A stretch of 64,000 nucleotides of DNA from an uncultured cyanobacterium (GTDB taxonomy: Bacteria; Cyanobacteriota; Cyanobacteriia; Cyanobacteriales; Nostocaceae). The DNA is taken from NCBI GenBank assembly GCA_963706595.1, contig OY970166.1, positions 3,552,001 to 3,616,000 of the forward strand, written 5' to 3'. The translations under genes were made by a program, and so were the position numbers. Shown piece after piece: positions 1 through 64,000 of the stretch; position 1 is the first letter of the stretch, and every line of letters begins with the position of its first letter. The notes under the pieces are model-generated. The model did no database searches and was not told the origin of the DNA. It was given only the letters and a program-made list of their open reading frames with translations.

Positions 1-152
1 TCTCCAGCAGTGACATCAGTGAAAACTTCCTTATCCAAAAACTCTATAGAATCTCGTTCTAAATAAGTTAGCACTTCTGGTAAGAACAATTCTAGGAACT
101 CTACAAAAAAAGTTGTTAGCAGTTCCTTAAATAAGCGATCATGATTAATCAT
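1..152 (-). CDS. 5' part of an Rpn-like/DUF4351-associated PD-(D/E)XK family protein (runs off the window edge)
   Basis: Manual translation from ATG at 152: MINHDRLFKELLTTFFVEFLELFLPEVLTYLERDSIEFLDKEVFTDVTAG. The HDxLFK start is typical of this family. Confidence 0.8.
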   Translation of the reverse strand, partial: MINHDRLFKELLTTFFVEFLELFLPEVLTYLERDSIEFLDKEVFTDVTAG

Positions 153-192
153 AAACAGTAAGATAGTGTAAATAATAAAGTAGAAAATTTTT

Positions 193-338
193 GGGCGAAT
201 ATAATTCGCTACTACACAGGCGAAGTCCACCTCCGTGGACTAATGAAAAAGTGGGATTTTTAACCCGCGCAGGTGGTCACTGAGCTTGTCGAAGTGCGGG
301 TTTAGTTTGTATAGCCGCGACTTCTAGTCGCCAGGGCT
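193..338. repeat. Cluster of nested small palindromic dispersed repeats
   Basis: Hairpins GTCCAC-CTCC-GTGGAC and GCGACT-TCT-AGTCGC; the AACCCGC...GCGGGTT stem is interrupted by CACTGAGCTTGTCGAAGTG. Confidence 0.6.
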
Positions 339-391
339 GTAATAAATTAGACTTTTCAAACAACCTCTTAAAGACTCTAGGCTAACAAATA

Positions 392-480
392 GGACTTACG
401 CATAAATTACGGAATAACGAACCACAGAGACGCAGAGAACACAGAGGAATAAGGGTTTGAGAGAGTTTTTGCGTAAGTCC
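392..480. mobile_element. MITE with GGACTTACGCA terminal inverted repeats
   Basis: GGACTTACGCA...TGCGTAAGTCC flanked by the direct repeat TAACAAATA (383-391 and 481-489). Confidence 0.8.
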
Positions 481-520
481 TAACAAATAAGGGCTAAAGC
501 CCTTACTACGAACTTTGTAA

Positions 521-3436
521 TTACTTCGTTTCCATCCAATTATCACCGGCGCGGACATCTACCAGTAATGGGACACTCAAAGTTACAGCATTTTCCATAA
601 CTGACTTAATTTGTGGTTGCAATTCTTCCCACTCTTGGGGAGGAACTTCAAACACTAATTCATCGTGAACTTGTAATAACAAACGTGCGTCATATTTCTG
701 CAAAACTTCATGCATTTTAATCATCGCAATCTTGATAATATCAGCACTAGAACCTTGAATTGGCGCATTAGCCGCAGACCGTAATAATCCCGCATCTTCA
801 GGACCGATATTTTTTAATTTACTTAAGTCAATCTCTTCTGGGTTGCTGTTTTTTAATCTTCTTAAACTATCATTTCTAAAGTCAACATAACGCCGACGAC
901 CAAGAATAGTTTCCACATAACCTTGGGAAATTGCTTGTTTTTTTACGCCTTCCAAATATGCAAAAACCTGGGGATAACGTTCATTAAATCGCTTAATAAA
1001 CTCATTAGCAATACTTTTATCTATCCCAGTGGAACGGGAAAACCTCAGCGAACCCATACCATAAATCACACCAAAATTGATAGTTTTAGCTATCCGGCGT
1101 TCATCTGATGTAATATCTGATTTTTCAAACACTAAACGGGCTGTGACAGTATGAATATCTTCGTTTTGCTGATATGCTTGTAATAATATCGGCTCTTGAC
1201 TTAAATGAGCCAAAATTCGCAACTCTATTTGTGAGTAATCAGCCGCAGCCATTAAGTATCCTGATTTGGGTAAAAATGCTTTGCGAATTTGACGACTAAA
1301 TGCTGTACGAATGGGAATATTTTGTAAGTTGGGATTAGAGGATGATAACCTACCCGTGGCTGTTACTGTTTGATTAAAATTAGTATGAACTCTCTGAGTA
1401 TCTGGACGGACTAATGCTGGTAACGCATCTACATAAGTAGATTTTAACTTAGATAAAGTGCGGTACTCAATAATGGCATCAATAAACCCAGTTTCATCAA
1501 CTTCTTGGAGTTTTTCTAATGTCGCTGCATCTGTTGAGTAACCAGTTTTGATTTTGCGGGAATATTTGGTGCTTAATCCCAATTTCTCAAATAAGATGAC
1601 GCTCAATTGTTTGGGAGAACCCAAGTTAAATGTTTCTCCAGCAATTCCAATTACTGTTTCCTCCAACTTCGCTAAATCTATCTCTAATTGCTGCGATAAT
1701 TCGTGCAAATAATCTGAATTAATGGAAACACCTGTATATTCCATCTCCGCTAAAACTTCTTCTAGCGGTTGTTCTACTTCTAATAATAATTTGTGCAAAG
1801 CGGGAAAATTTTCTAGTTCCGCACTTAATTTCTGCACAAGTTGAAATGTGGCGTGAACTTGCAAACAGCAATAATATCCCACAGATGTGATACTGATGTC
1901 AGCAATGGTTTGACCTTTGGGAACTAAATCTTCATAACTTTTGAGAATTAAACCTAAGTAACGCAGTGATATATCATTCAGATTGTGGGGAGTATCTGGA
2001 TTGAGAACATAACTGGCTAACATCGTATCAAATACAATTCCCGCCAGTTTAATTCCTTGACAACGAAACACTAAGCGGTCAAATTTGCCATTTTGGAATG
2101 TTTTGGGATAATCAGCACTGGTGAGAATGGGACTGAGTTCTGCAAATACTACATCTTTGCTCAAATTTTCCCCAGTTTTATGCGCCAGAGGAATATAAGC
2201 TGATTCATCTGGTTTCGTTCCCCAACAGCAGCCAATTCCTACTAATGTCGCATCCCGTGGTTCTAAATCAGTGGTTTCCGTATCCCAAGCCACGGGGATG
2301 GCTGGGTTAGTGAATGTTTGTAGTATTTTTACTAATTCACTGAGTTTTTCGGGGGTGTTAATAATCCGTGGTTTAACTGGTGAATCTGCTTGCTGTGGTA
2401 ATGCGGCTGTGTCAGCAGCACTGAAAAACCAGAGATCATCATCTTGATCATTGCTGGAGGCTGCTGTGGAAGTCTCCGCAATTTCCCCCCCAAAACGTTG
2501 CTGAAGTTCGTCTATTTTGCCCAAGAAATGATTGAATTCTAGCTTTTCTAAAATAGGTTTGAGAACGTTGGTATCAAATCCTGTTAATTTGCAATTTTCT
2601 AAATTAATTTCTAAAGGAACATCTAAAACAATTTTTGCTAAATATTGCGATTTTTCCGCATCTTCTTTACCCGTGACTAATTTTTTCTGAATTGCGCCTT
2701 TAATTTCATCTAGGGCTGCATAAATTTCAGCCAGAGTACCGTAGGTAGTAAGTAATTGTACTGCGGTCTTTTCACCGATGCCTTTAACACCAGGTATATT
2801 ATCTGATTTGTCACCACACAGGGCTTTATAATCGACAATTTGCGTAGGTAATACACCTAATTTGGCTTTAACTTCTTCTGTACTAAATTCGGTGATGCTG
2901 TTTGTAGAGCGTTTGAGAGCATCTGGACTAAAATTTAAAACGGTGATTTTTTGCTCTGGGTCGATGAGTTGAAATAAATCTTTATCGCCTGATAAAATCT
3001 TGACTTTATACCCTGCTGCTGTGGCTTTTTGCGCTAAGGTTCCTAAGACATCATCGGCTTCATAACCTGGGGCTGTGAAAATCGGTATGTTAAAGGCTTC
3101 GAGCAATTCTTGGAGATTTTTACGATCAGGAACAAAGTCTTCTGGTGTTTCTCGACGACCAGCTTTATAAGAAGGGTCAGCTTCGTGGCGAAAAGTTGGT
3201 AAGCTTAAATCAAAGGCGATCGCCATTGCTTCTGGCTGTTCTGTAGCCATGACTTCTAGCAAACATTTGAGAAAGCCAAAACATACGCTGGTAGGAATAC
3301 CCATCTTAGTACGTAGTCCGCCATCTCGTCCTTTGGCGAAAGCAAAGTAAGAACGATAGGACAGGGAGTGTCCATCGACAAGGATGAAAGTGGGACGTGT
3401 AACGCTTACAGTATCGTTTGTTTGAGACATAACCAT
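521..3436 (-). CDS. polA: DNA polymerase I
   Basis: 5'-3' exonuclease (LVDG, EADD), 3'-5' exonuclease (DTETT) and PolA motifs (DYSQIELR, QVHDELVFE). Confidence 0.99.
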   Translation of the reverse strand: MVMSQTNDTVSVTRPTFILVDGHSLSYRSYFAFAKGRDGGLRTKMGIPTSVCFGFLKCLLEVMATEQPEAMAIAFDLSLPTFRHEADPSYKAGRRETPEDFVPDRKNLQELLEAFNIPIFTAPGYEADDVLGTLAQKATAAGYKVKILSGDKDLFQLIDPEQKITVLNFSPDALKRSTNSITEFSTEEVKAKLGVLPTQIVDYKALCGDKSDNIPGVKGIGEKTAVQLLTTYGTLAEIYAALDEIKGAIQKKLVTGKEDAEKSQYLAKIVLDVPLEINLENCKLTGFDTNVLKPILEKLEFNHFLGKIDELQQRFGGEIAETSTAASSNDQDDDLWFFSAADTAALPQQADSPVKPRIINTPEKLSELVKILQTFTNPAIPVAWDTETTDLEPRDATLVGIGCCWGTKPDESAYIPLAHKTGENLSKDVVFAELSPILTSADYPKTFQNGKFDRLVFRCQGIKLAGIVFDTMLASYVLNPDTPHNLNDISLRYLGLILKSYEDLVPKGQTIADISITSVGYYCCLQVHATFQLVQKLSAELENFPALHKLLLEVEQPLEEVLAEMEYTGVSINSDYLHELSQQLEIDLAKLEETVIGIAGETFNLGSPKQLSVILFEKLGLSTKYSRKIKTGYSTDAATLEKLQEVDETGFIDAIIEYRTLSKLKSTYVDALPALVRPDTQRVHTNFNQTVTATGRLSSSNPNLQNIPIRTAFSRQIRKAFLPKSGYLMAAADYSQIELRILAHLSQEPILLQAYQQNEDIHTVTARLVFEKSDITSDERRIAKTINFGVIYGMGSLRFSRSTGIDKSIANEFIKRFNERYPQVFAYLEGVKKQAISQGYVETILGRRRYVDFRNDSLRRLKNSNPEEIDLSKLKNIGPEDAGLLRSAANAPIQGSSADIIKIAMIKMHEVLQKYDARLLLQVHDELVFEVPPQEWEELQPQIKSVMENAVTLSVPLLVDVRAGDNWMETK

Positions 3437-3848
3437 ATTTTAGCCATTGCGTATCTAAGTTAGTTCCGAGACGCGAAAATCTTGATATCTCTAGATATCT
3501 CTAAGATAATTCTAAATTCCGTATAAATAGCATCGCATTTCCCAAATTAGTAATGTACTCTAGATAAACTAGAGTTTTAAGCAATTTGACCGTCTATTTC
3601 CCTTAAAATCAAAATTTTTCTGTCACAGTAGAAACCATATTTATGGTTTTACAACTAACTAACAGTATAAATACTCAAATTAAGTAAATTCTACAATATT
3701 TAGATTCTGAAAGACGTAATCACCACACGGATTTTATCATCAAATCTTTATACAAAATTGCGTATATTTCTCATGACTAAAAGTCAAATTTTAGAGTTAA
3801 AAATAGGTAAGTGATCATGCACCTACTCGTTTGGGAAAATCATCTTTT

Positions 3849-4568
3849 ATGACAACTAAATTACTCAATTCTCTCGCTGCTGCCACAACATTAGCAGGGA
3901 TGATGGTGACAGCAGGAGTTGCTAATGCAGCTTCACTAAGCTACAACAGGACTACAACTTTCGCTGTAACAGACATCAAAGATTTGCCTCTGAGCATTCA
4001 ACAGTTTGACTCTTCACTGGGTACACTTAATAGCGTCTATTTAGATTTCACCGGTGATTTGACTGGAAATGCCGGATTTGAAAATACTGGTAGTGGCGAG
4101 GCTATAATCACAGTGAAATTACGTGCTGAAATCGACCTAGCAAATGCTAATTTCGATTTAGCACCTCCCTTCCCAATTTTTCCAGAGAGTGATGAAACCT
4201 ACACAGTTACTGCCTTTGACGGCATAGTTGATTTTGGTGGTACTTCTGGAATGACTGTAGCTGGACTGACGGCTACAGGTTCTATACCTACCATAACCTT
4301 TACTGATGCCGCAGATTTAGCAGTATTCACTGGTACAGGCTACTTAGACTTTTTATTCTCAGCTATAGCTGAATCAGGTGTGACTGGATCAGGCAACATG
4401 GCATCTTTTGTGACTACCTTAGCTAAAGCAAATCTCACAGTCACATATAACTATGATGATTTGCAGACTGTTCCTGAACCCTCTGCTCTTCTAGGAATTG
4501 GTTTATTTGCCGGCATTGGTGTGTTGTCACAACGCAAACAAAGCTGGTTTAAGATTTCCCATTGCTAG
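3849..4568 (+). CDS. PEP-CTERM sorting-domain surface protein
   Basis: Signal peptide; C-terminal VPEPS + hydrophobic helix + RK tail. Start placed at the ATG at 3849. Confidence 0.9.
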   Translation: MTTKLLNSLAAATTLAGMMVTAGVANAASLSYNRTTTFAVTDIKDLPLSIQQFDSSLGTLNSVYLDFTGDLTGNAGFENTGSGEAIITVKLRAEIDLANANFDLAPPFPIFPESDETYTVTAFDGIVDFGGTSGMTVAGLTATGSIPTITFTDAADLAVFTGTGYLDFLFSAIAESGVTGSGNMASFVTTLAKANLTVTYNYDDLQTVPEPSALLGIGLFAGIGVLSQRKQSWFKISHC

Positions 4569-4839
4569 ACTTTGATTAGTCGCTGTCGGTGCTAAAGAGA
4601 CTGAAAACGCTGAGGGTAAATCTATAAGACCTGGAGTAATTCAGGCCAAACTCAGTAAATTAAAAATCGTGTGAGCAATAGTCATGCGAGGTTCAAGAAT
4701 AGTGTTTAACTAATTGAGAGTTGGTATTTTTTGGTATTGTCGCAAGTCATACTTGCATAAGTATAGCTTTTCAGCAGTTGCGTGTTTGTCGATTGAGCTA
4801 ATCAAATAGCTGCTGCTGTTTAATTTTTAAATTAATTCT

Positions 4840-4873
4840 AAAAAAACCGATTTTGAGCAAAATCGGTTTTTTT
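4840..4873. terminator. Bidirectional intrinsic terminator
   Basis: A-run, CCGATTTT-GAGC-AAAATCGG hairpin, T-run. Confidence 0.7.
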
Positions 4874-5020
4874 GTATCAAATTCGACACAGAGAAAGGAT
4901 TAAAGCTTGTAACTACACCACAACAAGCAAGAAATTTGGAATTTCTCCAAATTTGCTTCCTAGAGCTTACTAATAGACCTCAATAAACTAGACATTAATA
5001 TACATATGTGTACAAATTCT

Positions 5021-5173
5021 CTACATTTTCTCTCTAGCCAGCCTCTCTATAACATCACTAAGGCTAGTAGCCTTCATCGCAACTCGCTGGACTTCTAGCC
5101 AAGCTATTGCTGTAGGAGTGAGTGTCATTGTAAATTTCCTCTTTTTCTCGTCGTAAATTTTCTGGCGTGACAT
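5021..5173 (-). CDS. 50-aa ribbon-helix-helix/CopG-like protein (not in the ORF track)
   Basis: AAGGAG RBS, then MSRQKIYDEKKRKFTMTLTPTAIAWLEVQRVAMKATSLSDVIERLAREKM*; alternating beta-strand, helix, SLSDVIE helix. Confidence 0.75.
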   Translation of the reverse strand: MSRQKIYDEKKRKFTMTLTPTAIAWLEVQRVAMKATSLSDVIERLAREKM

Positions 5174-5233
5174 ACTTGATCTCCTTTATTAATACGTGTA
5201 CAATATGAGTATAACAGTAATTGAGGTCGAACA

Positions 5234-6385
5234 ATGCTGCTATCCAGGAAAACTCAGCTAAATCTTACAGATGCCCAAAAGCAATTAATGAGTAAACACG
5301 CTGGTATATCCAGGTTTACCTACAATTGGGGTTTAGCTACCTGGACAGCATTGTATAAAGATGGCTTTAAACCCAATCACTTCATTTTGAAAAAGTTCTT
5401 TAATAACGAGGTAAAGACAGCACTACCCTGGATTAAAGAAAAAGGTATTTGTCAAAAAATTACTCAATATGCTTTTGACAATCTTGGCAAAGCATTTAAA
5501 AACTTTTTTGAGAAAAGAGGTGATTACCCAAGATTCAAGAAGAAAAATGTCAACGATAGTTTTACTATAGATGCAAGCGGTAAACCTATTCCTGTAGGCG
5601 GTAAATCAATAAAACTATCTACGATTGGCTGGGTAAAAACTTATGAATGTCTGCCACACACTACTTGCAAATCAATAACTATTAGTAAGCGTGCTGGTGA
5701 TTGGTACATAGCTTTTACTTATGATGTAGTTACAGAGTCAAATGTCAAATCCTACCCATCTGTAGGTGTTGACTTGGGAATCAAAACCCTAGCTACACTG
5801 TCTACTGGCGTTGTAATTGAAAACCCAAAGGCTTACAGAAAAGCTAAAAAGTTATTAGCAAGACGGCAAAGAAAAATACAACGCAAACAGAAAGCATCTA
5901 ACAGGTATAGAAAGCAGAAAAACTTAATTGCCAAAACTCACAAACGTGTATCTGATATCAGGTTAGACAATACCCACAAAGCTACAACACATATTTGCAA
6001 AAACCACGCAGTTGTAGCTATTGAAAATTTAAATGTTAAAGGTATGTTGTCTAATCACAAATTAGCTGGTGCTGTTTCCGATGCTAGTTTTTATGAGTTT
6101 AGAAGACAGCTAGAATATAAATGCACTAAGTTTGGATCTAAGTTAGTAGTTGTTGACCGTTGGTATCCATCCAGCAAAACTTGCTCTAATTGTGGACACA
6201 AACAAGAAATGCCTTTAAAAGAAAGGACATTTAACTGTGGTAATTGTGGACATAGCTTAGATCGTGATTTAAACGCGGCGATCAACTTAAATAATTACGC
6301 AAGAAACACGGAGGGCTTACCCGTGTCTGAACGTGGAGGGTTAATTGCGCCGACGCTACCCTGTGAAACGTTAAATAATGTCTAG
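5234..6385 (+). CDS. tnpB: RNA-guided endonuclease TnpB
   Basis: RuvC motifs GVDLG, AIENL and DRDLNAA; zinc ribbon CSNC/CGNC. Confidence 0.95.
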   Translation: MLLSRKTQLNLTDAQKQLMSKHAGISRFTYNWGLATWTALYKDGFKPNHFILKKFFNNEVKTALPWIKEKGICQKITQYAFDNLGKAFKNFFEKRGDYPRFKKKNVNDSFTIDASGKPIPVGGKSIKLSTIGWVKTYECLPHTTCKSITISKRAGDWYIAFTYDVVTESNVKSYPSVGVDLGIKTLATLSTGVVIENPKAYRKAKKLLARRQRKIQRKQKASNRYRKQKNLIAKTHKRVSDIRLDNTHKATTHICKNHAVVAIENLNVKGMLSNHKLAGAVSDASFYEFRRQLEYKCTKFGSKLVVVDRWYPSSKTCSNCGHKQEMPLKERTFNCGNCGHSLDRDLNAAINLNNYARNTEGLPVSERGGLIAPTLPCETLNNV

Positions 6386-6449
6386 ACAAGTCTAGGTTTT
6401 ATATAGCAGACTGCTAACCTCGTACTGGGAGTTAAAACCTGGGGAATTT

Positions 6450-7307
6450 ATGCAAAAAGCATCTGCGGCTGATTTGGCTATGGTGGCACATAATATTAAA
6501 TTATTGGTTCTGGATATAGATGGCACTATTTCTGGAGAGTCTAACACTGTGAGCGAACCTGTCAAGCAGGCGATCGCCGCAGTACAAGCTAAAGGAATTC
6601 AGGTGGCGATCGCAACTGGTCGGATGTATTGTTCCGCTTTACGCTTCCACCAAGAACTTAACTCTGTACTACCATTATCAGCTTATCAAGGCGCTTGGAT
6701 TCAAGACCCAGCTAATCAGAAAATTCATCGCCATTGGGCTGTTCCCACGGATATGGCGCACCAACTACTAGATTACTTTGAACAGCCGCATCTGCGATCG
6801 CTCTTATCTGTCCACTTCTATATCAATGATCAGCTTTACGTGCGGGATTTGAGCCAAGAAAGTCGAATTTATGCCGAACGTTCTGGTATTACTCCGATTC
6901 CTGTGGGCGATTTGCGCCAAGTCCTCACCAATGAACCCACTAAAATATTAGCTTTGTGCGACGATACGGAAGTGATCAACGAGCTATTGGGGGACTTGCG
7001 CCGCCAATACACACCTGCTGAACTGTATTTGACAACATCTGTGGCGACCTTTTTTGAAGCCACTAATCCCTTAGTTAATAAGGGAACTGCTGTGCGCTAC
7101 ATTGCCGAAGAACTGCTAGGCTTAGAAAGCAGCAATGTGATGACTATTGGTGATAACTTTAATGATTTGGAAATGCTGCAATATGCTGGTATTGGTGTAG
7201 CGATGGGTAATGCTCCAGCAGGTGTGCAGGCGATCGCGCAATGGGTAGCTCCTCATGTAGAAAAAGATGGAGTTGCAACTGCTGTTGAAAAGTTTTTACT
7301 TTCCTAA
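6450..7307 (+). CDS. Cof-type HAD-IIB hydrolase
   Basis: Motifs DIDGT, ATGR, NKG and GDNFND. Confidence 0.93.
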   Translation: MQKASAADLAMVAHNIKLLVLDIDGTISGESNTVSEPVKQAIAAVQAKGIQVAIATGRMYCSALRFHQELNSVLPLSAYQGAWIQDPANQKIHRHWAVPTDMAHQLLDYFEQPHLRSLLSVHFYINDQLYVRDLSQESRIYAERSGITPIPVGDLRQVLTNEPTKILALCDDTEVINELLGDLRRQYTPAELYLTTSVATFFEATNPLVNKGTAVRYIAEELLGLESSNVMTIGDNFNDLEMLQYAGIGVAMGNAPAGVQAIAQWVAPHVEKDGVATAVEKFLLS

Positions 7308-7345
7308 GATATTCTTTCTATCTACCATGACCAAATAAATGAAAT

Positions 7346-7413
7346 CAGAAAAGACACCGACGACTGGCCGTGTTTCGTCTCGGTGCCTTCGCTGGTTCGC
7401 TCCTCACACAACT
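7346..7413 (-). ncRNA. yfr2: Yfr2-family small RNA
   Basis: Minus strand reads AGUUGUGUGAGGAGCG..., then a hairpin with a GAAACACGG loop (GCACCGAGAC...GUCGUCGGUGUC) and a U-tract. A TATATT -10 box lies just upstream. Confidence 0.85.
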
Positions 7414-7647
7414 GATAATATAGCCGAGGTGATGAAATGAGTCAATACTTACGAGAAAAGTTTTGATTTTTTGCGTCTGAGATCCTATTGGCTGATGGTA
7501 TGTTCATTCAGCACAAAATTGCGTAGACATTCATTCTCCTTTGCATGGTCAAGTAGAGTATGTTGTCAATTTCGCGATGCTCAATTTTGCTCGTTGGTCA
7601 ATTCGTCACTCACGCGTATTCATCTCATCACACCCCTATCGGGTAGG

Positions 7648-7945
7648 CTACAGTGTACACACAAGTCGAAAAATATTACCTGCACTCATTTTCTTTTGGT
7701 AGGGTGCGTTATGGACTTTAGTCCTAACGCACCGAAAATCTGGGATGGTGCGTTAGCCTTCGGCATAACACACCACTACTGGACTGACACGCTTTAAATG
7801 AGGCATTAGCCAAAGTCTATATCATCCGCGTTTATCGGCGTTTATCGGCGTTTTTGACCTCTAAACTAATGCACTATTTTAAGCTTGCCACGCCACTACT
7901 TTTAAAGGATTTGGGGTGACGCAATCACTTGTGTGTACACCGTAG
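7648..7945. mobile_element. Composite MITE with CTAC(A/G)GTGTACACACAAGT TIRs carrying a nested IS630-type MITE (7777-7898)
   Basis: TIRs at both ends; perfect 10-bp target duplication ATCGGGTAGG (7638-7647 and 7946-7955). The inner element's ends match the IS630 TIRs at 20944/22192. Confidence 0.88.
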
Positions 7946-8042
7946 ATCGGGTAGGTGAGAGGCTTCTACTGTTTAAGCTAAATTTATTCAGATTTGCCAA
8001 ATTTTTTTCAAGACACGTAATGCGAGAAAAAATGTATCCTGG

Positions 8043-8897
8043 CTATAACTCCAGAGGCGCAACAGCACCCAGTTTGTCTACCAGTAAACACCTCAACACA
8101 GACTGAGTAGCTATGATTAATCCCAGTCTGGCTTGGGCTAATTCTAGGGCAGAAATTTTTACCTTTCCCCAAATACGGCACTGGCTCCAAAAAATCTCAA
8201 AAGTTTGACTTAAATCCAGCCCTAATTTTTCCCAGTTCGCCGCACTACACAAATCAGGACATTCTAAATAGTCTATCACTTGTACTAACTCAGAAATTAG
8301 ACGACCCTCGGCTGTGTGACTGAGGCGGAGTTTTTGATGGTCGTTCAGCCAAGATATTTGCTCTGTTGAAACCAAATTACGTAAAGCAGAGTTTTCGCCT
8401 ATATCAGGTATTGGTTCTCGAAGTTTAATCAATCCTTCTCGGTGAGCTAGCAGTGCCAATGAGTAACAGCGCGCATGAGCATATTGAATAGCAAACAAGC
8501 GAGACGGATTGTGGATGGTAATTTTGCTGGTTCCCATTTCCCCATCTCCCCCTATATTCGTAACTACGAGGCTTTGCAACCAAGTAGCTAAAAATAGATG
8601 AGTTAATTCTAAATAAATCAACCCTGGGGGAACTATTTGCACACTAAAAACGTCGCCACGAATTGCTGATAAGTGAGAGCCGATACCACTGGCTATCTCC
8701 ATAGTTGTTTGATTATGAGATTTAGCTAACCGTAAGGCTACACCTGAAATATATAAAACTCGACTATTGTCTCTACCTTTATATAGAGGAAATTCGCTAG
8801 TTTCTATGCTGATCAATTCACCATTAAAAGTATAAAAACTTAAATTCGCAGGCAAATAAGCATTTAATAAGTTCTTAACTGCTATATATTTGCCCAC
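8043..8897 (-). CDS. DALR anticodon-binding-domain protein (ArgRS-like, no catalytic core)
   Basis: IQYAHAR, ARLGLI and LGAVAPLEL resemble the ArgRS C-terminal domain. Confidence 0.8.
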   Translation of the reverse strand: MGKYIAVKNLLNAYLPANLSFYTFNGELISIETSEFPLYKGRDNSRVLYISGVALRLAKSHNQTTMEIASGIGSHLSAIRGDVFSVQIVPPGLIYLELTHLFLATWLQSLVVTNIGGDGEMGTSKITIHNPSRLFAIQYAHARCYSLALLAHREGLIKLREPIPDIGENSALRNLVSTEQISWLNDHQKLRLSHTAEGRLISELVQVIDYLECPDLCSAANWEKLGLDLSQTFEIFWSQCRIWGKVKISALELAQARLGLIIATQSVLRCLLVDKLGAVAPLEL

Positions 8898-9230
8898 CAG
8901 TAGCCTTTAGTATCCGTACACATATACTCACGAGGTAACTTTTACTTAGTTGTATATTTTTGTCAGCTATCTTAAGATATAAATCTAAACTTCATGAAGA
9001 AATATGAGAGTAGCATAAAATTTGATGAATATTCGATGAATAGTAAGTAAACTTTACTACCATCGTTGTACAGTAGGAAGTATAACAAAAGAGTAGAGTG
9101 CAAATTAACTGCTTTTCTACTCTTTGGATGGCTGGCGCTGTTAGGCGTTAAGCCTACCCTGCCAACACAAAGACACTCCTTGCACCTTTTTATTACGTCT
9201 TTGTCTTCAGCCGAACGCTCTTTGTTACCT

Positions 9231-9950
9231 ATGCAATCTCCATCTTCTTTTTCTGAGGCATCACGGCCTTTTCTAACTTGGCAACGGATTCTTGACTGGG
9301 CTCAAGAACACTATCGCTGCCGCACCTTTAGCAAAGATGAGCGCATTCCAGCCAGACCTGGATTGCTGTACTTGGTCCAAAGGGGTGCAATCCGCATGGT
9401 AGGAACCGCACAAGTTAGTGCTACTGCCAGTCAACTAACGTCTCGACGAATTAACAGAACTCCAGAAGAAGCATTCTTGGGTTTTGTCGGTGCGGGACAA
9501 CCGTTTGAAATTGTTGCTCAGTCACCATTCACGCTCCAAGCATACGCCCACGTTGACCAAACTGCGGTGCTGTGGATGTACTGGCACGACTTAGACAACT
9601 GGCCTCACTTCCGACGTGAAGTAATGGATGCCTTTAGGTATCAGCACCAGCGTAAATTACTGTGGCTGAGTGCCTTGGGACAACGGCGCACAATTGACCG
9701 ACTTTTAGGATTTCTCACACTGTTGATTGAGGAATATGGAGAACCTTCCATGAGCGAAACTGACCCCGATGTGATTCGTGGCTATGCTCTGCCCTTCCCC
9801 TTGACTCATGCCCAAATTGGTAGCGCTATCGGTTCAACTCGTGTGACGGTGACTCGCTTGATGGGCAAGTTGCGTCAGCGCGGCTTAATTCTGACTCAAG
9901 GAGACAATCTTATTTGCTTGCCGGCAGATTCGATTAATCGAGTCAACTAA
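9231..9950 (+). CDS. devH: CRP/FNR-family transcription factor DevH
   Basis: 239 aa from MQSPSSFSEASRPF; NtcA-like HTH LTHAQIGSAIGSTRVTVTRL. Confidence 0.88.
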   Translation: MQSPSSFSEASRPFLTWQRILDWAQEHYRCRTFSKDERIPARPGLLYLVQRGAIRMVGTAQVSATASQLTSRRINRTPEEAFLGFVGAGQPFEIVAQSPFTLQAYAHVDQTAVLWMYWHDLDNWPHFRREVMDAFRYQHQRKLLWLSALGQRRTIDRLLGFLTLLIEEYGEPSMSETDPDVIRGYALPFPLTHAQIGSAIGSTRVTVTRLMGKLRQRGLILTQGDNLICLPADSINRVN

Positions 9951-10662
9951 AACGCAGTTCAAAGCTGATGACAAAAAGCCACAGTAAGTTAGAGTCAGCA
10001 ACACCTACTTGCTGCTTGGCTGAACCAATCTGTTTGACCACCACAAACAGATGGCGCTGAATTGGGTAACGTAATTGATGCAAAAATCTCAATGCTCAAT
10101 TTGTTCCTTTTACCAAAACATTTAAAAGGGAGAATAAATGTTTTGGTAATGAGGAGTCTATGGCCCTTGCGTCCGCCCCAACGGCAAGGGCTAATAGCAT
10201 ATTCTGGCAGCTTTTATGGAGTAAAAGCCGATGAGATGTTACCCGAACTATCAGTGAGTTTTGATCTGAAAATAATGGGGCGCTGGTTTTGGCTGATTAT
10301 GGCACTGGTTCAAAGTCATAGCCAGTACTTGAGCGGTTACCAGGAACTATTTTTACCAACTGTACAGGGGCATTGCGATCGCCTGATGGTAAAAATCTAA
10401 TTGCACCAGAAGCGCCCATAGCAGAGAAATTAGATGCGGAGAGTGCTTGTTTTACCCCCAAACGCGTCGGATTTTGTTCTAAGGCGGCAATGAGGGCAAC
10501 AGTGGCATCATAAGCCATAGCAGTGCGCCAACTGACATCACCACCCCACAACTGCCGAGACTTTTGGGGAAATTCTGAATTGCGTTCGCCTTCAATATGC
10601 CAGGGAACTGCTACTACCATCCCAGATGCTTGTTCTCCACCAACTTCTAAAGTTTTGACGGT

Positions 10663-12012
10663 TTGACATCCTCACCGCCCTGAAAGTGCGGTGATTCCAA
10701 GAATCACTTCTTGAGCTTCCTCTTTCCGCGACCCGACTTACTAGGAGGGATTTCTCCACCCAAGCAGAGGTCGATGTCTCCAGAGGCGTTAGTTCCGACG
10801 TGACCCGCCGTACTTAATGCTTTTTCTAATATGTTCCGCGCCGCGTTCCAATCCCTGTCTTGGGTATGCCCACAATATGGACAAACATGAGTTCTAGTGC
10901 TGAGAGTCTTTTTGACAACCTCACCACAATTAGAACAATTCTGTGAAGTGTAGTGGGGGGGAACGGCAACTGTCACCACACCAAACACTTTGCCAAAATA
11001 CTCAACCCATTCACGGAACAGCGACCACGAAACGTCACTAATCGATTTAGCCAAGCGATGATTCTTGACCATATTCCGCACCTGCAAATCTTCATACGCC
11101 ACGAGGTCGTTAGACTTCACTACGCACCTTGCTGCCTTAACAGCAAAGTCTTTACGCTGGCGACTTACTTTGAGATGCTTCCGTGCAAGTCTATTTCTAA
11201 ACTTGACTCTATTTTTGGAGCCTTTTTTAGTCTTGGACATCCGGCGTTGCAACCGTTTCAAAGACTTCTCGCTTTTACGCAGATGACGCGGATTTGGAAC
11301 TGTTGCCCCGTTGCTATCGGTGTAGAAATGGTTCAAGCCAACATCAATCCCAATAGTTTTACCTGTTGGTTCTCGCCTTTCTACTCGCTCATGGTCAATG
11401 CAAAACTGGCAATAATAGCCATCGGCACGACGTACAACCCGCACTCTTTTAAACTGTTTAAGTTGGTAGAAATGCAGGTCACGAGTTCCCCAGAGTTTAA
11501 AGGTTCCTGCTTTGAAGCCATCAGAAAAAGTGATCTGCCTCCGGTCATCAGAAAGTCGCCACCCAGAGGTTTTGTACTCAACAGAACCATGTGTTTGTTC
11601 CTTCTTGAACCGTGGATATCCTTTTTTCCCTGGCTTGCCTTTTTTGCAATTATCAAAAAATCTAGCGATTGCAGACCACGCTCTTTCAGCACTAGCCTGT
11701 CTTGCCATCGAGTTCAATTTGGCTACCCAAGGGAACTCAGTATTAGCAGCAAGGATAGCACAGAACTTACTCAGGTCATATCGACCAATGCCCTTGTTAT
11801 CCATCCAGTATCTCAAGCAAGCATTGCGAACAAACCGCGCAGTTCTAATTGCTTCGTTCAGCGATTGATACTGTTCGTCTTGTCCCTCAAGTTTTGCCTC
11901 GAATACCAGCATGATGATTACGTCAGTTGCACCAACGTAATTTTATCATAATCATGAACAACAATCATAAAAAGCCGTCGTAGAACGACGGGGCTTTAGA
12001 CCCAACTCTTCG
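10663..12012 (-). mobile_element. IS200/IS605-family tnpB-only element (IS1341-type), 1350 bp
   Basis: Inserted 3' of TTAC, ends in TCAA, no TSD; subterminal hairpins AAAGCCCCGTCGTTCTACGACGGCTTT and CACCGCAC-TTTCAG-GGCGGTG. Confidence 0.93.
10704..11912 (-). CDS. tnpB: RNA-guided endonuclease TnpB
   Basis: RuvC motifs GIDVG, AYEDL and DRDWNAA; zinc ribbon CSNC/CPYC. Confidence 0.95.
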   Translation of the reverse strand: MLVFEAKLEGQDEQYQSLNEAIRTARFVRNACLRYWMDNKGIGRYDLSKFCAILAANTEFPWVAKLNSMARQASAERAWSAIARFFDNCKKGKPGKKGYPRFKKEQTHGSVEYKTSGWRLSDDRRQITFSDGFKAGTFKLWGTRDLHFYQLKQFKRVRVVRRADGYYCQFCIDHERVERREPTGKTIGIDVGLNHFYTDSNGATVPNPRHLRKSEKSLKRLQRRMSKTKKGSKNRVKFRNRLARKHLKVSRQRKDFAVKAARCVVKSNDLVAYEDLQVRNMVKNHRLAKSISDVSWSLFREWVEYFGKVFGVVTVAVPPHYTSQNCSNCGEVVKKTLSTRTHVCPYCGHTQDRDWNAARNILEKALSTAGHVGTNASGDIDLCLGGEIPPSKSGRGKRKLKK

Positions 12013-13069
12013 GTAAACATCATCTCCTCCCAGCAAATTTAAACGTTTTTGGTTAATTTGAACTACCTGCAAAGCTTTATCTAGAGTTTCGGTATTAGTT
12101 GCGAACATCAACACTTCTGCACCTTGCCCGGTGGCTTGTTCTAGACTTTTCGCTGCACTAAAATTGCCCTGTGACAAATCAAATTCGCTTAATACCTGGC
12201 CGCCTTCCAACGCTACAGATGAAACAAACTCAGTTTTCAAAGACTGACTGTAATTACTTTGGGAATTAAAGAAAACTGCTGCCTGGGTTTTCTGCAAGTT
12301 TTTGACCATATAATTAGCCAAGCTTCTCGCCGCCATAAAATCACTAGGAACTGTGCGGAAAACGTAGGGGCTAAAATTAGTAATTTTGACAGAAGTGCTA
12401 GTAGGAGAAATGGCTACCAATTTTCCAGTATTGTAAATACTGCCTGCTGCTAAAGTCGTATCACTGGCATTAGGTCCCACTACGCCTAAAATATCCGAAT
12501 TTTTGACTAAGTTAGCCGCGATTTGTTGAGAGATTTCGGGATTGTCATCATCATTTGCTATCCCTACCTTTAAAGGCACTCCCTTAATTCCTCCAGAGGT
12601 ATTAATGGCATTTTGGGCTTGGGCGATACCACGTAAAATTTCTAGGGAAGAGTTGGGAGCAGTACCTAACGGTATAGATGCCACAATACTATAACTTTTA
12701 GCAGAAGCAATGCGGGCATTATTCAGATATATCAGTGCCTGGGGGTCATTACGCTGGATTTTTAAAGATTTTTCTAAACTAGCGATCGCCTGAGCATAAT
12801 TTTGATTAGCTAAGGCTTGCACACCCTCTTTTTTAGCAGCAGTAGCTTCACCAGAAGTTAAAATTTTTTCTCCAAAACTAATGCGATCGGCAATGGATTG
12901 ATTATCAGGTGTTGATAAATTATTAGCAGATTGGTTTTGGGGGAATATGCGGTCTTTAAATAACCATATACCACCACCCACTAATCCTAATGTAACGACC
13001 AGGGACAACAAAAGTACTGTAGTTTCGTTCTTGTGGGACATATAATATTTTTAAGTTGTTAATTTATAA

Positions 13070-14491
13070 TTAAAGTACCAAAGATATTAATTTATAAATC
13101 AGGCGAAATACAGCTGTAATTGAAATAGCTACCAACCCAGCAGCAATTACTAACAGTGCTATTTCTTGAATTTGCATCCCCCCACGTAAAAAGGGAACAA
13201 AAAAAATAATTGCGAAAGTAATTCCGGGAATGATTAATAAATCAAACTTTTCTATCCACCGCCTGGTTTGGGCAAAAATCAGGATTCCTAAAATTACAGC
13301 AGAGATTACCAAAGTAATTATAGATGATGGAAATATACTATAAAGAGCGATCGCTATTAATCCGCCCTCAAAGCCACTAAAGGCTGCGCCACCCAATAGT
13401 TCCCAAGTTGAAAAAGCTGGTTGAGATTGTACTCGCTGAAGTTTTGCTTTTGGCTGTGGTTGTGGCTGTGGTTGTGGTTGTGGCTGTGGTTGTGGCTGTG
13501 GTTGTGGTTGTGATGATGGTAATACCGTTGGGGGGATTAATTGCTGCGCCAGGGCTACAAGAACGTCATCAGCCGACTGAAAGCGTTGATTAGCCGCAGC
13601 GAGGAGCATTTTGTCTAAAACATCAGCCAAGTGAGAACTGACATTTACTTGATTGCGCCATTTCCACTGATTAGTGTAAGCATCAAACAGCTGAGTTGCT
13701 TCCTGTCCTGTCAGCAAATTCAGACTAGTTACAGCCAAAGCGTATAAGTCTGTAGATGGAAAGACTTGATTTCCATACATTTGTTCAGGCGGGGCAAATC
13801 CCATCGAATAAATGCCGGTAGAAGTTGCATTTTCAGTTAAAGAAGCCGTTGTCACTTGTTTAACTGCACCAAAATCTAGCAAAAAGAGTTTTCCATCACG
13901 ACGACGCATGATATTGGAAGGCTTAATATCTCTGTGAATAATATTTTGATTATGGACAAACTGTAAAACCTTAAGAATTTCTTGCAGTACCTCCAAAATT
14001 TGCGGTTCAGAGAACTTACCATTTTGAATTAGTTCTTCCTCCAGGTTTTGCCCATCAATATATTCTTGTACCAAGTAAAAAAACTGGTCTTCCCTTCCTG
14101 GTTGTAAGCTATTAACTGTGACGGGAAAGAAGGCAAATAAATCAGGTATTTGCTCGTGTTCGCTACCTATGTGGGCTAAAACTTCGGCTTCTCTCTCAAA
14201 TAATTTTTGTGCTTTTTCCAGTTGAGTTGGGGACAAACTTCCCGCCGGTTGGAACTGCTTAACTACACATTGACGCATTCCAGGTATGCGGCGATCGCGT
14301 GCTAAAAAAGCTGTCCCAAACCCCCCTCTTCCTAGCAACTTTATTGGCACGTATCGACCATCTAGCAACAGTGGCATTCCACAAGTAGTGCAGTATTTTT
14401 GCTGCGTTGTTTTCAGCGTTGTTATGTCATCTAAATCCGCAAAATAGTTTTGTGGACGTGGGCAACTAGGACGAGTACAGTAAACTTTCAT
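13070..14491 (-). CDS. Membrane Ser/Thr protein kinase with an N-terminal 4-Cys zinc finger and a (PQ)n linker
   Basis: GRGGFG, HRDIKPSN, DFG and APPE motifs; C-terminal TM helices. Confidence 0.95.
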   Translation of the reverse strand: MKVYCTRPSCPRPQNYFADLDDITTLKTTQQKYCTTCGMPLLLDGRYVPIKLLGRGGFGTAFLARDRRIPGMRQCVVKQFQPAGSLSPTQLEKAQKLFEREAEVLAHIGSEHEQIPDLFAFFPVTVNSLQPGREDQFFYLVQEYIDGQNLEEELIQNGKFSEPQILEVLQEILKVLQFVHNQNIIHRDIKPSNIMRRRDGKLFLLDFGAVKQVTTASLTENATSTGIYSMGFAPPEQMYGNQVFPSTDLYALAVTSLNLLTGQEATQLFDAYTNQWKWRNQVNVSSHLADVLDKMLLAAANQRFQSADDVLVALAQQLIPPTVLPSSQPQPQPQPQPQPQPQPQPQPKAKLQRVQSQPAFSTWELLGGAAFSGFEGGLIAIALYSIFPSSIITLVISAVILGILIFAQTRRWIEKFDLLIIPGITFAIIFFVPFLRGGMQIQEIALLVIAAGLVAISITAVFRLIYKLISLVL

Positions 14492-14509
14492 TTTAGTTAT
14501 TAGTCAGAA

Positions 14510-14722
14510 CAATTCGTAATTGATAATTCGTAATTCGTAAATGTTCTGCTATCAATTAATCAATATATTCGATACCAGGAATATACTTTATGTTTCTCAC
14601 TAATAAATTAAGGAACTTGCATCTTGAACTTATTAGTGACGAATTACGAACTACGAATTAGTAATTATTTATTCATTAGTCATTTGCAAAAAAAAGACTA
14701 ATGACAACAGACTAATGACTAG
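14510..14722. repeat. Short tandem heptamer repeats (STRR-like)
   Basis: AATTCGT/ACGAATT and GACTAAT arrays. Similar arrays at 15803-15990, 54797-54828 and 56985-57014. Confidence 0.7.
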
Positions 14723-14725
14723 ATG

Positions 14726-15739
14726 TTAGCCTGCGTCAGCAGAGTTAGTGGTGGCTGCATCCAGTGTATTTACCACTATTTTTGGTTGTGATAATTTTAA
14801 CATATCTTGTTTCCATTCTGGGGTGGCAAACTGAGGCAGAATTTCTTGACTAAAGGCTTCTGCCGCCTTGGAACGATAGCGATTAGGATTAAAAATCATC
14901 CACAGCGTTCGCTTGACGACCACACCTTCAATGGGAGTACATCGTAGTACACCCATTTGCAATTCTTTAACGATGGCTGAGGTAGAGACAAAAGCAGCAC
15001 CTAAGCCTGACTGCACGGCATTTTTGATGGCTTCTATGGAATTGAGTTCCATTTCAAATTTAAACCGCCTGGTGTCAATATCAGAGCGTGCTAGTACCTG
15101 ATCTATCACCTTGCGAATAGTTGATTGAGAATCCAAAGCAATGAATTGCAGCTTATATAGGTCTTCTTTTTGAATTTTGTCGAGTTTGGCAAAGGGATGG
15201 AATACGGGTAGAATCAGGGCTAATTCATCCTCAGCGTAGGGCATAATTTCCAAAGATTCTGCCAATTCTGCGGGAATTTCACCGCCGATAATCGCCAGAT
15301 CAACTTGTCCATTAGCGACACTCCAAGCGGTGCGCCGGGTAGAGTGGACGTGTAACTGCACAGCTACATCTGGATATTTTTGCCGGAACATACCGATCAT
15401 TTGAGGTAACAGATAAGTGCCAGTGGTTTGAGAAGCACCGACAATTAAAGTACCACCTTGGAGATTTTGTAAATCTTCCACAGCGCGGCAGGTTTCCTGA
15501 CACAGACTGAGGATTTTTTCACCGTAGCTTAAGAGTAAATGCCCAGCTTCGGTTAATTGTGCGCGACGACCTCCACGGTCAAATAAAGGCACATCCAGCT
15601 GTCGTTCTAAGTTTTGCACTTGCAAACTGACCGCAGGTTGGGAGACATAAAGACTATCAGCAGCGCGCTTGAAGCTTCCTTCTGCGGCGATCGCTTTCAG
15701 GATACGTAACTGATCTAAAGTGAAAGGAAGGTCAGACAT
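14726..15739 (-). CDS. pacR: LysR-family regulator of the RbcR/Ycf30 (PacR) type
   Basis: [18 protein letters not shown]...[11 protein letters not shown], characteristic of the Ycf30/RbcR clade. Confidence 0.85.
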
Positions 15740-16154
15740 AAGGCTCAACCCACAAATTTTGAAAGGAGCAGCTTTGGCAACAAATCAATCCGCTACACGG
15801 AGTCATTAGTCCTTAGTCCTTAGTCCTTAGTTAATCACACCCACGATAGCTTGCGTGGCGTAGCCAGGGATATGCTTTAACGAACGAAGTCCTGAGTCAT
15901 TAGTTTTTATCCCACAATAGCTCGCTGGCGTAGCTATGGGGTATGTATACCCAAATAACTAATGACTAGTGACTAATGATTAATGACTACATAATTAAGT
16001 TTGTGAGTTTGCTACGGAGCTTGATTTGTTGCATTTTCAACTTGGAGGCTTTACTCGAAAAAGACAGTACCACAACATCTTGACTAAAGTCTCCGGTGGA
16101 ATACTTTGTGGTATTGGTTGTACTGAGTTAAATTTTTGTTAAATTACTTCACCT

Positions 16155-16877
16155 ATGTATACGATGCTAAATTCTTGGCTTACACCCAGTCATTTTGTCA
16201 TGTTGGGGTTGCAATTAGCTTTCGCGATCGCTCACAGTGGGGGAGCCGCCCTCCGTCCTTGGGCAGAAAAACACATCGGACCAAGGCTTTATCGCATTTG
16301 CTTTGCATTAGTTAGTTTACCGTTAGCTGTAATCTTAATTATTTACTTTTTCAATCATCGCTATGATGGCTTGCAGCTTTGGTTCGTGCAGGCCGTACCG
16401 GGAGTCAGGGAAGTAGTTTGGGTATTATCAGCGATTTCTTTTTTATTTTTGTATCCTGCTACCTTCAATTTACTAGAAATTGCCGCCATTCAAAAGCCCC
16501 AAGTCTACCTGTTCGAGACCGGAATTATTCGTATTACCCGCCATCCTCAGATGGTAGGACAAATAATTTGGTGTTTTGCCCATACCCTTTGGTTAGGAAC
16601 TAGCTTTACCTTGGTTACTTCCATTGGGTTGATTTTGCATCACTTGTTTGGAGTTTGGCATGGCGATCGCCGCCTTCGGTCCCGCTATGGTGAATCCTTT
16701 GAAATTGTTAAACAAAGGACATCAATTATTCCTTTCCAGGCCATTATTGATGGTCGTCAATCTATCAAATGGCAGGAATTTCTCCGTCCTGCCTATTTAG
16801 GAGTAGGAATTTTTATTGGTCTGCTTTTCTGGGCGCACCCCCTGTTAATTGTCGCGACTAGTAGGATACAATGGTAG
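16155..16877 (+). CDS. NnrU-family membrane protein (15-cis-zeta-carotene isomerase-like)
   Basis: HSGGA, GIIRITRHPQM, HGDRRL and RTSIIPF motifs. Confidence 0.85.
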   Translation: MYTMLNSWLTPSHFVMLGLQLAFAIAHSGGAALRPWAEKHIGPRLYRICFALVSLPLAVILIIYFFNHRYDGLQLWFVQAVPGVREVVWVLSAISFLFLYPATFNLLEIAAIQKPQVYLFETGIIRITRHPQMVGQIIWCFAHTLWLGTSFTLVTSIGLILHHLFGVWHGDRRLRSRYGESFEIVKQRTSIIPFQAIIDGRQSIKWQEFLRPAYLGVGIFIGLLFWAHPLLIVATSRIQW

Positions 16878-17275
16878 TTTGAGATGATCCCCACTATCAA
16901 AAGAAAATATAAGTTAGGGGAGATTTACCCTATTCAAGTGCTACCAAATCAATGTAGGATAAATTCAAATAAGCTGTCAGTGGGGGTGCGCTCAGTCAGT
17001 TTGAGATTTTATAGTAGTTTGTTGCTAGTCTAATGCCTTTTCTGGGGAGCCGATGGTACAGCAGTCTAATTTCGTGACTCGCAACAATTAGGAGTTGAAA
17101 AGCCAAAATAGCCTCCGTAGCAGTCACGCAGGTTTTTTTGTCACAGTGAAAATCAACACTGGAATAGTTGCATAATTTTGGTTTCCCTAAAGCTGATGTG
17201 AGGAAATGACTGGCGGGCTAATTCCTGCTACTGATAGCTAATTTAATATCAAAACCTTATAAATCTAGAGGCGTC

Positions 17276-17662
17276 ATGGTGTTGTCGGTTAGTGAGCGGA
17301 CATTTACTCAAGAAGTTTTACAATCTCCAATTCCTGTTTTAGTTAATTTTGAAGCACCCTGGTGTGGCTTGTGTCGCATTATTCATCCTCTATTGTTGCA
17401 ATTTAATGCTCAATGTGGAGATCAAATTAAGTTAGTAGGGGTTAACGCTGATGATAATTTTAAACTGGCTAACACTTATCGACTAAGGTCATTACCAACT
17501 TTACTGTTGGTGGAAAATGGCATGATTCGGCAGCGCCTAGAAGGTTTCCGTGGTAAAGAAGATTTACGTCTGGCTTTGGAAGAAATAAAACTCACTTACA
17601 ACAACCGTTCTAAAACATACCATAATCTCACAACAGCAGACTTGGAATATCGTTCAGCATAA
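17276..17662 (+). CDS. trxC: Cyanobacterial thioredoxin C
   Basis: Thioredoxin fold with the atypical WCGLC active site. Confidence 0.85.
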   Translation: MVLSVSERTFTQEVLQSPIPVLVNFEAPWCGLCRIIHPLLLQFNAQCGDQIKLVGVNADDNFKLANTYRLRSLPTLLLVENGMIRQRLEGFRGKEDLRLALEEIKLTYNNRSKTYHNLTTADLEYRSA

Positions 17663-17758
17663 ATCTGGATGTCAGGAGTAGTTACTGGTTATAAATAGCA
17701 CCATTCACAGTGCTGATTCCCTAGTACCCAGTTCGACAAATATAAAACCATGCTTAAT

Positions 17759-17792
17759 TACCCCACCCAAAGCTTATTGGGTGGGGTATTTT
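17759..17792 (+). terminator. Intrinsic terminator
   Basis: ACCCCACCCAA...TTGGGTGGGGT stem followed by a T-tract. Confidence 0.65.
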
Positions 17793-17864
17793 ATCCTCAA
17801 GGGTGTGTGTCACAATTATTAACAGTTCAGCCTTAGTCAAGAGTTCTAAAAGTAAGCGTCAGTG

Positions 17865-19952
17865 ATGGAAGTAATCTATGAATATGCCTGGCTAATTCCA
17901 GTATTTCCGCTTTTAGGAGCAATGCTGGTTGGTCTAGGATTAATTTCTTTAAATCAGGTGACAAACCGCCTGCGACAACTTAACGCTGTATTGATCATCT
18001 CCCTGATGGGAGCAGCAATGAGTTTCTCGTTGGCCTTGCTGTGGAGTCAAATTCAAGGACACGCTCCTTACCTCTACACCCTCGAATGGGCAGCAGCAGG
18101 CAATTTTCACCTGAGCATGGGCTACACTATCGACCACTTAACAGCCGTGATGCTGGTGATTGTCACCACGGTAGCGTTATTAGTCATGGTCTACACCGAT
18201 GGCTATATGGCTCATGACCCAGGATACGTCAGGTTTTACGCCTATCTCAGCTTATTTGGTTCCTCGATGTTGGGTCTAGTCATTAGCCCCAACTTGGTAC
18301 AGATTTACATCTTCTGGGAACTAGTGGGGATGTGTTCCTACTTGCTGGTCGGCTTTTGGTACGATCGCAAGGCCGCAGCCGATGCTTGTCAAAAGGCATT
18401 TGTCACTAACCGCGTGGGTGACTTTGGTCTGCTATTGGGCATCCTGGGACTGTTCTGGGCGACAGGAAGCTTTGATTTTGGTGTGATGGGCGATCGCCTA
18501 GCGCAACTCGTAGAAACAGGTTCTATCAGCAATTTCCTCGCCATTCTGTTGGCGATTTTGGTGTTCTTAGGGCCAGTGGCGAAATCCGCCCAATTTCCTC
18601 TCCACGTCTGGCTACCAGATGCAATGGAAGGTCCCACACCCATTTCGGCCCTGATTCACGCCGCCACAATGGTAGCAGCCGGTGTCTTCCTGATTGCCCG
18701 GATGTACCCCGTATTTGAACACGTCCCAGTCGCCATGAACGTCATTGCCTTTACCGGGGCATTTACGGCGTTTTTGGGGGCTAGCATTGCCATGACCCAA
18801 AATGACATTAAAAAGGGTCTAGCTTACTCCACCATCTCCCAATTAGGCTACATGGTGATGGCGATGGGATTAGGCTCATACAGTGCGGGATTATTCCACC
18901 TGATGACTCACGCCTACTTTAAAGCGATGTTGTTCTTAGGTTCTGGTTCCGTGATTCACGGTATGGAAGGCGTTGTCGGTCATGATGCCGTTTTAGCGCA
19001 GGATATGCGCTTAATGGGAGGAATGCGAAAGTATATGCCAGTCACCGGCATTACCTTCTTGATTGGTTGCTTGGCAATTTCCGGAGTTCCACCTTTTGCA
19101 GGTTTTTGGTCAAAAGATGAAATTCTCGGTAAGGCTTTTGAAGCCAGCCCACTTCTCTGGTTGATTGGCTGGTTAACTGCCGGGATTACCGCTTTCTATA
19201 TGTTTAGAATGTACTTCATGACATTTGAAGGCAAATTCCGGGGAACGGACGAGAAAATCAAGGCTAAACTCAAAAAAGCCGCCACTCCAGTGATTGTGGA
19301 ATTAGATTCAGCCGCACTAGCACCTAATTTTGGTCCTGGGGCGATGAAAAAAGGAGAATTGGCAGCAAATGCTCATGATTCCCACGGACATCACAGCGAC
19401 ACTCCCCATGAATCGCCGTGGACGATGACTTTGCCTTTGGCGCTGTTGGCTATACCTTCAATGTTGATTGGTTTGGTGGGGACACCTTACGCCAATTACT
19501 TTGAGGAGTTTATTTTTCCGCCTAGCGAAACCCTCGCTGAAGTTATGGAAAAAGCTGCTGAGTTCAACCCGACGGAATTTTACGTCATGGCGGGGGCTTC
19601 AGTGGGTATTTCCTTGATTGGCATTACCTTGGCTTCGCTGATGTACCTGCGGGGCAAAATTGACCCAGCTGCGATCGCATCTCAAATCAAACCACTTTAC
19701 GATCTATCCCTCAACAAGTGGTACTTTGATGACATTTACCATCGTGTCTTTGTTTTAGGCTTACGTCGCCTAGCTAGACAAGTGATGGAAGTTGACTTCC
19801 GCGTAGTAGATGGTGCTGTTAACCTCACAGGCTTTTTCACCCTCGTCAGTGGTGAAGGTCTGAAGTACCTAGAAAATGGTCGCGCTCAATTCTATGCCTT
19901 GATTATCTTTGGGGCGGTTTTGGGTTTAGTGATTGTCTTCGGTGTAACCTAG
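17865..19952 (+). CDS. ndhF1: NAD(P)H-quinone oxidoreductase subunit 5
   Basis: AKSAQFPLHVWLPDAMEGPTPISALIHAATM motif. Confidence 0.97.
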   Translation: MEVIYEYAWLIPVFPLLGAMLVGLGLISLNQVTNRLRQLNAVLIISLMGAAMSFSLALLWSQIQGHAPYLYTLEWAAAGNFHLSMGYTIDHLTAVMLVIVTTVALLVMVYTDGYMAHDPGYVRFYAYLSLFGSSMLGLVISPNLVQIYIFWELVGMCSYLLVGFWYDRKAAADACQKAFVTNRVGDFGLLLGILGLFWATGSFDFGVMGDRLAQLVETGSISNFLAILLAILVFLGPVAKSAQFPLHVWLPDAMEGPTPISALIHAATMVAAGVFLIARMYPVFEHVPVAMNVIAFTGAFTAFLGASIAMTQNDIKKGLAYSTISQLGYMVMAMGLGSYSAGLFHLMTHAYFKAMLFLGSGSVIHGMEGVVGHDAVLAQDMRLMGGMRKYMPVTGITFLIGCLAISGVPPFAGFWSKDEILGKAFEASPLLWLIGWLTAGITAFYMFRMYFMTFEGKFRGTDEKIKAKLKKAATPVIVELDSAALAPNFGPGAMKKGELAANAHDSHGHHSDTPHESPWTMTLPLALLAIPSMLIGLVGTPYANYFEEFIFPPSETLAEVMEKAAEFNPTEFYVMAGASVGISLIGITLASLMYLRGKIDPAAIASQIKPLYDLSLNKWYFDDIYHRVFVLGLRRLARQVMEVDFRVVDGAVNLTGFFTLVSGEGLKYLENGRAQFYALIIFGAVLGLVIVFGVT

Positions 19953-20161
19953 TTTTATCAGGGGTGGGCGGTTGTCCGCCCCGACATTATTTTTTATTTC
20001 ACGCTCCAGGCGCAGAGTCGCAGAGAGTTGCGTTGGAAAAGATGACAAGATTTTTTAATCCCAGGTTGGTTTTTAGCTTGCGTCCCGCAGAGTACAAAAT
20101 GAAACCCAACATTCTAAAATTATTCATAAGTTGTTAAGATTTTAATGAAACAGGTAATTCT

Positions 20162-20441
20162 ATGGAATTGAGGTTTGAATGGCATGAAAAAAAAGCCCAA
20201 GAAAACTTCAGAAAACATGGAATTAGTTTTGAAGAAGCAAAAACAGTATTCAATGACCCCTTCTCGATCACGATAGCTGATTCTAAACACTCGGATCATG
20301 AAGAACGCTATTATTGATATTGGTCTTTCTAGTAGAGATAATTTAGTAGTTGTAGTTTACACAGAACGTCAATCAAATATTCGCATTATTAGTTGCCGTA
20401 AAGCTACAAACGCAGAAAAGAAAATCTATGAACAATATTAA
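20162..20441 (+). pseudogene. brnT: BrnT-family toxin with a +1 frameshift
   Basis: MELRFEWHEKKAQENFRKHGISFEEAKTVFNDP...HSDHEERY, then a stop. One extra T in CGCTATTATTGAT (~20310); the shifted frame continues IDIGLS...RIISCRKAT. Confidence 0.85.
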
Positions 20442-20724
20442 CGCTGAACAGTCAGATAGCGAAGATAATGAAATGCTCCCAGAATACGATTTTACCGGTG
20501 GTTTACGTGGGAAACATTACCAAGCTTATCGGCATGGACATACTGTGACTGTTCATCAAGAGGATGGGAGAGAAATTGTCCAACATTTCACCCTTGAAGA
20601 TGGGGCGATCATGCTTGATCCTGATGTGCGAGAATATTTTCCTGATGCAGAAACCGTCAACCAAGCTTTACGCACATTAATTAGTCTATTTCCGAAAACT
20701 CAACAATCAATAACACCTCAATAA
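20428..20724 (+). CDS. BrnA-like antitoxin
   Basis: Overlaps the brnT 3' end; PEYDF..RGK and LDPDV..F...VNQALR motifs. Confidence 0.75.
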   Translation: MNNINAEQSDSEDNEMLPEYDFTGGLRGKHYQAYRHGHTVTVHQEDGREIVQHFTLEDGAIMLDPDVREYFPDAETVNQALRTLISLFPKTQQSITPQ

Positions 20725-20836
20725 TAATCTGAAAATATCGCGTTTTCTAATCATGTAAGGTATATCACAGCCCCCTCCTCCCTTGCGCTACCGTGTACAC
20801 ACAAGTGATTGAATCACCCCACATCCTTTAAAAGTA

Positions 20837-20941
20837 GTGGACTGACAAGCTTAAAATAGTGCATTAGATAAAAGCAGAAAACATTGATTTATCTCAATTT
20901 TCTCAAAAATCTATTGCAACATTTTAGCCTTGCCACGCCAG
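20837..20941. mobile_element. IS630-derived MITE unit (left of the IS)
   Basis: Same ~105-bp unit as the downstream array, flanked by TA. Confidence 0.85.
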
Positions 20942-20943
20942 TA

Positions 20944-22192
20944 GTGGCGTGGCAAGCTTAAAATGTTGCATTAGAATTAACGATTTTGTGAGTTTCAAAC
21001 ACTGGGTAAAGATGTTTAAGTTTTATACGAGCATCATCAGTAGTAAAACGCCAAATAACTTTACCTGCGGTGCGGTTACGTTCGTTTTGCCAAGCGGTCA
21101 ATTCTCTAGATAGTTGACAAATACTAGGAATTCGTCGGTCTAGGCACTGTTGGCTTAAAATGCTTAATTCAATTTCGGCAACGTTGAGCCAGCTTCCATT
21201 GCGAGGAGTGTAATAAATCTCCAGTCTCCTAGCCAAGCGGTGAGCTTCTGGTGCGGGAAAAGCTTCGTAAAGTGATGTAATGCTATGAGTGTTGAGGTTG
21301 TCACATAGCAATTTGACCTTGGTGGCTTGGGGATAGTCTTCATCTAATAGTTGACGGACTTCTTCGGCCCAATCAACACGAGTCCGATGAGCGCGATTGC
21401 TGACACGTCGCCAACCTCTGATCGGGTCAAAAAACATGAACAAAGCTTGGACTCCTTCGCGAGTATAGTGATAATCTTCTTTTGCATCTTCACCCGGTTC
21501 CATTGGTTTTGGCTCATAAAGATGCCCTGTTAATTGTCTAGAAGCTTCATCCATACAGATTAAAGGTTCCAAATCACTATGTTCTTGGCTGTAGAGGTCT
21601 AAAACTACTTCCATTTGAGAGACAAAACGTGCTATATCCCGTTCGGGAATACAAAATCTTTCTGTTTTCCAGGGGCGTAATTTGTTTTTTTTAATGTCTT
21701 TCTAATCGTCTCCCTAGAAATTTCTATGATAATTTTTCGGTTTTGAATTTCTTGCGTCAGTAATCTGAGACTCCAGTGTGCTTGCCCCGTGGGAGGTTCA
21801 GAACAACATAATGCAATGATTTGGGCTTCAGTCTGACCATCTATCTTGCTGACATTTGGTGGTTTTAACCTCTGATGACGATTTAAGGCAGGTTCTTCTC
21901 CCTGTTCGAGGAACCTCTTCCTGATTCTTGCCACCGTATTGCGATGAACCCTTAACCCTATACTTATTTCTTCATCTGTCCATTTTTTCCTTGCACCCTC
22001 TCCCTCATCGCACATTAACAACACCTGTGCGTGCAATATTTTTTTGGCTGGGGCCTGTCCGTTGCGAGCGATCGCTTCTAATCTTTTTCTTTTCTCTGTA
22101 TCTAATATGACTTTATCTCTACGACCTCTCCCCATCAATTTCTCCTTTTTTTTCCTCCATTCTAATGCACTATTTTAAGCTTGTCACGCCAG
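20944..22192 (-). mobile_element. IS630-family insertion sequence
   Basis: ~31-bp imperfect TIRs (GTGGCGTGGCAAGCTTAAAAT..TGCATTAG), TA flanks, split transposase. Confidence 0.93.
20958..22138 (-). CDS. IS630 transposase, expressed through a -1 frameshift
   Basis: HTH ORF 21632-22138 and DDE ORF (MDE, CDNLNTH, SWLNVAEIE) are joined at an A8 run (T-run at 21685-21692), giving LKKNKLRPWKTERFCIP. Confidence 0.9.
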
Positions 22193-22194
22193 TA

Positions 22195-22624
22195 GTAGTG
22201 TGGCAAGCTTAAAATAGTGCATTAGGTAAAAAGCAGAAAACATTGATTTATCCCAATTTTCTCAAAAATCTATTGCAACATTTTAGCCTTGCCACGCCAG
22301 TAGTAGCGTGGCAAGCTTAAAATAGTGCATTAGGTAAAAAGCAGAAAACATTGATTTATCTCGATTTTCTCAAAAATCTATTGCAACATTTTAGCCTTGT
22401 CACGCCAGTAGTAGTAGCGTGGCAAGCTTAAAATAGTGCATTAGGAAAAAAGCAGAAAACATAGATTTATCTCGATTTTCTCAAAAATCTATTGCAACAT
22501 TTTAGCCTTGTCACGCCAGTAGCGTGGCAAGCTTAAAATAGTGCATTAGGAAAAAAGCAGAAAACATAGATTTATCTCGATTTTCTCAAAAATCTATTGC
22601 AACATTTTAGCCTTGTCACGCCAG
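22195..22624. repeat. Tandem array of four ~106-bp IS630 MITEs
   Basis: Units start at about 22195, 22303, 22414 and 22519; each carries both IS630 TIRs; junctions are CAG(TAG)n. Confidence 0.92.
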
Positions 22625-23017
22625 TAGTGGTGTGTTATGCCGAAGGCTAACGCACCATCCCAGATTTTCGGTGCGTTAGGACTAAAGTCCATAACGCACC
22701 CTACCTAATCGCCAGGGTGCAAGATATGAGTCATAGCCCCCTCCTCGCTTGCGGGGAGGGGGTTGGGGGTGGGGTTCCATAGCCAATTTTAACGTAGAAC
22801 AGATGGCACACTTGCTCTGTGGGAGGCAATTAGCAGGCAGTTTACCTATATTGACGGATAATCCTGGCTTGTAGATGTGGTCTAGGTCATCTGGGAGGAT
22901 GGGGGATTGCCAATTTGATTAAATCAACCTAACAATGAAGGGAAAAGTGCAAAAAAACTGTTACTTAATAACTAGTGACTTTTTGCCAAACATAATTCTG
23001 ATTGCAGACGAATTGCG

Positions 23018-24592
23018 ATGAATACAGTTAATTTCCCGTGGCTGACGACCATTATTTTGTTACCGATAGCCGCGTCGCTACTGATTCCCATCATCCCAGA
23101 TAAAGACGGCAAAACAGTGCGCTGGTATTCCCTCATTGTGGGGTTAATAGATTTTGCACTAATTGTTTACGCTTTTTCTAATGCTTACGACTTCTCCAAT
23201 CCAGATTTACAGATGGTGGAGAGTTACCCCTGGGTGACTCAACTGGATTTAAATTGGTCAGTAGGGGCTGATGGCTTGTCCATGCCTCTGATTATTTTGA
23301 CTGGGTTTATTTCCACGCTGGCGATTTTAGCAGCTTGGCCTGTAACGTTCAAGCCAAAACTATTTTATTTCTTGATTCTGGCGATGTATGGCGGTCAAAT
23401 TGCCGTGTTCGCTGTTCAAGATATGCTGTTATTTTTCTTGGTGTGGGAACTGGAACTGGTCCCGATTTACTTTCTGCTGTCGATTTGGGGAGGCAAAAAG
23501 CGACAATATGCAGCGACTAAATTTATTTTATACACTGCCGGTGGGTCGCTGTTTATTTTGCTGTCTGCCCTGACAATGGGATTTTACGGCGATACGGTAA
23601 CGTTCGATATGCGCGCGTTGGCTTTGAAGGATTTCGCCCTCAATTTCCAGTTAGCCTTATACGCTGGGTTCCTGATTGCCTATGCAGTCAAGTTGCCGAT
23701 TATTCCCTTGCATACGTGGCTACCAGATGCCCACGGTGAAGCTACAGCCCCCGTGCATATGTTGCTAGCCGGGATTTTGCTGAAAATGGGCGGTTACGCT
23801 TTAATTCGCATGAATGCCCAAATGCTGCCCGATGCTCATGCTTATTTTGCCCCTGTGTTAGTGGTTTTGGGGGTTGTGAATATCATCTACGCCGCCCTGA
23901 CATCTTTCGCCCAGCGCAACCTGAAGCGGAAAATTGCCTACTCCTCAATTTCTCACATGGGGTTTGTCCTGATTGGGATTGCTTCGTTCACCGATTTAGG
24001 ATTGAGTGGCGCAGTTTTACAAATGGTTTCCCACGGATTAATTGGGGCGAGTTTGTTCTTCCTTGTGGGGGCGACTTATGACCGGACACACACCCTGATG
24101 TTAGATGAAATGGGTGGTGTCGGTAAGCGGATGAAAAAGATTTTCGCTATGTTCACTACTTGTTCAATGGCTTCTTTAGCATTGCCAGGAATGAGCGGTT
24201 TCGTAGCAGAATTAATGATCTTTGTCGGCTTTGCCACCAGCGATGCTTATAGCTCCACTTTTAAAGTTATCGTGGTGTTTTTGATGGCTGTTGGAGTAAT
24301 TTTAACTCCAATTTATTTGCTGTCGATGTTGCGGGAAATTTTCTATGGTGAAGAAAACGAAGAATTAGTTTCTCACCAAGCTTTGATTGATGCTGAACCT
24401 CGCGAAGTGTTTATCGTTGCTTGTTTGTTAGTGCCAATTATTAGTATTGGGTTTTATCCCAAGTTACTAACTCAAATGTATGACGCGACAACTGTACAGT
24501 TAACAGCAAGGTTGCGTGATTCTGTGCCGACTTTAGCACAGCAAAAAGAAGTGCCTCAAATTTCTATGAGTGCGCCGGAACTTGTTCGTTAA
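23018..24592 (+). CDS. ndhD1: NAD(P)H-quinone oxidoreductase subunit 4
   Basis: [13 protein letters not shown] and [13 protein letters not shown] motifs; downstream of ndhF1. Confidence 0.96.
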
Positions 24593-24851
24593 GTAACGCT
24601 AGTTTAAATTAATGTTTCTCTTGGGAGTGGGTTTTTTAACCCGCTCTTTTTTTGTTGATTAGCTCAAACTAAAAAAACGTAATACCCAATACCCATATCC
24701 CCGACTTCTTAGAGAAGTCGGGGATCTATATCGTCAACATTTTATGTTTAATCATTACGAAAAAATAATCTACGGACGAATATTCACTATTTGTAGAGGA
24801 ACTGCAACTCAAACCAGATATTTCTGCAAGTAAGTAGTTTTTAGGGTATGT

Positions 24852-24998
24852 TAGAACTTACCCATTGACAGAATATACCAAATATGAGGTATGGGTTTCA
24901 GGCATTTAAACGTGATATAATCTTCATACCCAAAAGCCTGAAACGACGCTATTTCGTTCATACACATAATAGTAAATTTGTACAGTGCGTAAGTCCTA
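24852..24998. mobile_element. Degenerate MITE of the GGACTTACGCA family
   Basis: TAGAACTTACCCATTGACAGAA...TTTGTACAGTGCGTAAGTCCTA. A third decayed relative lies near 63776-63856. Confidence 0.6.
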
Positions 24999-25014
24999 AT
25001 ATGTTGGATGTTTT

Positions 25015-25602
25015 TTAGTTTACTTTGCTTAAGCTGGGTTGAGCTTGTTTTTTATTCTTAGCAACCAACGCTCCCAAAGATAAACCCAATAAACCTAAGA
25101 TGCTACCTGGTTCGGGAACAGGGGTAACATCTGCCCTTGCTATCCCCTGATAAGTTCCACCAGCAGATGTTGACTGATAAAGCGGTCCGAAACCGGGTTG
25201 GAAGGTTAAGATGTTAGCAGCATTTACAAAATCGAGAGACCCTCCGAAGGGTCCACCACCCGAACCGCCGAAGTTGACAAAACGATCGCTACCAATAGTT
25301 GCGATGTTTACAAGAATATTAGCCAATGGCGTTGCAATATTAGTGTTTGTAAAGCTGCTTCCATTATCGAAATTAAAGTCAAAGTCAAAGTTTGCTAAAG
25401 ACGTAAGTGCGACTTGTCCATCTGCAATATCTCCGTCAAAGCTAAAGGTTCCTGTTCCTACGATGGGAGCAGTCACACTGCCATCAAATGTATTATCAAA
25501 TGTAAAATCAAAGGTTAGTGCTTGTGATTTGAGAGGTGTAGCGCCGATCACTGTTACGGCTACTATGCTTGAGGTTAGGGCAATACAGATGTTTTTGTTC
25601 AT
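25015..25602 (-). CDS. PEP-CTERM sorting-domain protein
   Basis: Signal peptide; VPEPGS + TM helix + KNKK. Confidence 0.9.
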   Translation of the reverse strand: MNKNICIALTSSIVAVTVIGATPLKSQALTFDFTFDNTFDGSVTAPIVGTGTFSFDGDIADGQVALTSLANFDFDFNFDNGSSFTNTNIATPLANILVNIATIGSDRFVNFGGSGGGPFGGSLDFVNAANILTFQPGFGPLYQSTSAGGTYQGIARADVTPVPEPGSILGLLGLSLGALVAKNKKQAQPSLSKVN

Positions 25603-25789
25603 TTTGGTGTGCTTTTAATTCACGTCAAGTGATTTGCTGCTTTCAATGTTACTTTACCATTCCGTATGTATTGGAATTATCAAGTGATTGTGAATTTTTA
25701 ATGAAGTTTTGTAGCAGGTATGTAACCTGATAACAAAACCAGACGCTTATGAAATAGAGGCTGAAAACTCTTGCTCGAAAATACTAATT

Positions 25790-26007
25790 TAATTAAATAA
25801 ATCTCACAATTAAGGGAAATTTGCCAAAAAAAACTGTTAGTTATTCACTGTGACTTTTTGCAAAACATGATCTTAATTGCTGACTGAATTGTGATGAATA
25901 TAGCTAATTTTCCGTTGTCAATTTGGGGAGGCAAAAAGCGAGAATACGCAGTGATTATTTTTTTTTATACGCTGTCTGTGGGTCGTTGTTTATTTTGCTG
26001 TCTGCCC
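25790..26007 (+). pseudogene. Degenerate, internally deleted copy of the ndhD1 upstream region and 5' end
   Basis: 25790-25917 aligns by eye to 22917-23041; 25917-26007 aligns to about 23478-23570 (TTTGGGGAGGCAAAAAGCGA...TGTTTATTTTGCTGTCTGCCC). Confidence 0.85.
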
Positions 26008-26100
26008 AGGCAGGATAATTCATAGTTTGGGTGCAATGCCCGTATTATATAAGCTATGTCATAGCCCCTCCTCGCACCCCCCTCAATCCCCCCGCAACGG

Positions 26101-26284
26101 CAGGGCTGTTTCATTCCCTCAAAGGCTTATTATGTCAAGGGATATTTAAAGCGATCGCTCTAAATATCCTGAGAAAAATTTGAATTTTTTGGATTGAAAT
26201 GTAGGTTTTCCATGACTTCTGTCCCAAAAATTATCCCTAATGATATTGACAAATCCTCCCTCCTGATGGAATGAAACAGCCCTG
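26101..26284. mobile_element. MITE with CAGGGCTGTTTCATTCC TIRs (ISAs1-like ends)
   Basis: Perfect 17-bp TIRs; 10-bp TSD CCCGCAACGG (26091-26100 and 26285-26294). Confidence 0.9.
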
Positions 26285-26388
26285 CCCGCAACGGGGGGAA
26301 GAAAAGGATAAACCTTTGATATGGGAGGGGGTTGGGGTGGGGTTCAAGTACCTACTAAAGTAGAAAACGCGTTCGCTGTTCTTTTTTA

Positions 26389-26628
26389 TTACATTTTCCC
26401 GTGCTGCATTACCTGTTGCAGATGGTGGCGAACTTCTTGGGCTTGTTCTACTTCCGATTGTCGCAATTTTTGAAATAATTCTACACAGGGCTGAGAGTTA
26501 ATTTCCTGTGCATCTTTGATATAGCAATCATAAGCCTTTACTGCTTCCGCTTTATTGTGCAGCACAGTGATAAAGTCATACTCTAGGTTGCTAATTGGTT
26601 GTTGTGATTGTCCGTTACCTGTAGCCAT
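26389..26628 (-). CDS. Small conserved helical (ferritin-like half) protein
   Basis: 79 aa with a GGAG RBS; NLEYD...KAEAVKAYDCYIKDA pattern. Confidence 0.7.
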   Translation of the reverse strand: MATGNGQSQQPISNLEYDFITVLHNKAEAVKAYDCYIKDAQEINSQPCVELFQKLRQSEVEQAQEVRHHLQQVMQHGKM

Positions 26629-26908
26629 AATTTTATTCTCCTTGAGGTGACTAATTAATTTTTACTCATCCTCAAAGTTTTATTCATCTCTCCAAAAGCG
26701 TAGGAAAAGATACGCCTAAAAGAACTTTTACACGGTGTTTTAAACTTTCTGGTTTTTGGATAATCTCTACCACCTAGCAGATGCGTCAAAGCCTTTTTAC
26801 TGGTAAATTTTGGCTATAGATATAAGTAATTTGGCTAAAGCCGCTACATCTGTGGTCGATGATTTTTTCAGCTAAAAGCAATAGATTTTCGTCATATTGA
26901 TGCTAATC

Positions 26909-27418
26909 CTAGAATCCATGCTCATCTTGCCTTTCTATACCTTCTAAATGGGTAATAGGGCAAAATTTTGTGTTAGCACTCATGCAATCCATGTGTGGGA
27001 TTTTGGCACATACAAGTAGTAGAGTAGCCAAAACAAGTAGCAAACCACAAATTGCTGCTGTTTGAATCCAAGAAGTCTCCAATACTCCGTGAACTACTAC
27101 TTCCCGTAAGAGTGAGACAATAGTGACTTCAACTGCTACCCCCACTGAAATACTATGTTCTTGCAAGTAGACCATGAGTAGCCGAAATAATTCGACTAAA
27201 ATTAACACAAATAATACTTTAGCTGTCACAAGTTTATAATCTAGTGACTGCACGATGTCCATAAATATACCCCACAACTGGATCAGCATGACGGCGAACA
27301 AACCCAAACACAAGACAATCACAATCAAGTCTTGGAAAGCTTCCATGTTGCGAACAATTGTGTGTCTATCCAGCCAGCGATCGCAAAATAAAAATCTACT
27401 CTTGGAGCGCTTGTACAT
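26909..27418 (-). CDS. PsiE-family membrane protein
   Basis: LILVELFRLL...EVTIVSLLREVV; four TM helices. Confidence 0.8.
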   Translation of the reverse strand: MYKRSKSRFLFCDRWLDRHTIVRNMEAFQDLIVIVLCLGLFAVMLIQLWGIFMDIVQSLDYKLVTAKVLFVLILVELFRLLMVYLQEHSISVGVAVEVTIVSLLREVVVHGVLETSWIQTAAICGLLLVLATLLLVCAKIPHMDCMSANTKFCPITHLEGIERQDEHGF

Positions 27419-27508
27419 TTACTTTTCTATTTCCATTTGGTCAAGTTCAGACCACACCAGTTAGTCTACCCATTAATCTCATATTACGTAAGTTTAAGTG
27501 ATTACGCC

Positions 27509-28423
27509 TCAGCGAGGTTGGTAATTTAAATTTTGTGCTTGTTGCCACAATTTTTCGGCATTATTCGCCCATTGGGGATTACCTTGAACATTATATAAAT
27601 CTTTGGCATATTGTAATACTTGTGCTGCTTCTGCATATTGCTTTTGCTGCATAAAAACTAACCCAGCAGCATAATAAGCATGGGGATAATTAGAATTAGC
27701 TTCGGCTGATTTTCTAAAAGCTTCTAATGCTTCTTGTAGTTTGCCTTGATTAAACCAAATCTTGCCAAGATTATAGTGCGCTTCAGGATATTTAGGATTA
27801 ATTTTAATGGCTTGAACAAAAGCATCTCTGGCTTGATTAACTTGACCTTGCTGGAGATAAGACATTCCTAGATGATAAGGAGGTTCTGGAGCATTTTTAC
27901 TATACTGTATCGCTTTTTTAAAAGATGCGATCGCTCGCTCCCAATCTTGCTGCTGCTGTCGGACTAATCCTAAGTTATAGTGAGCAAAACCTAGCTTGGG
28001 GTCGAGTTCTATGGCTCGTTCTAAGTAATCACTTGCTTGCTGTAAATTACTTCCTTCTAATAATGCTCCACCTAAATTAGCAAAGGCTGGAGCAAACTTA
28101 GGGTCAGCTTGTGTTGCTTGATAAAAGGCATCAGCAGCCGGCTTTAATTTTCCTGTTTGCCGCAGTGCTAAACCTAAATTATAATGTGCTGCTGCCAAAT
28201 TTGGATCTAGGTTAGTTGCTTGTTGAAAAGCCGCGATCGCATCTGGGATTTTTCCCGCCTGAATTGCCTGTAACCCTTGGTTTAAAAAAGTTGTGGCTAT
28301 TGGCAAACTATATTGTGCTAGTAAAGGTTTGGGGTAACTGGGTGATGAAAAAAGCATACTCTCACCCAGCATTAATAAACTCACTATCCCGACAATTTGA
28401 TATTTATAAAATGATAATCCCAT
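27509..28423 (-). CDS. Secreted tetratricopeptide-repeat protein
   Basis: Repeated AHYNLG...AI..DP motifs; N-terminal hydrophobic segment. Confidence 0.9.
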   Translation of the reverse strand: MGLSFYKYQIVGIVSLLMLGESMLFSSPSYPKPLLAQYSLPIATTFLNQGLQAIQAGKIPDAIAAFQQATNLDPNLAAAHYNLGLALRQTGKLKPAADAFYQATQADPKFAPAFANLGGALLEGSNLQQASDYLERAIELDPKLGFAHYNLGLVRQQQQDWERAIASFKKAIQYSKNAPEPPYHLGMSYLQQGQVNQARDAFVQAIKINPKYPEAHYNLGKIWFNQGKLQEALEAFRKSAEANSNYPHAYYAAGLVFMQQKQYAEAAQVLQYAKDLYNVQGNPQWANNAEKLWQQAQNLNYQPR

Positions 28424-28798
28424 AGATTTTTTAACTTGAAACAGTTTTAGTTACGTTGACAGCATTAAATATTTGCTAATTCCATTTGCATGATATATTT
28501 ACGAAATATTACACAATTTTATTTTAACACTGGATAATATATAAACTGATTTAAGATTCTTTACGGTTGCAATCGCTTACCCTCTACATTGGTTCCTGAC
28601 ACCAGAAATCAATGCAGTTCCAGGTATTCAAGCATCAGTAAGTTGAGATTTATGTAATCTCTCTGCCCTGTGATTAAAAGTGCAGGGCTATTTCCCCAGG
28701 ATAATTTCATTAGATATATAAATGATCAATCTACCACCGTCCTGTTTAGTTTTTGCATTTTTTACTTCCAGCGTTTGATTTACCATCTATACAACAAT

Positions 28799-30043
28799 AT
28801 GTTTAATAAAATTCGCCGTCTTTGGAGCCAATTTTTTAGCAAATCTGGAAAGATCAATAATCAACCACTGAATAAAGTGAGTTTAGTGGTTCTGATTGCG
28901 ATTGATATTTTTATATTGGTCAATGTGTTTACGGGATTGGATGACATTAGCAGATGGTATATTAGCCCATCACAGGCTGAACCGTGTTATTCTCAGTGGC
29001 AAAATTACAGGACTCAAACTAATACAGATAAAGATTTTGAGATTATCAAAAATTCATTCTTTGGTATAAACAGTCCACTGAGTCAAGAGGAAACTTACCA
29101 ACAAATCGAAGAAAGACATCTGGGTAAGGTTTCTCAAACTTGCTTCCAGTATGCAAAATATCAACAGCAAATTAATATCCCCCCAAACCAGCAAATTATC
29201 CAAAATATTGAGCAGAAGCAAATACAGCTTAGTCAGTTTGAACAAAAAAATAACAATATTCGCGCTCAATATGACTCCACACTTTTAGAAAAAATTGCAG
29301 GTCAGTCGCGTGAACAATCGATTAATCTAGTCGGTGCGGAAAAGGCTAAACAAGAGTTAGACCAAAATAATCGCAGAATTTCTACACTCAAACAGGAAAT
29401 TACTAATTTAAAAAATCAATTAGTTACAAAGCCAGAAAGCATTAATTTTTTAGGCTTTCTTCAAGAGGATAGTAACTTTAATCAAGTTCAAGAAAATTAT
29501 CAGCAAGCATCATTTTGGTATCCCAGTATTCAACTGGGTTTTCAGTCTTTGTTTCTTGTACCACTGATTCTTGTCGCCTTATTAGTTCATAACTTTGCCC
29601 AACGCCGAGAATATGGACTCATTGCGCTGATTAGTTGGCATTTGCTGGTGATATTTTTTCTGCCGCTGATCCTGAAAATCTTTGAATTTCTGCAAATTGG
29701 CGTATTATTTACATTTACCTTTGATTTCCTTAGCACTCTTTTGGGTGGTTTACTGTTCCTCATCAGTTATGTTTATATCTTGCTGATTCCAGTGATTGGT
29801 TTTGGAATTATCCAGCTTTTCCAAAAAGTGGTCTTGAATACTAAAGCACAGGCAGTGAGGAGAGTTCAAGACTCACGCTGTATCAACTGCGCTAAAAAAA
29901 TTCGCCAACATGATACATACTGCCCGCATTGTGGGTACTATCAATATGTTGAATGCCCAAACTGCCATAATCTTACTTACAAGTATTTGTCCCACTGTCA
30001 TCATTGTGGCGCTAGCCAAGATTCCAGTCACAATCACGGCTAA
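28799..30043 (+). CDS. Membrane protein with a coiled-coil loop and C-terminal double zinc ribbon
   Basis: TM segments; four C-terminal CxxC pairs. Start placed at MFNKIRR. Confidence 0.8.
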   Translation: MFNKIRRLWSQFFSKSGKINNQPLNKVSLVVLIAIDIFILVNVFTGLDDISRWYISPSQAEPCYSQWQNYRTQTNTDKDFEIIKNSFFGINSPLSQEETYQQIEERHLGKVSQTCFQYAKYQQQINIPPNQQIIQNIEQKQIQLSQFEQKNNNIRAQYDSTLLEKIAGQSREQSINLVGAEKAKQELDQNNRRISTLKQEITNLKNQLVTKPESINFLGFLQEDSNFNQVQENYQQASFWYPSIQLGFQSLFLVPLILVALLVHNFAQRREYGLIALISWHLLVIFFLPLILKIFEFLQIGVLFTFTFDFLSTLLGGLLFLISYVYILLIPVIGFGIIQLFQKVVLNTKAQAVRRVQDSRCINCAKKIRQHDTYCPHCGYYQYVECPNCHNLTYKYLSHCHHCGASQDSSHNHG

Positions 30044-30051
30044 TTTGGTAT

Positions 30052-30112
30052 GGCGATCGCCTACTGCACTGCGCGCTCCGCGCCATCGCCTACGACTCGG
30101 CTTTGCCCATCG
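30052..30112. repeat. Small dispersed repeats stacked at a HIP1 site
   Basis: GCGATCGC-CTAC...GCCATCGC-CTAC...CCCATCGC. Confidence 0.55.
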
Positions 30113-30877
30113 CTACATCTGCTTTTTAGTCATTCAAGCATATTCAAGGACTGTCAGCTTTCATACCATGCCTCAAGCCCAAATAGCTCAACTACATTGA
30201 TGTTTCTCCGTGGTCTTCAGCTTTTTGCAGATCAATTGAGCTATGTAAAATAGTGTAAATTAATGTTAAATTAATTAAATTAGGTCGTAGTAAAAGCTAA
30301 TTTTCGACTATGAAGCTGGAATTTTTGACAAATTATCATTTTTAGGATGTTAGACACACAATTTTGGTTTATTGTCAAGCAAATTACTAGTGTCTGCGAA
30401 ATTGCCCCTAGTGATCGTCTTGGCAAGAATGACGGGTAAATTATGGAGAAGTGGGGAAATTTTAGTTCATCAGTAGAAGCGATCGCCTGTCGAATTGGCT
30501 TGATTATGTCTGGCCAGTGCCAACCCCAATAACTTAAAGATGCCAATCTAGTTGTCTGAGTAACGAATTAAATTCTGAATTGGCAAACTTTTTGCGTTTT
30601 ATACTATACTTTTGCCCTTATTGAAATATTATTTATTGTAAGATCACTTACTCTATCATCCCTGATGTAAATAAAATTTACCTACAAGTGTTAGTGCAAC
30701 AGATGTAATGGGAAAACTGAATGTACGACTTATTGTAAGTAAATATTTTGACGCTCAACACTCATGTAGCTAAATAACCCTATTACTCGAAATGCTCTGC
30801 TCTGATCTGAGGATGAAACATTCCCACCTGATTCGATTATTCTTTATCCGACTGCCGTTGCTGCAGGAAAGCAGTGC

Positions 30878-33800
30878 ATGAAATCTCAAGTAAACAGTAA
30901 GCCTAAAATTTTAGTTGTTGACGATGAACCCGACAACCTTGACTTGCTTTATCGCACTTTTTGTCGGGATTATCAGGTGCTGAGAGCCATTTCTGGACCT
31001 GCGGCCCTGGCTATGCTAGCGCAAGAAGGAGATGTCTCAGTGATCATCTCAGATCAGCGAATGCCGATTATGAGTGGGACAGAATTTTTAAGCCTGACAG
31101 CAACTCAATATCCCGATATTATTCGCATTATTCTAACTGGTTACACTGACGTTGAAGACCTAGTGGAGGCAATTAATGCTGGTAAGGTCTTTAAATATGT
31201 CACCAAACCCTGGGAATCAGAGGAACTCAAAGCTGTAGTCCGTCAAGCTCTAGATACTCACAATGTTCTCAAAGCCCGTACCCGCGAACTGACGCGTACC
31301 CTCCGCCAGGAATCACTGCTGAACGCGGTTACAAATACTATTCGCAGCGCCCTAGACTATCGGCAAATTTTACAAGCAATTGTCGATACAGTGGGTCAGA
31401 TGTTGGAGGTGGACGTTTGTCTTTTACGTCCGTTTCAAGATGGACAGTTGGTTAATGAAGGATTTATTTACCAGAAAGTTGCTGAATCGTCTCCCTCATC
31501 CTCTGTTTTGGCTCAAACTGTTTGGGAAACTCGCGAAATTCAGGTAATTTACGATGTAGCAGGTGATGCGCGCATTCAGGGGGAAACACCAGAACTGTGT
31601 CAACGAGTAGAAGCTTTTGCGACAGCAAATATTTGTTCTAGTTTAATTGTACCCCTGATTTGTCAGCAGGAATTGATGGCAGTGCTAGCGCTGCACCAGT
31701 GTGATCAACCCCGCATCTGGGACAAGGATGAGGTACAGCTGATATTAATGGTAGTGGATCAGGCAGCCTTAGCTTTATCTCAAGCCTATGCCTACGAGCA
31801 GGTCCGCGCCCTGGCCCAGAGAGAAGCCTTAATTAATACAATTACGACGGCAATTCGTTCTAGCTTAGACCCGGAAGATATATTTGCGGCTATTACGCAA
31901 CAATTGGGACAAGCCTTACAAGTCGATGGCTGTATGCTGTCTTTATGGGCAGAGGAAGATGAGTTTGTCTATTGTGTGGGCTTGTATGACAGTTCTGAAA
32001 ATTCTCAAAGTTCCCAATCTACCCCGAAGCAAGTTTTAGATAGTCATGTCCTTGTAGAGCCAGAATCACCACAAGCACCGATTAAAAAGAGTCCGATCCT
32101 GCAAGAAATTTTGCGGACACAAGAGCCAGTGGTAATTCATGATATGAGCCATTGTGCTTTAGAAATTCAGGATGTGGATTTGCCTTTGAAAATGCCAGCG
32201 CGATCGCTTATGGTAGTTCCCCTACTGGCTGATGGCAAATGTATTGGTAGTATTACTCTACAACAAAGTAACAAAACACGTAAGTGGTTAGCGTCTGATC
32301 TGGAATTATCCAAAGCAGTAGCAGCGCAGGCGGCGATCGCAGTCCAGCAATCACGCTTGTACCAAAAAACTCGTGACCAAGCCCAGCGCTTGTTACAACT
32401 AGACATTCAAAAAACTGAATTTTTCCAAAATATTTCCCATGAGTTCCGCACTCCCATCACCTTAATTCAAGGGCCTTTAGAGTCGGCGGTGCTGGCTGGG
32501 GAAGGATTATCTCATCAACAAAGTGCGATCGCCCTACGTAACTCCCGCCGCCTATTAAGACTGGTAAACCAATTACTAGATTTGCAACGCCTAGATGCTG
32601 GCAGAATGCAGCCGAGTTTCCGCCCTTGTAATTTAGTTGAATTTGTTAGCCAAATTGTCGAGTCATTCCGTCCCTATGGTGAAAAAAAGGGACTACATCT
32701 AGAAACACAAATGAGCGAATGTCCTCAAGTCTACTTGGACATGGAAAAATTCGACAAAGTGGTTTACAATCTCCTGTCAAATGCCATGAAGTTCACTCCT
32801 GAAGGTGGCACAATCACAGTCAGACTGCAATCTGAAGACAACCATTGCAAATTGCAAGTCAAAGACACAGGAATTGGTATTGTTGCCACACAAATTCCGC
32901 AACTATTTGAGCGTTTTCGCCAAGCAGAAGGTTCAGGAAATCGCTCCTATGAAGGTAGTGGTTTAGGTTTGGCTCTAGTTAAAGAATTAGTAGAAATGCA
33001 CGGAGGCAAAGTCACTGTCAATTCAACTTATGGAAAAGGTACAACCTTCACTCTATGGCTAGTTACTGGTCATTCTCACCTACCCATAGAACAAGTTGTA
33101 GAAACCTCTATCGAATTAAATACGAATCGTGCCAAAGTCGAATTAGCTGATTTAGAACTACTACAAACAAACACAGAAAATATTAATATTGAAAATATTC
33201 CCCAAAATATTCCCGAAAATATATTATCCGATTCAGGTATACAGCACTCTATTTTAGTTGTAGACGACAATCCCGATCTGCGAACTTATGTATCTGATAT
33301 ATTGCGCCGTAAAGGTTATCAAGTTCAAACAGCTCGTAACGGTTATGAAGGATTTAGTAAAACTCAAGAAATTTCACCCAGCTTGATAGTTACTGACTTA
33401 ATGATGCCGATGGTGACAGGATTAGAAATGATTCGGATGATCCGCAGTGAGGAGAATTTAAAAGGAACACCAATCATTTTACTCACAGCCAAAGTAGATG
33501 AAGAAACCCGCATCGAAAGTACAGAACATGGCGCAGATGCTTATTTAGCAAAACCATTTAATGACCGAGAACTTTTGGCAGAAGTTAAAAATCTCTTAGC
33601 CTTAAAAGCAAATGAACGGCGGGTTTTAGAGCTAAATACTTACCTCACAGAATCCGTGCTAAAACGGTTTTTACCGCCTGTATTGGTACAAAAAGCCGCA
33701 GCCGGAACTTTAACCCTAGATTTGCGACCAGAACCGCGCTTGATCACAGTTTTATTTAGTGACATTGTGGGTTTTACCCAGCTATCAAATACTCTTAGAT

Positions 33801-34324
33801 CCCGACGAGTCGCAGAGTTGCTGAATGAATATTTAGAAACTATGACCAAAGTTGTGTTTAGTAATGGCGGTACTGTAGATAAATTTATGGGAGATGCTAT
33901 TTTAGCTTTATACGGAGCGCCGGAAGAACTCACCCCCAACGAACAAGTCCGTCGTGCTATCAGTACAGCCAGAGCCATGCAATCCTCACTAGCGAAGTTA
34001 AACCAGCACTGGCAAGAGCAAGGTATATTTGAAAATCACGGATATGCAGGTGTACAGTTTCGCTGTGGTATCCACCAAGGAACGGCAGTTGTGGGGATGT
34101 TTGGTAGCGCTGAACGTGCTGATTATACAGCTATTGGTCCGAGTGTAAATATTGCAGCGAGGTTGCAGGCGGCGGCTGTTCCCGGTACTATTCTAGTTTC
34201 TGCTGCTGTGGCAGATTATTTACAAGACGATGAAATTACTAAAGGTAGTCCGTTAAAACTTAAAGGCATTGATGAAACAGTTTTAACTTTTGCTGTTAAA
34301 CCAGAAATCATGGCTAATCGTTAA
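30878..34324 (+). CDS. cyaC: Hybrid sensor adenylate cyclase (REC-GAF-GAF-HisKA-HATPase-REC-cyclase)
   Basis: VVDD...SDQRMP, SHEFRTP, GSGLGL, SDIVGFT, DKFMGDA and VNIAARL motifs. Confidence 0.93.
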   Translation: MKSQVNSKPKILVVDDEPDNLDLLYRTFCRDYQVLRAISGPAALAMLAQEGDVSVIISDQRMPIMSGTEFLSLTATQYPDIIRIILTGYTDVEDLVEAINAGKVFKYVTKPWESEELKAVVRQALDTHNVLKARTRELTRTLRQESLLNAVTNTIRSALDYRQILQAIVDTVGQMLEVDVCLLRPFQDGQLVNEGFIYQKVAESSPSSSVLAQTVWETREIQVIYDVAGDARIQGETPELCQRVEAFATANICSSLIVPLICQQELMAVLALHQCDQPRIWDKDEVQLILMVVDQAALALSQAYAYEQVRALAQREALINTITTAIRSSLDPEDIFAAITQQLGQALQVDGCMLSLWAEEDEFVYCVGLYDSSENSQSSQSTPKQVLDSHVLVEPESPQAPIKKSPILQEILRTQEPVVIHDMSHCALEIQDVDLPLKMPARSLMVVPLLADGKCIGSITLQQSNKTRKWLASDLELSKAVAAQAAIAVQQSRLYQKTRDQAQRLLQLDIQKTEFFQNISHEFRTPITLIQGPLESAVLAGEGLSHQQSAIALRNSRRLLRLVNQLLDLQRLDAGRMQPSFRPCNLVEFVSQIVESFRPYGEKKGLHLETQMSECPQVYLDMEKFDKVVYNLLSNAMKFTPEGGTITVRLQSEDNHCKLQVKDTGIGIVATQIPQLFERFRQAEGSGNRSYEGSGLGLALVKELVEMHGGKVTVNSTYGKGTTFTLWLVTGHSHLPIEQVVETSIELNTNRAKVELADLELLQTNTENINIENIPQNIPENILSDSGIQHSILVVDDNPDLRTYVSDILRRKGYQVQTARNGYEGFSKTQEISPSLIVTDLMMPMVTGLEMIRMIRSEENLKGTPIILLTAKVDEETRIESTEHGADAYLAKPFNDRELLAEVKNLLALKANERRVLELNTYLTESVLKRFLPPVLVQKAAAGTLTLDLRPEPRLITVLFSDIVGFTQLSNTLRSRRVAELLNEYLETMTKVVFSNGGTVDKFMGDAILALYGAPEELTPNEQVRRAISTARAMQSSLAKLNQHWQEQGIFENHGYAGVQFRCGIHQGTAVVGMFGSAERADYTAIGPSVNIAARLQAAAVPGTILVSAAVADYLQDDEITKGSPLKLKGIDETVLTFAVKPEIMANR

Positions 34325-34384
34325 GATAGAAACTGGATTTTGCATGCATGAGCAAAATTGCCGAATCATCTTTGGGTTACAAAT

Positions 34385-35653
34385 ATGACATCATCGGTTA
34401 CTGACAAAACACCAATTCCAGCCAATGAACGGAGACGGCACACAGATCCGCCAAGTTTATGGATTGCGATCGCCATAAGTTCAATTTCCTTGCATTTGCT
34501 GGTTTTTTGGTTTATGCGCTCATCTAATGTCTTTAAACCGTGGTTTCCGGAGCAAAACGAAACAATTGTTCCCATTGAATTTATAGAAGTCTCTCCCCCA
34601 GCAGAATCATTAGATAAATCTGTCTTAGAAGCTGAAACAGTCTCTCCTCAACCGTCTGCATCAGCGCCTGTGCCAGAAACTGCTGCACCAACTACACCTA
34701 GCAATCAGGATACTGAGGCAATAAATTCTGATGCTAGTCTCTTTGGTGAACGTGAAATAGCAGCTTCTCAACCTGAAACCCAAGTCTTTCCTGAGAAAAC
34801 AGTTTCAACACCAACCCCAGCACCAACTCCAACCCCAACTCCAACTCCAACCCCAACTCCAACTCCAACCTCAGCACCAGCACCAACTCCAACTCCAACT
34901 ATTCCAGTGGGTGATCTCCCTTGGAACCGTCGTGAGGAAGTTGTATTAGGACAAGGACAGGCACTACCAACAGATATTCCATCTATTCCGTCAGAACTAC
35001 CAAAACTTTCGGAAGCTGAACAAGGCGAAACGGCACGCACTCTGGATGAGGAAATATCATCTACGCCCACTGGGGAAACTGCTAACACTCCAGATGAGGA
35101 AATATCATCTACACCCACTGGGGAAACTGCTAACACTCCAGATGAGGAAGTATTACCTACACCCACCGGGGAAACTGCTAACACTCCAGATGAGGAAGTA
35201 TTACCTACACCCACCGGGGAAACTGCTAACACTCCCGCCAAAGAAGGAGCGCGGGTTACATTTACAGCAGTAAATAGAACTGAAATAGAACAATTGATAC
35301 AAGATGGTAGATTAAGTCCTGATGGTCTACCCGATGTTCTAGCTGAACACATACACAATGGAAGTAACAGCAAAGATATAGACTTAAGTTATATTCCTGG
35401 CGATTCTGGACTTGAGCCTACACAGTTCCTGGTTAGCTTAGTAATTGATAATAATGGTAATTTTCAAAAAGCTGAAGTTTTAGAAATAGCACCAGCGAGA
35501 CTGCAAAGTAACAAAAGCTTGTATGAGCAGGTTGTCAATGATATTTTCATCAACGATAGGTTTTTACCTGCACACAATAACGATGGCACAAAACCAGAGT
35601 TGAGTAATTTGTTTATGCGGATCAATATTCAGCCTGTTAGCAGCAACGAATAA
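34385..35653 (+). CDS. Pro/Thr-rich single-pass membrane protein with TonB-like architecture
   Basis: SISLH TM motif, (PT)n tract and four 16-aa repeats. Confidence 0.7.
   Translation: MTSSVTDKTPIPANERRRHTDPPSLWIAIAISSISLHLLVFWFMRSSNVFKPWFPEQNETIVPIEFIEVSPPAESLDKSVLEAETVSPQPSASAPVPETAAPTTPSNQDTEAINSDASLFGEREIAASQPETQVFPEKTVSTPTPAPTPTPTPTPTPTPTPTSAPAPTPTPTIPVGDLPWNRREEVVLGQGQALPTDIPSIPSELPKLSEAEQGETARTLDEEISSTPTGETANTPDEEISSTPTGETANTPDEEVLPTPTGETANTPDEEVLPTPTGETANTPAKEGARVTFTAVNRTEIEQLIQDGRLSPDGLPDVLAEHIHNGSNSKDIDLSYIPGDSGLEPTQFLVSLVIDNNGNFQKAEVLEIAPARLQSNKSLYEQVVNDIFINDRFLPAHNNDGTKPELSNLFMRINIQPVSSNE
35045..35236 (+). repeat. Four in-frame 48-bp tandem repeats
   Basis: GATGAGGAA(A/G)TAT...GGGGAAACTGCTAACACTCC, four copies. 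Confidence 0.9.
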
Positions 35654-35678
35654 CTAAAGCAATGCAAAATTAAGTGAC

Positions 35679-35802
35679 TAAGTAAGTCGGTGCAGTAAAA
35701 CCAAACTATGTAAACAAAAGTAAATAAGGCTCAAACTCTTTCTCCCCCTGCTCCCTGCCCCCTGCACCCCTGCCTTATTGCAATAATTCGCCGACCTACT
35801 TA
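35679..35802. mobile_element. Probable MITE
   Basis: Imperfect TIRs TAAGTAAGTCGGTG...CGCCGACCTACTTA enclosing CCCCTGC repeats. Confidence 0.55.
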
Positions 35803-35846
35803 CAGGAGGTAGAGAGGACTAAAATCCTCACTACAAACCTTTAATA

Positions 35847-36578
35847 TCAATCACCTTGGGGATGTTCATTCCATAAGGTAGTAGTTTCACGTAAACTTTG
35901 GTGACTACCATTACCCAAAATCAAATGATCTAATAACGGGATGCCCAACAGTTGCGCCCCGGCTAACAATTGACGCGTTAATTCTATATCTTCTTCGCTA
36001 GGTTCTACGTTACCTGAAGGGTGATTATGAGCAATAATTGCCCGTGTGGCTCCTTGACGAATGATTTCTCGGAAAATGTCACGGGGAGATGCTAGGGTTT
36101 CGGTGGCAGTACCAATGGTAATTACTTGGGTTCCCAATAACCGATTTTTGACATCTAATAGCAACACTGCAAAACGTTCTTGAGTTTGCCACATCAGGTC
36201 TTGACTCAGTGCAGCCGCAGCGACAATGGGGTTATCAATGGGTGTACTGTCTGAAGGACGAAATTGAAAGGTGCGTTTACCTAGTTCAATTGCTGCGAGG
36301 ATAGTTGTGGCTTTGGCTGGGCCAATACCAGGAATTTGCATTAATTCCGCCGGGGTGACTTCTCGCAGAACAGCTAAGGGGTCACGTTGATGTTTGCTGA
36401 GTTCCTGTAGCAAATACTGCCCTAATCCCACGGCTGAAAGTTTGCCTGGACCTTGACCAGTGCCTAAAAGTATGGCAATTAACTCAGCCGTGGCTAAAAT
36501 TTTGGGACCGTGGGTCATTAATCGTTCACGCGGACGCTCATCTGTGGGGATATCGGCAATTCTGAGACAATAGGTCAT
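35847..36578 (-). CDS. radC: RadC-family JAB-domain protein
   Basis: RPRERL, GIGPAKA, AHNHPSG and LLDHLI motifs. Confidence 0.96.
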
Positions 36579-36882
36579 AGAATAACTAAGATAAGAGTGA
36601 CTTAGATCGCACTAACTCTAGTTATCCCTTGTTTACTGTGTAAATCATCCTCAGATGAAAAAACTTGGAATTTTTTACTGGTTGCGGGTAAGCTGTTGAG
36701 TATTCAACTTGCACAATTTGGACGGGCAAGATGCCCATCCCACAAGAGTTGTATTTAAAATGTTGTGCAAAATCAAGTTGTTTCAGCACAGATGCGATCG
36801 CACTATTGAACTAATTACGGCGATCGCCTAGCCAGATTATACTTAAATTGAGTATATTTTAAGTATATAAAACAGCATTAAT

Positions 36883-37359
36883 ATGACAGAAAGTATTGAT
36901 AAAACCACCGATTTAACCCAACAGTGGCTAACCGAAATTCAGGCACTCAGGGAACAATTAGCAGAACAGCAAGGCGATCGCGATACAGCTTGGGAAAGCG
37001 CCCAAAAATGGCGTAAACTTTATAACACCGAAGCTGAACAACGGCGCACAGATGCCAATTTAACCCAACAGGCGATCGCATCCCTGAAAGCAGAGATCCA
37101 GCAACTCAAGGGACTCGAATCAGGTACACTCGTAGACGGGAAAGCCACAACAGCCGCCCAACAAGAAATTCAACAAATCCAATCAATAGAAGAATTGCAA
37201 GGCAGACTCATAGCCATTATGAAGGAACGCGATCGCCTCCTGCAAGCCTTAAAAACCGAGCAAGAAAACCACGCCCAAACCCGTAAAAGCCTCACCACCG
37301 CCTTGGGTGATGCCATTGATGGCTTAACACGAGAAAGAGATGGTGTAACGGGGAAGTAG
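36883..37359 (+). CDS. Hypothetical coiled-coil protein
   Basis: 158-aa heptad-rich ORF. Confidence 0.75.
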   Translation: MTESIDKTTDLTQQWLTEIQALREQLAEQQGDRDTAWESAQKWRKLYNTEAEQRRTDANLTQQAIASLKAEIQQLKGLESGTLVDGKATTAAQQEIQQIQSIEELQGRLIAIMKERDRLLQALKTEQENHAQTRKSLTTALGDAIDGLTRERDGVTGK

Positions 37360-37515
37360 GGGAGCAGGGAGAAGCCTTCTCATCCAAAAAGGGTTTCCAG
37401 CCTTAAAAACCGAATTTCACTGTAAATCCTGTTCCCCTCCTCGCTTGCGGGGAGGGGCTAGGGGTGGGGTCTTATGACACAAACGATAATTTACCGACTT
37501 GTGTGTACACCGTAG

Positions 37516-40500
37516 CTACTGACAAATTCCCCTCTCATCCTCACTCAAATTCGAGTTGTGCTGCAAATAATCATCCAACCAAGCGCAACCCCGCACCAGC
37601 AATTCATCTAAACTCTCCACAGGCCACAACCGCGCTGTCCGGTCATCGGATGCGGTGGCGATGGTTTTGCCGTCCGGGCTGAAACTCACACTATTGATTT
37701 CGCCTTGATGCCCTTTGAATTCTTGTAACAGTTGCCCGTTTAGAGTCCACAACCGCGCTGTCCGGTCAGAGGATGCGGTGGCGATGGTTTTGCCGTCCGG
37801 GCTGAAACTCACACTATAGACTATGCCCTGATGCCCTTTGAATTCTTGTAACAGTTGCCCGTCTAGAGTCCACAACCGCGCTGTCCGGTCAGAGGATGCG
37901 GTGGCGATGGTTTTGCCGTCCGGGCTGAAACTCACACTCCAGACCCAACCCTGATGCCCTTTGAATTCTTGTAACAGTTGCCCGTCTAGAGTCCACAACC
38001 ACGCTGTCTGGTCAGAGGATGCGGTGGCGATGGTTTTGCCGTCCGGGCTGAAACTCACACTAATGATTTCGCCCTGATGCCCTTTGAATTCTTGTAACAG
38101 TTGCCCGTCTAGAGTCCACAACCGCGCTGTCTGGTCAGAGGATGCGGTGGCGATGGTTTTGCCGTCCGGGCTGAAACTCACACTCCAGACCCAGCCCTGA
38201 TGCCCTTTGAATTCTTGTAACAGTTGCCCGTCTAGAGTCCACAACCGCGCTGTCTGGTCAGAGGATGCGGTGGCGATGGTTTTGCCGTCCGGGCTGAAAC
38301 TCACACTCCAGACCCAGCCCTGATGCCCTTTGAATTCTTGTAACAGTTGCCCGTCTAGAGTCCACAACCGCGCTGTCTGGTCAAAGGATGCGGTGGCGAT
38401 GGTTTTGCCGTCCGGGCTGAAACTCACACTATTGATTTCGCCTTGATGCCCTTTGAATTCTTGTAACAGTTGCCCGTTTAGAGTCCACAACCGCGCTGTC
38501 CGGTCAGAGGATGCGGTGGCGATGGTTTTGCCGTCCGGGCTGAAACTCACACTATTGATTTCGCCTTGATGCCCTTTGAATTCTTGTAACAGTTGCCCGT
38601 TTAGAGTCCACAACCGCGCTGTCCGGTCAGAGGATGCGGTGGCGATGGTTTTGCCGTCCGGGCTGAAACTCACACTATTGATTTCGCCTTGATGCCCTTT
38701 GAATTCTTGTAACAGTTGCCCGTTTAGAGTCCACAACCGCGCTGTCCGGTCAGAGGATGCGGTGGCGATGGTTTTGCCGTCCGGGCTGAAACTCACACTA
38801 ATGATTTCGCCCTGATGCCCTTTCAATTCTTGTAACAGTTGCCCGTCTAGAGTCCACAACCGCGCTGTCCCGTCAGAGGATGCGGTGGCGATGGTTTTGC
38901 CGTCCGGGCTGAAACTCACACTAATGATTTCGCCCTGATGCCCTTTCAATTCTTGTAACAGTTGCCCGTCTAGAGTCCACAACCGCGCTGTCCGGTCATC
39001 GGATGCGGTGGCGATGGTTTTGCCGTCCGGGCTGAAACTCACACTCCTGACTATGCCCTGATGCCCTTTGAATTCTTGTAACATTTGCCCGTCTAGAGTC
39101 CACAACCGCGCTGTCCCGTCAGAGGATGCGGTGGCGATGGTTTTGCCGTCCGGGCTGAAACTCACACTCCTGACTATGCCCTGATGCCCTTTGAATTCTT
39201 GTAACAGTTGCCCGTTTAGAGTCCACAACCGCGCTGTCCCGTCAGAGGATGCGGTGGCGATGGTTTTGCCGTCCGGGCTGAAACTCACACTAAAGACCCT
39301 GCCCTGATGCCCATGAAATTGGTTACGTTCTTTAATATCACTCAGAATAGTATGCAACGCATAAATCGGGCTAATAGCTGGGTATTCATCCAGAGGGCGA
39401 TTATCTTTAACTAAAGTTTTCAACTCTTTACCAGTTTTGACTGCTGTTACTAGCCCTTCTAATGGGGTAAATTCAAACTGTCTAATCGCATTAACTCCCG
39501 CCCGTTCTAATTCTGTTCCCTTTTGCGCTTCTTGTTGGGCTGCTTGCGCTAATTGTGCAGCTTGCTTTGCTGTTTGTTGGGCTTCTTGCGCCTGTTTCAG
39601 AGTAATTTCTGCCTGTGCAACTTGAGACTCCGCTTGCTGTTGTTGTTGCTGTGCTTGTTGCGCTTTCTCATCAGCCGTTCTCACTCTCTCCGTAGCCGTT
39701 TTAATTCTGGCTTCCGCTTCGGCATTTTTCTTTTCTAATGCTGCGGCTTGCTGATTTACCTTCTCTAAGTCTGTTTTAGCAGCAGCTAGGTTTTGGGTAG
39801 CTTTGATATTTTCTTTTTGTGCGTCCTTAAACTTTGCTTCTGCGTCCTTACTTTTAATTTCTAAATCTCGCGCTGTTCTTTGTAATTCTGCCTGTTTTCT
39901 TTCCGTCTCTTGCAAATTTTGAGTTGTTCGCCGATAATCACCTTCAGTTTTGGTTAATTTTCGTTCTGCTTGTTGTTGATTTTCATTAGCTTTACTGGCT
40001 GTACCAACTTGAATCACTGCATAAACAGAAGCCATCCCTGAAACTATTAATAAAAACACTGATAAACGAGAACTTATCTTAAACCGTTTCTGCCCTTCCC
40101 TAATCTTTGCTTCAGCTTCCTGGTTAGCAGCAGCTAATATTTTCTTAGCTTCTTGTTCCTGTTTTAACTGCTCTTCAGCTAGAGCTAATTTAGCTAATAA
40201 TTCATTATCCTGTTGTTGTCGCACAAAAGAAACCAAATAATCATGCACCAACTGATACCTATCAGCCGGGGATTCTGGTAATAGCAACACCAAACCAGAT
40301 TGCACAAAAATATCTAATATCAAATCTAATCTATCAGTTTCTGCTGCTAACTTTGCTGTCAACTCAGCCCTAGTTTTCAAAGGACGAGTGCCATTTTCAT
40401 CTGTGAGTAAATATAAAATCAATCTCGCAGCGCGTTCATTTTCTGCCCCACAATCTTTAATAACCGATTCTAAAAATCCTTCAACCAGATTTTCTTTAGT

Positions 40501-42798
40501 CCCAAAATCTTGATACTGTTTTAAAGTTGTAATTTTCTCAGTTTGCAACTGCATCCCCACAAGTTGCAACTCAATTGGGCGTACCTCCCCAATCTTCCCC
40601 GCTAAATCCTGCACTAATTGGTCAATTAAAGCAGCTTCTAAAGAAGATTGATTTCTAGTTTCCTCTGCAATCACACCTTCTAAACCAACGCTACCACTTA
40701 AAGCAGAGTTCAAAGCCTCTCTCCTCGTAGGAGAGAGGTTTGGAGAGAGGTTTTGTCGAGTCAAAGTTTCAATAACAGTCGTAGCATCTTCCGGTGAAAA
40801 ATTACCCAAATAATAGCGAATATTTTTAGCCAGAATATTATTATTAATTACCCCTAAATCAAACAGCCGTTCTAACTCTAATAAATAATGTAAATAATCT
40901 TCTCGTAAAGACAGAATCACCTTCACAAAAGGAATATCTAAACAAATATGTAGGAACTCATAAAAACTGCGCCTATCACCTTGGTCTGGATAAACAAAGA
41001 AAAACTCTTCAAATTGGTCAAAAATTAACACCGTTAACAGATTGCGGTCAGCATTTTTTCGCAACTCTGCCACAATAGCATCTGGAGAATTGAGAGAACT
41101 AGCATTTAACGACTGAATATTTGATTTCAAACACTGTCCCAACATTTCCACCCAATTTGTGTAAACTCGCAACAAAATAGGTAGAACATCACGTCCCTCA
41201 ATTGGTTTTTGTTGCAATGCAGGTATTAAACCACCTTGTAAAATTGAACTTTTACCCACACCTGACTGACCATGAATTACAGTCAATTTATGCTCAGTCC
41301 CGCTAATTCTTTCCCGCAATCGCTTCACATCTTGACTCCGACCAGAAGCGGCTATTTCTTGAGCTACACTATCTGTATTTTCTATTTGTAACTGTGCCGG
41401 ATTTATAGCTTGTTTCTGGGGATTTAAATAAGATGCACCCACAAAAGCCCGAAATCCATATTGATGTTCAATTTGTAATTGTTCTTGCTTGAGATTAAAA
41501 GCTAAACGATATTCATTTTTGTTAAAGTAGAGTAAACGTAATCTTTCTAAAATCAAGATATATAATTGCGGATCATATTGCGGATTACTTGCAGTTTTGG
41601 CAATTTCTAAATGCTCAATTGCGGCTGTAACTTCACCTAAACCCTGATCAGCACAAGCTAAAATAAATTGATATAAACTAAGTTCATAAGGTGCTAAACT
41701 AGAGATATCATTTAATATTTGCAGTGCATTATTCGCCAATTTCCTCGCATCTTGCCAGCGTGACTCTTGTAGCGCTACCTCTGCCAAAAAGCCATGATCT
41801 TGTGCTAATTGTCGGAGAGTGCCATATTCTTCATGTAGTGGCAGAGCTTTTTCAGCTAGGCTTTGTAAATCTGACCATGCTGTTAAATGTCGCAGCGCTT
41901 CACCCAAATGATTAATATATTTAGCGCTTAAATCTAGACGCTGTATTTCCTCAAAAATTTCTAAAGCATCTTGCAGATAATTTCTCGCAGTTTCCCAAGA
42001 TATTTGATTATCTAAGGGATTAATTACAGCTTGCCGAGAATAGAGTAAACCAATATGAATTAAAACTATACCTTGGCGTTCTTTGAAATCATTTATTGTT
42101 CGCCATCTAGTCAAACTTTGCTGATAATGTACTAAAGCCAAATCAAGTTTATCATAAAGATAATCATGAAATCCCAAGACAAATTCCAGACTAGCGGTAA
42201 TAGCAAAATTTAAAACTTCCCTACGCTGTTTTAAATCCTGATGAGCAGATTTTAATTCCTGGCAAATTTGCAGAGTGGGACGCACATCACCAGTAAATAC
42301 TTCACCAGTTGTTTGGCGTAATAAATTAAATAACTCAGGGGTAGGAGTTTCAAACTCAATAATACTAGCCCAATTTTCCAAATCTGCGGCTAACCGAATC
42401 AACTTTTGCAGAGTTTGGTCATTCACCCACAACAAAATAGGGAAAGGAAATTGTTTACTAAATTGCTCCCGCACTCGGTTAGCCGCAGTCAGAACCGTAT
42501 CAATATCTTTAACTGATTCCAACCCAAAAACCATTAAAGCTGGTGGTTGTTCATCTCCCAGTTGTTCTTTAATAGCCGTGTAAAGAGTTTTCACAGATGC
42601 AGGTAAAGTAATTTCGCGAATTTGTACAGGAGATAATTGGTGCAGTCGTTCAACCATACGCTGACGCAAAACCGCATAATTACAGCGCAATAAAATCAGT
42701 GAAAATTCACCTTCAGATAAGGTAATTGCTCTCACCAAACTTTGCAATGATTGCTGATTATCAACTTCTAAATTTTCCGGTTCATGCTGATTACTCAT
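37516..42798 (-). CDS. NLR-like protein: N-terminal domain, TPR-like helices, STAND (nSTAND1-like) NTPase, TM, coiled coil, 14 WD40 repeats
   Basis: Walker A GQSGVGKSS, Walker B LIFDQFEE, YQLVHDYL motif; 14 repeats of 41 aa (GH...LW). Confidence 0.92.
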   Translation of the reverse strand: MSNQHEPENLEVDNQQSLQSLVRAITLSEGEFSLILLRCNYAVLRQRMVERLHQLSPVQIREITLPASVKTLYTAIKEQLGDEQPPALMVFGLESVKDIDTVLTAANRVREQFSKQFPFPILLWVNDQTLQKLIRLAADLENWASIIEFETPTPELFNLLRQTTGEVFTGDVRPTLQICQELKSAHQDLKQRREVLNFAITASLEFVLGFHDYLYDKLDLALVHYQQSLTRWRTINDFKERQGIVLIHIGLLYSRQAVINPLDNQISWETARNYLQDALEIFEEIQRLDLSAKYINHLGEALRHLTAWSDLQSLAEKALPLHEEYGTLRQLAQDHGFLAEVALQESRWQDARKLANNALQILNDISSLAPYELSLYQFILACADQGLGEVTAAIEHLEIAKTASNPQYDPQLYILILERLRLLYFNKNEYRLAFNLKQEQLQIEHQYGFRAFVGASYLNPQKQAINPAQLQIENTDSVAQEIAASGRSQDVKRLRERISGTEHKLTVIHGQSGVGKSSILQGGLIPALQQKPIEGRDVLPILLRVYTNWVEMLGQCLKSNIQSLNASSLNSPDAIVAELRKNADRNLLTVLIFDQFEEFFFVYPDQGDRRSFYEFLHICLDIPFVKVILSLREDYLHYLLELERLFDLGVINNNILAKNIRYYLGNFSPEDATTVIETLTRQNLSPNLSPTRREALNSALSGSVGLEGVIAEETRNQSSLEAALIDQLVQDLAGKIGEVRPIELQLVGMQLQTEKITTLKQYQDFGTKENLVEGFLESVIKDCGAENERAARLILYLLTDENGTRPLKTRAELTAKLAAETDRLDLILDIFVQSGLVLLLPESPADRYQLVHDYLVSFVRQQQDNELLAKLALAEEQLKQEQEAKKILAAANQEAEAKIREGQKRFKISSRLSVFLLIVSGMASVYAVIQVGTASKANENQQQAERKLTKTEGDYRRTTQNLQETERKQAELQRTARDLEIKSKDAEAKFKDAQKENIKATQNLAAAKTDLEKVNQQAAALEKKNAEAEARIKTATERVRTADEKAQQAQQQQQQAESQVAQAEITLKQAQEAQQTAKQAAQLAQAAQQEAQKGTELERAGVNAIRQFEFTPLEGLVTAVKTGKELKTLVKDNRPLDEYPAISPIYALHTILSDIKERNQFHGHQGRVFSVSFSPDGKTIATASSDGTARLWTLNGQLLQEFKGHQGIVRSVSFSPDGKTIATASSDGTARLWTLDGQMLQEFKGHQGIVRSVSFSPDGKTIATASDDRTARLWTLDGQLLQELKGHQGEIISVSFSPDGKTIATASSDGTARLWTLDGQLLQELKGHQGEIISVSFSPDGKTIATASSDRTARLWTLNGQLLQEFKGHQGEINSVSFSPDGKTIATASSDRTARLWTLNGQLLQEFKGHQGEINSVSFSPDGKTIATASSDRTARLWTLNGQLLQEFKGHQGEINSVSFSPDGKTIATASFDQTARLWTLDGQLLQEFKGHQGWVWSVSFSPDGKTIATASSDQTARLWTLDGQLLQEFKGHQGWVWSVSFSPDGKTIATASSDQTARLWTLDGQLLQEFKGHQGEIISVSFSPDGKTIATASSDQTAWLWTLDGQLLQEFKGHQGWVWSVSFSPDGKTIATASSDRTARLWTLDGQLLQEFKGHQGIVYSVSFSPDGKTIATASSDRTARLWTLNGQLLQEFKGHQGEINSVSFSPDGKTIATASDDRTARLWPVESLDELLVRGCAWLDDYLQHNSNLSEDERGICQ
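37620..39320 (-). repeat. 14 near-identical 123-bp WD40-coding tandem repeats
   Basis: GGATGCGGTGGCGATGGTTTTGCCGTCCGGGCTGAAACTCACACT recurs every 123 bp. Confidence 0.95.
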
Positions 42799-42872
42799 AT
42801 AGCAATCCTATTTGAATGGTATTAGATCCCCGACTTCTTTGAGAAGTCGGGGATCTGGGTCACGCGACTACT

Positions 42873-44174
42873 CTAACTCTCCTCGTTTGCTGCCAAAATC
42901 GGATTGATATCAAACCAGGAACCTTCCTCATTACGATATTCAAATACAAACATACTGCGGAGCAAAAGTTCGTATTTCTCATCACCTCTAAAGCTTTTGC
43001 GTTCAGTCACCTCACTGAGTAATTCCCACTCATCTTCAGTAATAGCCAAACTTAGCTCATTACACCTTTGTTTTATCACTTTTTCCACGCACTCACGGGA
43101 CAAAGGTGGGTCTTCTCTCTGCACACAGCGAAATAATAACATCAACAAGTTACGCAGATGACCACCGCTAACTCGGCACAGTCGCTCTAAACTATCAGCC
43201 TCCTCAAATACCTCTGTAATTAAATGCTGGCTTTGTTCCCAACTCACTTCAGGAAATGCTCTAGCCATGACCATCTGTTGCAGTAGTGTAATTCCTGGGA
43301 GAAAATCACCCCCATGACGGAACTTAACCGGAACCATTGGCAAAACTTTCGGGTCTACCCCAAACCGATTTGTTAACCTTCCTAAAGCGTTGGAAAAAAT
43401 TAATACTAGGGGAATTGTGTAGACAACATGACAATTTAACTGGTTTAGCTGTTCGCCACGTTCCACAAACAGATATTCTGGCTGGTAATAGGAACCCCCT
43501 GGTTTCATAGAATTATCTATGCGGTCAAGGTTATCAACTATCACCACCAGTCCTTCTTTACCTTGCTGCTTCAGTCGTTCTATGGCAGGTTTGAGCAATT
43601 CTTGGTTAATTGATTCTAAAATGCCGTTAGTGCGCGGTTCTAAATATTGCCGTAATTGCGATCGCAGTTTTGGACTATCTTTAGTTTTAGCTGTAATCTT
43701 GCCAATACCCACAGATAACTCGGCTTCTACGCCAATATCTAACGGTGTTTGTAAAAAATCGACAATTTCCTTAAATAAAGTTTGAAAATATCCCGGTTTG
43801 AGGTTAATTGTAATTGCTTCCAGACTTAGACTGACTTCTCTAGCTATAGCCAATAAAATATCTGTAATATCCACATCTGCCATATCCAGGCTATGGCTAG
43901 ATTCAAAGTAAACTACATGAAACCCCTGCTTTTCTAATTCTTTTTTCAGTCGCAGCAGTTCAGTAGACTTACCACAACCAATATGTCCTGTAAATAATTG
44001 ACAGGTAGGTTCATCAGGAGAGAGACGGGTAATAGTCCGCCCTAGTTCTTCAATAATCTTGGCACCACGTACTTCAGAAAAATCAATATAATACTGTAGG
44101 TCTTCAGGTTTGCTGACTACCAGTGTTTTGGCAGGGTTGCACGCCTTAAAAAATTTACTTACATTCAGTTTCAT
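42873..44174 (-). CDS. P-loop ATPase upstream of and co-oriented with the STAND-WD40 gene
   Basis: Walker A GHIGCGKST, Walker B VVIVDNLDR, SGGHLR motif. Confidence 0.88.
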   Translation of the reverse strand: MKLNVSKFFKACNPAKTLVVSKPEDLQYYIDFSEVRGAKIIEELGRTITRLSPDEPTCQLFTGHIGCGKSTELLRLKKELEKQGFHVVYFESSHSLDMADVDITDILLAIAREVSLSLEAITINLKPGYFQTLFKEIVDFLQTPLDIGVEAELSVGIGKITAKTKDSPKLRSQLRQYLEPRTNGILESINQELLKPAIERLKQQGKEGLVVIVDNLDRIDNSMKPGGSYYQPEYLFVERGEQLNQLNCHVVYTIPLVLIFSNALGRLTNRFGVDPKVLPMVPVKFRHGGDFLPGITLLQQMVMARAFPEVSWEQSQHLITEVFEEADSLERLCRVSGGHLRNLLMLLFRCVQREDPPLSRECVEKVIKQRCNELSLAITEDEWELLSEVTERKSFRGDEKYELLLRSMFVFEYRNEEGSWFDINPILAANEES

Positions 44175-44252
44175 GACAATTTAGCCGAAATCAGCCTAAT
44201 ACTACTGCCTTTTACGTGATTATATAATTGCTCATGCGCTATTTCGGAATTT

Positions 44253-45122
44253 ATGACCAAACCCGCAGATGTTAGCACCAAAAAGTTAATTAGCCTCGCA
44301 CCCGACAACTGGGTAAAATGGGTGACACAAATTCCTGATGTCACAGCAACCGAAATACTAAATTCAGAATTTCAATGGATAAGTAGAGAAAGTGATGTTT
44401 TAATTCGCGTTGCCAGTCCTCAAGTTGGAGAATTTCTCGTTCTCAATGAATTACAATTACGCTATCAGCCACAAATGCCTCGTCGAATGCGTGCTTATGT
44501 CGGACTTGCAGAAGAAAAATATAATTTACCGATCTACCCCGTATTAATTAATATTCTCAAAGTCAGTAACGCGCAAATACCATCAACGTACACATCAAAT
44601 ATTGCAGGGTTGCAAGCACGCCAAGATTACCGCGTGATTAATTTATGGGAAGTAGATGTAAATATTGCTTTTCAACAACCATTACCGTCATTACTGCCAT
44701 TTGTTCCTATACTCAAAGGCGGTGAAAACGAATCTACAATTAGAGAAGCATTACAAGTTTTGCGTGCAGATGAGCAATTAAACCAACTGGAAACAGTGTT
44801 AGCTTTTTTTGCAACCTTTGTACTAGACAGCGCCTTAGTTCAAGAAATCATGAGGTGGGATATGGCTGTATTACACGAATCGCCTTGGTATCAAGAAATT
44901 TTACGCGAGGGTGAAAAACGCGGCGAGAAACGGGGTGAAGAACGCGGCGAGGGACGTGGATTGAAAAATGGTATTGAGTTAGCGTTAGAGATTAAATTTG
45001 GCACTCCTGGCTTGGAATTAATGCCAATTATCTCGCAAATCCATGATTTACAACAATTAAAGGCAGTTCAACAGGCGATCAAAACGTCAAATACAGTTGA
45101 GGAATTAAAACAAGTTTTTTGA
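44253..45122 (+). CDS. Rpn-family PD-(D/E)XK nuclease-like protein
   Basis: SDVL...NELQ...MPRRMRAY; ESPWYQEI followed by GEKRG repeats. Confidence 0.88.
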   Translation: MTKPADVSTKKLISLAPDNWVKWVTQIPDVTATEILNSEFQWISRESDVLIRVASPQVGEFLVLNELQLRYQPQMPRRMRAYVGLAEEKYNLPIYPVLINILKVSNAQIPSTYTSNIAGLQARQDYRVINLWEVDVNIAFQQPLPSLLPFVPILKGGENESTIREALQVLRADEQLNQLETVLAFFATFVLDSALVQEIMRWDMAVLHESPWYQEILREGEKRGEKRGEERGEGRGLKNGIELALEIKFGTPGLELMPIISQIHDLQQLKAVQQAIKTSNTVEELKQVF

Positions 45123-45258
45123 TCAAAAATGTTAAGGCTGGGCAAAGATGCCCAGCCCACAATATGGATAATTTATTTCTGGGAAATCTCTAATACAGTA
45201 AGGAATGCGGATTTAATAAAATACATAACCTCACCCCCAACCCCTCTCCTTACTAAGG

Positions 45259-46851
45259 CTATCCATTACCCACATCTTTCTTAACATGACTGTAAGCTAG
45301 ACTGTGTAGGGATGATAGAAGTTTCTAAGTCAGCGCGATCGCCTGTGGAGAGGGTTTGCCGATGTTTAAGCAGAAACATCAAGTGGAGAAGCGGGATGGA
45401 GAAGTTTCCAGGTAGCGGCGATATCGTGTAATCGCCGTAGACCCCGCCAAATAGTTTTAACTCCCGGCTCACCATCTCCATTGCGAGCCAGAAAGCCGCC
45501 GAGAGTGGCAATCATTCGCACGGCTTCTCGTAAAGACGGAGGTTTTTTTGGTGGTATGGGATTCTTGTTGACAGTGGCACATAAAGATTGCCATTCATCA
45601 GTTTCTAAAACGGTATTAGAGGGTAAATCAGGGTGAACTCGTGAGGAGTAAGTTAGCCATAACAAACGCCAAGCGACAACAGTATAAGTGGCTAGTGCCA
45701 TATTGATGCGGTCAGCAGTGGACAATTGTAATTGCTCAATTCTACACCCACTTTTTAAAGTGTAATGATAGCGTTCTATCAACCAACGATAAGTGTACCA
45801 TTGCACACAACGTGCGGCATCCTGTAAGTTATGAATCTCAAGGCTGGTGAGCAATAACCAACTAATAGGATTGATTCCGGGTGGTGAATGATCTTCTGAT
45901 GCCAGAATTACTTGTAACTTTACAGGTTTTAGCTGTGAACGCCCGATATGATGTGATGGGACTTGGATATCAACACTAGTGAATCGAATTGTGAGTATCG
46001 CTTTTCTAGCACTATGTTCTGGACTACGTTTGACCTCTGCTGTCAGTGTTCCATGGGGTTCAATTTGGCGGATTGCTTGATGTAAATACTTGGCACAGTG
46101 GTCAACTTTGCGGTTGTGAGTCCCACGGATTAACAAATGGGAATTTTCTGAACGTTTGAGATTAAATAGGTCAAATATATCTGCTTCTGAGTCCCCTATT
46201 GTCACTACTTGAATCTCTGATGGGACAGAATTTTGTGTCACATCTAATCCATCTAACCAGCGCTGACTTTCTTTTAAAAGTGTTTCCCTTTGACGACGTT
46301 TTTTCGCTATGCCCAAATTTTCGGGTGGTCTAGCCCATACCTGCTGTTCCAGAATTCCTAACGGCACTCCATTACTTGTAGCTGCAAATGTTGAATGTAC
46401 TTTCAATCCTGATGATTGACGATGGTCAAGATAACCCACTCCTTTCGTTTTGGGGTGGTCTGTTAAATCTATGTTGGTTGTGTCTTGAATCGCTAAGACT
46501 ATTTGATGTTCTTTGATTCTTTCGATTGTGCTGTCTATATGCCCTTGACGAATTTCACTGGCGGGAAAATATGGTGATTTCCAAAAGTTATATACTGCTT
46601 TGGTTGCTGCCATATTTCCACTTGCTTGTGGTACGCTACAATCTGGCTGTGCGGCTAAGTCCTCTACTATCTTGATTAACCGCTTGTTTCGACGAACGTC
46701 TCCTAGGTCTACCCCAGACAGTTCCTTGGCTGCCCACTTTTCCATGATTCCATTACCCGATTCTGTTCTCTCCACACTATACTTAGCAAGCTTTTTCCGC
46801 TTATGTTAAGTATCTTGTTTGATTGTTAAGAAAGATGCGGGTAATGGATAG
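45259..46851 (-). mobile_element. IS4-family (IS50/Tn5-like) insertion sequence
   Basis: 28-bp TIRs CTATCCATTACCC(A/G)CATCTTTCTTAACA; 9-bp TSD TTACTAAGG (45250-45258 and 46852-46860). Confidence 0.95.
45366..46775 (-). CDS. IS50/Tn5-like DDE transposase
   Basis: LGDVRRNKRL, IQDTT, GDSEAD, YTYRWLIERYH..LK (YREK) and LGGFL..PG motifs. Confidence 0.95.
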   Translation of the reverse strand: MERTESGNGIMEKWAAKELSGVDLGDVRRNKRLIKIVEDLAAQPDCSVPQASGNMAATKAVYNFWKSPYFPASEIRQGHIDSTIERIKEHQIVLAIQDTTNIDLTDHPKTKGVGYLDHRQSSGLKVHSTFAATSNGVPLGILEQQVWARPPENLGIAKKRRQRETLLKESQRWLDGLDVTQNSVPSEIQVVTIGDSEADIFDLFNLKRSENSHLLIRGTHNRKVDHCAKYLHQAIRQIEPHGTLTAEVKRSPEHSARKAILTIRFTSVDIQVPSHHIGRSQLKPVKLQVILASEDHSPPGINPISWLLLTSLEIHNLQDAARCVQWYTYRWLIERYHYTLKSGCRIEQLQLSTADRINMALATYTVVAWRLLWLTYSSRVHPDLPSNTVLETDEWQSLCATVNKNPIPPKKPPSLREAVRMIATLGGFLARNGDGEPGVKTIWRGLRRLHDIAATWKLLHPASPLDVSA

Positions 46852-46976
46852 TTACTAAGGAGAGGGGAGACTTTGACGCACGTTAAAGGCGGGGTGAGGT
46901 CAAAAACTAGAATTTGGATGTTATTTAATTCATATTCCTAACTACCATTCAAAGCCTTTTGATTTTCGCCTTGCGC

Positions 46977-48068
46977 TTAAAATCCCATTGCTTTGGCTAC
47001 TGCACCCAATTCAGCATCAATGCCTTGTTTAAATTGGCTATGACTGTGCTTAATCGCGGTATCTGGGTCTTTTAAACCATTTCCTGTGAGGACACAAACC
47101 ACTGTCGCACCTGTGGGAACTTGGTCTTTAACCTGCAATAAACCGGCTACAGAGGCAGCACTGGCGGGTTCACAGAAAATACCTTCTGATGATGCCAAAA
47201 GTCTATAAGCATCTAGTATTTCTTCGTCTGTAACGGCTTTGAAGCAGCCTTGACTGGCAGATTGGGCGGCGATCGCTTTATCCCAACTCGCAGGGTTGCC
47301 AATGCGGATAGCGGTGGCGATGGTTTCAGGATGGGAAACTGGCTGTCCATTCACTAGAGGGGCTGCACCTGCGGCTTGGAATCCCATCATTCTGGGCAAG
47401 CGATCGCACTTTCCAGCTTGATGATATTGACAAAACCCCATCCAATATGCTGTGATGTTTCCCGCATTACCCACTGGGATACACAACCAATCTGGCGCAT
47501 TACCCAAAGCATCAACAACTTCAAATGCTCCGGTTTTTTGCCCTTCCAAACGGTAGGGATTTACAGAATTAACTAAAGTTATAGGATAGCTTTCTGCCAT
47601 TTCGCGGACAATTTCCAGCGCCCGGTCAAAGTTGCCTTTAATTGCTAAAACTTCCGCACCATATAACAAAGCCTGTGCTAACTTACCCAGCGCCACATAG
47701 CCATCGGGTATGAGTACAAAAGGTTTCATCCCGCCACGTTTAGCATAAGCTGCGGCGGCGGCTGAGGTGTTGCCTGTACTGGCACAAATTACCGCTTTCG
47801 CCCCAGCTTCCTTCGCCTTGGAAATTGCCATAGTCATTCCCCGGTCTTTGAAGCTACCAGTGGGATTCAGACCATCGTATTTCACATACACTTTGACTTG
47901 TCTGCCAATACGTTCTGCGATCGCCAGCACCGGAATCAAGGGCGTATTACCCTCTAATAAGGTCACAACGGGCGTGGTTTCGCTTACAGGCAAGTACTCA
48001 CGGTAGGCTTCTATCAGTCCGGGCCAGGGTTGGCGATAAGATTTAGCAACAGACAAACTCACAGTCAC
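46977..48068 (-). CDS. thrC: Threonine synthase
   Basis: [17 protein letters not shown] and LTGNGLKD motifs. Confidence 0.97.
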
Positions 48069-48518
48069 AGGCTTTAAAAGTTTTTAACTAAGGATTGGGA
48101 TGAAGGAGCGCTGCATTGGCCAGGGAAAAAACTTAATTTCTCCTTTTTAGGTCTATTTCCTAGATTTTCCATTCTAGAAGAATATGATCTATCTTTAAGG
48201 CCAACGTCTCACGGATAATTTTTATTTTATGTGGAATGCCAACTTATGGTCACTATCAACAGGAGTCGATAGTCGAAGAGATAATAATATCATTTTTCGG
48301 TAAATTCACCGCCGCTAACAACCTGATCCTAGCTTGAGAGGAAGTCTGTGATAAATTTCTGTATGGAACATAGCCCACAGAATTACCGTCACTTATGGAT
48401 ACACCAGTAACCTATAAGGTTATATGATGTAAACTATACAAGTATTTAACAAACCTTAAACTTATATTATTATGGTGTTTACCAATGGTGTGAGTTGAGT
48501 TGTGGATTTTAGTTAACA

Positions 48519-48707
48519 ATGCCTACCTATTCATCTAGTGTTTCTGAACGCCCCTCCCAGACCCTCTGGGTTAGCGATGTCACAAAGTCTTATTATCAAG
48601 ATGACCAAGAAGCGAAACTTAAGCACCTGCAAGCAGAGGTAGATTCTCTATTGCAGCAATTGCAAAACCTTAAAGAACAAAGGCAATCGGATCATCACCC
48701 AGAATAA
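48519..48707 (+). CDS. Small hypothetical coiled-coil protein
   Basis: 62-aa ORF with HLQAEVDSLLQQLQ. Confidence 0.6.
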   Translation: MPTYSSSVSERPSQTLWVSDVTKSYYQDDQEAKLKHLQAEVDSLLQQLQNLKEQRQSDHHPE

Positions 48708-48817
48708 TCAAATCATTGACAGCGATCGCTAATCAGTGAACAGTGAACAGTAAACAGTTATCACCCCGATTGAGTCAGGGACACCAAACCAAATTATGTT
48801 TCTTAACTGAGAACTGA

Positions 48818-51154
48818 TTACTCAAAGCGCTGATTTTTATCTGACCAAAGCTTGAGGCTGTAGTTTTGGGCATTCTCTACCAACAATGCTAGAGATTGAC
48901 TATGAGAAAGCTTGGCGATCGCTGTTAAAGCTTGTGGAGAAGTATTTTGAAAATCTGTATAAATCACCTTACCACTATCCGACAAGATGAGAGTACGATG
49001 ACGAGACTGATTTTGCTGTGGTTTTGGGCTATCCAAGTTGATATTCTGCAAAGAGGCGATCGCATCAGCTGAGATAGTCAGCACCATTTCTAGCTGAGTA
49101 TCATTTGTTAAATCAATCATTTGTAGCGGCCAATCACCCAGTTGTGCTTGAATCTGCACAAAGCCAGGAACATCACCAACCGGAAGCTGACCGATTTGTT
49201 GTAAAGAACGCCACATAATCGGCAGTAGCGCCTCGACTGCTTGGGGATTTTGTTGATAAAGTGTTGTCAGAGTCATGGGAGATGGTTGCACCCATTCCAG
49301 CGCCGCCTCACTCAAGGCTAAAGGTTTGGGTAAGAGAGGATTATGCTGATTATGAGAAATTTGTTGCCCAGCCGCCAATAGCTGCAATATCCCATTTTGC
49401 CACCGCACACCTTTAATAGTAGCGGAGGTAATTTGCTGATTTCTTTGTGAATCCCAGACCAGAATCTGAATAACTGGGTTGAGATTAATTCCCAAAGTTG
49501 TCCAGAAAAACTGGGCGGGAGAAGTTTTGGGAGGTTGTAAATTCCTAAAAGGAGAACTCAGCCACCTTTTACCGTCATAAAAAGCATTTACCTCTACCCG
49601 ATACCAAGTTTGCTGATCTGTGAGTGTGAGGTCTGCGTTGCTATCTCGTTGCAACCACTCAAAGGAATTAATTTTAGTAATGGGCTGCACCGCACCCATA
49701 ATTTGACTGCGATGATTGGTCGATATTTGCGCCTTTTTCACCTCGCCCTTCAGTTGTGGTAACAAACCTTGAACATAGACCAGATTAGCTGGGGTAATTT
49801 TCGGTTGGGACTTTAACCAAGAATTAGCACGTTGTTCTCCCTGCTGCGCTGCTAAAATTAAAGTCGCCCAAGCTTGCACATCTTGTCTAATCGGATTAAC
49901 TCGCAACGCCGCCACTGTGCGATTCCACAACCGCCCGGTATCTGCTTTCAGTAGGTTAGCGATTTCTTGGGCATTCTGCGGCGATGCGGCAAATACTTGT
50001 AAAGCCTTCGCCCAACGACCATCAATCAACTCTGCCAATACTTGTTGACTAGGGCTAGCCCAACTAACATCGGCTTGCGCTGTGGTTAATTGGGAATGCA
50101 AGCGAATCAGATCAACTTGGCCTTGGGCGGCTGGGGGGAAACCTCCTTGATGCTGTTTTTGGATAAATTGCAACCATTCCAAGGCAGGTGTCCATAATCC
50201 ATTGCGAGCAATTAACAAGGCATCTGCATAAGCAGAATTTTGAAATGCTGGTGTTTTTAAAGATATCTCAGCCAGTTGAATCGGGTTGAGATAAAAATTA
50301 GTCGATTGGACTTGGTAAACCTTTAATTGGGGTTCTAAACCGACTGTTTGATCAATAACTAGCTCTTTTGCACCTCCACCAGTCACCTGCTGCCATTGGG
50401 GTCGTTGTCCGTTGGGATTTTGCCAAGATAACAACTGTTGTAGGTTCTGGCGCTGGGAGTTGTAATAGATAATATAACCGTAAGCGATCGCATTAGTTTC
50501 TTGTTGACGCTGACCCCACAAAGTCAACCAACTTCCTGGTGATAGTACGTCAGATCCCAAAGATTGAATTTCAGTTAAAGGGAGACGAATATTATGATCT
50601 CGGTATTCTAATGCCGGATCAATCAAAGATTCGTCTGGTGCAATGATGGCTAATTGAGCCGCTAGATCATAGTATTTTTCTGACTGTAATTGAAATTCTC
50701 GGTCTTCTGAGGGCTGATAAACTCTCAGTTCCACAATTTCTTGACAATCAGATTGGCAATTTTCACTCTTCTGAAAAATTGGTAATAAAAATGAGCCTTT
50801 CTCGTCATCTAAAGCTAGGGATTCCCCGGCTGTTTGTTGTTTACTCAGACCATCTAAAATTTGTTTGCGGCTTTGGGGACGTTCCCTGTCAGTCAGAGGA
50901 ATTTGCACCCATTCGGGGAGAAATTCGTTCAGCCAGCTTACTTGTTCCGGATGGAAGATAAAGAGAATACTTAACCAGATAAAAGTAATAATTAATCCAA
51001 CACTACTCAACAAAAGAGCGATCGCGAGAGTTGACCACAGCCAACCCCGTTGAGACTTTTGCCTGGGTTTTGAGGAGACGCGTTTGTTCGCCTTTGCATC
51101 AGACTGATTTCGTTTAGAAGCTTGTGGCGTGAGCTTTCGCCAGCGATTTGCCAT
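48818..51154 (-). CDS. Hypothetical single-pass membrane protein
   Basis: 778 aa; basic N-terminus followed by one TM helix. Confidence 0.8.
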   Translation of the reverse strand: MANRWRKLTPQASKRNQSDAKANKRVSSKPRQKSQRGWLWSTLAIALLLSSVGLIITFIWLSILFIFHPEQVSWLNEFLPEWVQIPLTDRERPQSRKQILDGLSKQQTAGESLALDDEKGSFLLPIFQKSENCQSDCQEIVELRVYQPSEDREFQLQSEKYYDLAAQLAIIAPDESLIDPALEYRDHNIRLPLTEIQSLGSDVLSPGSWLTLWGQRQQETNAIAYGYIIYYNSQRQNLQQLLSWQNPNGQRPQWQQVTGGGAKELVIDQTVGLEPQLKVYQVQSTNFYLNPIQLAEISLKTPAFQNSAYADALLIARNGLWTPALEWLQFIQKQHQGGFPPAAQGQVDLIRLHSQLTTAQADVSWASPSQQVLAELIDGRWAKALQVFAASPQNAQEIANLLKADTGRLWNRTVAALRVNPIRQDVQAWATLILAAQQGEQRANSWLKSQPKITPANLVYVQGLLPQLKGEVKKAQISTNHRSQIMGAVQPITKINSFEWLQRDSNADLTLTDQQTWYRVEVNAFYDGKRWLSSPFRNLQPPKTSPAQFFWTTLGINLNPVIQILVWDSQRNQQITSATIKGVRWQNGILQLLAAGQQISHNQHNPLLPKPLALSEAALEWVQPSPMTLTTLYQQNPQAVEALLPIMWRSLQQIGQLPVGDVPGFVQIQAQLGDWPLQMIDLTNDTQLEMVLTISADAIASLQNINLDSPKPQQNQSRHRTLILSDSGKVIYTDFQNTSPQALTAIAKLSHSQSLALLVENAQNYSLKLWSDKNQRFE

Positions 51155-52430
51155 TTTAGTTCTTATTTAAGCAGAGAGTAAGTTTCTATTTTATGAGATG
51201 TGATGCGTAAGAACAGAACCATTACGTGGACGTACACCCGATATCTTTACTTTTTCAGCCGAAAGAGTTGGTTCAGATCGTCCGTAATCGCTAACTTTAA
51301 ATTTTGTTAAAATCATTGCTTAACTGGATGCCTAAGTCAGGAAGTCAGCCTTCGGACTTAGGCTTTTAGCTATGTTGTCCACCCTTCTCAACACGAGCTA
51401 GTAGCACTGAATTGTTGCTCATATCTACCGCTTCTTTAATTTGATCAAATATTTATTTTTTTACGAATAATAAAAGAGGTTTGGTCATCAACCAAACCTC
51501 ACTATAAATCCAGTGCATAACAACATCCCGGATTAATGTACCTATTTTTTTCCTCCTTAGTCATCTTCCTATGGGATGTGTCCAAATGTGATAAAAGCTG
51601 ATAAGGGCTGTTTTAGGTATTGCCAAATACATTAGCCAAATCCTCTATAAGACAGCTTTAGATAGCTAAAAATGTTGATATGACGGAATACTCTTTTATC
51701 TAGTACTTCCCACCACAGCATTTTTCAAAATGATTAGCCAAATAAAAGACGGGTTTTATCCCGTCGATATAGCTTGAAAGTGGCGATACACCTTGTAATT
51801 TAGAAAAATAGCAAAAATAAGATTTAATGGGTTGTCAGGAAAGCAAATGATGTTAACAAAACGAACAGCTAATTATGCTGAATTCCGTGTTTTAATCAAA
51901 GTCAATCCTTGCACTGCTCATGAATATATCACATAATAAATTTAATGCGCTGCCAAAATGGCAGATACTCAACAATAAAATTCATGGCTTGGCTGTTGTT
52001 GTAAGTATAAATATGAGCAGCTTTTTGGTAATTTATGCAATTTCCCCAAAGATTTTGGAGAAAATTGTCAGAATCGCATATTGTTAAAAATGTCACAAAA
52101 TTCCTAGCATATCTGCCGGATCATCAAGGTCAGAGCTAAGTGTATGAAAAAAAACCTAAATATAGTTATAATTTAACTATTGAGACGAATATAATAACCG
52201 CAGTTCGACCGCAATCAATTTTCTGGTCAACATAGACTGCCTGATTTCGGATTTCTGCAATTCCACTTTCTGTTTATCGGTGAGTGCGAAAAAAGCATCT
52301 TGCTAATTTACGCAAATTTTTATTTAAATGTGTTACCTAGACAAAGTAACATCTATGTGTTAATTCTTAGTTATCTTAACGGTAACAAGCTCTGGAGTCA
52401 CATTTTTACTAATTCTGTTAATATTCCTAA

Positions 52431-53279
52431 ATGTTACAAGAAAAACATAAAAACGAAACAAAACTCGGTTGGTCTTTAGATGAACGAGATCCAAAATTTA
52501 TTGAATCTTTGATGCCCTTATTGGGCTTTTTGTATAATTATTACTTTCGAGTTAAAACTAGTGGTTGGCATCATATACAACCCGAAAAAAAAGTCCTCTT
52601 CGTGGGTTCTCACAATGGCGGACTGGCGGCTCCCGATATGTCGATGATGATGTACGACTGGTTCCGAAGATTTGGCTTTGAGAAGCCTGTCTACGGTCTC
52701 ATGCATCCCCATGTTTGGCAATTCACCCCTGCAATAGCCAAAATGGCTGCCAAAAGTGGAGCAGTCATCGCTCATCCGAAAATGGCTTACGCCGCTTTGC
52801 GTTCTGGGGCGAGTGTCCTGGTTTATCCTGGGGGAGCAGAAGATGTCTTTCGTCCCCATGATTTGCGGAATAAAATTTATTTTGCCGGACGACAAGGATT
52901 TATCAAGTTAGCGCTACGGGAGAACGTCCCAATTGTACCCGTAATTTCTACTGGCGCTCATGATACTCTGTTTGTGTTGACTGATGCCTATAAATTTGTA
53001 CGGCAACTGCATGAATGGGGAATGCCGTGGTTGTTTGGAGTTGATCCGGTAGTTTTTCCTGTTTATCTGGGATTACCGTGGGGATTAGCAATTGGACCGC
53101 TTCCGAATATCCCATTACCAGCGCCTATTCACACACGGGTGTGTAAACCCATTATATTTGAACGCTATGGTCGGGAAGCTGCTTGCGATCGCCATTATGT
53201 GAATGAATGCTATGAATTAGTTGTAAATCAGATGCAGCAAGAGTTAGACGAATTAGTTAAACTCAGCGCTAAAAGCTGA
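52431..53279 (+). CDS. Lysophospholipid/DGAT2-like acyltransferase
   Basis: HNGGLAAPD, VYPGG and GFIKLAL...PIVPV motifs. Confidence 0.88.
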   Translation: MLQEKHKNETKLGWSLDERDPKFIESLMPLLGFLYNYYFRVKTSGWHHIQPEKKVLFVGSHNGGLAAPDMSMMMYDWFRRFGFEKPVYGLMHPHVWQFTPAIAKMAAKSGAVIAHPKMAYAALRSGASVLVYPGGAEDVFRPHDLRNKIYFAGRQGFIKLALRENVPIVPVISTGAHDTLFVLTDAYKFVRQLHEWGMPWLFGVDPVVFPVYLGLPWGLAIGPLPNIPLPAPIHTRVCKPIIFERYGREAACDRHYVNECYELVVNQMQQELDELVKLSAKS

Positions 53280-53375
53280 TTTACAACAGCAAAGGCGAAA
53301 TTTTTGCTTGCACTTCTTCCGTCACTGCTGGTGGTACAGATTCAACAAACTGAAATAAACTTGCTTAATCTCAGA

Positions 53376-54740
53376 TTAAACTGGCACTGCTTGGCGAACT
53401 TCTACGGGTTCACCAGTTAAACTAAAAGCTCTAACTTCAGTAATTTTTACCTTGACAATTTGCCCTTTTAGTTGATTAATGTCACCTGTAAAGAAAGTCA
53501 AACGATTACCGCCAGTGCGTCCCATGACTTGGGTGGGATCTTTGGTATTTTGATCTTCGACTAAGACTTCTTCAATGCGTCCCATGTAACGCTGCGATCG
53601 CTCGGATGCTTTAACGTTAACTAAATGGTTTAATCTTTGTAGGCGATCGCTCTTCACTTCTTCACTGAGTTGATTTGTCCACAAAGCTGCTGGTGTACCA
53701 GGACGAGGGGAATATGCGGCTGTATTCAATAAATCGAAGCCGATATCTTCTACCAACTTCAGAGTATTTTCAAACTGTGCTTCCGTCTCCCCAGGAAAGC
53801 CCACAATTGCATCGCCACTAATGGAAGCATCAGGCATATACCCCCGAATCGTATCAATAATCCGGCGATATTTCTCCTGAGTATAACCCCGTGACATTGC
53901 TTTCAACAGTTCATTATCTCCAGATTGAAAGGGAATGTGAAAGTGTTCACACACCTTGGGTAACTCAGCACAAGCCTTAATTAATCGCTCCGTAAAATAA
54001 CGGGGATGGCTAGTAGCAAATCTTAAGCGTTCAATTCCTGGAATATCATGGACATAATAAAGTAAATCAGTGAAATTATGTAAATTGCGACCTTCTGGAG
54101 TTGTCCCTGGCAAATCTCGACCGTAAGCGTCAATATTTTGACCGAGAAGGGTAATTTCCTTGTAACCTTGTCGTCCCAGTTCTTCCATTTCCGCACGTAT
54201 GGCTTCTGGGGTGCGAGATTGTTCTACACCACGCACATTAGGAACCACGCAATAAGTGCAGCGTTCATTACAGCCATAAATAATATTCACCCAAGCAGTC
54301 ACACTGCTATCTCTTCGGGGCTGAGTAATATCTTCCATGATGTGAACCGACTCAGTGGCCACAACTTGATTACCATTTAAAACTGATGTCAGCAAATCTT
54401 GGAGACGGTTGGCGTGTTGTGGTCCCATTACCAAGTCCAATTCTGGGACTCGTCGTAATAAGGCTTCTCCTTCCTGCTGGGCAACACAACCAGCAACAAT
54501 CAGCGTTAAACCAGGCTCTTGTTGCTTGCGTTTGGCTTGTCTACCCAGATAAGAATACACCTTGTGTTCGGCGTTATCCCGAATCGTGCAGGTATTGTAG
54601 AGAATTAAATCTGCATCATTGGGGTCTTCTGACCATTTAAAGCCCATGTCTTCTAAAATGCCAGCCATGCGCTCGGAGTCGGCTTTATTCATTTGGCAAC
54701 CGAAAGTAATAATGTGGTAATGGCGATTAGAAGTAGTCAT
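53376..54740 (-). CDS. miaB: tRNA i6A37 methylthiotransferase
   Basis: [13 protein letters not shown] radical-SAM motif and TRAM domain. Confidence 0.97.
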
Positions 54741-54973
54741 GGGCGATTATGCTGAGTTAGCGTCAGGTATATAAACTTTGTTTCTATTCTATAACTCAGT
54801 TATCAGTTATCAGTTATCAGTTACCAGTCAATAGACATAATTGGGGTTAAGTTCTCCAGTATGTCAGCGTGATAACTGATAATTGTTCACTGGTTCACCG
54901 CTATTTCCCCAGGCTGCTATTGACCCCACCCCTAGCCCCTCCCCGCAAGCGAGGAGGGGCTGCTCAGGTCTAT

Positions 54974-56557
54974 TTATTCCTGACTTGCTGGCTGAGATGG
55001 AGCTGCTTCACGACTACGGCGTAATGAATTCCGCAACTGATTTTGACTAGAAGAGGAAGTATTAGCTGGTGCTGCTGGTGTACTTGCGGTGGGACGTGGC
55101 CGCCGATTTGTACTAGGTTGCGCTGGTCGTGGCGCTGGTCGTGCTGCTGCTGGTGCTGGATTGGTTCGCTGACGCTTGACCCTACGCAAAGAATCTCTGA
55201 CGTTTGACTGGCTAGGAGTAGGAGTCGTCCTTGTTCCAGATGATGAACCTGCGGCGGTGTTTTGCTGGCGTGGTCGTCTGACTGGTGTTGCTGCTGCGGG
55301 TCTGGTGACTGGGGCGGCTGGGGCTGTGGGTGTAATTTCTCGTCTGGCTCTGACTGTAGGTGTGCTGGTGGTGTTGGTAGCAGGAGTATTTGGAGTCGGT
55401 GTGGGAGTGGAACTAGATGCTGCTCTCTCGCGGCTTCTCTGTCTTGCTTGCTCTGCTTGTTTCTTTTTCCGTTCTTGGACTTGGCGGTGTCGCTGTGATC
55501 CTTCTATAGCAAATTCTGTGGCTATTGATACTCCCTCTCTACCACTCTCTGAGGGCTTCAATTTCCAGTTACGCGCTTGTCTCAAGGTTTCTTCGTCTAA
55601 TCTGCTGTTACCACTAGAGTTCACAATTCGCGCTCTGGTGACATTCCCTTTGGCATCAGTATCAACTGCTACTTCTACTTTACCCTCAATGCCTCGCCGT
55701 CTAGCAAACTCTGGATAATTGGTGTTGCACTCAGTACAAGCTGCACGACCATTACCTGAACCTCTGGAATTACCACTACTATTATTTTGCGGAGCAGTGT
55801 TTATCTGTGGCGTTTTGGGTGCAGTGGGTGCGACTGCGACAGGCGATCGCTGTACTCTTGTATTATTACTTGTATTATTATTTGTACCTGAAGCTACTGT
55901 ATTACTGCTTTGAGTGACTCTGGAATCTCTTAATCCACTTAAAGTTCCTCTGAGTTGTTCACTAGCTTGATTCGTCTGAGGAACTGCAATTGTCGATTCT
56001 GATGATGTTGTTGTTGAAGTCAACAGAGATTCTAACTTAGCTACAGATTCCTGGCGTGGGAGACTCGTAGGTTGAGGCTGTGCAGTGGTTGCTGTAGTTT
56101 GTTGGACTGGCTGAGAAACTGTTGGTTGGGGTGGCTGAGGAACCGGCGGAGTTTTCACACTTTCAACCTTTGGTGCTGGTGGAGTTACCGTTGGCTGCTG
56201 TTGTTGAGGCGCTAAAGCAGGCTGGGAAAATGTTGGCTCAATTTTTACCGGAGTTACCGGAGTTATTGGTGTGACTCTACTCGTAACAATCTTGGTCGGT
56301 TCAGGTATTTTAATTTTTTCAGGAATTATTTCTGGTGGTTTTTCTGGTTTTTCTTCTGGAGGGTCTACCGGATCTAAAATTACTAACTCTATTGGTTCAT
56401 ATTGTTCTTTCGGCACTCTCACCAACAAACTACCTATACCCGAAGCTAGTACGCCGATGTGTAGCGTGAACGAACCAATCAGACTGTAAATCAAGAAAGT
56501 CTTGAGAGCTTCAACTTCTTGGGAACGATGTTTGATAGAAATGCCGGAAAAGCTCAT
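54974..56557 (-). CDS. tonB: Energy transducer TonB with long disordered extensions
   Basis: SFTLH TM motif, Pro-rich linker, YPEFARRRGIEGKV...SSG..LD domain. Confidence 0.85.
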   Translation of the reverse strand: MSFSGISIKHRSQEVEALKTFLIYSLIGSFTLHIGVLASGIGSLLVRVPKEQYEPIELVILDPVDPPEEKPEKPPEIIPEKIKIPEPTKIVTSRVTPITPVTPVKIEPTFSQPALAPQQQQPTVTPPAPKVESVKTPPVPQPPQPTVSQPVQQTTATTAQPQPTSLPRQESVAKLESLLTSTTTSSESTIAVPQTNQASEQLRGTLSGLRDSRVTQSSNTVASGTNNNTSNNTRVQRSPVAVAPTAPKTPQINTAPQNNSSGNSRGSGNGRAACTECNTNYPEFARRRGIEGKVEVAVDTDAKGNVTRARIVNSSGNSRLDEETLRQARNWKLKPSESGREGVSIATEFAIEGSQRHRQVQERKKKQAEQARQRSRERAASSSTPTPTPNTPATNTTSTPTVRARREITPTAPAAPVTRPAAATPVRRPRQQNTAAGSSSGTRTTPTPSQSNVRDSLRRVKRQRTNPAPAAARPAPRPAQPSTNRRPRPTASTPAAPANTSSSSQNQLRNSLRRSREAAPSQPASQE

Positions 56558-57298
56558 AGTCTATTGCTACCTATTCTCACTTATCTAGCTATCTTAAAAC
56601 GCACAGGCTGAAAATATCAAGTAAAAATTGAAAATTCTTGCAGTAATCCTACGAAAACCTGTTTTAGCCCACACTTGCCAGTCCATTGCTGATCATCAGG
56701 GTTGTGTGTCTATAGATTGTTTAGTAGGTACTGGAACCCCACCCCCTCCGGTGCAAGCGAGAGCAGGGGGCTATAATATACCTTATATGATTAGGAAAGG
56801 CTATGTGTGACGGAATATAGATAAAAATTATTCTTTTTTATAGACTACTATTTTATTTTAATTCTTCGCAAAATAGTATCAACTATTTTGATTGATACTA
56901 AATTTGTCAGAAAAAGTGTATATAGTACAAGTCGGCGTAAATAAACAGACCATTCAAAATCCATGAAAAGCCCATTTTATAAGCTTTTTGACTTTTGACT
57001 TTTGACTTTTGACTTCCGCCTTGCGGTAATAGCGTCTCCCTTTGGGAGAAGCCCGTTGTGTACACACAAGTCTAAAAACGTTTATTTGCATAAGGTGCGT
57101 TAACCCATGCCATGTTGACACATTTATATCTTTGGTATGCGTTATTTATCTTAAGATAAGAATATAAAAGCAATTTCAATTTCATTAGTAAACTTAAGTA
57201 AGTTTATCTAGCGGTTAATAGCTAGTTACAAAAAATTAGCACCACAAAAATCTGTCTTTGAAGTAGGCTTGTAGCATCTCAACGCTTGTATTATTTTT

Positions 57299-59410
57299 AT
57301 GACTTCCTTGATTCGCTTCTTGATGTGCGCCCCTGACCACTACGATGTGGACTATGTAATTAATCCCTGGATGGAAGGGAATATTCACAAGTCTTCGCGC
57401 GATCGCGCCGTGGAACAGTGGCAAAAACTCCACCACATCCTTAAACAACACGCCATTGTCGATTTAGTAACTCCCCAGATTGGTTGGCCTGACATGGTAT
57501 TTACCGCCAATGCTGGTTTAGTCCTGGGGAAAAATGTTGTCCTCAGTCGATTTCTCCACAAAGAACGTCAGGGAGAAGAACCTTTCTTCCAAAACTGGTT
57601 TGAGGAAAACGGTTACACGGTGAATTTACTGCCAAAAGACTTACCCTTTGAAGGTGCTGGAGATGCACTTTTAGATCGGGAAGGACGTTGGTTATGGGCT
57701 GGATATGGTTTTCGCTCAGAATTAGATTCTCACCCTTATTTAGCTAAATGGCTAGATATTGAGGTGCTGTCTCTACGACTAATTGATGAGCGCTTCTATC
57801 ACCTAGATACCTGCTTCTGTCCTTTGGCTAACGGCTATTTATTGTATTATCCCGGCGCTTTTGATGCTTATTCTAACCGCTTAATAGAAATGCGAGTTGC
57901 GCCAGAAAAGCGCATAGCAATTACCGAAGCTGATGCTGTCAACTTCGCCTGTAATACGGTGAATGTGGAAAGCATCGTGATTATGAACAAAGCCAGCAAT
58001 ACTTTAAAAGCACGTTTAACAGATTTTGGTTTCCGAGTCATTGAAACCCCACTGACGGAATTCCTCAAAGCCGGTGGTGCTGCTAAATGTCTCACACTGC
58101 GTGTCACAGAACCACTAGACGCAGAAATTCATGCTAATGTCTCGGTCGAAAGCCGCGTGATTCGCATGGAAGGCCATTTGCTGGACTCTGGTTTGATTAA
58201 CCAAGCTCTAGATTTGATTGTGGATACTGGTGGAAGTTTCCAAGTGATGAATTTTAACTTGGGAGAACAACGCCAAAGTACATCTGCGGCTGAGGTACGC
58301 GTTTCTGCACCTTCTCATGAGGTGATGGAAGAAATCATCTCGCAGTTAATTGATTTGGGTGCTGTCGATTTACCCCAAGATGAACGAGACGCTAAATTAC
58401 AGCCTGTAATTCAAGCTGGGGTGGCTCCTGATGATTTCTATGTGAGTACAATTTATCCTACGGAAGTGCGGATTAATGGTGAATGGGTGCGGGTAGAAAA
58501 TCAGCGCATGGATGGCGCGATCGCCATTACTCAAACTGCCAATGGTTTAGTAGCTAGATGTAAACTATTACGTGACTTAGAAGTGGGCGATCGCGTAATT
58601 GTCGATGTCCTCGGTATCCGTACTATCCGCAAAACTGAATCCCGTGAACAGCGTAATTCTCAAGAATTTAGCTTTATGTCCTCTGGGGTTTCCAGCGAAA
58701 GACGTGTGGAAATTGTGGTGGAACAAGTCGCTTGGGAATTACGTAAAATTAGGGATGCTGGCGGTAAAGTAGTTGTCACTGCGGGTCCTGTGGTGATTCA
58801 CACAGGCGGCGGCGAACATTTGGCGCAACTGATTCGGGAAGGATATGTACAGGCGCTCTTGGGTGGGAATGCGATCGCAGTCCATGACATTGAGCAAAAT
58901 ATGATGGGGACTTCCCTCGGTGTAGATATGAAGCGGGGTGTAGCCGTGCGAGGTGGGCATCGCCATCACCTTAAAGCCATTAATATTATCCGCCGTTATG
59001 GCAGCATTGCCAAGGCTGTGGAAGCGGGAGTGGTTAAAAATGGTGTGATGTATGAATGTGTATCTAATAATATACCTTTCAGCCTCGCTGGTTCCATTCG
59101 CGATGATGGTCCTTTGCCTGATACCCAAACGGATTTGATTAAGGCACAGGAGGAATACGCCAAACTAATTGAGGGTGCGGAGATGATTTTGATGTTGTCT
59201 TCAATGTTACACTCAATTGGGGTGGGAAATATGACTCCGGCTGGGGTGAAGATGGTCTGTGTGGATATTAATCCGGCTGTAGTTACTAAGTTAAGCGATC
59301 GCGGTTCTGTGGAATCTGTGGGTGTGGTGACAGATGTCGGTTTGTTCCTGAGTCTGTTGATTCAGCAGTTGGAAAAGTTGACAAATCCTTATGTTGCTAG
59401 TGTAGGTTAA
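57299..59410 (+). CDS. agrE: Arginine dihydrolase / ornithine cyclodeaminase
   Basis: Amidinotransferase domain (INPWM, FYHLDTCF, GGAAKCLTL) fused to a LOR/SDH-like C-terminus; 703 aa. Also called argZ. Confidence 0.93.
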   Translation: MTSLIRFLMCAPDHYDVDYVINPWMEGNIHKSSRDRAVEQWQKLHHILKQHAIVDLVTPQIGWPDMVFTANAGLVLGKNVVLSRFLHKERQGEEPFFQNWFEENGYTVNLLPKDLPFEGAGDALLDREGRWLWAGYGFRSELDSHPYLAKWLDIEVLSLRLIDERFYHLDTCFCPLANGYLLYYPGAFDAYSNRLIEMRVAPEKRIAITEADAVNFACNTVNVESIVIMNKASNTLKARLTDFGFRVIETPLTEFLKAGGAAKCLTLRVTEPLDAEIHANVSVESRVIRMEGHLLDSGLINQALDLIVDTGGSFQVMNFNLGEQRQSTSAAEVRVSAPSHEVMEEIISQLIDLGAVDLPQDERDAKLQPVIQAGVAPDDFYVSTIYPTEVRINGEWVRVENQRMDGAIAITQTANGLVARCKLLRDLEVGDRVIVDVLGIRTIRKTESREQRNSQEFSFMSSGVSSERRVEIVVEQVAWELRKIRDAGGKVVVTAGPVVIHTGGGEHLAQLIREGYVQALLGGNAIAVHDIEQNMMGTSLGVDMKRGVAVRGGHRHHLKAINIIRRYGSIAKAVEAGVVKNGVMYECVSNNIPFSLAGSIRDDGPLPDTQTDLIKAQEEYAKLIEGAEMILMLSSMLHSIGVGNMTPAGVKMVCVDINPAVVTKLSDRGSVESVGVVTDVGLFLSLLIQQLEKLTNPYVASVG

Positions 59411-59582
59411 GGAAATAGATGTTCCTTATTGCGGACATCATTTACTTTATGGGTAATTATGTATGTCCGCAAACTACAATGAGTTTTAACTTTAGCTCCA
59501 AACTGTTCCTATGTTTTATGACCAGACGAAACCACAATAAGCTTATATGATTTAGTTCCTGAAATGAGTAAATCTAAATTAT

Positions 59583-61709
59583 ATGGTACAAGAAGATTCC
59601 TTAAAGTTTAGTATTCAAGAAATTGGTGCAACTTCTCAGCATTTAAAAACTGTCATTAACTTAGGTAATGCTAATTCAGAAACCCTTGGCTTTTTACCCT
59701 ATGGAGCTTTTGAAAGACTAGCGGACGAAGGTCGTATTATTGGTTTTATTGTTCCAGAATTAGGTTGTGTGGGATATCTGCTTTATGGTATTAGTCGTCG
59801 TAATTACAGAGTAAAACTTACCCATCTTTGTGTAGATAAAAATTGGCAAAAAAGAGGAATAGCCAAAAAATTACTCCAGTATTTAAAAAATAAAACTCAA
59901 CATTTATACGGTATTCTTTTATCATGCCGTCGTGATTATAATTTAGATGGAATGTGGGCAGCACTTGGTTTTGTAGCTCCTCATGAAAGACCAGGAAAAA
60001 GCAAAGAAGGCAGTATTTTAACTGAGTGGTGGTTAGATTATGGTCATCATAGTTTACTCACTAATCTTGCCTATCAAGAAACTGAATCTAGATTATGTGT
60101 TGCTATTGATGCTAATATTTTCTTTGATTTAGTAGATGATGAAAAGTTTGATGAGGAAGGAAAAGAATCTAAAGTTCTAATTTCTGATTGGCTAGATTCA
60201 GAAATAAAATTATGTTTAACTGACGAAATTTTAAATGAAATTAACAGAAATCCAGACAGTAGAAAAAGAGAAAAATTACGTACAGCAAGAAGTCATTTTA
60301 CAAACCTTCCTTCCACCCAAAAAGAATTTGATAAACTATGCCAAACTATACGTAGATTTTTTCCTGAAAAGATGACTCCTAGTGATGAATCAGATTTACG
60401 TCAAATCGCTAGAGTTATTAGCTCTCAAATTAATACTCCTTACTTTGTTACTAGAGATAAACGTTTATTAGGTATTGAAGAAGAGATTTATCAAGAATTT
60501 AATTTGACCATTATTCATCCCATTGATTTAATTATTAAATTAGATCAATTACGTAGAGAAAATGAATATCAACCAGAGCTTTTAGGTGGAACTAATATCA
60601 AAGAAAAGCGCATTCAGAGTAAAGAGATAGATTCAATAATTGACCTCTTTTTATGTTATTCTCAGGGTGAAAAAAAACCAGACTTTAGAAAAAATATTCG
60701 CAGTTTAGTTTCAAATACTAAACAAATTAAAGGTTTTACAGTTAGTCAAAATGAAGAATTTATAGCTCTGATAATCTATGATAGATCAGAAGATAGAGAG
60801 TTAAATATTCCGGTTTTTCGATTCAGAAATACTAAAATTACTCCTACTCTTTTACGGAGGTGTATTTTTGAATGTTTCTCAACTGCTGCTAGTGAAAATA
60901 GAGAATTCACCAGAATTACTGAAATATACTTGGATGATACAACCGTTAAAGCACTGTCTGAAGATGGTTTTTTAAAGACTAAATCTGGATGGTTAAGAGC
61001 TAATTTAGCTATTTCAGAAAATGCAGTAGATATTTCTTCGTATATTACTAACTTGTGTAAAAAATCACCTAAAGATTATGACAAATATCTTCCATTTGCA
61101 GATATTTTATTAAATCAAGATTTACTTCAAAAACCAGAAATCATGGCAGATATTGAGAGAATGCTTTATCCTGCCAAAATTACTGATGCTGAAATTCCTA
61201 CTTATATTATTCCTATTAAATCACGTTGGGCTAAAGAATTATTTGATAAAGAATTAGCAGAAGAAGGAATATGGAGAGCTAAAGAACAATTAGCACTGAG
61301 ACGTGAGGTTGTTTACTACTCTTCAAAGCGAAAAATGAAATATCCAGGAAGAATTTTATGGTATGTTACTCCATCTCCTGACGATAAAAATAGTTCTGCT
61401 ATTCTAGGAGCTATTAGAGCTTGTTCTAGACTAGATGAAGTAACAATTGGTAAACCCAAAGATTTATATAAAAAATTTAGAAGATTAGGCATTTACAGTT
61501 TTCAAGATGTTTTAAAAGCTGCTAATAACGATTTAGACAAGGAAATCAAAGCTGTTAAATTTAGTGATACTGAGTTATTTGAAAATCCTATAAAATTTGC
61601 AGAAATAAAAATAATACTAAATCGATCTATTCAACTTCAAAGTTCTATAGAAATTTCTCCAGAAGAATTTAAAATGTTATATAATAGAGGAAATTCAATG
61701 TCTATATAA
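59583..61709 (+). CDS. GNAT acetyltransferase-PIN nuclease fusion with a probable C-terminal PUA-like domain
   Basis: HLCV..WQKRGIA (GNAT motif A); IDANIF, EI, SD and FVTRD (PIN); IPIK..WA..LF, YY and ILWY (PUA/EVE-like, inferred). Confidence 0.8.
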   Translation: MVQEDSLKFSIQEIGATSQHLKTVINLGNANSETLGFLPYGAFERLADEGRIIGFIVPELGCVGYLLYGISRRNYRVKLTHLCVDKNWQKRGIAKKLLQYLKNKTQHLYGILLSCRRDYNLDGMWAALGFVAPHERPGKSKEGSILTEWWLDYGHHSLLTNLAYQETESRLCVAIDANIFFDLVDDEKFDEEGKESKVLISDWLDSEIKLCLTDEILNEINRNPDSRKREKLRTARSHFTNLPSTQKEFDKLCQTIRRFFPEKMTPSDESDLRQIARVISSQINTPYFVTRDKRLLGIEEEIYQEFNLTIIHPIDLIIKLDQLRRENEYQPELLGGTNIKEKRIQSKEIDSIIDLFLCYSQGEKKPDFRKNIRSLVSNTKQIKGFTVSQNEEFIALIIYDRSEDRELNIPVFRFRNTKITPTLLRRCIFECFSTAASENREFTRITEIYLDDTTVKALSEDGFLKTKSGWLRANLAISENAVDISSYITNLCKKSPKDYDKYLPFADILLNQDLLQKPEIMADIERMLYPAKITDAEIPTYIIPIKSRWAKELFDKELAEEGIWRAKEQLALRREVVYYSSKRKMKYPGRILWYVTPSPDDKNSSAILGAIRACSRLDEVTIGKPKDLYKKFRRLGIYSFQDVLKAANNDLDKEIKAVKFSDTELFENPIKFAEIKIILNRSIQLQSSIEISPEEFKMLYNRGNSMSI

Positions 61710-61716
61710 AATAAAA

Positions 61717-62220
61717 ATGAGTCTCATGTCTCCAAATGTACTTTTAATATCTATTCACTATGAATACGCTAATATGATATTTGAGGGTAATAAACAAGTT
61801 GAGTTTAGGCGTGTTAGACCTCGACATCTAAGTGAAGGTGATCTAATTCTTGTTTATGCAACATCTCCTGAAAAAGCATTGTTGGGAGTGCTTGAAGTAG
61901 AAGAAGTTGTGGAAATGTCTCCTAATAAGCTTTGGAATATTGTTAAAGATAAAGCTGGTATTAACCAAGAAACCTTTCAAAAATACTACAAAAATTCACA
62001 AATTGCTTTTGCTATTTTCTTTAAAAACCCGTTCAGTTTTGATTCACCAATTACAATTGAAAAACTAAGAGAAGAGTGGAAAGATTTTCGACCACCACAG
62101 TGTTATCATTATTTAAAAGATAGAGAGATAAATTTTATCAAATCAATGACAAAATATGATATTCTAGCATTATCTAATAAGTTTAGAGGTTATCAAACTG
62201 AACTATTGCCTCAAGTTTAA
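61717..62220 (+). CDS. ASCH-domain protein
   Basis: LISI..YA..IFEGNKQVEFRR (GxKxxExR) and GD...VYATSP motifs. Confidence 0.88.
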   Translation: MSLMSPNVLLISIHYEYANMIFEGNKQVEFRRVRPRHLSEGDLILVYATSPEKALLGVLEVEEVVEMSPNKLWNIVKDKAGINQETFQKYYKNSQIAFAIFFKNPFSFDSPITIEKLREEWKDFRPPQCYHYLKDREINFIKSMTKYDILALSNKFRGYQTELLPQV

Positions 62221-62308
62221 AAGATAAATATATATATTTTTATATATTACTTTTTGTTTTAGTGTAAATCTATTATACTAATATGTAAACTCGTATCCCT
62301 TAAATAGT

Positions 62309-63112
62309 ATGAGTGAAACCCTGGCTGATATTGCTATACCACCGCAGTTTCCTGATCATACTCAACTACCAGAGTCTGATGGTACGTTTGTGTTAGCGAA
62401 GCGTACCGTAGGTCAGAACTTTCAAGAACATCCCCAAAGCATAATTATCACAGACTCAATAATTCAAACTTTACAAAAGTTACATCCCGATGGACAATTT
62501 TGTATAGGTCAAGATTGTGGGATTTATTGGCGCGAAACAGAACCACCAGAAAAAGGTACAGTAGCACCAGATTGGTTTTATGTCCCTGATGTCGCACCAA
62601 GATTAGAAGGTAAAATTCGCCGTTCTTATGTATTATGGCGGGAATATATTCCCCCATTAATTGCGATAGAATTAGCCAGTGGTAATGGTGATGAAGAACG
62701 AGACAAAACACCTTTACCTTTAGCTGGTAATCGTGAAGGTGCAAAACCTGGGAAATTTTGGGTATACGAAAGAGTGATCCGCATTCCCTACTATGCTATT
62801 TATGAAATTAATAATGAGAAATTAGAAGTTTATCACTTGGTAGATTTTTCCTACCAAAAAATGCAGCCCAACGAACGTGGACATTACCCAATTCCCCCTT
62901 TAGGTGTAGAATTAGGACTATGGCAAGGAAGTTATTTAAATAATCCTGAGCAACTTTGGCTGCGCTGGTGGGATTTAGATGGTAATTTATTATTAGTCGG
63001 TAAAGAAGAAGCCCAATTACAAAGACTCAGGGCTGAACAAGCAGAACACAAAGCAGCACAATTAGCAGCACGATTGCGAGAAATGGGTATTGATCCAGAT
63101 ACAATAGATTAA
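62309..63112 (+). CDS. Uma2-family (DUF820) endonuclease-like protein
   Basis: APDWFYV, IELAS, K..VYE...IPYY motifs; typical LREMGIDP tail. Confidence 0.9.
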   Translation: MSETLADIAIPPQFPDHTQLPESDGTFVLAKRTVGQNFQEHPQSIIITDSIIQTLQKLHPDGQFCIGQDCGIYWRETEPPEKGTVAPDWFYVPDVAPRLEGKIRRSYVLWREYIPPLIAIELASGNGDEERDKTPLPLAGNREGAKPGKFWVYERVIRIPYYAIYEINNEKLEVYHLVDFSYQKMQPNERGHYPIPPLGVELGLWQGSYLNNPEQLWLRWWDLDGNLLLVGKEEAQLQRLRAEQAEHKAAQLAARLREMGIDPDTID

Positions 63113-63138
63113 GAAATTTTTCTCGCAAAGTAAGAAAT

Positions 63139-63657
63139 ATGCAAAGGGTTATTTTGTCAAGGGAGTTACAGGTTAATTGGGTGAGTTTTATTGCTGATTT
63201 CCTGTTGGTGGGGATGGTTTTTGGTCCTCCTATTGCTCCTTTTTTGGCTGCGTCTGATGTGTCTTTGCTGAGTAGGATTGCGGACATTATTTATTTCATG
63301 GGTAATCATGTCTGTCCGCAACCTGATATGGGTTTGGATTTAGCACCCCCGTTTATTATGGCTGTTTGTATGCGTTGCTATGGTACTGTTTCGGGGTTGC
63401 TATTTACTCGGTTTTTATATGGGGTAACTGGTGGTAAGGGTTTTTACTGGTTAAGTCAATATGGTTGGAATGGTGCGGCTTTGGCTAGTGTGTTGATGAT
63501 GGCTTATCCTTTGGAATTGGCTGCTCAGGTTTTTGGTTTGTGGGATTTTAATAATTATTTGGTGACACCTTTTGGGTTAATTACGGGTTTGGCTTGGGGT
63601 TTATTTACTATGCCGATTTTTCATCAGTCGCAGCATAATCATTTTTATAAAATTTAA
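63139..63657 (+). CDS. DUF2085-like membrane protein
   Basis: VCPQ...AVCMRCYG motif; TM helices. Confidence 0.75.
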   Translation: MQRVILSRELQVNWVSFIADFLLVGMVFGPPIAPFLAASDVSLLSRIADIIYFMGNHVCPQPDMGLDLAPPFIMAVCMRCYGTVSGLLFTRFLYGVTGGKGFYWLSQYGWNGAALASVLMMAYPLELAAQVFGLWDFNNYLVTPFGLITGLAWGLFTMPIFHQSQHNHFYKI

Positions 63658-64000
63658 TATGAATAATCAAACGCCGATAAACGCGGATAAATCCAGATTT
63701 TTAATTGTTTGGCTTGGTTTTCATATCATCTATTCTTAGCCTAACTGTATTTTCCTAAACTTTGGCTTTAATAGTAATCTTACGCAAAAAACTCTCATGA
63801 CTCTGCGTCCTCTGTGCCTCTGTGGTTAATTAACTCCTGACTTAAGCGTAATTACTGATACAGATTATCCTCTTCTCTGGGTAAACTAAAAGAGAAACTA
63901 ATACATTTGTATTATCAGGCTTGTAGCTGACCACAGTTAACTCAGAGGGGTGTACCAGATGATTAATACCAGTTACGACTTTGACCAAGCTATCCTACCT

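Follow-up and report, generated by a model that had tools for sequence, protein, structure and literature searches.

The two adjacent genes described here constitute a cassette that is not new, being the PIN_17 operon (GNAT-PIN-GNAT-PUA + PUA) of Matelska et al. (2017) and kin to the PIN-GNAT-EVE + ASCH operons (Bell et al., 2020) and to PADLOC PDC-M11. A role in conflict or defense of some kind is likely, and the family, which was catalogued earlier, probably defends bacteria against phages. Our tentative preference goes to a mobile anti-phage or anti-plasmid module of the PIN_17 type, in which a reader of modified bases gates a PIN RNase that is restrained by an ASCH protein. The features of the present copy, which lies within the 64-kb window (the whole stretch of DNA that was analyzed), are listed in Table 1.

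Table 1. Features of the cassette and its flanks, with positions in the window.
Feature	Position	Strand	Remarks
argZ/agrE arginine dihydrolase	57299..59410	+	Pfam ArgZ-like; conserved left flank, outside the module
Decayed internal DUF2085 fragment	59428..59500	+	Left-hand cassette footprint; 59-nt direct repeat
Large gene	59583..61709	+	708-aa GNAT1-PIN-GNAT2(degenerate)-ASCH/PUA-like fusion, PIN_17 type
GNAT1	59595..60050	+	Residues 5-156; Pfam above cut-off
VapC-type PIN	60093..60572	+	About residues 171-330
GNAT2	60594..61007	+	About residues 338-475; GNAT fold without acetyl-CoA motif A
ASCH/PUA-fold tail	61191..61697	+	Residues 537-705
Partner gene	61717..62220	+	167-aa stand-alone ASCH protein, GKxxExR (ZmASCH) type
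Uma2 putative-endonuclease gene	62309..63112	+	Pfam E = 2e-18; passenger in the argZ-DUF2085 slot
DUF2085 membrane protein	63139..63657	+	Pfam; conserved right flank

Locus and Composition

An earlier sequence-only reading of the window had pointed to two adjacent AT-rich genes, and this description holds. The ORFs are 7 bp apart on the same strand, the module has a GC content of 30.4% and the genome one of 41.3% (a value as low is found in 2 of the 2111 equal-length genome tiles), and GC3 is 0.15 and 0.19 for the two genes against 0.42 for argZ. The same reading was right that the pair has no HIP1 site while argZ/agrE has several (0 vs. 5), but the absence taken alone carries no significance. 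HIP1 is missing from 349 of the 2111 tiles overall and from 60% of the 78 tiles below 35% GC, so the argument has little weight, and HIP1 absence, being no rarer than chance, was rejected as a signal of transfer. Scanning for promoters and terminators yielded 16 sites with 17.3 expected, which is chance level, and no tRNA genes were found within the window. In one RNA run (5% of words), three of the eight short pieces listed fell on the module; they came from a relative and are uninformative on expression.

Domain Architecture of the Large Protein

In the AlphaFold2 model (pLDDT 91.9, pTM 0.83), four domains plus a short helical linker account for the large protein. GNAT1 matches the fold of Ard1 (Z = 19.0, rmsd 1.8-3.3, 140-147 aligned residues) and bears the acetyl-CoA motif that had been read from the letters, intact motif A being Q89-x-x-G92-x-A94, along with the conserved stretches LGFxPxGAF, HLCV, CRRDY and W125xxLGF. 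Strict motif A is kept in GNAT1 of 106 of the 144 representatives, and four comparisons gave the domain a dN/dS of 0.11-0.27. In fold and profile searches it scored best against generic GNATs, at 8-21% identity. In ac4C writers of the TmcA/NAT10 type, a TmcA-type GNAT is combined with a helicase/ATPase domain. No helicase or ATPase domain was detected in the 708-aa protein, 55 GNAT1 domains matched 18 Pfam families, none of them the TmcA/NAT10 model, and neither TmcA/NAT10 nor TacT/AtaT is present among the best 50 listed fold matches of GNAT1, although either could lie further down. Judged by its sequence, GNAT1 differs in build from TmcA/NAT10.

The PIN domain, with its core at about residues 171-314, gave a profile match below the Pfam cut-off (PIN_3, E = 0.0016) and a fold match to VapC11 (Z = 12.6, rmsd 3.2, 133 aligned). 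Its acidic residues are intact, as had been claimed: D176 and E215 are conserved in 107/107 sequences each, D271 in 103/107 and D292 in 101/107, and all four are present in 133 of 144 independent representatives. The suspicion that the middle region is a second, degenerate GNAT was also correct, since GNAT2 matches the GNAT 3d8p (Z = 14.2, rmsd 2.4, 137 aligned) and lacks motif A, the corresponding positions being unconserved. Its nature is apparent from the fold alone, as profile comparison of GNAT1 with GNAT2 (hhalign) returned a probability of 1%. GNAT2 is the least conserved of the four domains, with R413 and F463 near-invariant. As for the tail, which had been proposed as PUA/EVE-like, a PUA/ASCH fold was recovered. 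The tail matches ZmASCH (5GUQ; Z = 16.4, rmsd 2.4, 138 aligned), its closest structure, and the partner ASCH (hhalign 96.9%), and the large protein has no Pfam EVE match. The aromatic residues W549, F554, Y578, Y579, W593 and Y594 are conserved in the tail, and the ASCH catalytic motif G-x-K-x-x-E-x-R is missing. Structure prediction therefore returned both the PIN and the PUA folds. The large protein is under purifying selection, with dN/dS of 0.11-0.37 across the four domains.

Partner ASCH Protein

The identification of the partner as an ASCH protein was confirmed by Pfam (E = 4e-7) and by a match to ZmASCH (E = 1e-15). Its true start may be Met4 (61726), and it is under purifying selection (dN/dS 0.15-0.28). 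Residues K26, E29, R31, Y47 and Y90 are invariant, the Lys/Glu dyad K26 + E29 being kept in 55/55 partners. ZmASCH (PDB 5GUQ; Kim et al., 2017; PMC5615036) is the closest solved structure for both the partner and the tail; equivalents of Y47, K53, Y90 and the Lys/Glu dyad are retained between ZmASCH and the partner, whereas Ser128 of ZmASCH is replaced by Cys. In vitro, 19 of 19 ASCH proteins assayed, ZmASCH included, removed ac4C from tRNA, and the Lys/Glu dyad is required for this in GKER-type ASCH proteins (10.64898/2026.02.27.708502). The partner shares with these deacetylases the Lys and Glu of G-x-K-x-x-E-x-R, a likeness of sequence. It differs from YqfB, whose motif is of the threonine type, as the threonine (or serine) of that octapeptide is absent and Glu29 is found in 55/55 partners.

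Horizontal Movement

The cassette moved horizontally between cyanobacterial genera, and recently, as dS between genera is 0.22 for the cassette and 0.75-1.14 for the flanks; the acquisition suggested by the sequence-only reading is thereby supported. The slot after argZ is variable. Among the 11 genomes of the genus, three carry the cassette, five are empty and three hold other cargo, so that the locus does not always hold the pair, and argZ/agrE was matched in 10/10 other genomes of the genus. In the five empty-site genomes, DUF2085 is at most about 50-70 bp away from the argZ match. Here, the 172-bp gap upstream of the large gene contains only the DUF2085 remnant, which is 83% identical, at a spacing of 3849, to a second copy at 63277-63335 within the intact DUF2085. 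The remnant-bearing intergenic stretch is 93-97% identical in three other slot carriers, while in five non-carriers tested the remnant sequence is present only as the DUF2085 gene copy. The Uma2 gene has a dS of 0.27 to its Anabaena copy, similar to the module, and also occurs in the slot without the pair (alone in G009, partly in G001 and G006). Two Anabaena genomes carry the cassette in the same post-argZ slot, which is shared because of transfer. More widely, the cassette is patchy (16/61 relatives), GC is lower than in the flanks at 65 of 70 homologous loci, and some homologues are borne on plasmids. The large protein had no match in 50,697 phage records.

Relation to Described Systems

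The sequence-only reading had likened the pair to computationally predicted conflict modules, which was correct and understated, since the four-domain protein and its partner together are the PIN_17 operon itself. In Table S1 and Fig. S6B of Matelska et al. (2017; PMC5499597), the PIN_17 cluster is given as a GNAT-PIN-GNAT-PUA + PUA operon, with Tery_3585 and IPF_1774 as cyanobacterial examples. The large protein aligns over its full length with the PIN_17-listed WP_009228208.1 (32% over 664 columns, E = 1e-99), and the partner with WP_009228209.1 (148 aa; 38%, over residues 11-141). The arrangement is the same: PIN at about residues 160-340 of PIN_17 behind an N-terminal GNAT, a GNAT without motif A between PIN and the C-terminal PUA-like domain, and a second PUA/ASCH domain on the adjoining downstream gene. 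According to that report, PIN_17 proteins probably have no acetyltransferase activity because their PIN-associated GNAT is without motif A, which fits GNAT2 of our protein, whereas GNAT1 retains the motif. Its table also mentions HTH-ASCH fusions, and the present partner carries no HTH; since the text assigns these fusions to alphaproteobacteria and WP_009228209.1 aligns with our partner, an HTH is not taken here as defining for PIN_17.

The (PIN)-GNAT-EVE + ASCH operons are stated to be uncharacterized by Bell et al. (2020; PMC7641849), who credit the first proposal to Iyer et al. (2013). They share with our cassette the PIN, the GNAT-like domain, the PUA-like tail, the separate ASCH gene and the defense neighborhoods; the N-terminal GNAT with motif A is extra here, and the AAA_17 ATPase and HTH are absent. 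PADLOC PDC-M11B matches the partner (E = 3e-34), and PDC-M11A partially covers the large protein, matching the PIN-to-GNAT2 stretch (E = 1e-15) and the tail (E = 0.003); the PDC-M11A models matched (376-501 positions) leave GNAT1 uncovered. The VapC-type PIN fold and its acidic tetrad are shared with VapBC, and a GNAT with an acetyl-CoA motif with TacT/AtaT. In type II VapBC systems, a small DNA-binding antitoxin lies upstream of the toxin. No such antitoxin was found in the 172-bp gap. The cassette further differs from VapBC and TacT/AtaT in lacking a VapB/RHH antitoxin, in its multi-domain fusion and in its downstream, enzyme-like partner.

Family and Genomic Neighborhoods

With 1634 clusters at 50% identity (E up to 1e-30), the family is a large one, and it spans many phyla; a search of the ESM Atlas yielded no clusters other than unnamed ones of the family itself. 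An ASCH gene follows the large gene in 67 of 74 loci, the other seven ending at a contig edge (67/67 complete loci). Conversely, among 201 cyanobacterial genomes, a large gene lies directly upstream of 10/10 strong ASCH matches. The large gene is split in four loci and the ASCH gene in one, which parallels the 4:1 ratio of their lengths and gives no signal of toxin-antitoxin asymmetry. In shorter relatives, GNAT1 is missing, alone or together with PIN (the latter including forms of 349-353 aa), and a large protein and ASCH are retained, suggesting a sensor core with swappable effectors; PIN is therefore dispensable for the wider family. The ASCH K/E/R motif is kept in 9/9 shorter relatives. 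By a crude pattern test, four of their nine large proteins have no motif-A pattern and three more have an isolated one that is probably due to chance. A GNAT with motif A occurs elsewhere too: two of the nine shorter operons encode it as a separate gene, and G011 has it in the middle position.

A restriction, named defense or toxin-antitoxin gene is found among the two nearest ORFs on either side at 34 of 61 loci, compared with 0/36 of the other ORFs of the window, a weak control. Together with the PDC-M11A and PDC-M11B matches, this supports the conflict or defense role that had been proposed. In 15 of the 61 loci, an McrB-like ATPase is encoded no more than two ORFs downstream (McrC in 11), while other loci adjoin Mrr, type IIG, type III, HNH, HsdR-N or DUF499 genes, and a Calothrix plasmid copy has a type II RM pair on one side and McrBC on the other. 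The counts are not independent, as the 15 McrB-linked loci form one clade (13 tested in a tree built by a quick method, after removal of one duplicate and of rows that were split or partial), and the present copy falls outside it. Pfam gave nothing informative for the N-terminal regions of six linked McrB proteins. The window's own neighborhood is no defense island.

Functional Interpretation

Under the favored PIN_17 scheme, the GNAT2 and tail core would bind a modified nucleotide (of tRNA or invader nucleic acid) in the aromatic pocket of the tail, and the VapC-like PIN, licensed by this, would cleave RNA of the host, with tRNA the likeliest substrate, and halt translation in the infected cell. 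GNAT1 may be catalytically active as an acetyltransferase, marking the target or imposing a further block, and ASCH may quiet the toxin while the cell is uninfected, either by taking the trigger away or by hiding it. The computed basis for this comprises the folds, the catalytic motifs, strict pairing, selection, horizontal movement and the restriction and toxin neighbors. Against it stand the non-independence of the neighbor counts, the surroundings of the present copy, the frequency of DNA restriction neighbors, the broken genes without asymmetry and the existence of PIN-less relatives. Many DNA restriction neighbors would fit a DNA target equally, as in the proposal of Iyer et al. (2013), relayed by Bell et al. 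(2020) and by Matelska et al. (2017), by which the GNAT would place an acetyl group on a base of DNA and/or the ASCH-fold pair would read modified DNA for the restriction neighbors, PIN being a back-up suicide effector. The McrB-like ATPases and other restriction genes, the Calothrix copy and reported HsdS-ASCH and HTH-ASCH fusions (Bell et al., 2020; PMC7641849) speak for this DNA-directed role. ZmASCH, moreover, binds both ssDNA and ssRNA. However, VapC-type PIN domains are RNases, defense genes cluster independently of their target, the McrBC link has a single origin from which the present copy is excluded, and McrC (PF10117) had no match in genome G000 (94% complete), so a DNA-directed function appears unlikely.

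We consider equally improbable an acetyl cycle, much as the sequence-only reading had imagined, in which GNAT1 acetylates an RNA base (e.g., cytidine N4), the tail recognizes this mark, PIN cleaves the RNA that bears it and ASCH serves as an enzymatic antitoxin by hydrolyzing the mark. Its immunity version, with a stand-alone-type GNAT1 unrelated to TmcA/NAT10 as writer, a catalytically dead ASCH copy as reader, the live ASCH paralogue as eraser and infection tipping the balance to cutting, is likewise doubtful. The dyad invariant in 55 partners is that of tRNA ac4C removal (10.64898/2026.02.27.708502), the tail is an ASCH fold without the catalytic motif, and the GNAT with motif A recurs in three ways (fused, separate and middle). 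On the other hand, the dyad is family-wide and persists in shorter operons without a motif-bearing GNAT; ZmASCH, the nearest studied relative, left free ac4C unhydrolyzed and did not lower ac4C in E. coli tRNA; and the 55 GNAT1 domains matched no TmcA/NAT10-type family, nor does the 708-aa protein have a helicase/ATPase domain. TacT and AtaT acetylate aminoacyl-tRNA. A selfish toxin-antitoxin pair of no defense value, in which GNAT1 would act likewise, PIN add RNase toxicity and ASCH bind the toxin, would agree with the two-gene operon, strict pairing, mobility and plasmid copies, yet no RHH/VapB-type antitoxin is present, most slots of the genus are empty (5/11) or hold other cargo (3), and two readers would exceed what addiction needs; we hold it to be quite unlikely. 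Finally, a housekeeping accessory of RNA modification or of the arginine pathway, tied to argZ/agrE, is suggested by the position 172 bp downstream of argZ on the same strand and by reuse of the slot in Anabaena, but transfer accounts for the shared slot, other homologues have unrelated neighbors, and absence from the slot in 8/11 genus genomes largely refutes it, leaving it very improbable.

Implications

As a sequence discovery the cassette is ordinary. It belongs to a large family predicted between 2013 and 2020, and no experimental test of any member was found in the literature searched. The present copy lends itself well to testing, since its genes are intact, evolve under purifying selection and were transferred recently. 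The earlier prediction gains precision from two observations: GNAT1 keeps its acetyl-CoA motif, and the partner keeps the dyad linked by a 2026 preprint to removal of ac4C from tRNA. This makes the writer/eraser model testable with five point mutants. If the acetyl cycle were true, the writer, reader, cutter and eraser of one RNA mark would be gathered within a single operon, which would also provide a natural substrate context for the GKER-type ASCH erasers.

Domain architecture of the two proteins

The large protein had been taken, from sequence alone, for a GNAT acetyl-CoA motif joined to a PIN domain with its acidic residues, what might be a degenerate second GNAT and a PUA-like tail, and its partner for an ASCH protein; fold matches and motif counts agree on every part. 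The AlphaFold2 model of the large protein, built with 107 homologues, was confident (pLDDT 91.9, pTM 0.83). GNAT1, the N-terminal GNAT, resembles generic GNATs in fold and profile matches. Its strict motif A pattern is carried by 106 of the 144 independent representatives that remained after one with a gap was removed from 145. Among the 107 sequences, the PIN residues D176 and E215 are present in all, D271 in 103 and D292 in 101, and the four occur together in 133/144 representatives. GNAT2, in the middle, shows the weakest conservation among the four domains (at least 90% conservation in 4 of 138 columns). The tail is homologous to the partner gene product (hhalign 96.9%) and retains its aromatic residue set, while the G-x-K-x-x-E-x-R motif is absent. 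Against four relatives, dN/dS was 0.11–0.37 for the four domains, 0.15–0.28 for the partner and looser, 0.33–0.94, in the helical linker. The closest solved relative of the partner is ZmASCH (E = 1e-15), which cleaves ssRNA and binds single-stranded nucleic acids, with contributions from Tyr47, Lys53 and Ser128 (Kim, 2017, PMC5615036). K26, E29, R31, Y47 and Y90 are invariant among 55 partner homologues.

Features of the window and domains of the large protein
Feature	Position	Strand	Remarks
Large-protein gene	59583-61709	+	ORF, 708 aa
ASCH partner gene	61717-62220	+	ORF, 167 aa; 7 bp after large gene
argZ/agrE	57299-59410		Left of pair
DUF2085 piece	59428-59500		Decayed, in-frame, internal; upstream of module; 59428-59486 83% identical to 63277-63335 in DUF2085 gene
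WD40 protein	37519-44174	-	1760 aa; about 14 C-terminal WD40 repeats
Insertion-sequence genes	5234-6382, 10707-11912, 20961-22138, 45369-46775		Two IS605 TnpB-type, a two-ORF DDE_3 element, a Tn5-type transposase
GNAT1	residues 5-156		Z 19.0 to Ard1-type enzymes; motif A present
VapC-type PIN	residues about 171-314		Z 12.6 to VapC11, separate model of residues 166-480
GNAT2	residues about 338-475		GNAT fold, Z 14.2; without motif A
ASCH/PUA-fold tail	residues 537-705		ZmASCH fold, Z 16.4

Gene coupling, locus and transfer

The two genes travel together. Of 74 loci, a set with a few duplicates and near copies, 67 have ASCH after the large gene, and the remaining seven stop at a contig edge. Conversely, ASCH matches occurred in 14 of 201 cyanobacterial genomes, where the large gene lies immediately upstream at all 10 strong places and a relative is nearby at one of five weak ones. 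The large protein has matches in 16 of 61 relatives, a count that includes the genome itself and two weak matches. Its family spans many phyla, with 1634 clusters up to an E of 1e-30; it was found on three plasmid records, and the phage records searched gave no match. At another locus (L015:331-2652), a 574-aa PIN-GNAT-tail relative has motif A in its middle GNAT and a convergent, not co-directional, ASCH gene.

As the sequence-only reading proposed, the pair is AT-rich (30.4% GC vs. 41.3% for the genome; equally low in 2 of 2111 equal-length tiles) and horizontally acquired. Its lack of HIP1 sites, against five in argZ, was also confirmed but adds little, since HIP1-free tiles are common (349/2111), especially at low GC (60% of the 78 tiles below 35%). 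To the right of the pair lie a Uma2 gene and then DUF2085. The pair is not fixed here: among 11 genomes of the genus, the argZ–DUF2085 slot holds the module in three (one copy frameshifted and divided between two contigs), is empty in five and has other content in three, namely Uma2 by itself or a zinc-ribbon gene, accompanied by an IS66 or not. The cargo at L038:2033-3127 and L039:2240-4470 is a protein that combines a double zinc ribbon with a hydrophobic tail; in one genome an IS66 transposase interrupts or follows it. The module also sits after argZ in two Anabaena genomes, with DNA identity of 92–97% vs. 81% for argZ; dS to the one measured Anabaena genome was 0.22–0.24 for the module, 1.14 for argZ and 0.75 for DUF2085. 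Such low module divergence between diverged flanks indicates that the module moved between genera, in one direction or the other, into one shared site. The DUF2085 piece upstream may be a scar of some past insertion, integration or duplication at DUF2085, whose N-terminus in carriers differs from that in empty-site genomes. Elsewhere in the window, the WD40 protein, which we take to resemble cyanobacterial NTPase-WD40 proteins, is preceded by a 433-aa ORF with no Pfam match.

Neighborhoods and possible mechanism

Of the 70 loci with a module call, 61 were surveyed after removal of nine that were near-duplicates or fragmentary. Pfam was run on the nearest two ORFs to either side (225 ORFs), and PADLOC on 25 selected proteins. 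Restriction, named defense or toxin-antitoxin neighbors occurred at 34/61 loci, leaving aside four Uma2-only loci and one UvrD-helicase locus: a McrB-like ATPase downstream at 15 (McrC seen in 11), other restriction or named defense at 13 more and toxin-antitoxin genes at six more. As a weak control, none of the 36 other ORFs of the window belongs to such families. In a quick tree, the 13 McrB-linked proteins placed form a single group (SH-aLRT 99–100) outside which the window's copy falls, and no McrC was found in the host genome. The loci with McrBC downstream of ASCH (L044, L046-L053, L088, L090, L098, L099, L103, L116, L119) form one cyanobacterial clade. Its McrB has a ~280-aa N-terminal region without an informative Pfam match (six tested), possibly an undescribed specificity domain in a four-gene variant of the module. 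At L071:8431-14117 and L076:6981-12774, the module is flanked on one side by a thymidylate-synthase-like/DUF4346 gene and on the other by Mrr plus dUTPase/dCTP deaminase, a setting that suggests modified pyrimidines.

Nine shorter relatives all keep the ASCH K/E/R motif; the motif-A pattern in their large protein is absent from four, isolated and probably due to chance in three, unclear in one and clear in the middle GNAT of one. In two, a GNAT gene of its own shows the pattern; such an additional stand-alone GNAT gene lies at L136:2913-3509 and L140:4467-4982, in shorter operons that lack PIN. The constant parts of the wider family appear to be the degenerate GNAT, the PUA-like tail and a separate ASCH, with PIN and GNAT1 variable. 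On this basis we tentatively favor, as a possibility rather than an expectation, a core that would sense a modified nucleotide under a regulator, with PIN as the effector that would halt translation once infection occurs.

An acetyl writer/eraser cycle would fit the invariant partner dyad. A 2026 preprint (10.64898/2026.02.27.708502) assayed 19 ASCH proteins in vitro, each of which cleared ac4C from bacterial tRNA, and found the Lys/Glu dyad essential in all three GKER proteins mutated; in that work ZmASCH left free ac4C unhydrolyzed and was without effect in cells. We regard such a cycle as unlikely. A DNA-directed role alongside restriction enzymes, in keeping with the McrBC-linked loci and with Iyer's proposal of DNA-base acetylation as relayed by Bell (2020, PMC7641849), is likewise unlikely; further literature describes a reader role of ASCH in DNA as unproven. 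That the genes are a purely selfish toxin-antitoxin pair, in line with their tight coupling and mobility, is quite improbable, and a housekeeping role is very improbable in a slot so variably filled.

Relation to described systems

Matelska (2017, PMC5499597) defined PIN_17, with Trichodesmium and Microcystis loci among its entries, and labeled the operon GNAT, PIN_17, GNAT, PUA plus PUA. One listed member, WP_009228208.1, aligns over nearly its full length with the window's large protein (32%, E = 1e-99), and the ASCH gene after it is 38% identical to the window's partner. Bell (2020, PMC7641849) described (PIN)-GNAT-EVE + ASCH operons as uncharacterized putative toxin-antitoxin systems, and PADLOC PDC-M11 is a related candidate system. 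No experimental study of the operon was found in the literature searched, which takes in only a minority of subscription journals. The module is real, intact and mobile, a member of a catalogued family, to which we add an intact GNAT1 motif, an invariant partner dyad set against the 2026 eraser data, two-way gene coupling, a single-origin McrBC sub-clade and inter-genus transfer into one slot.
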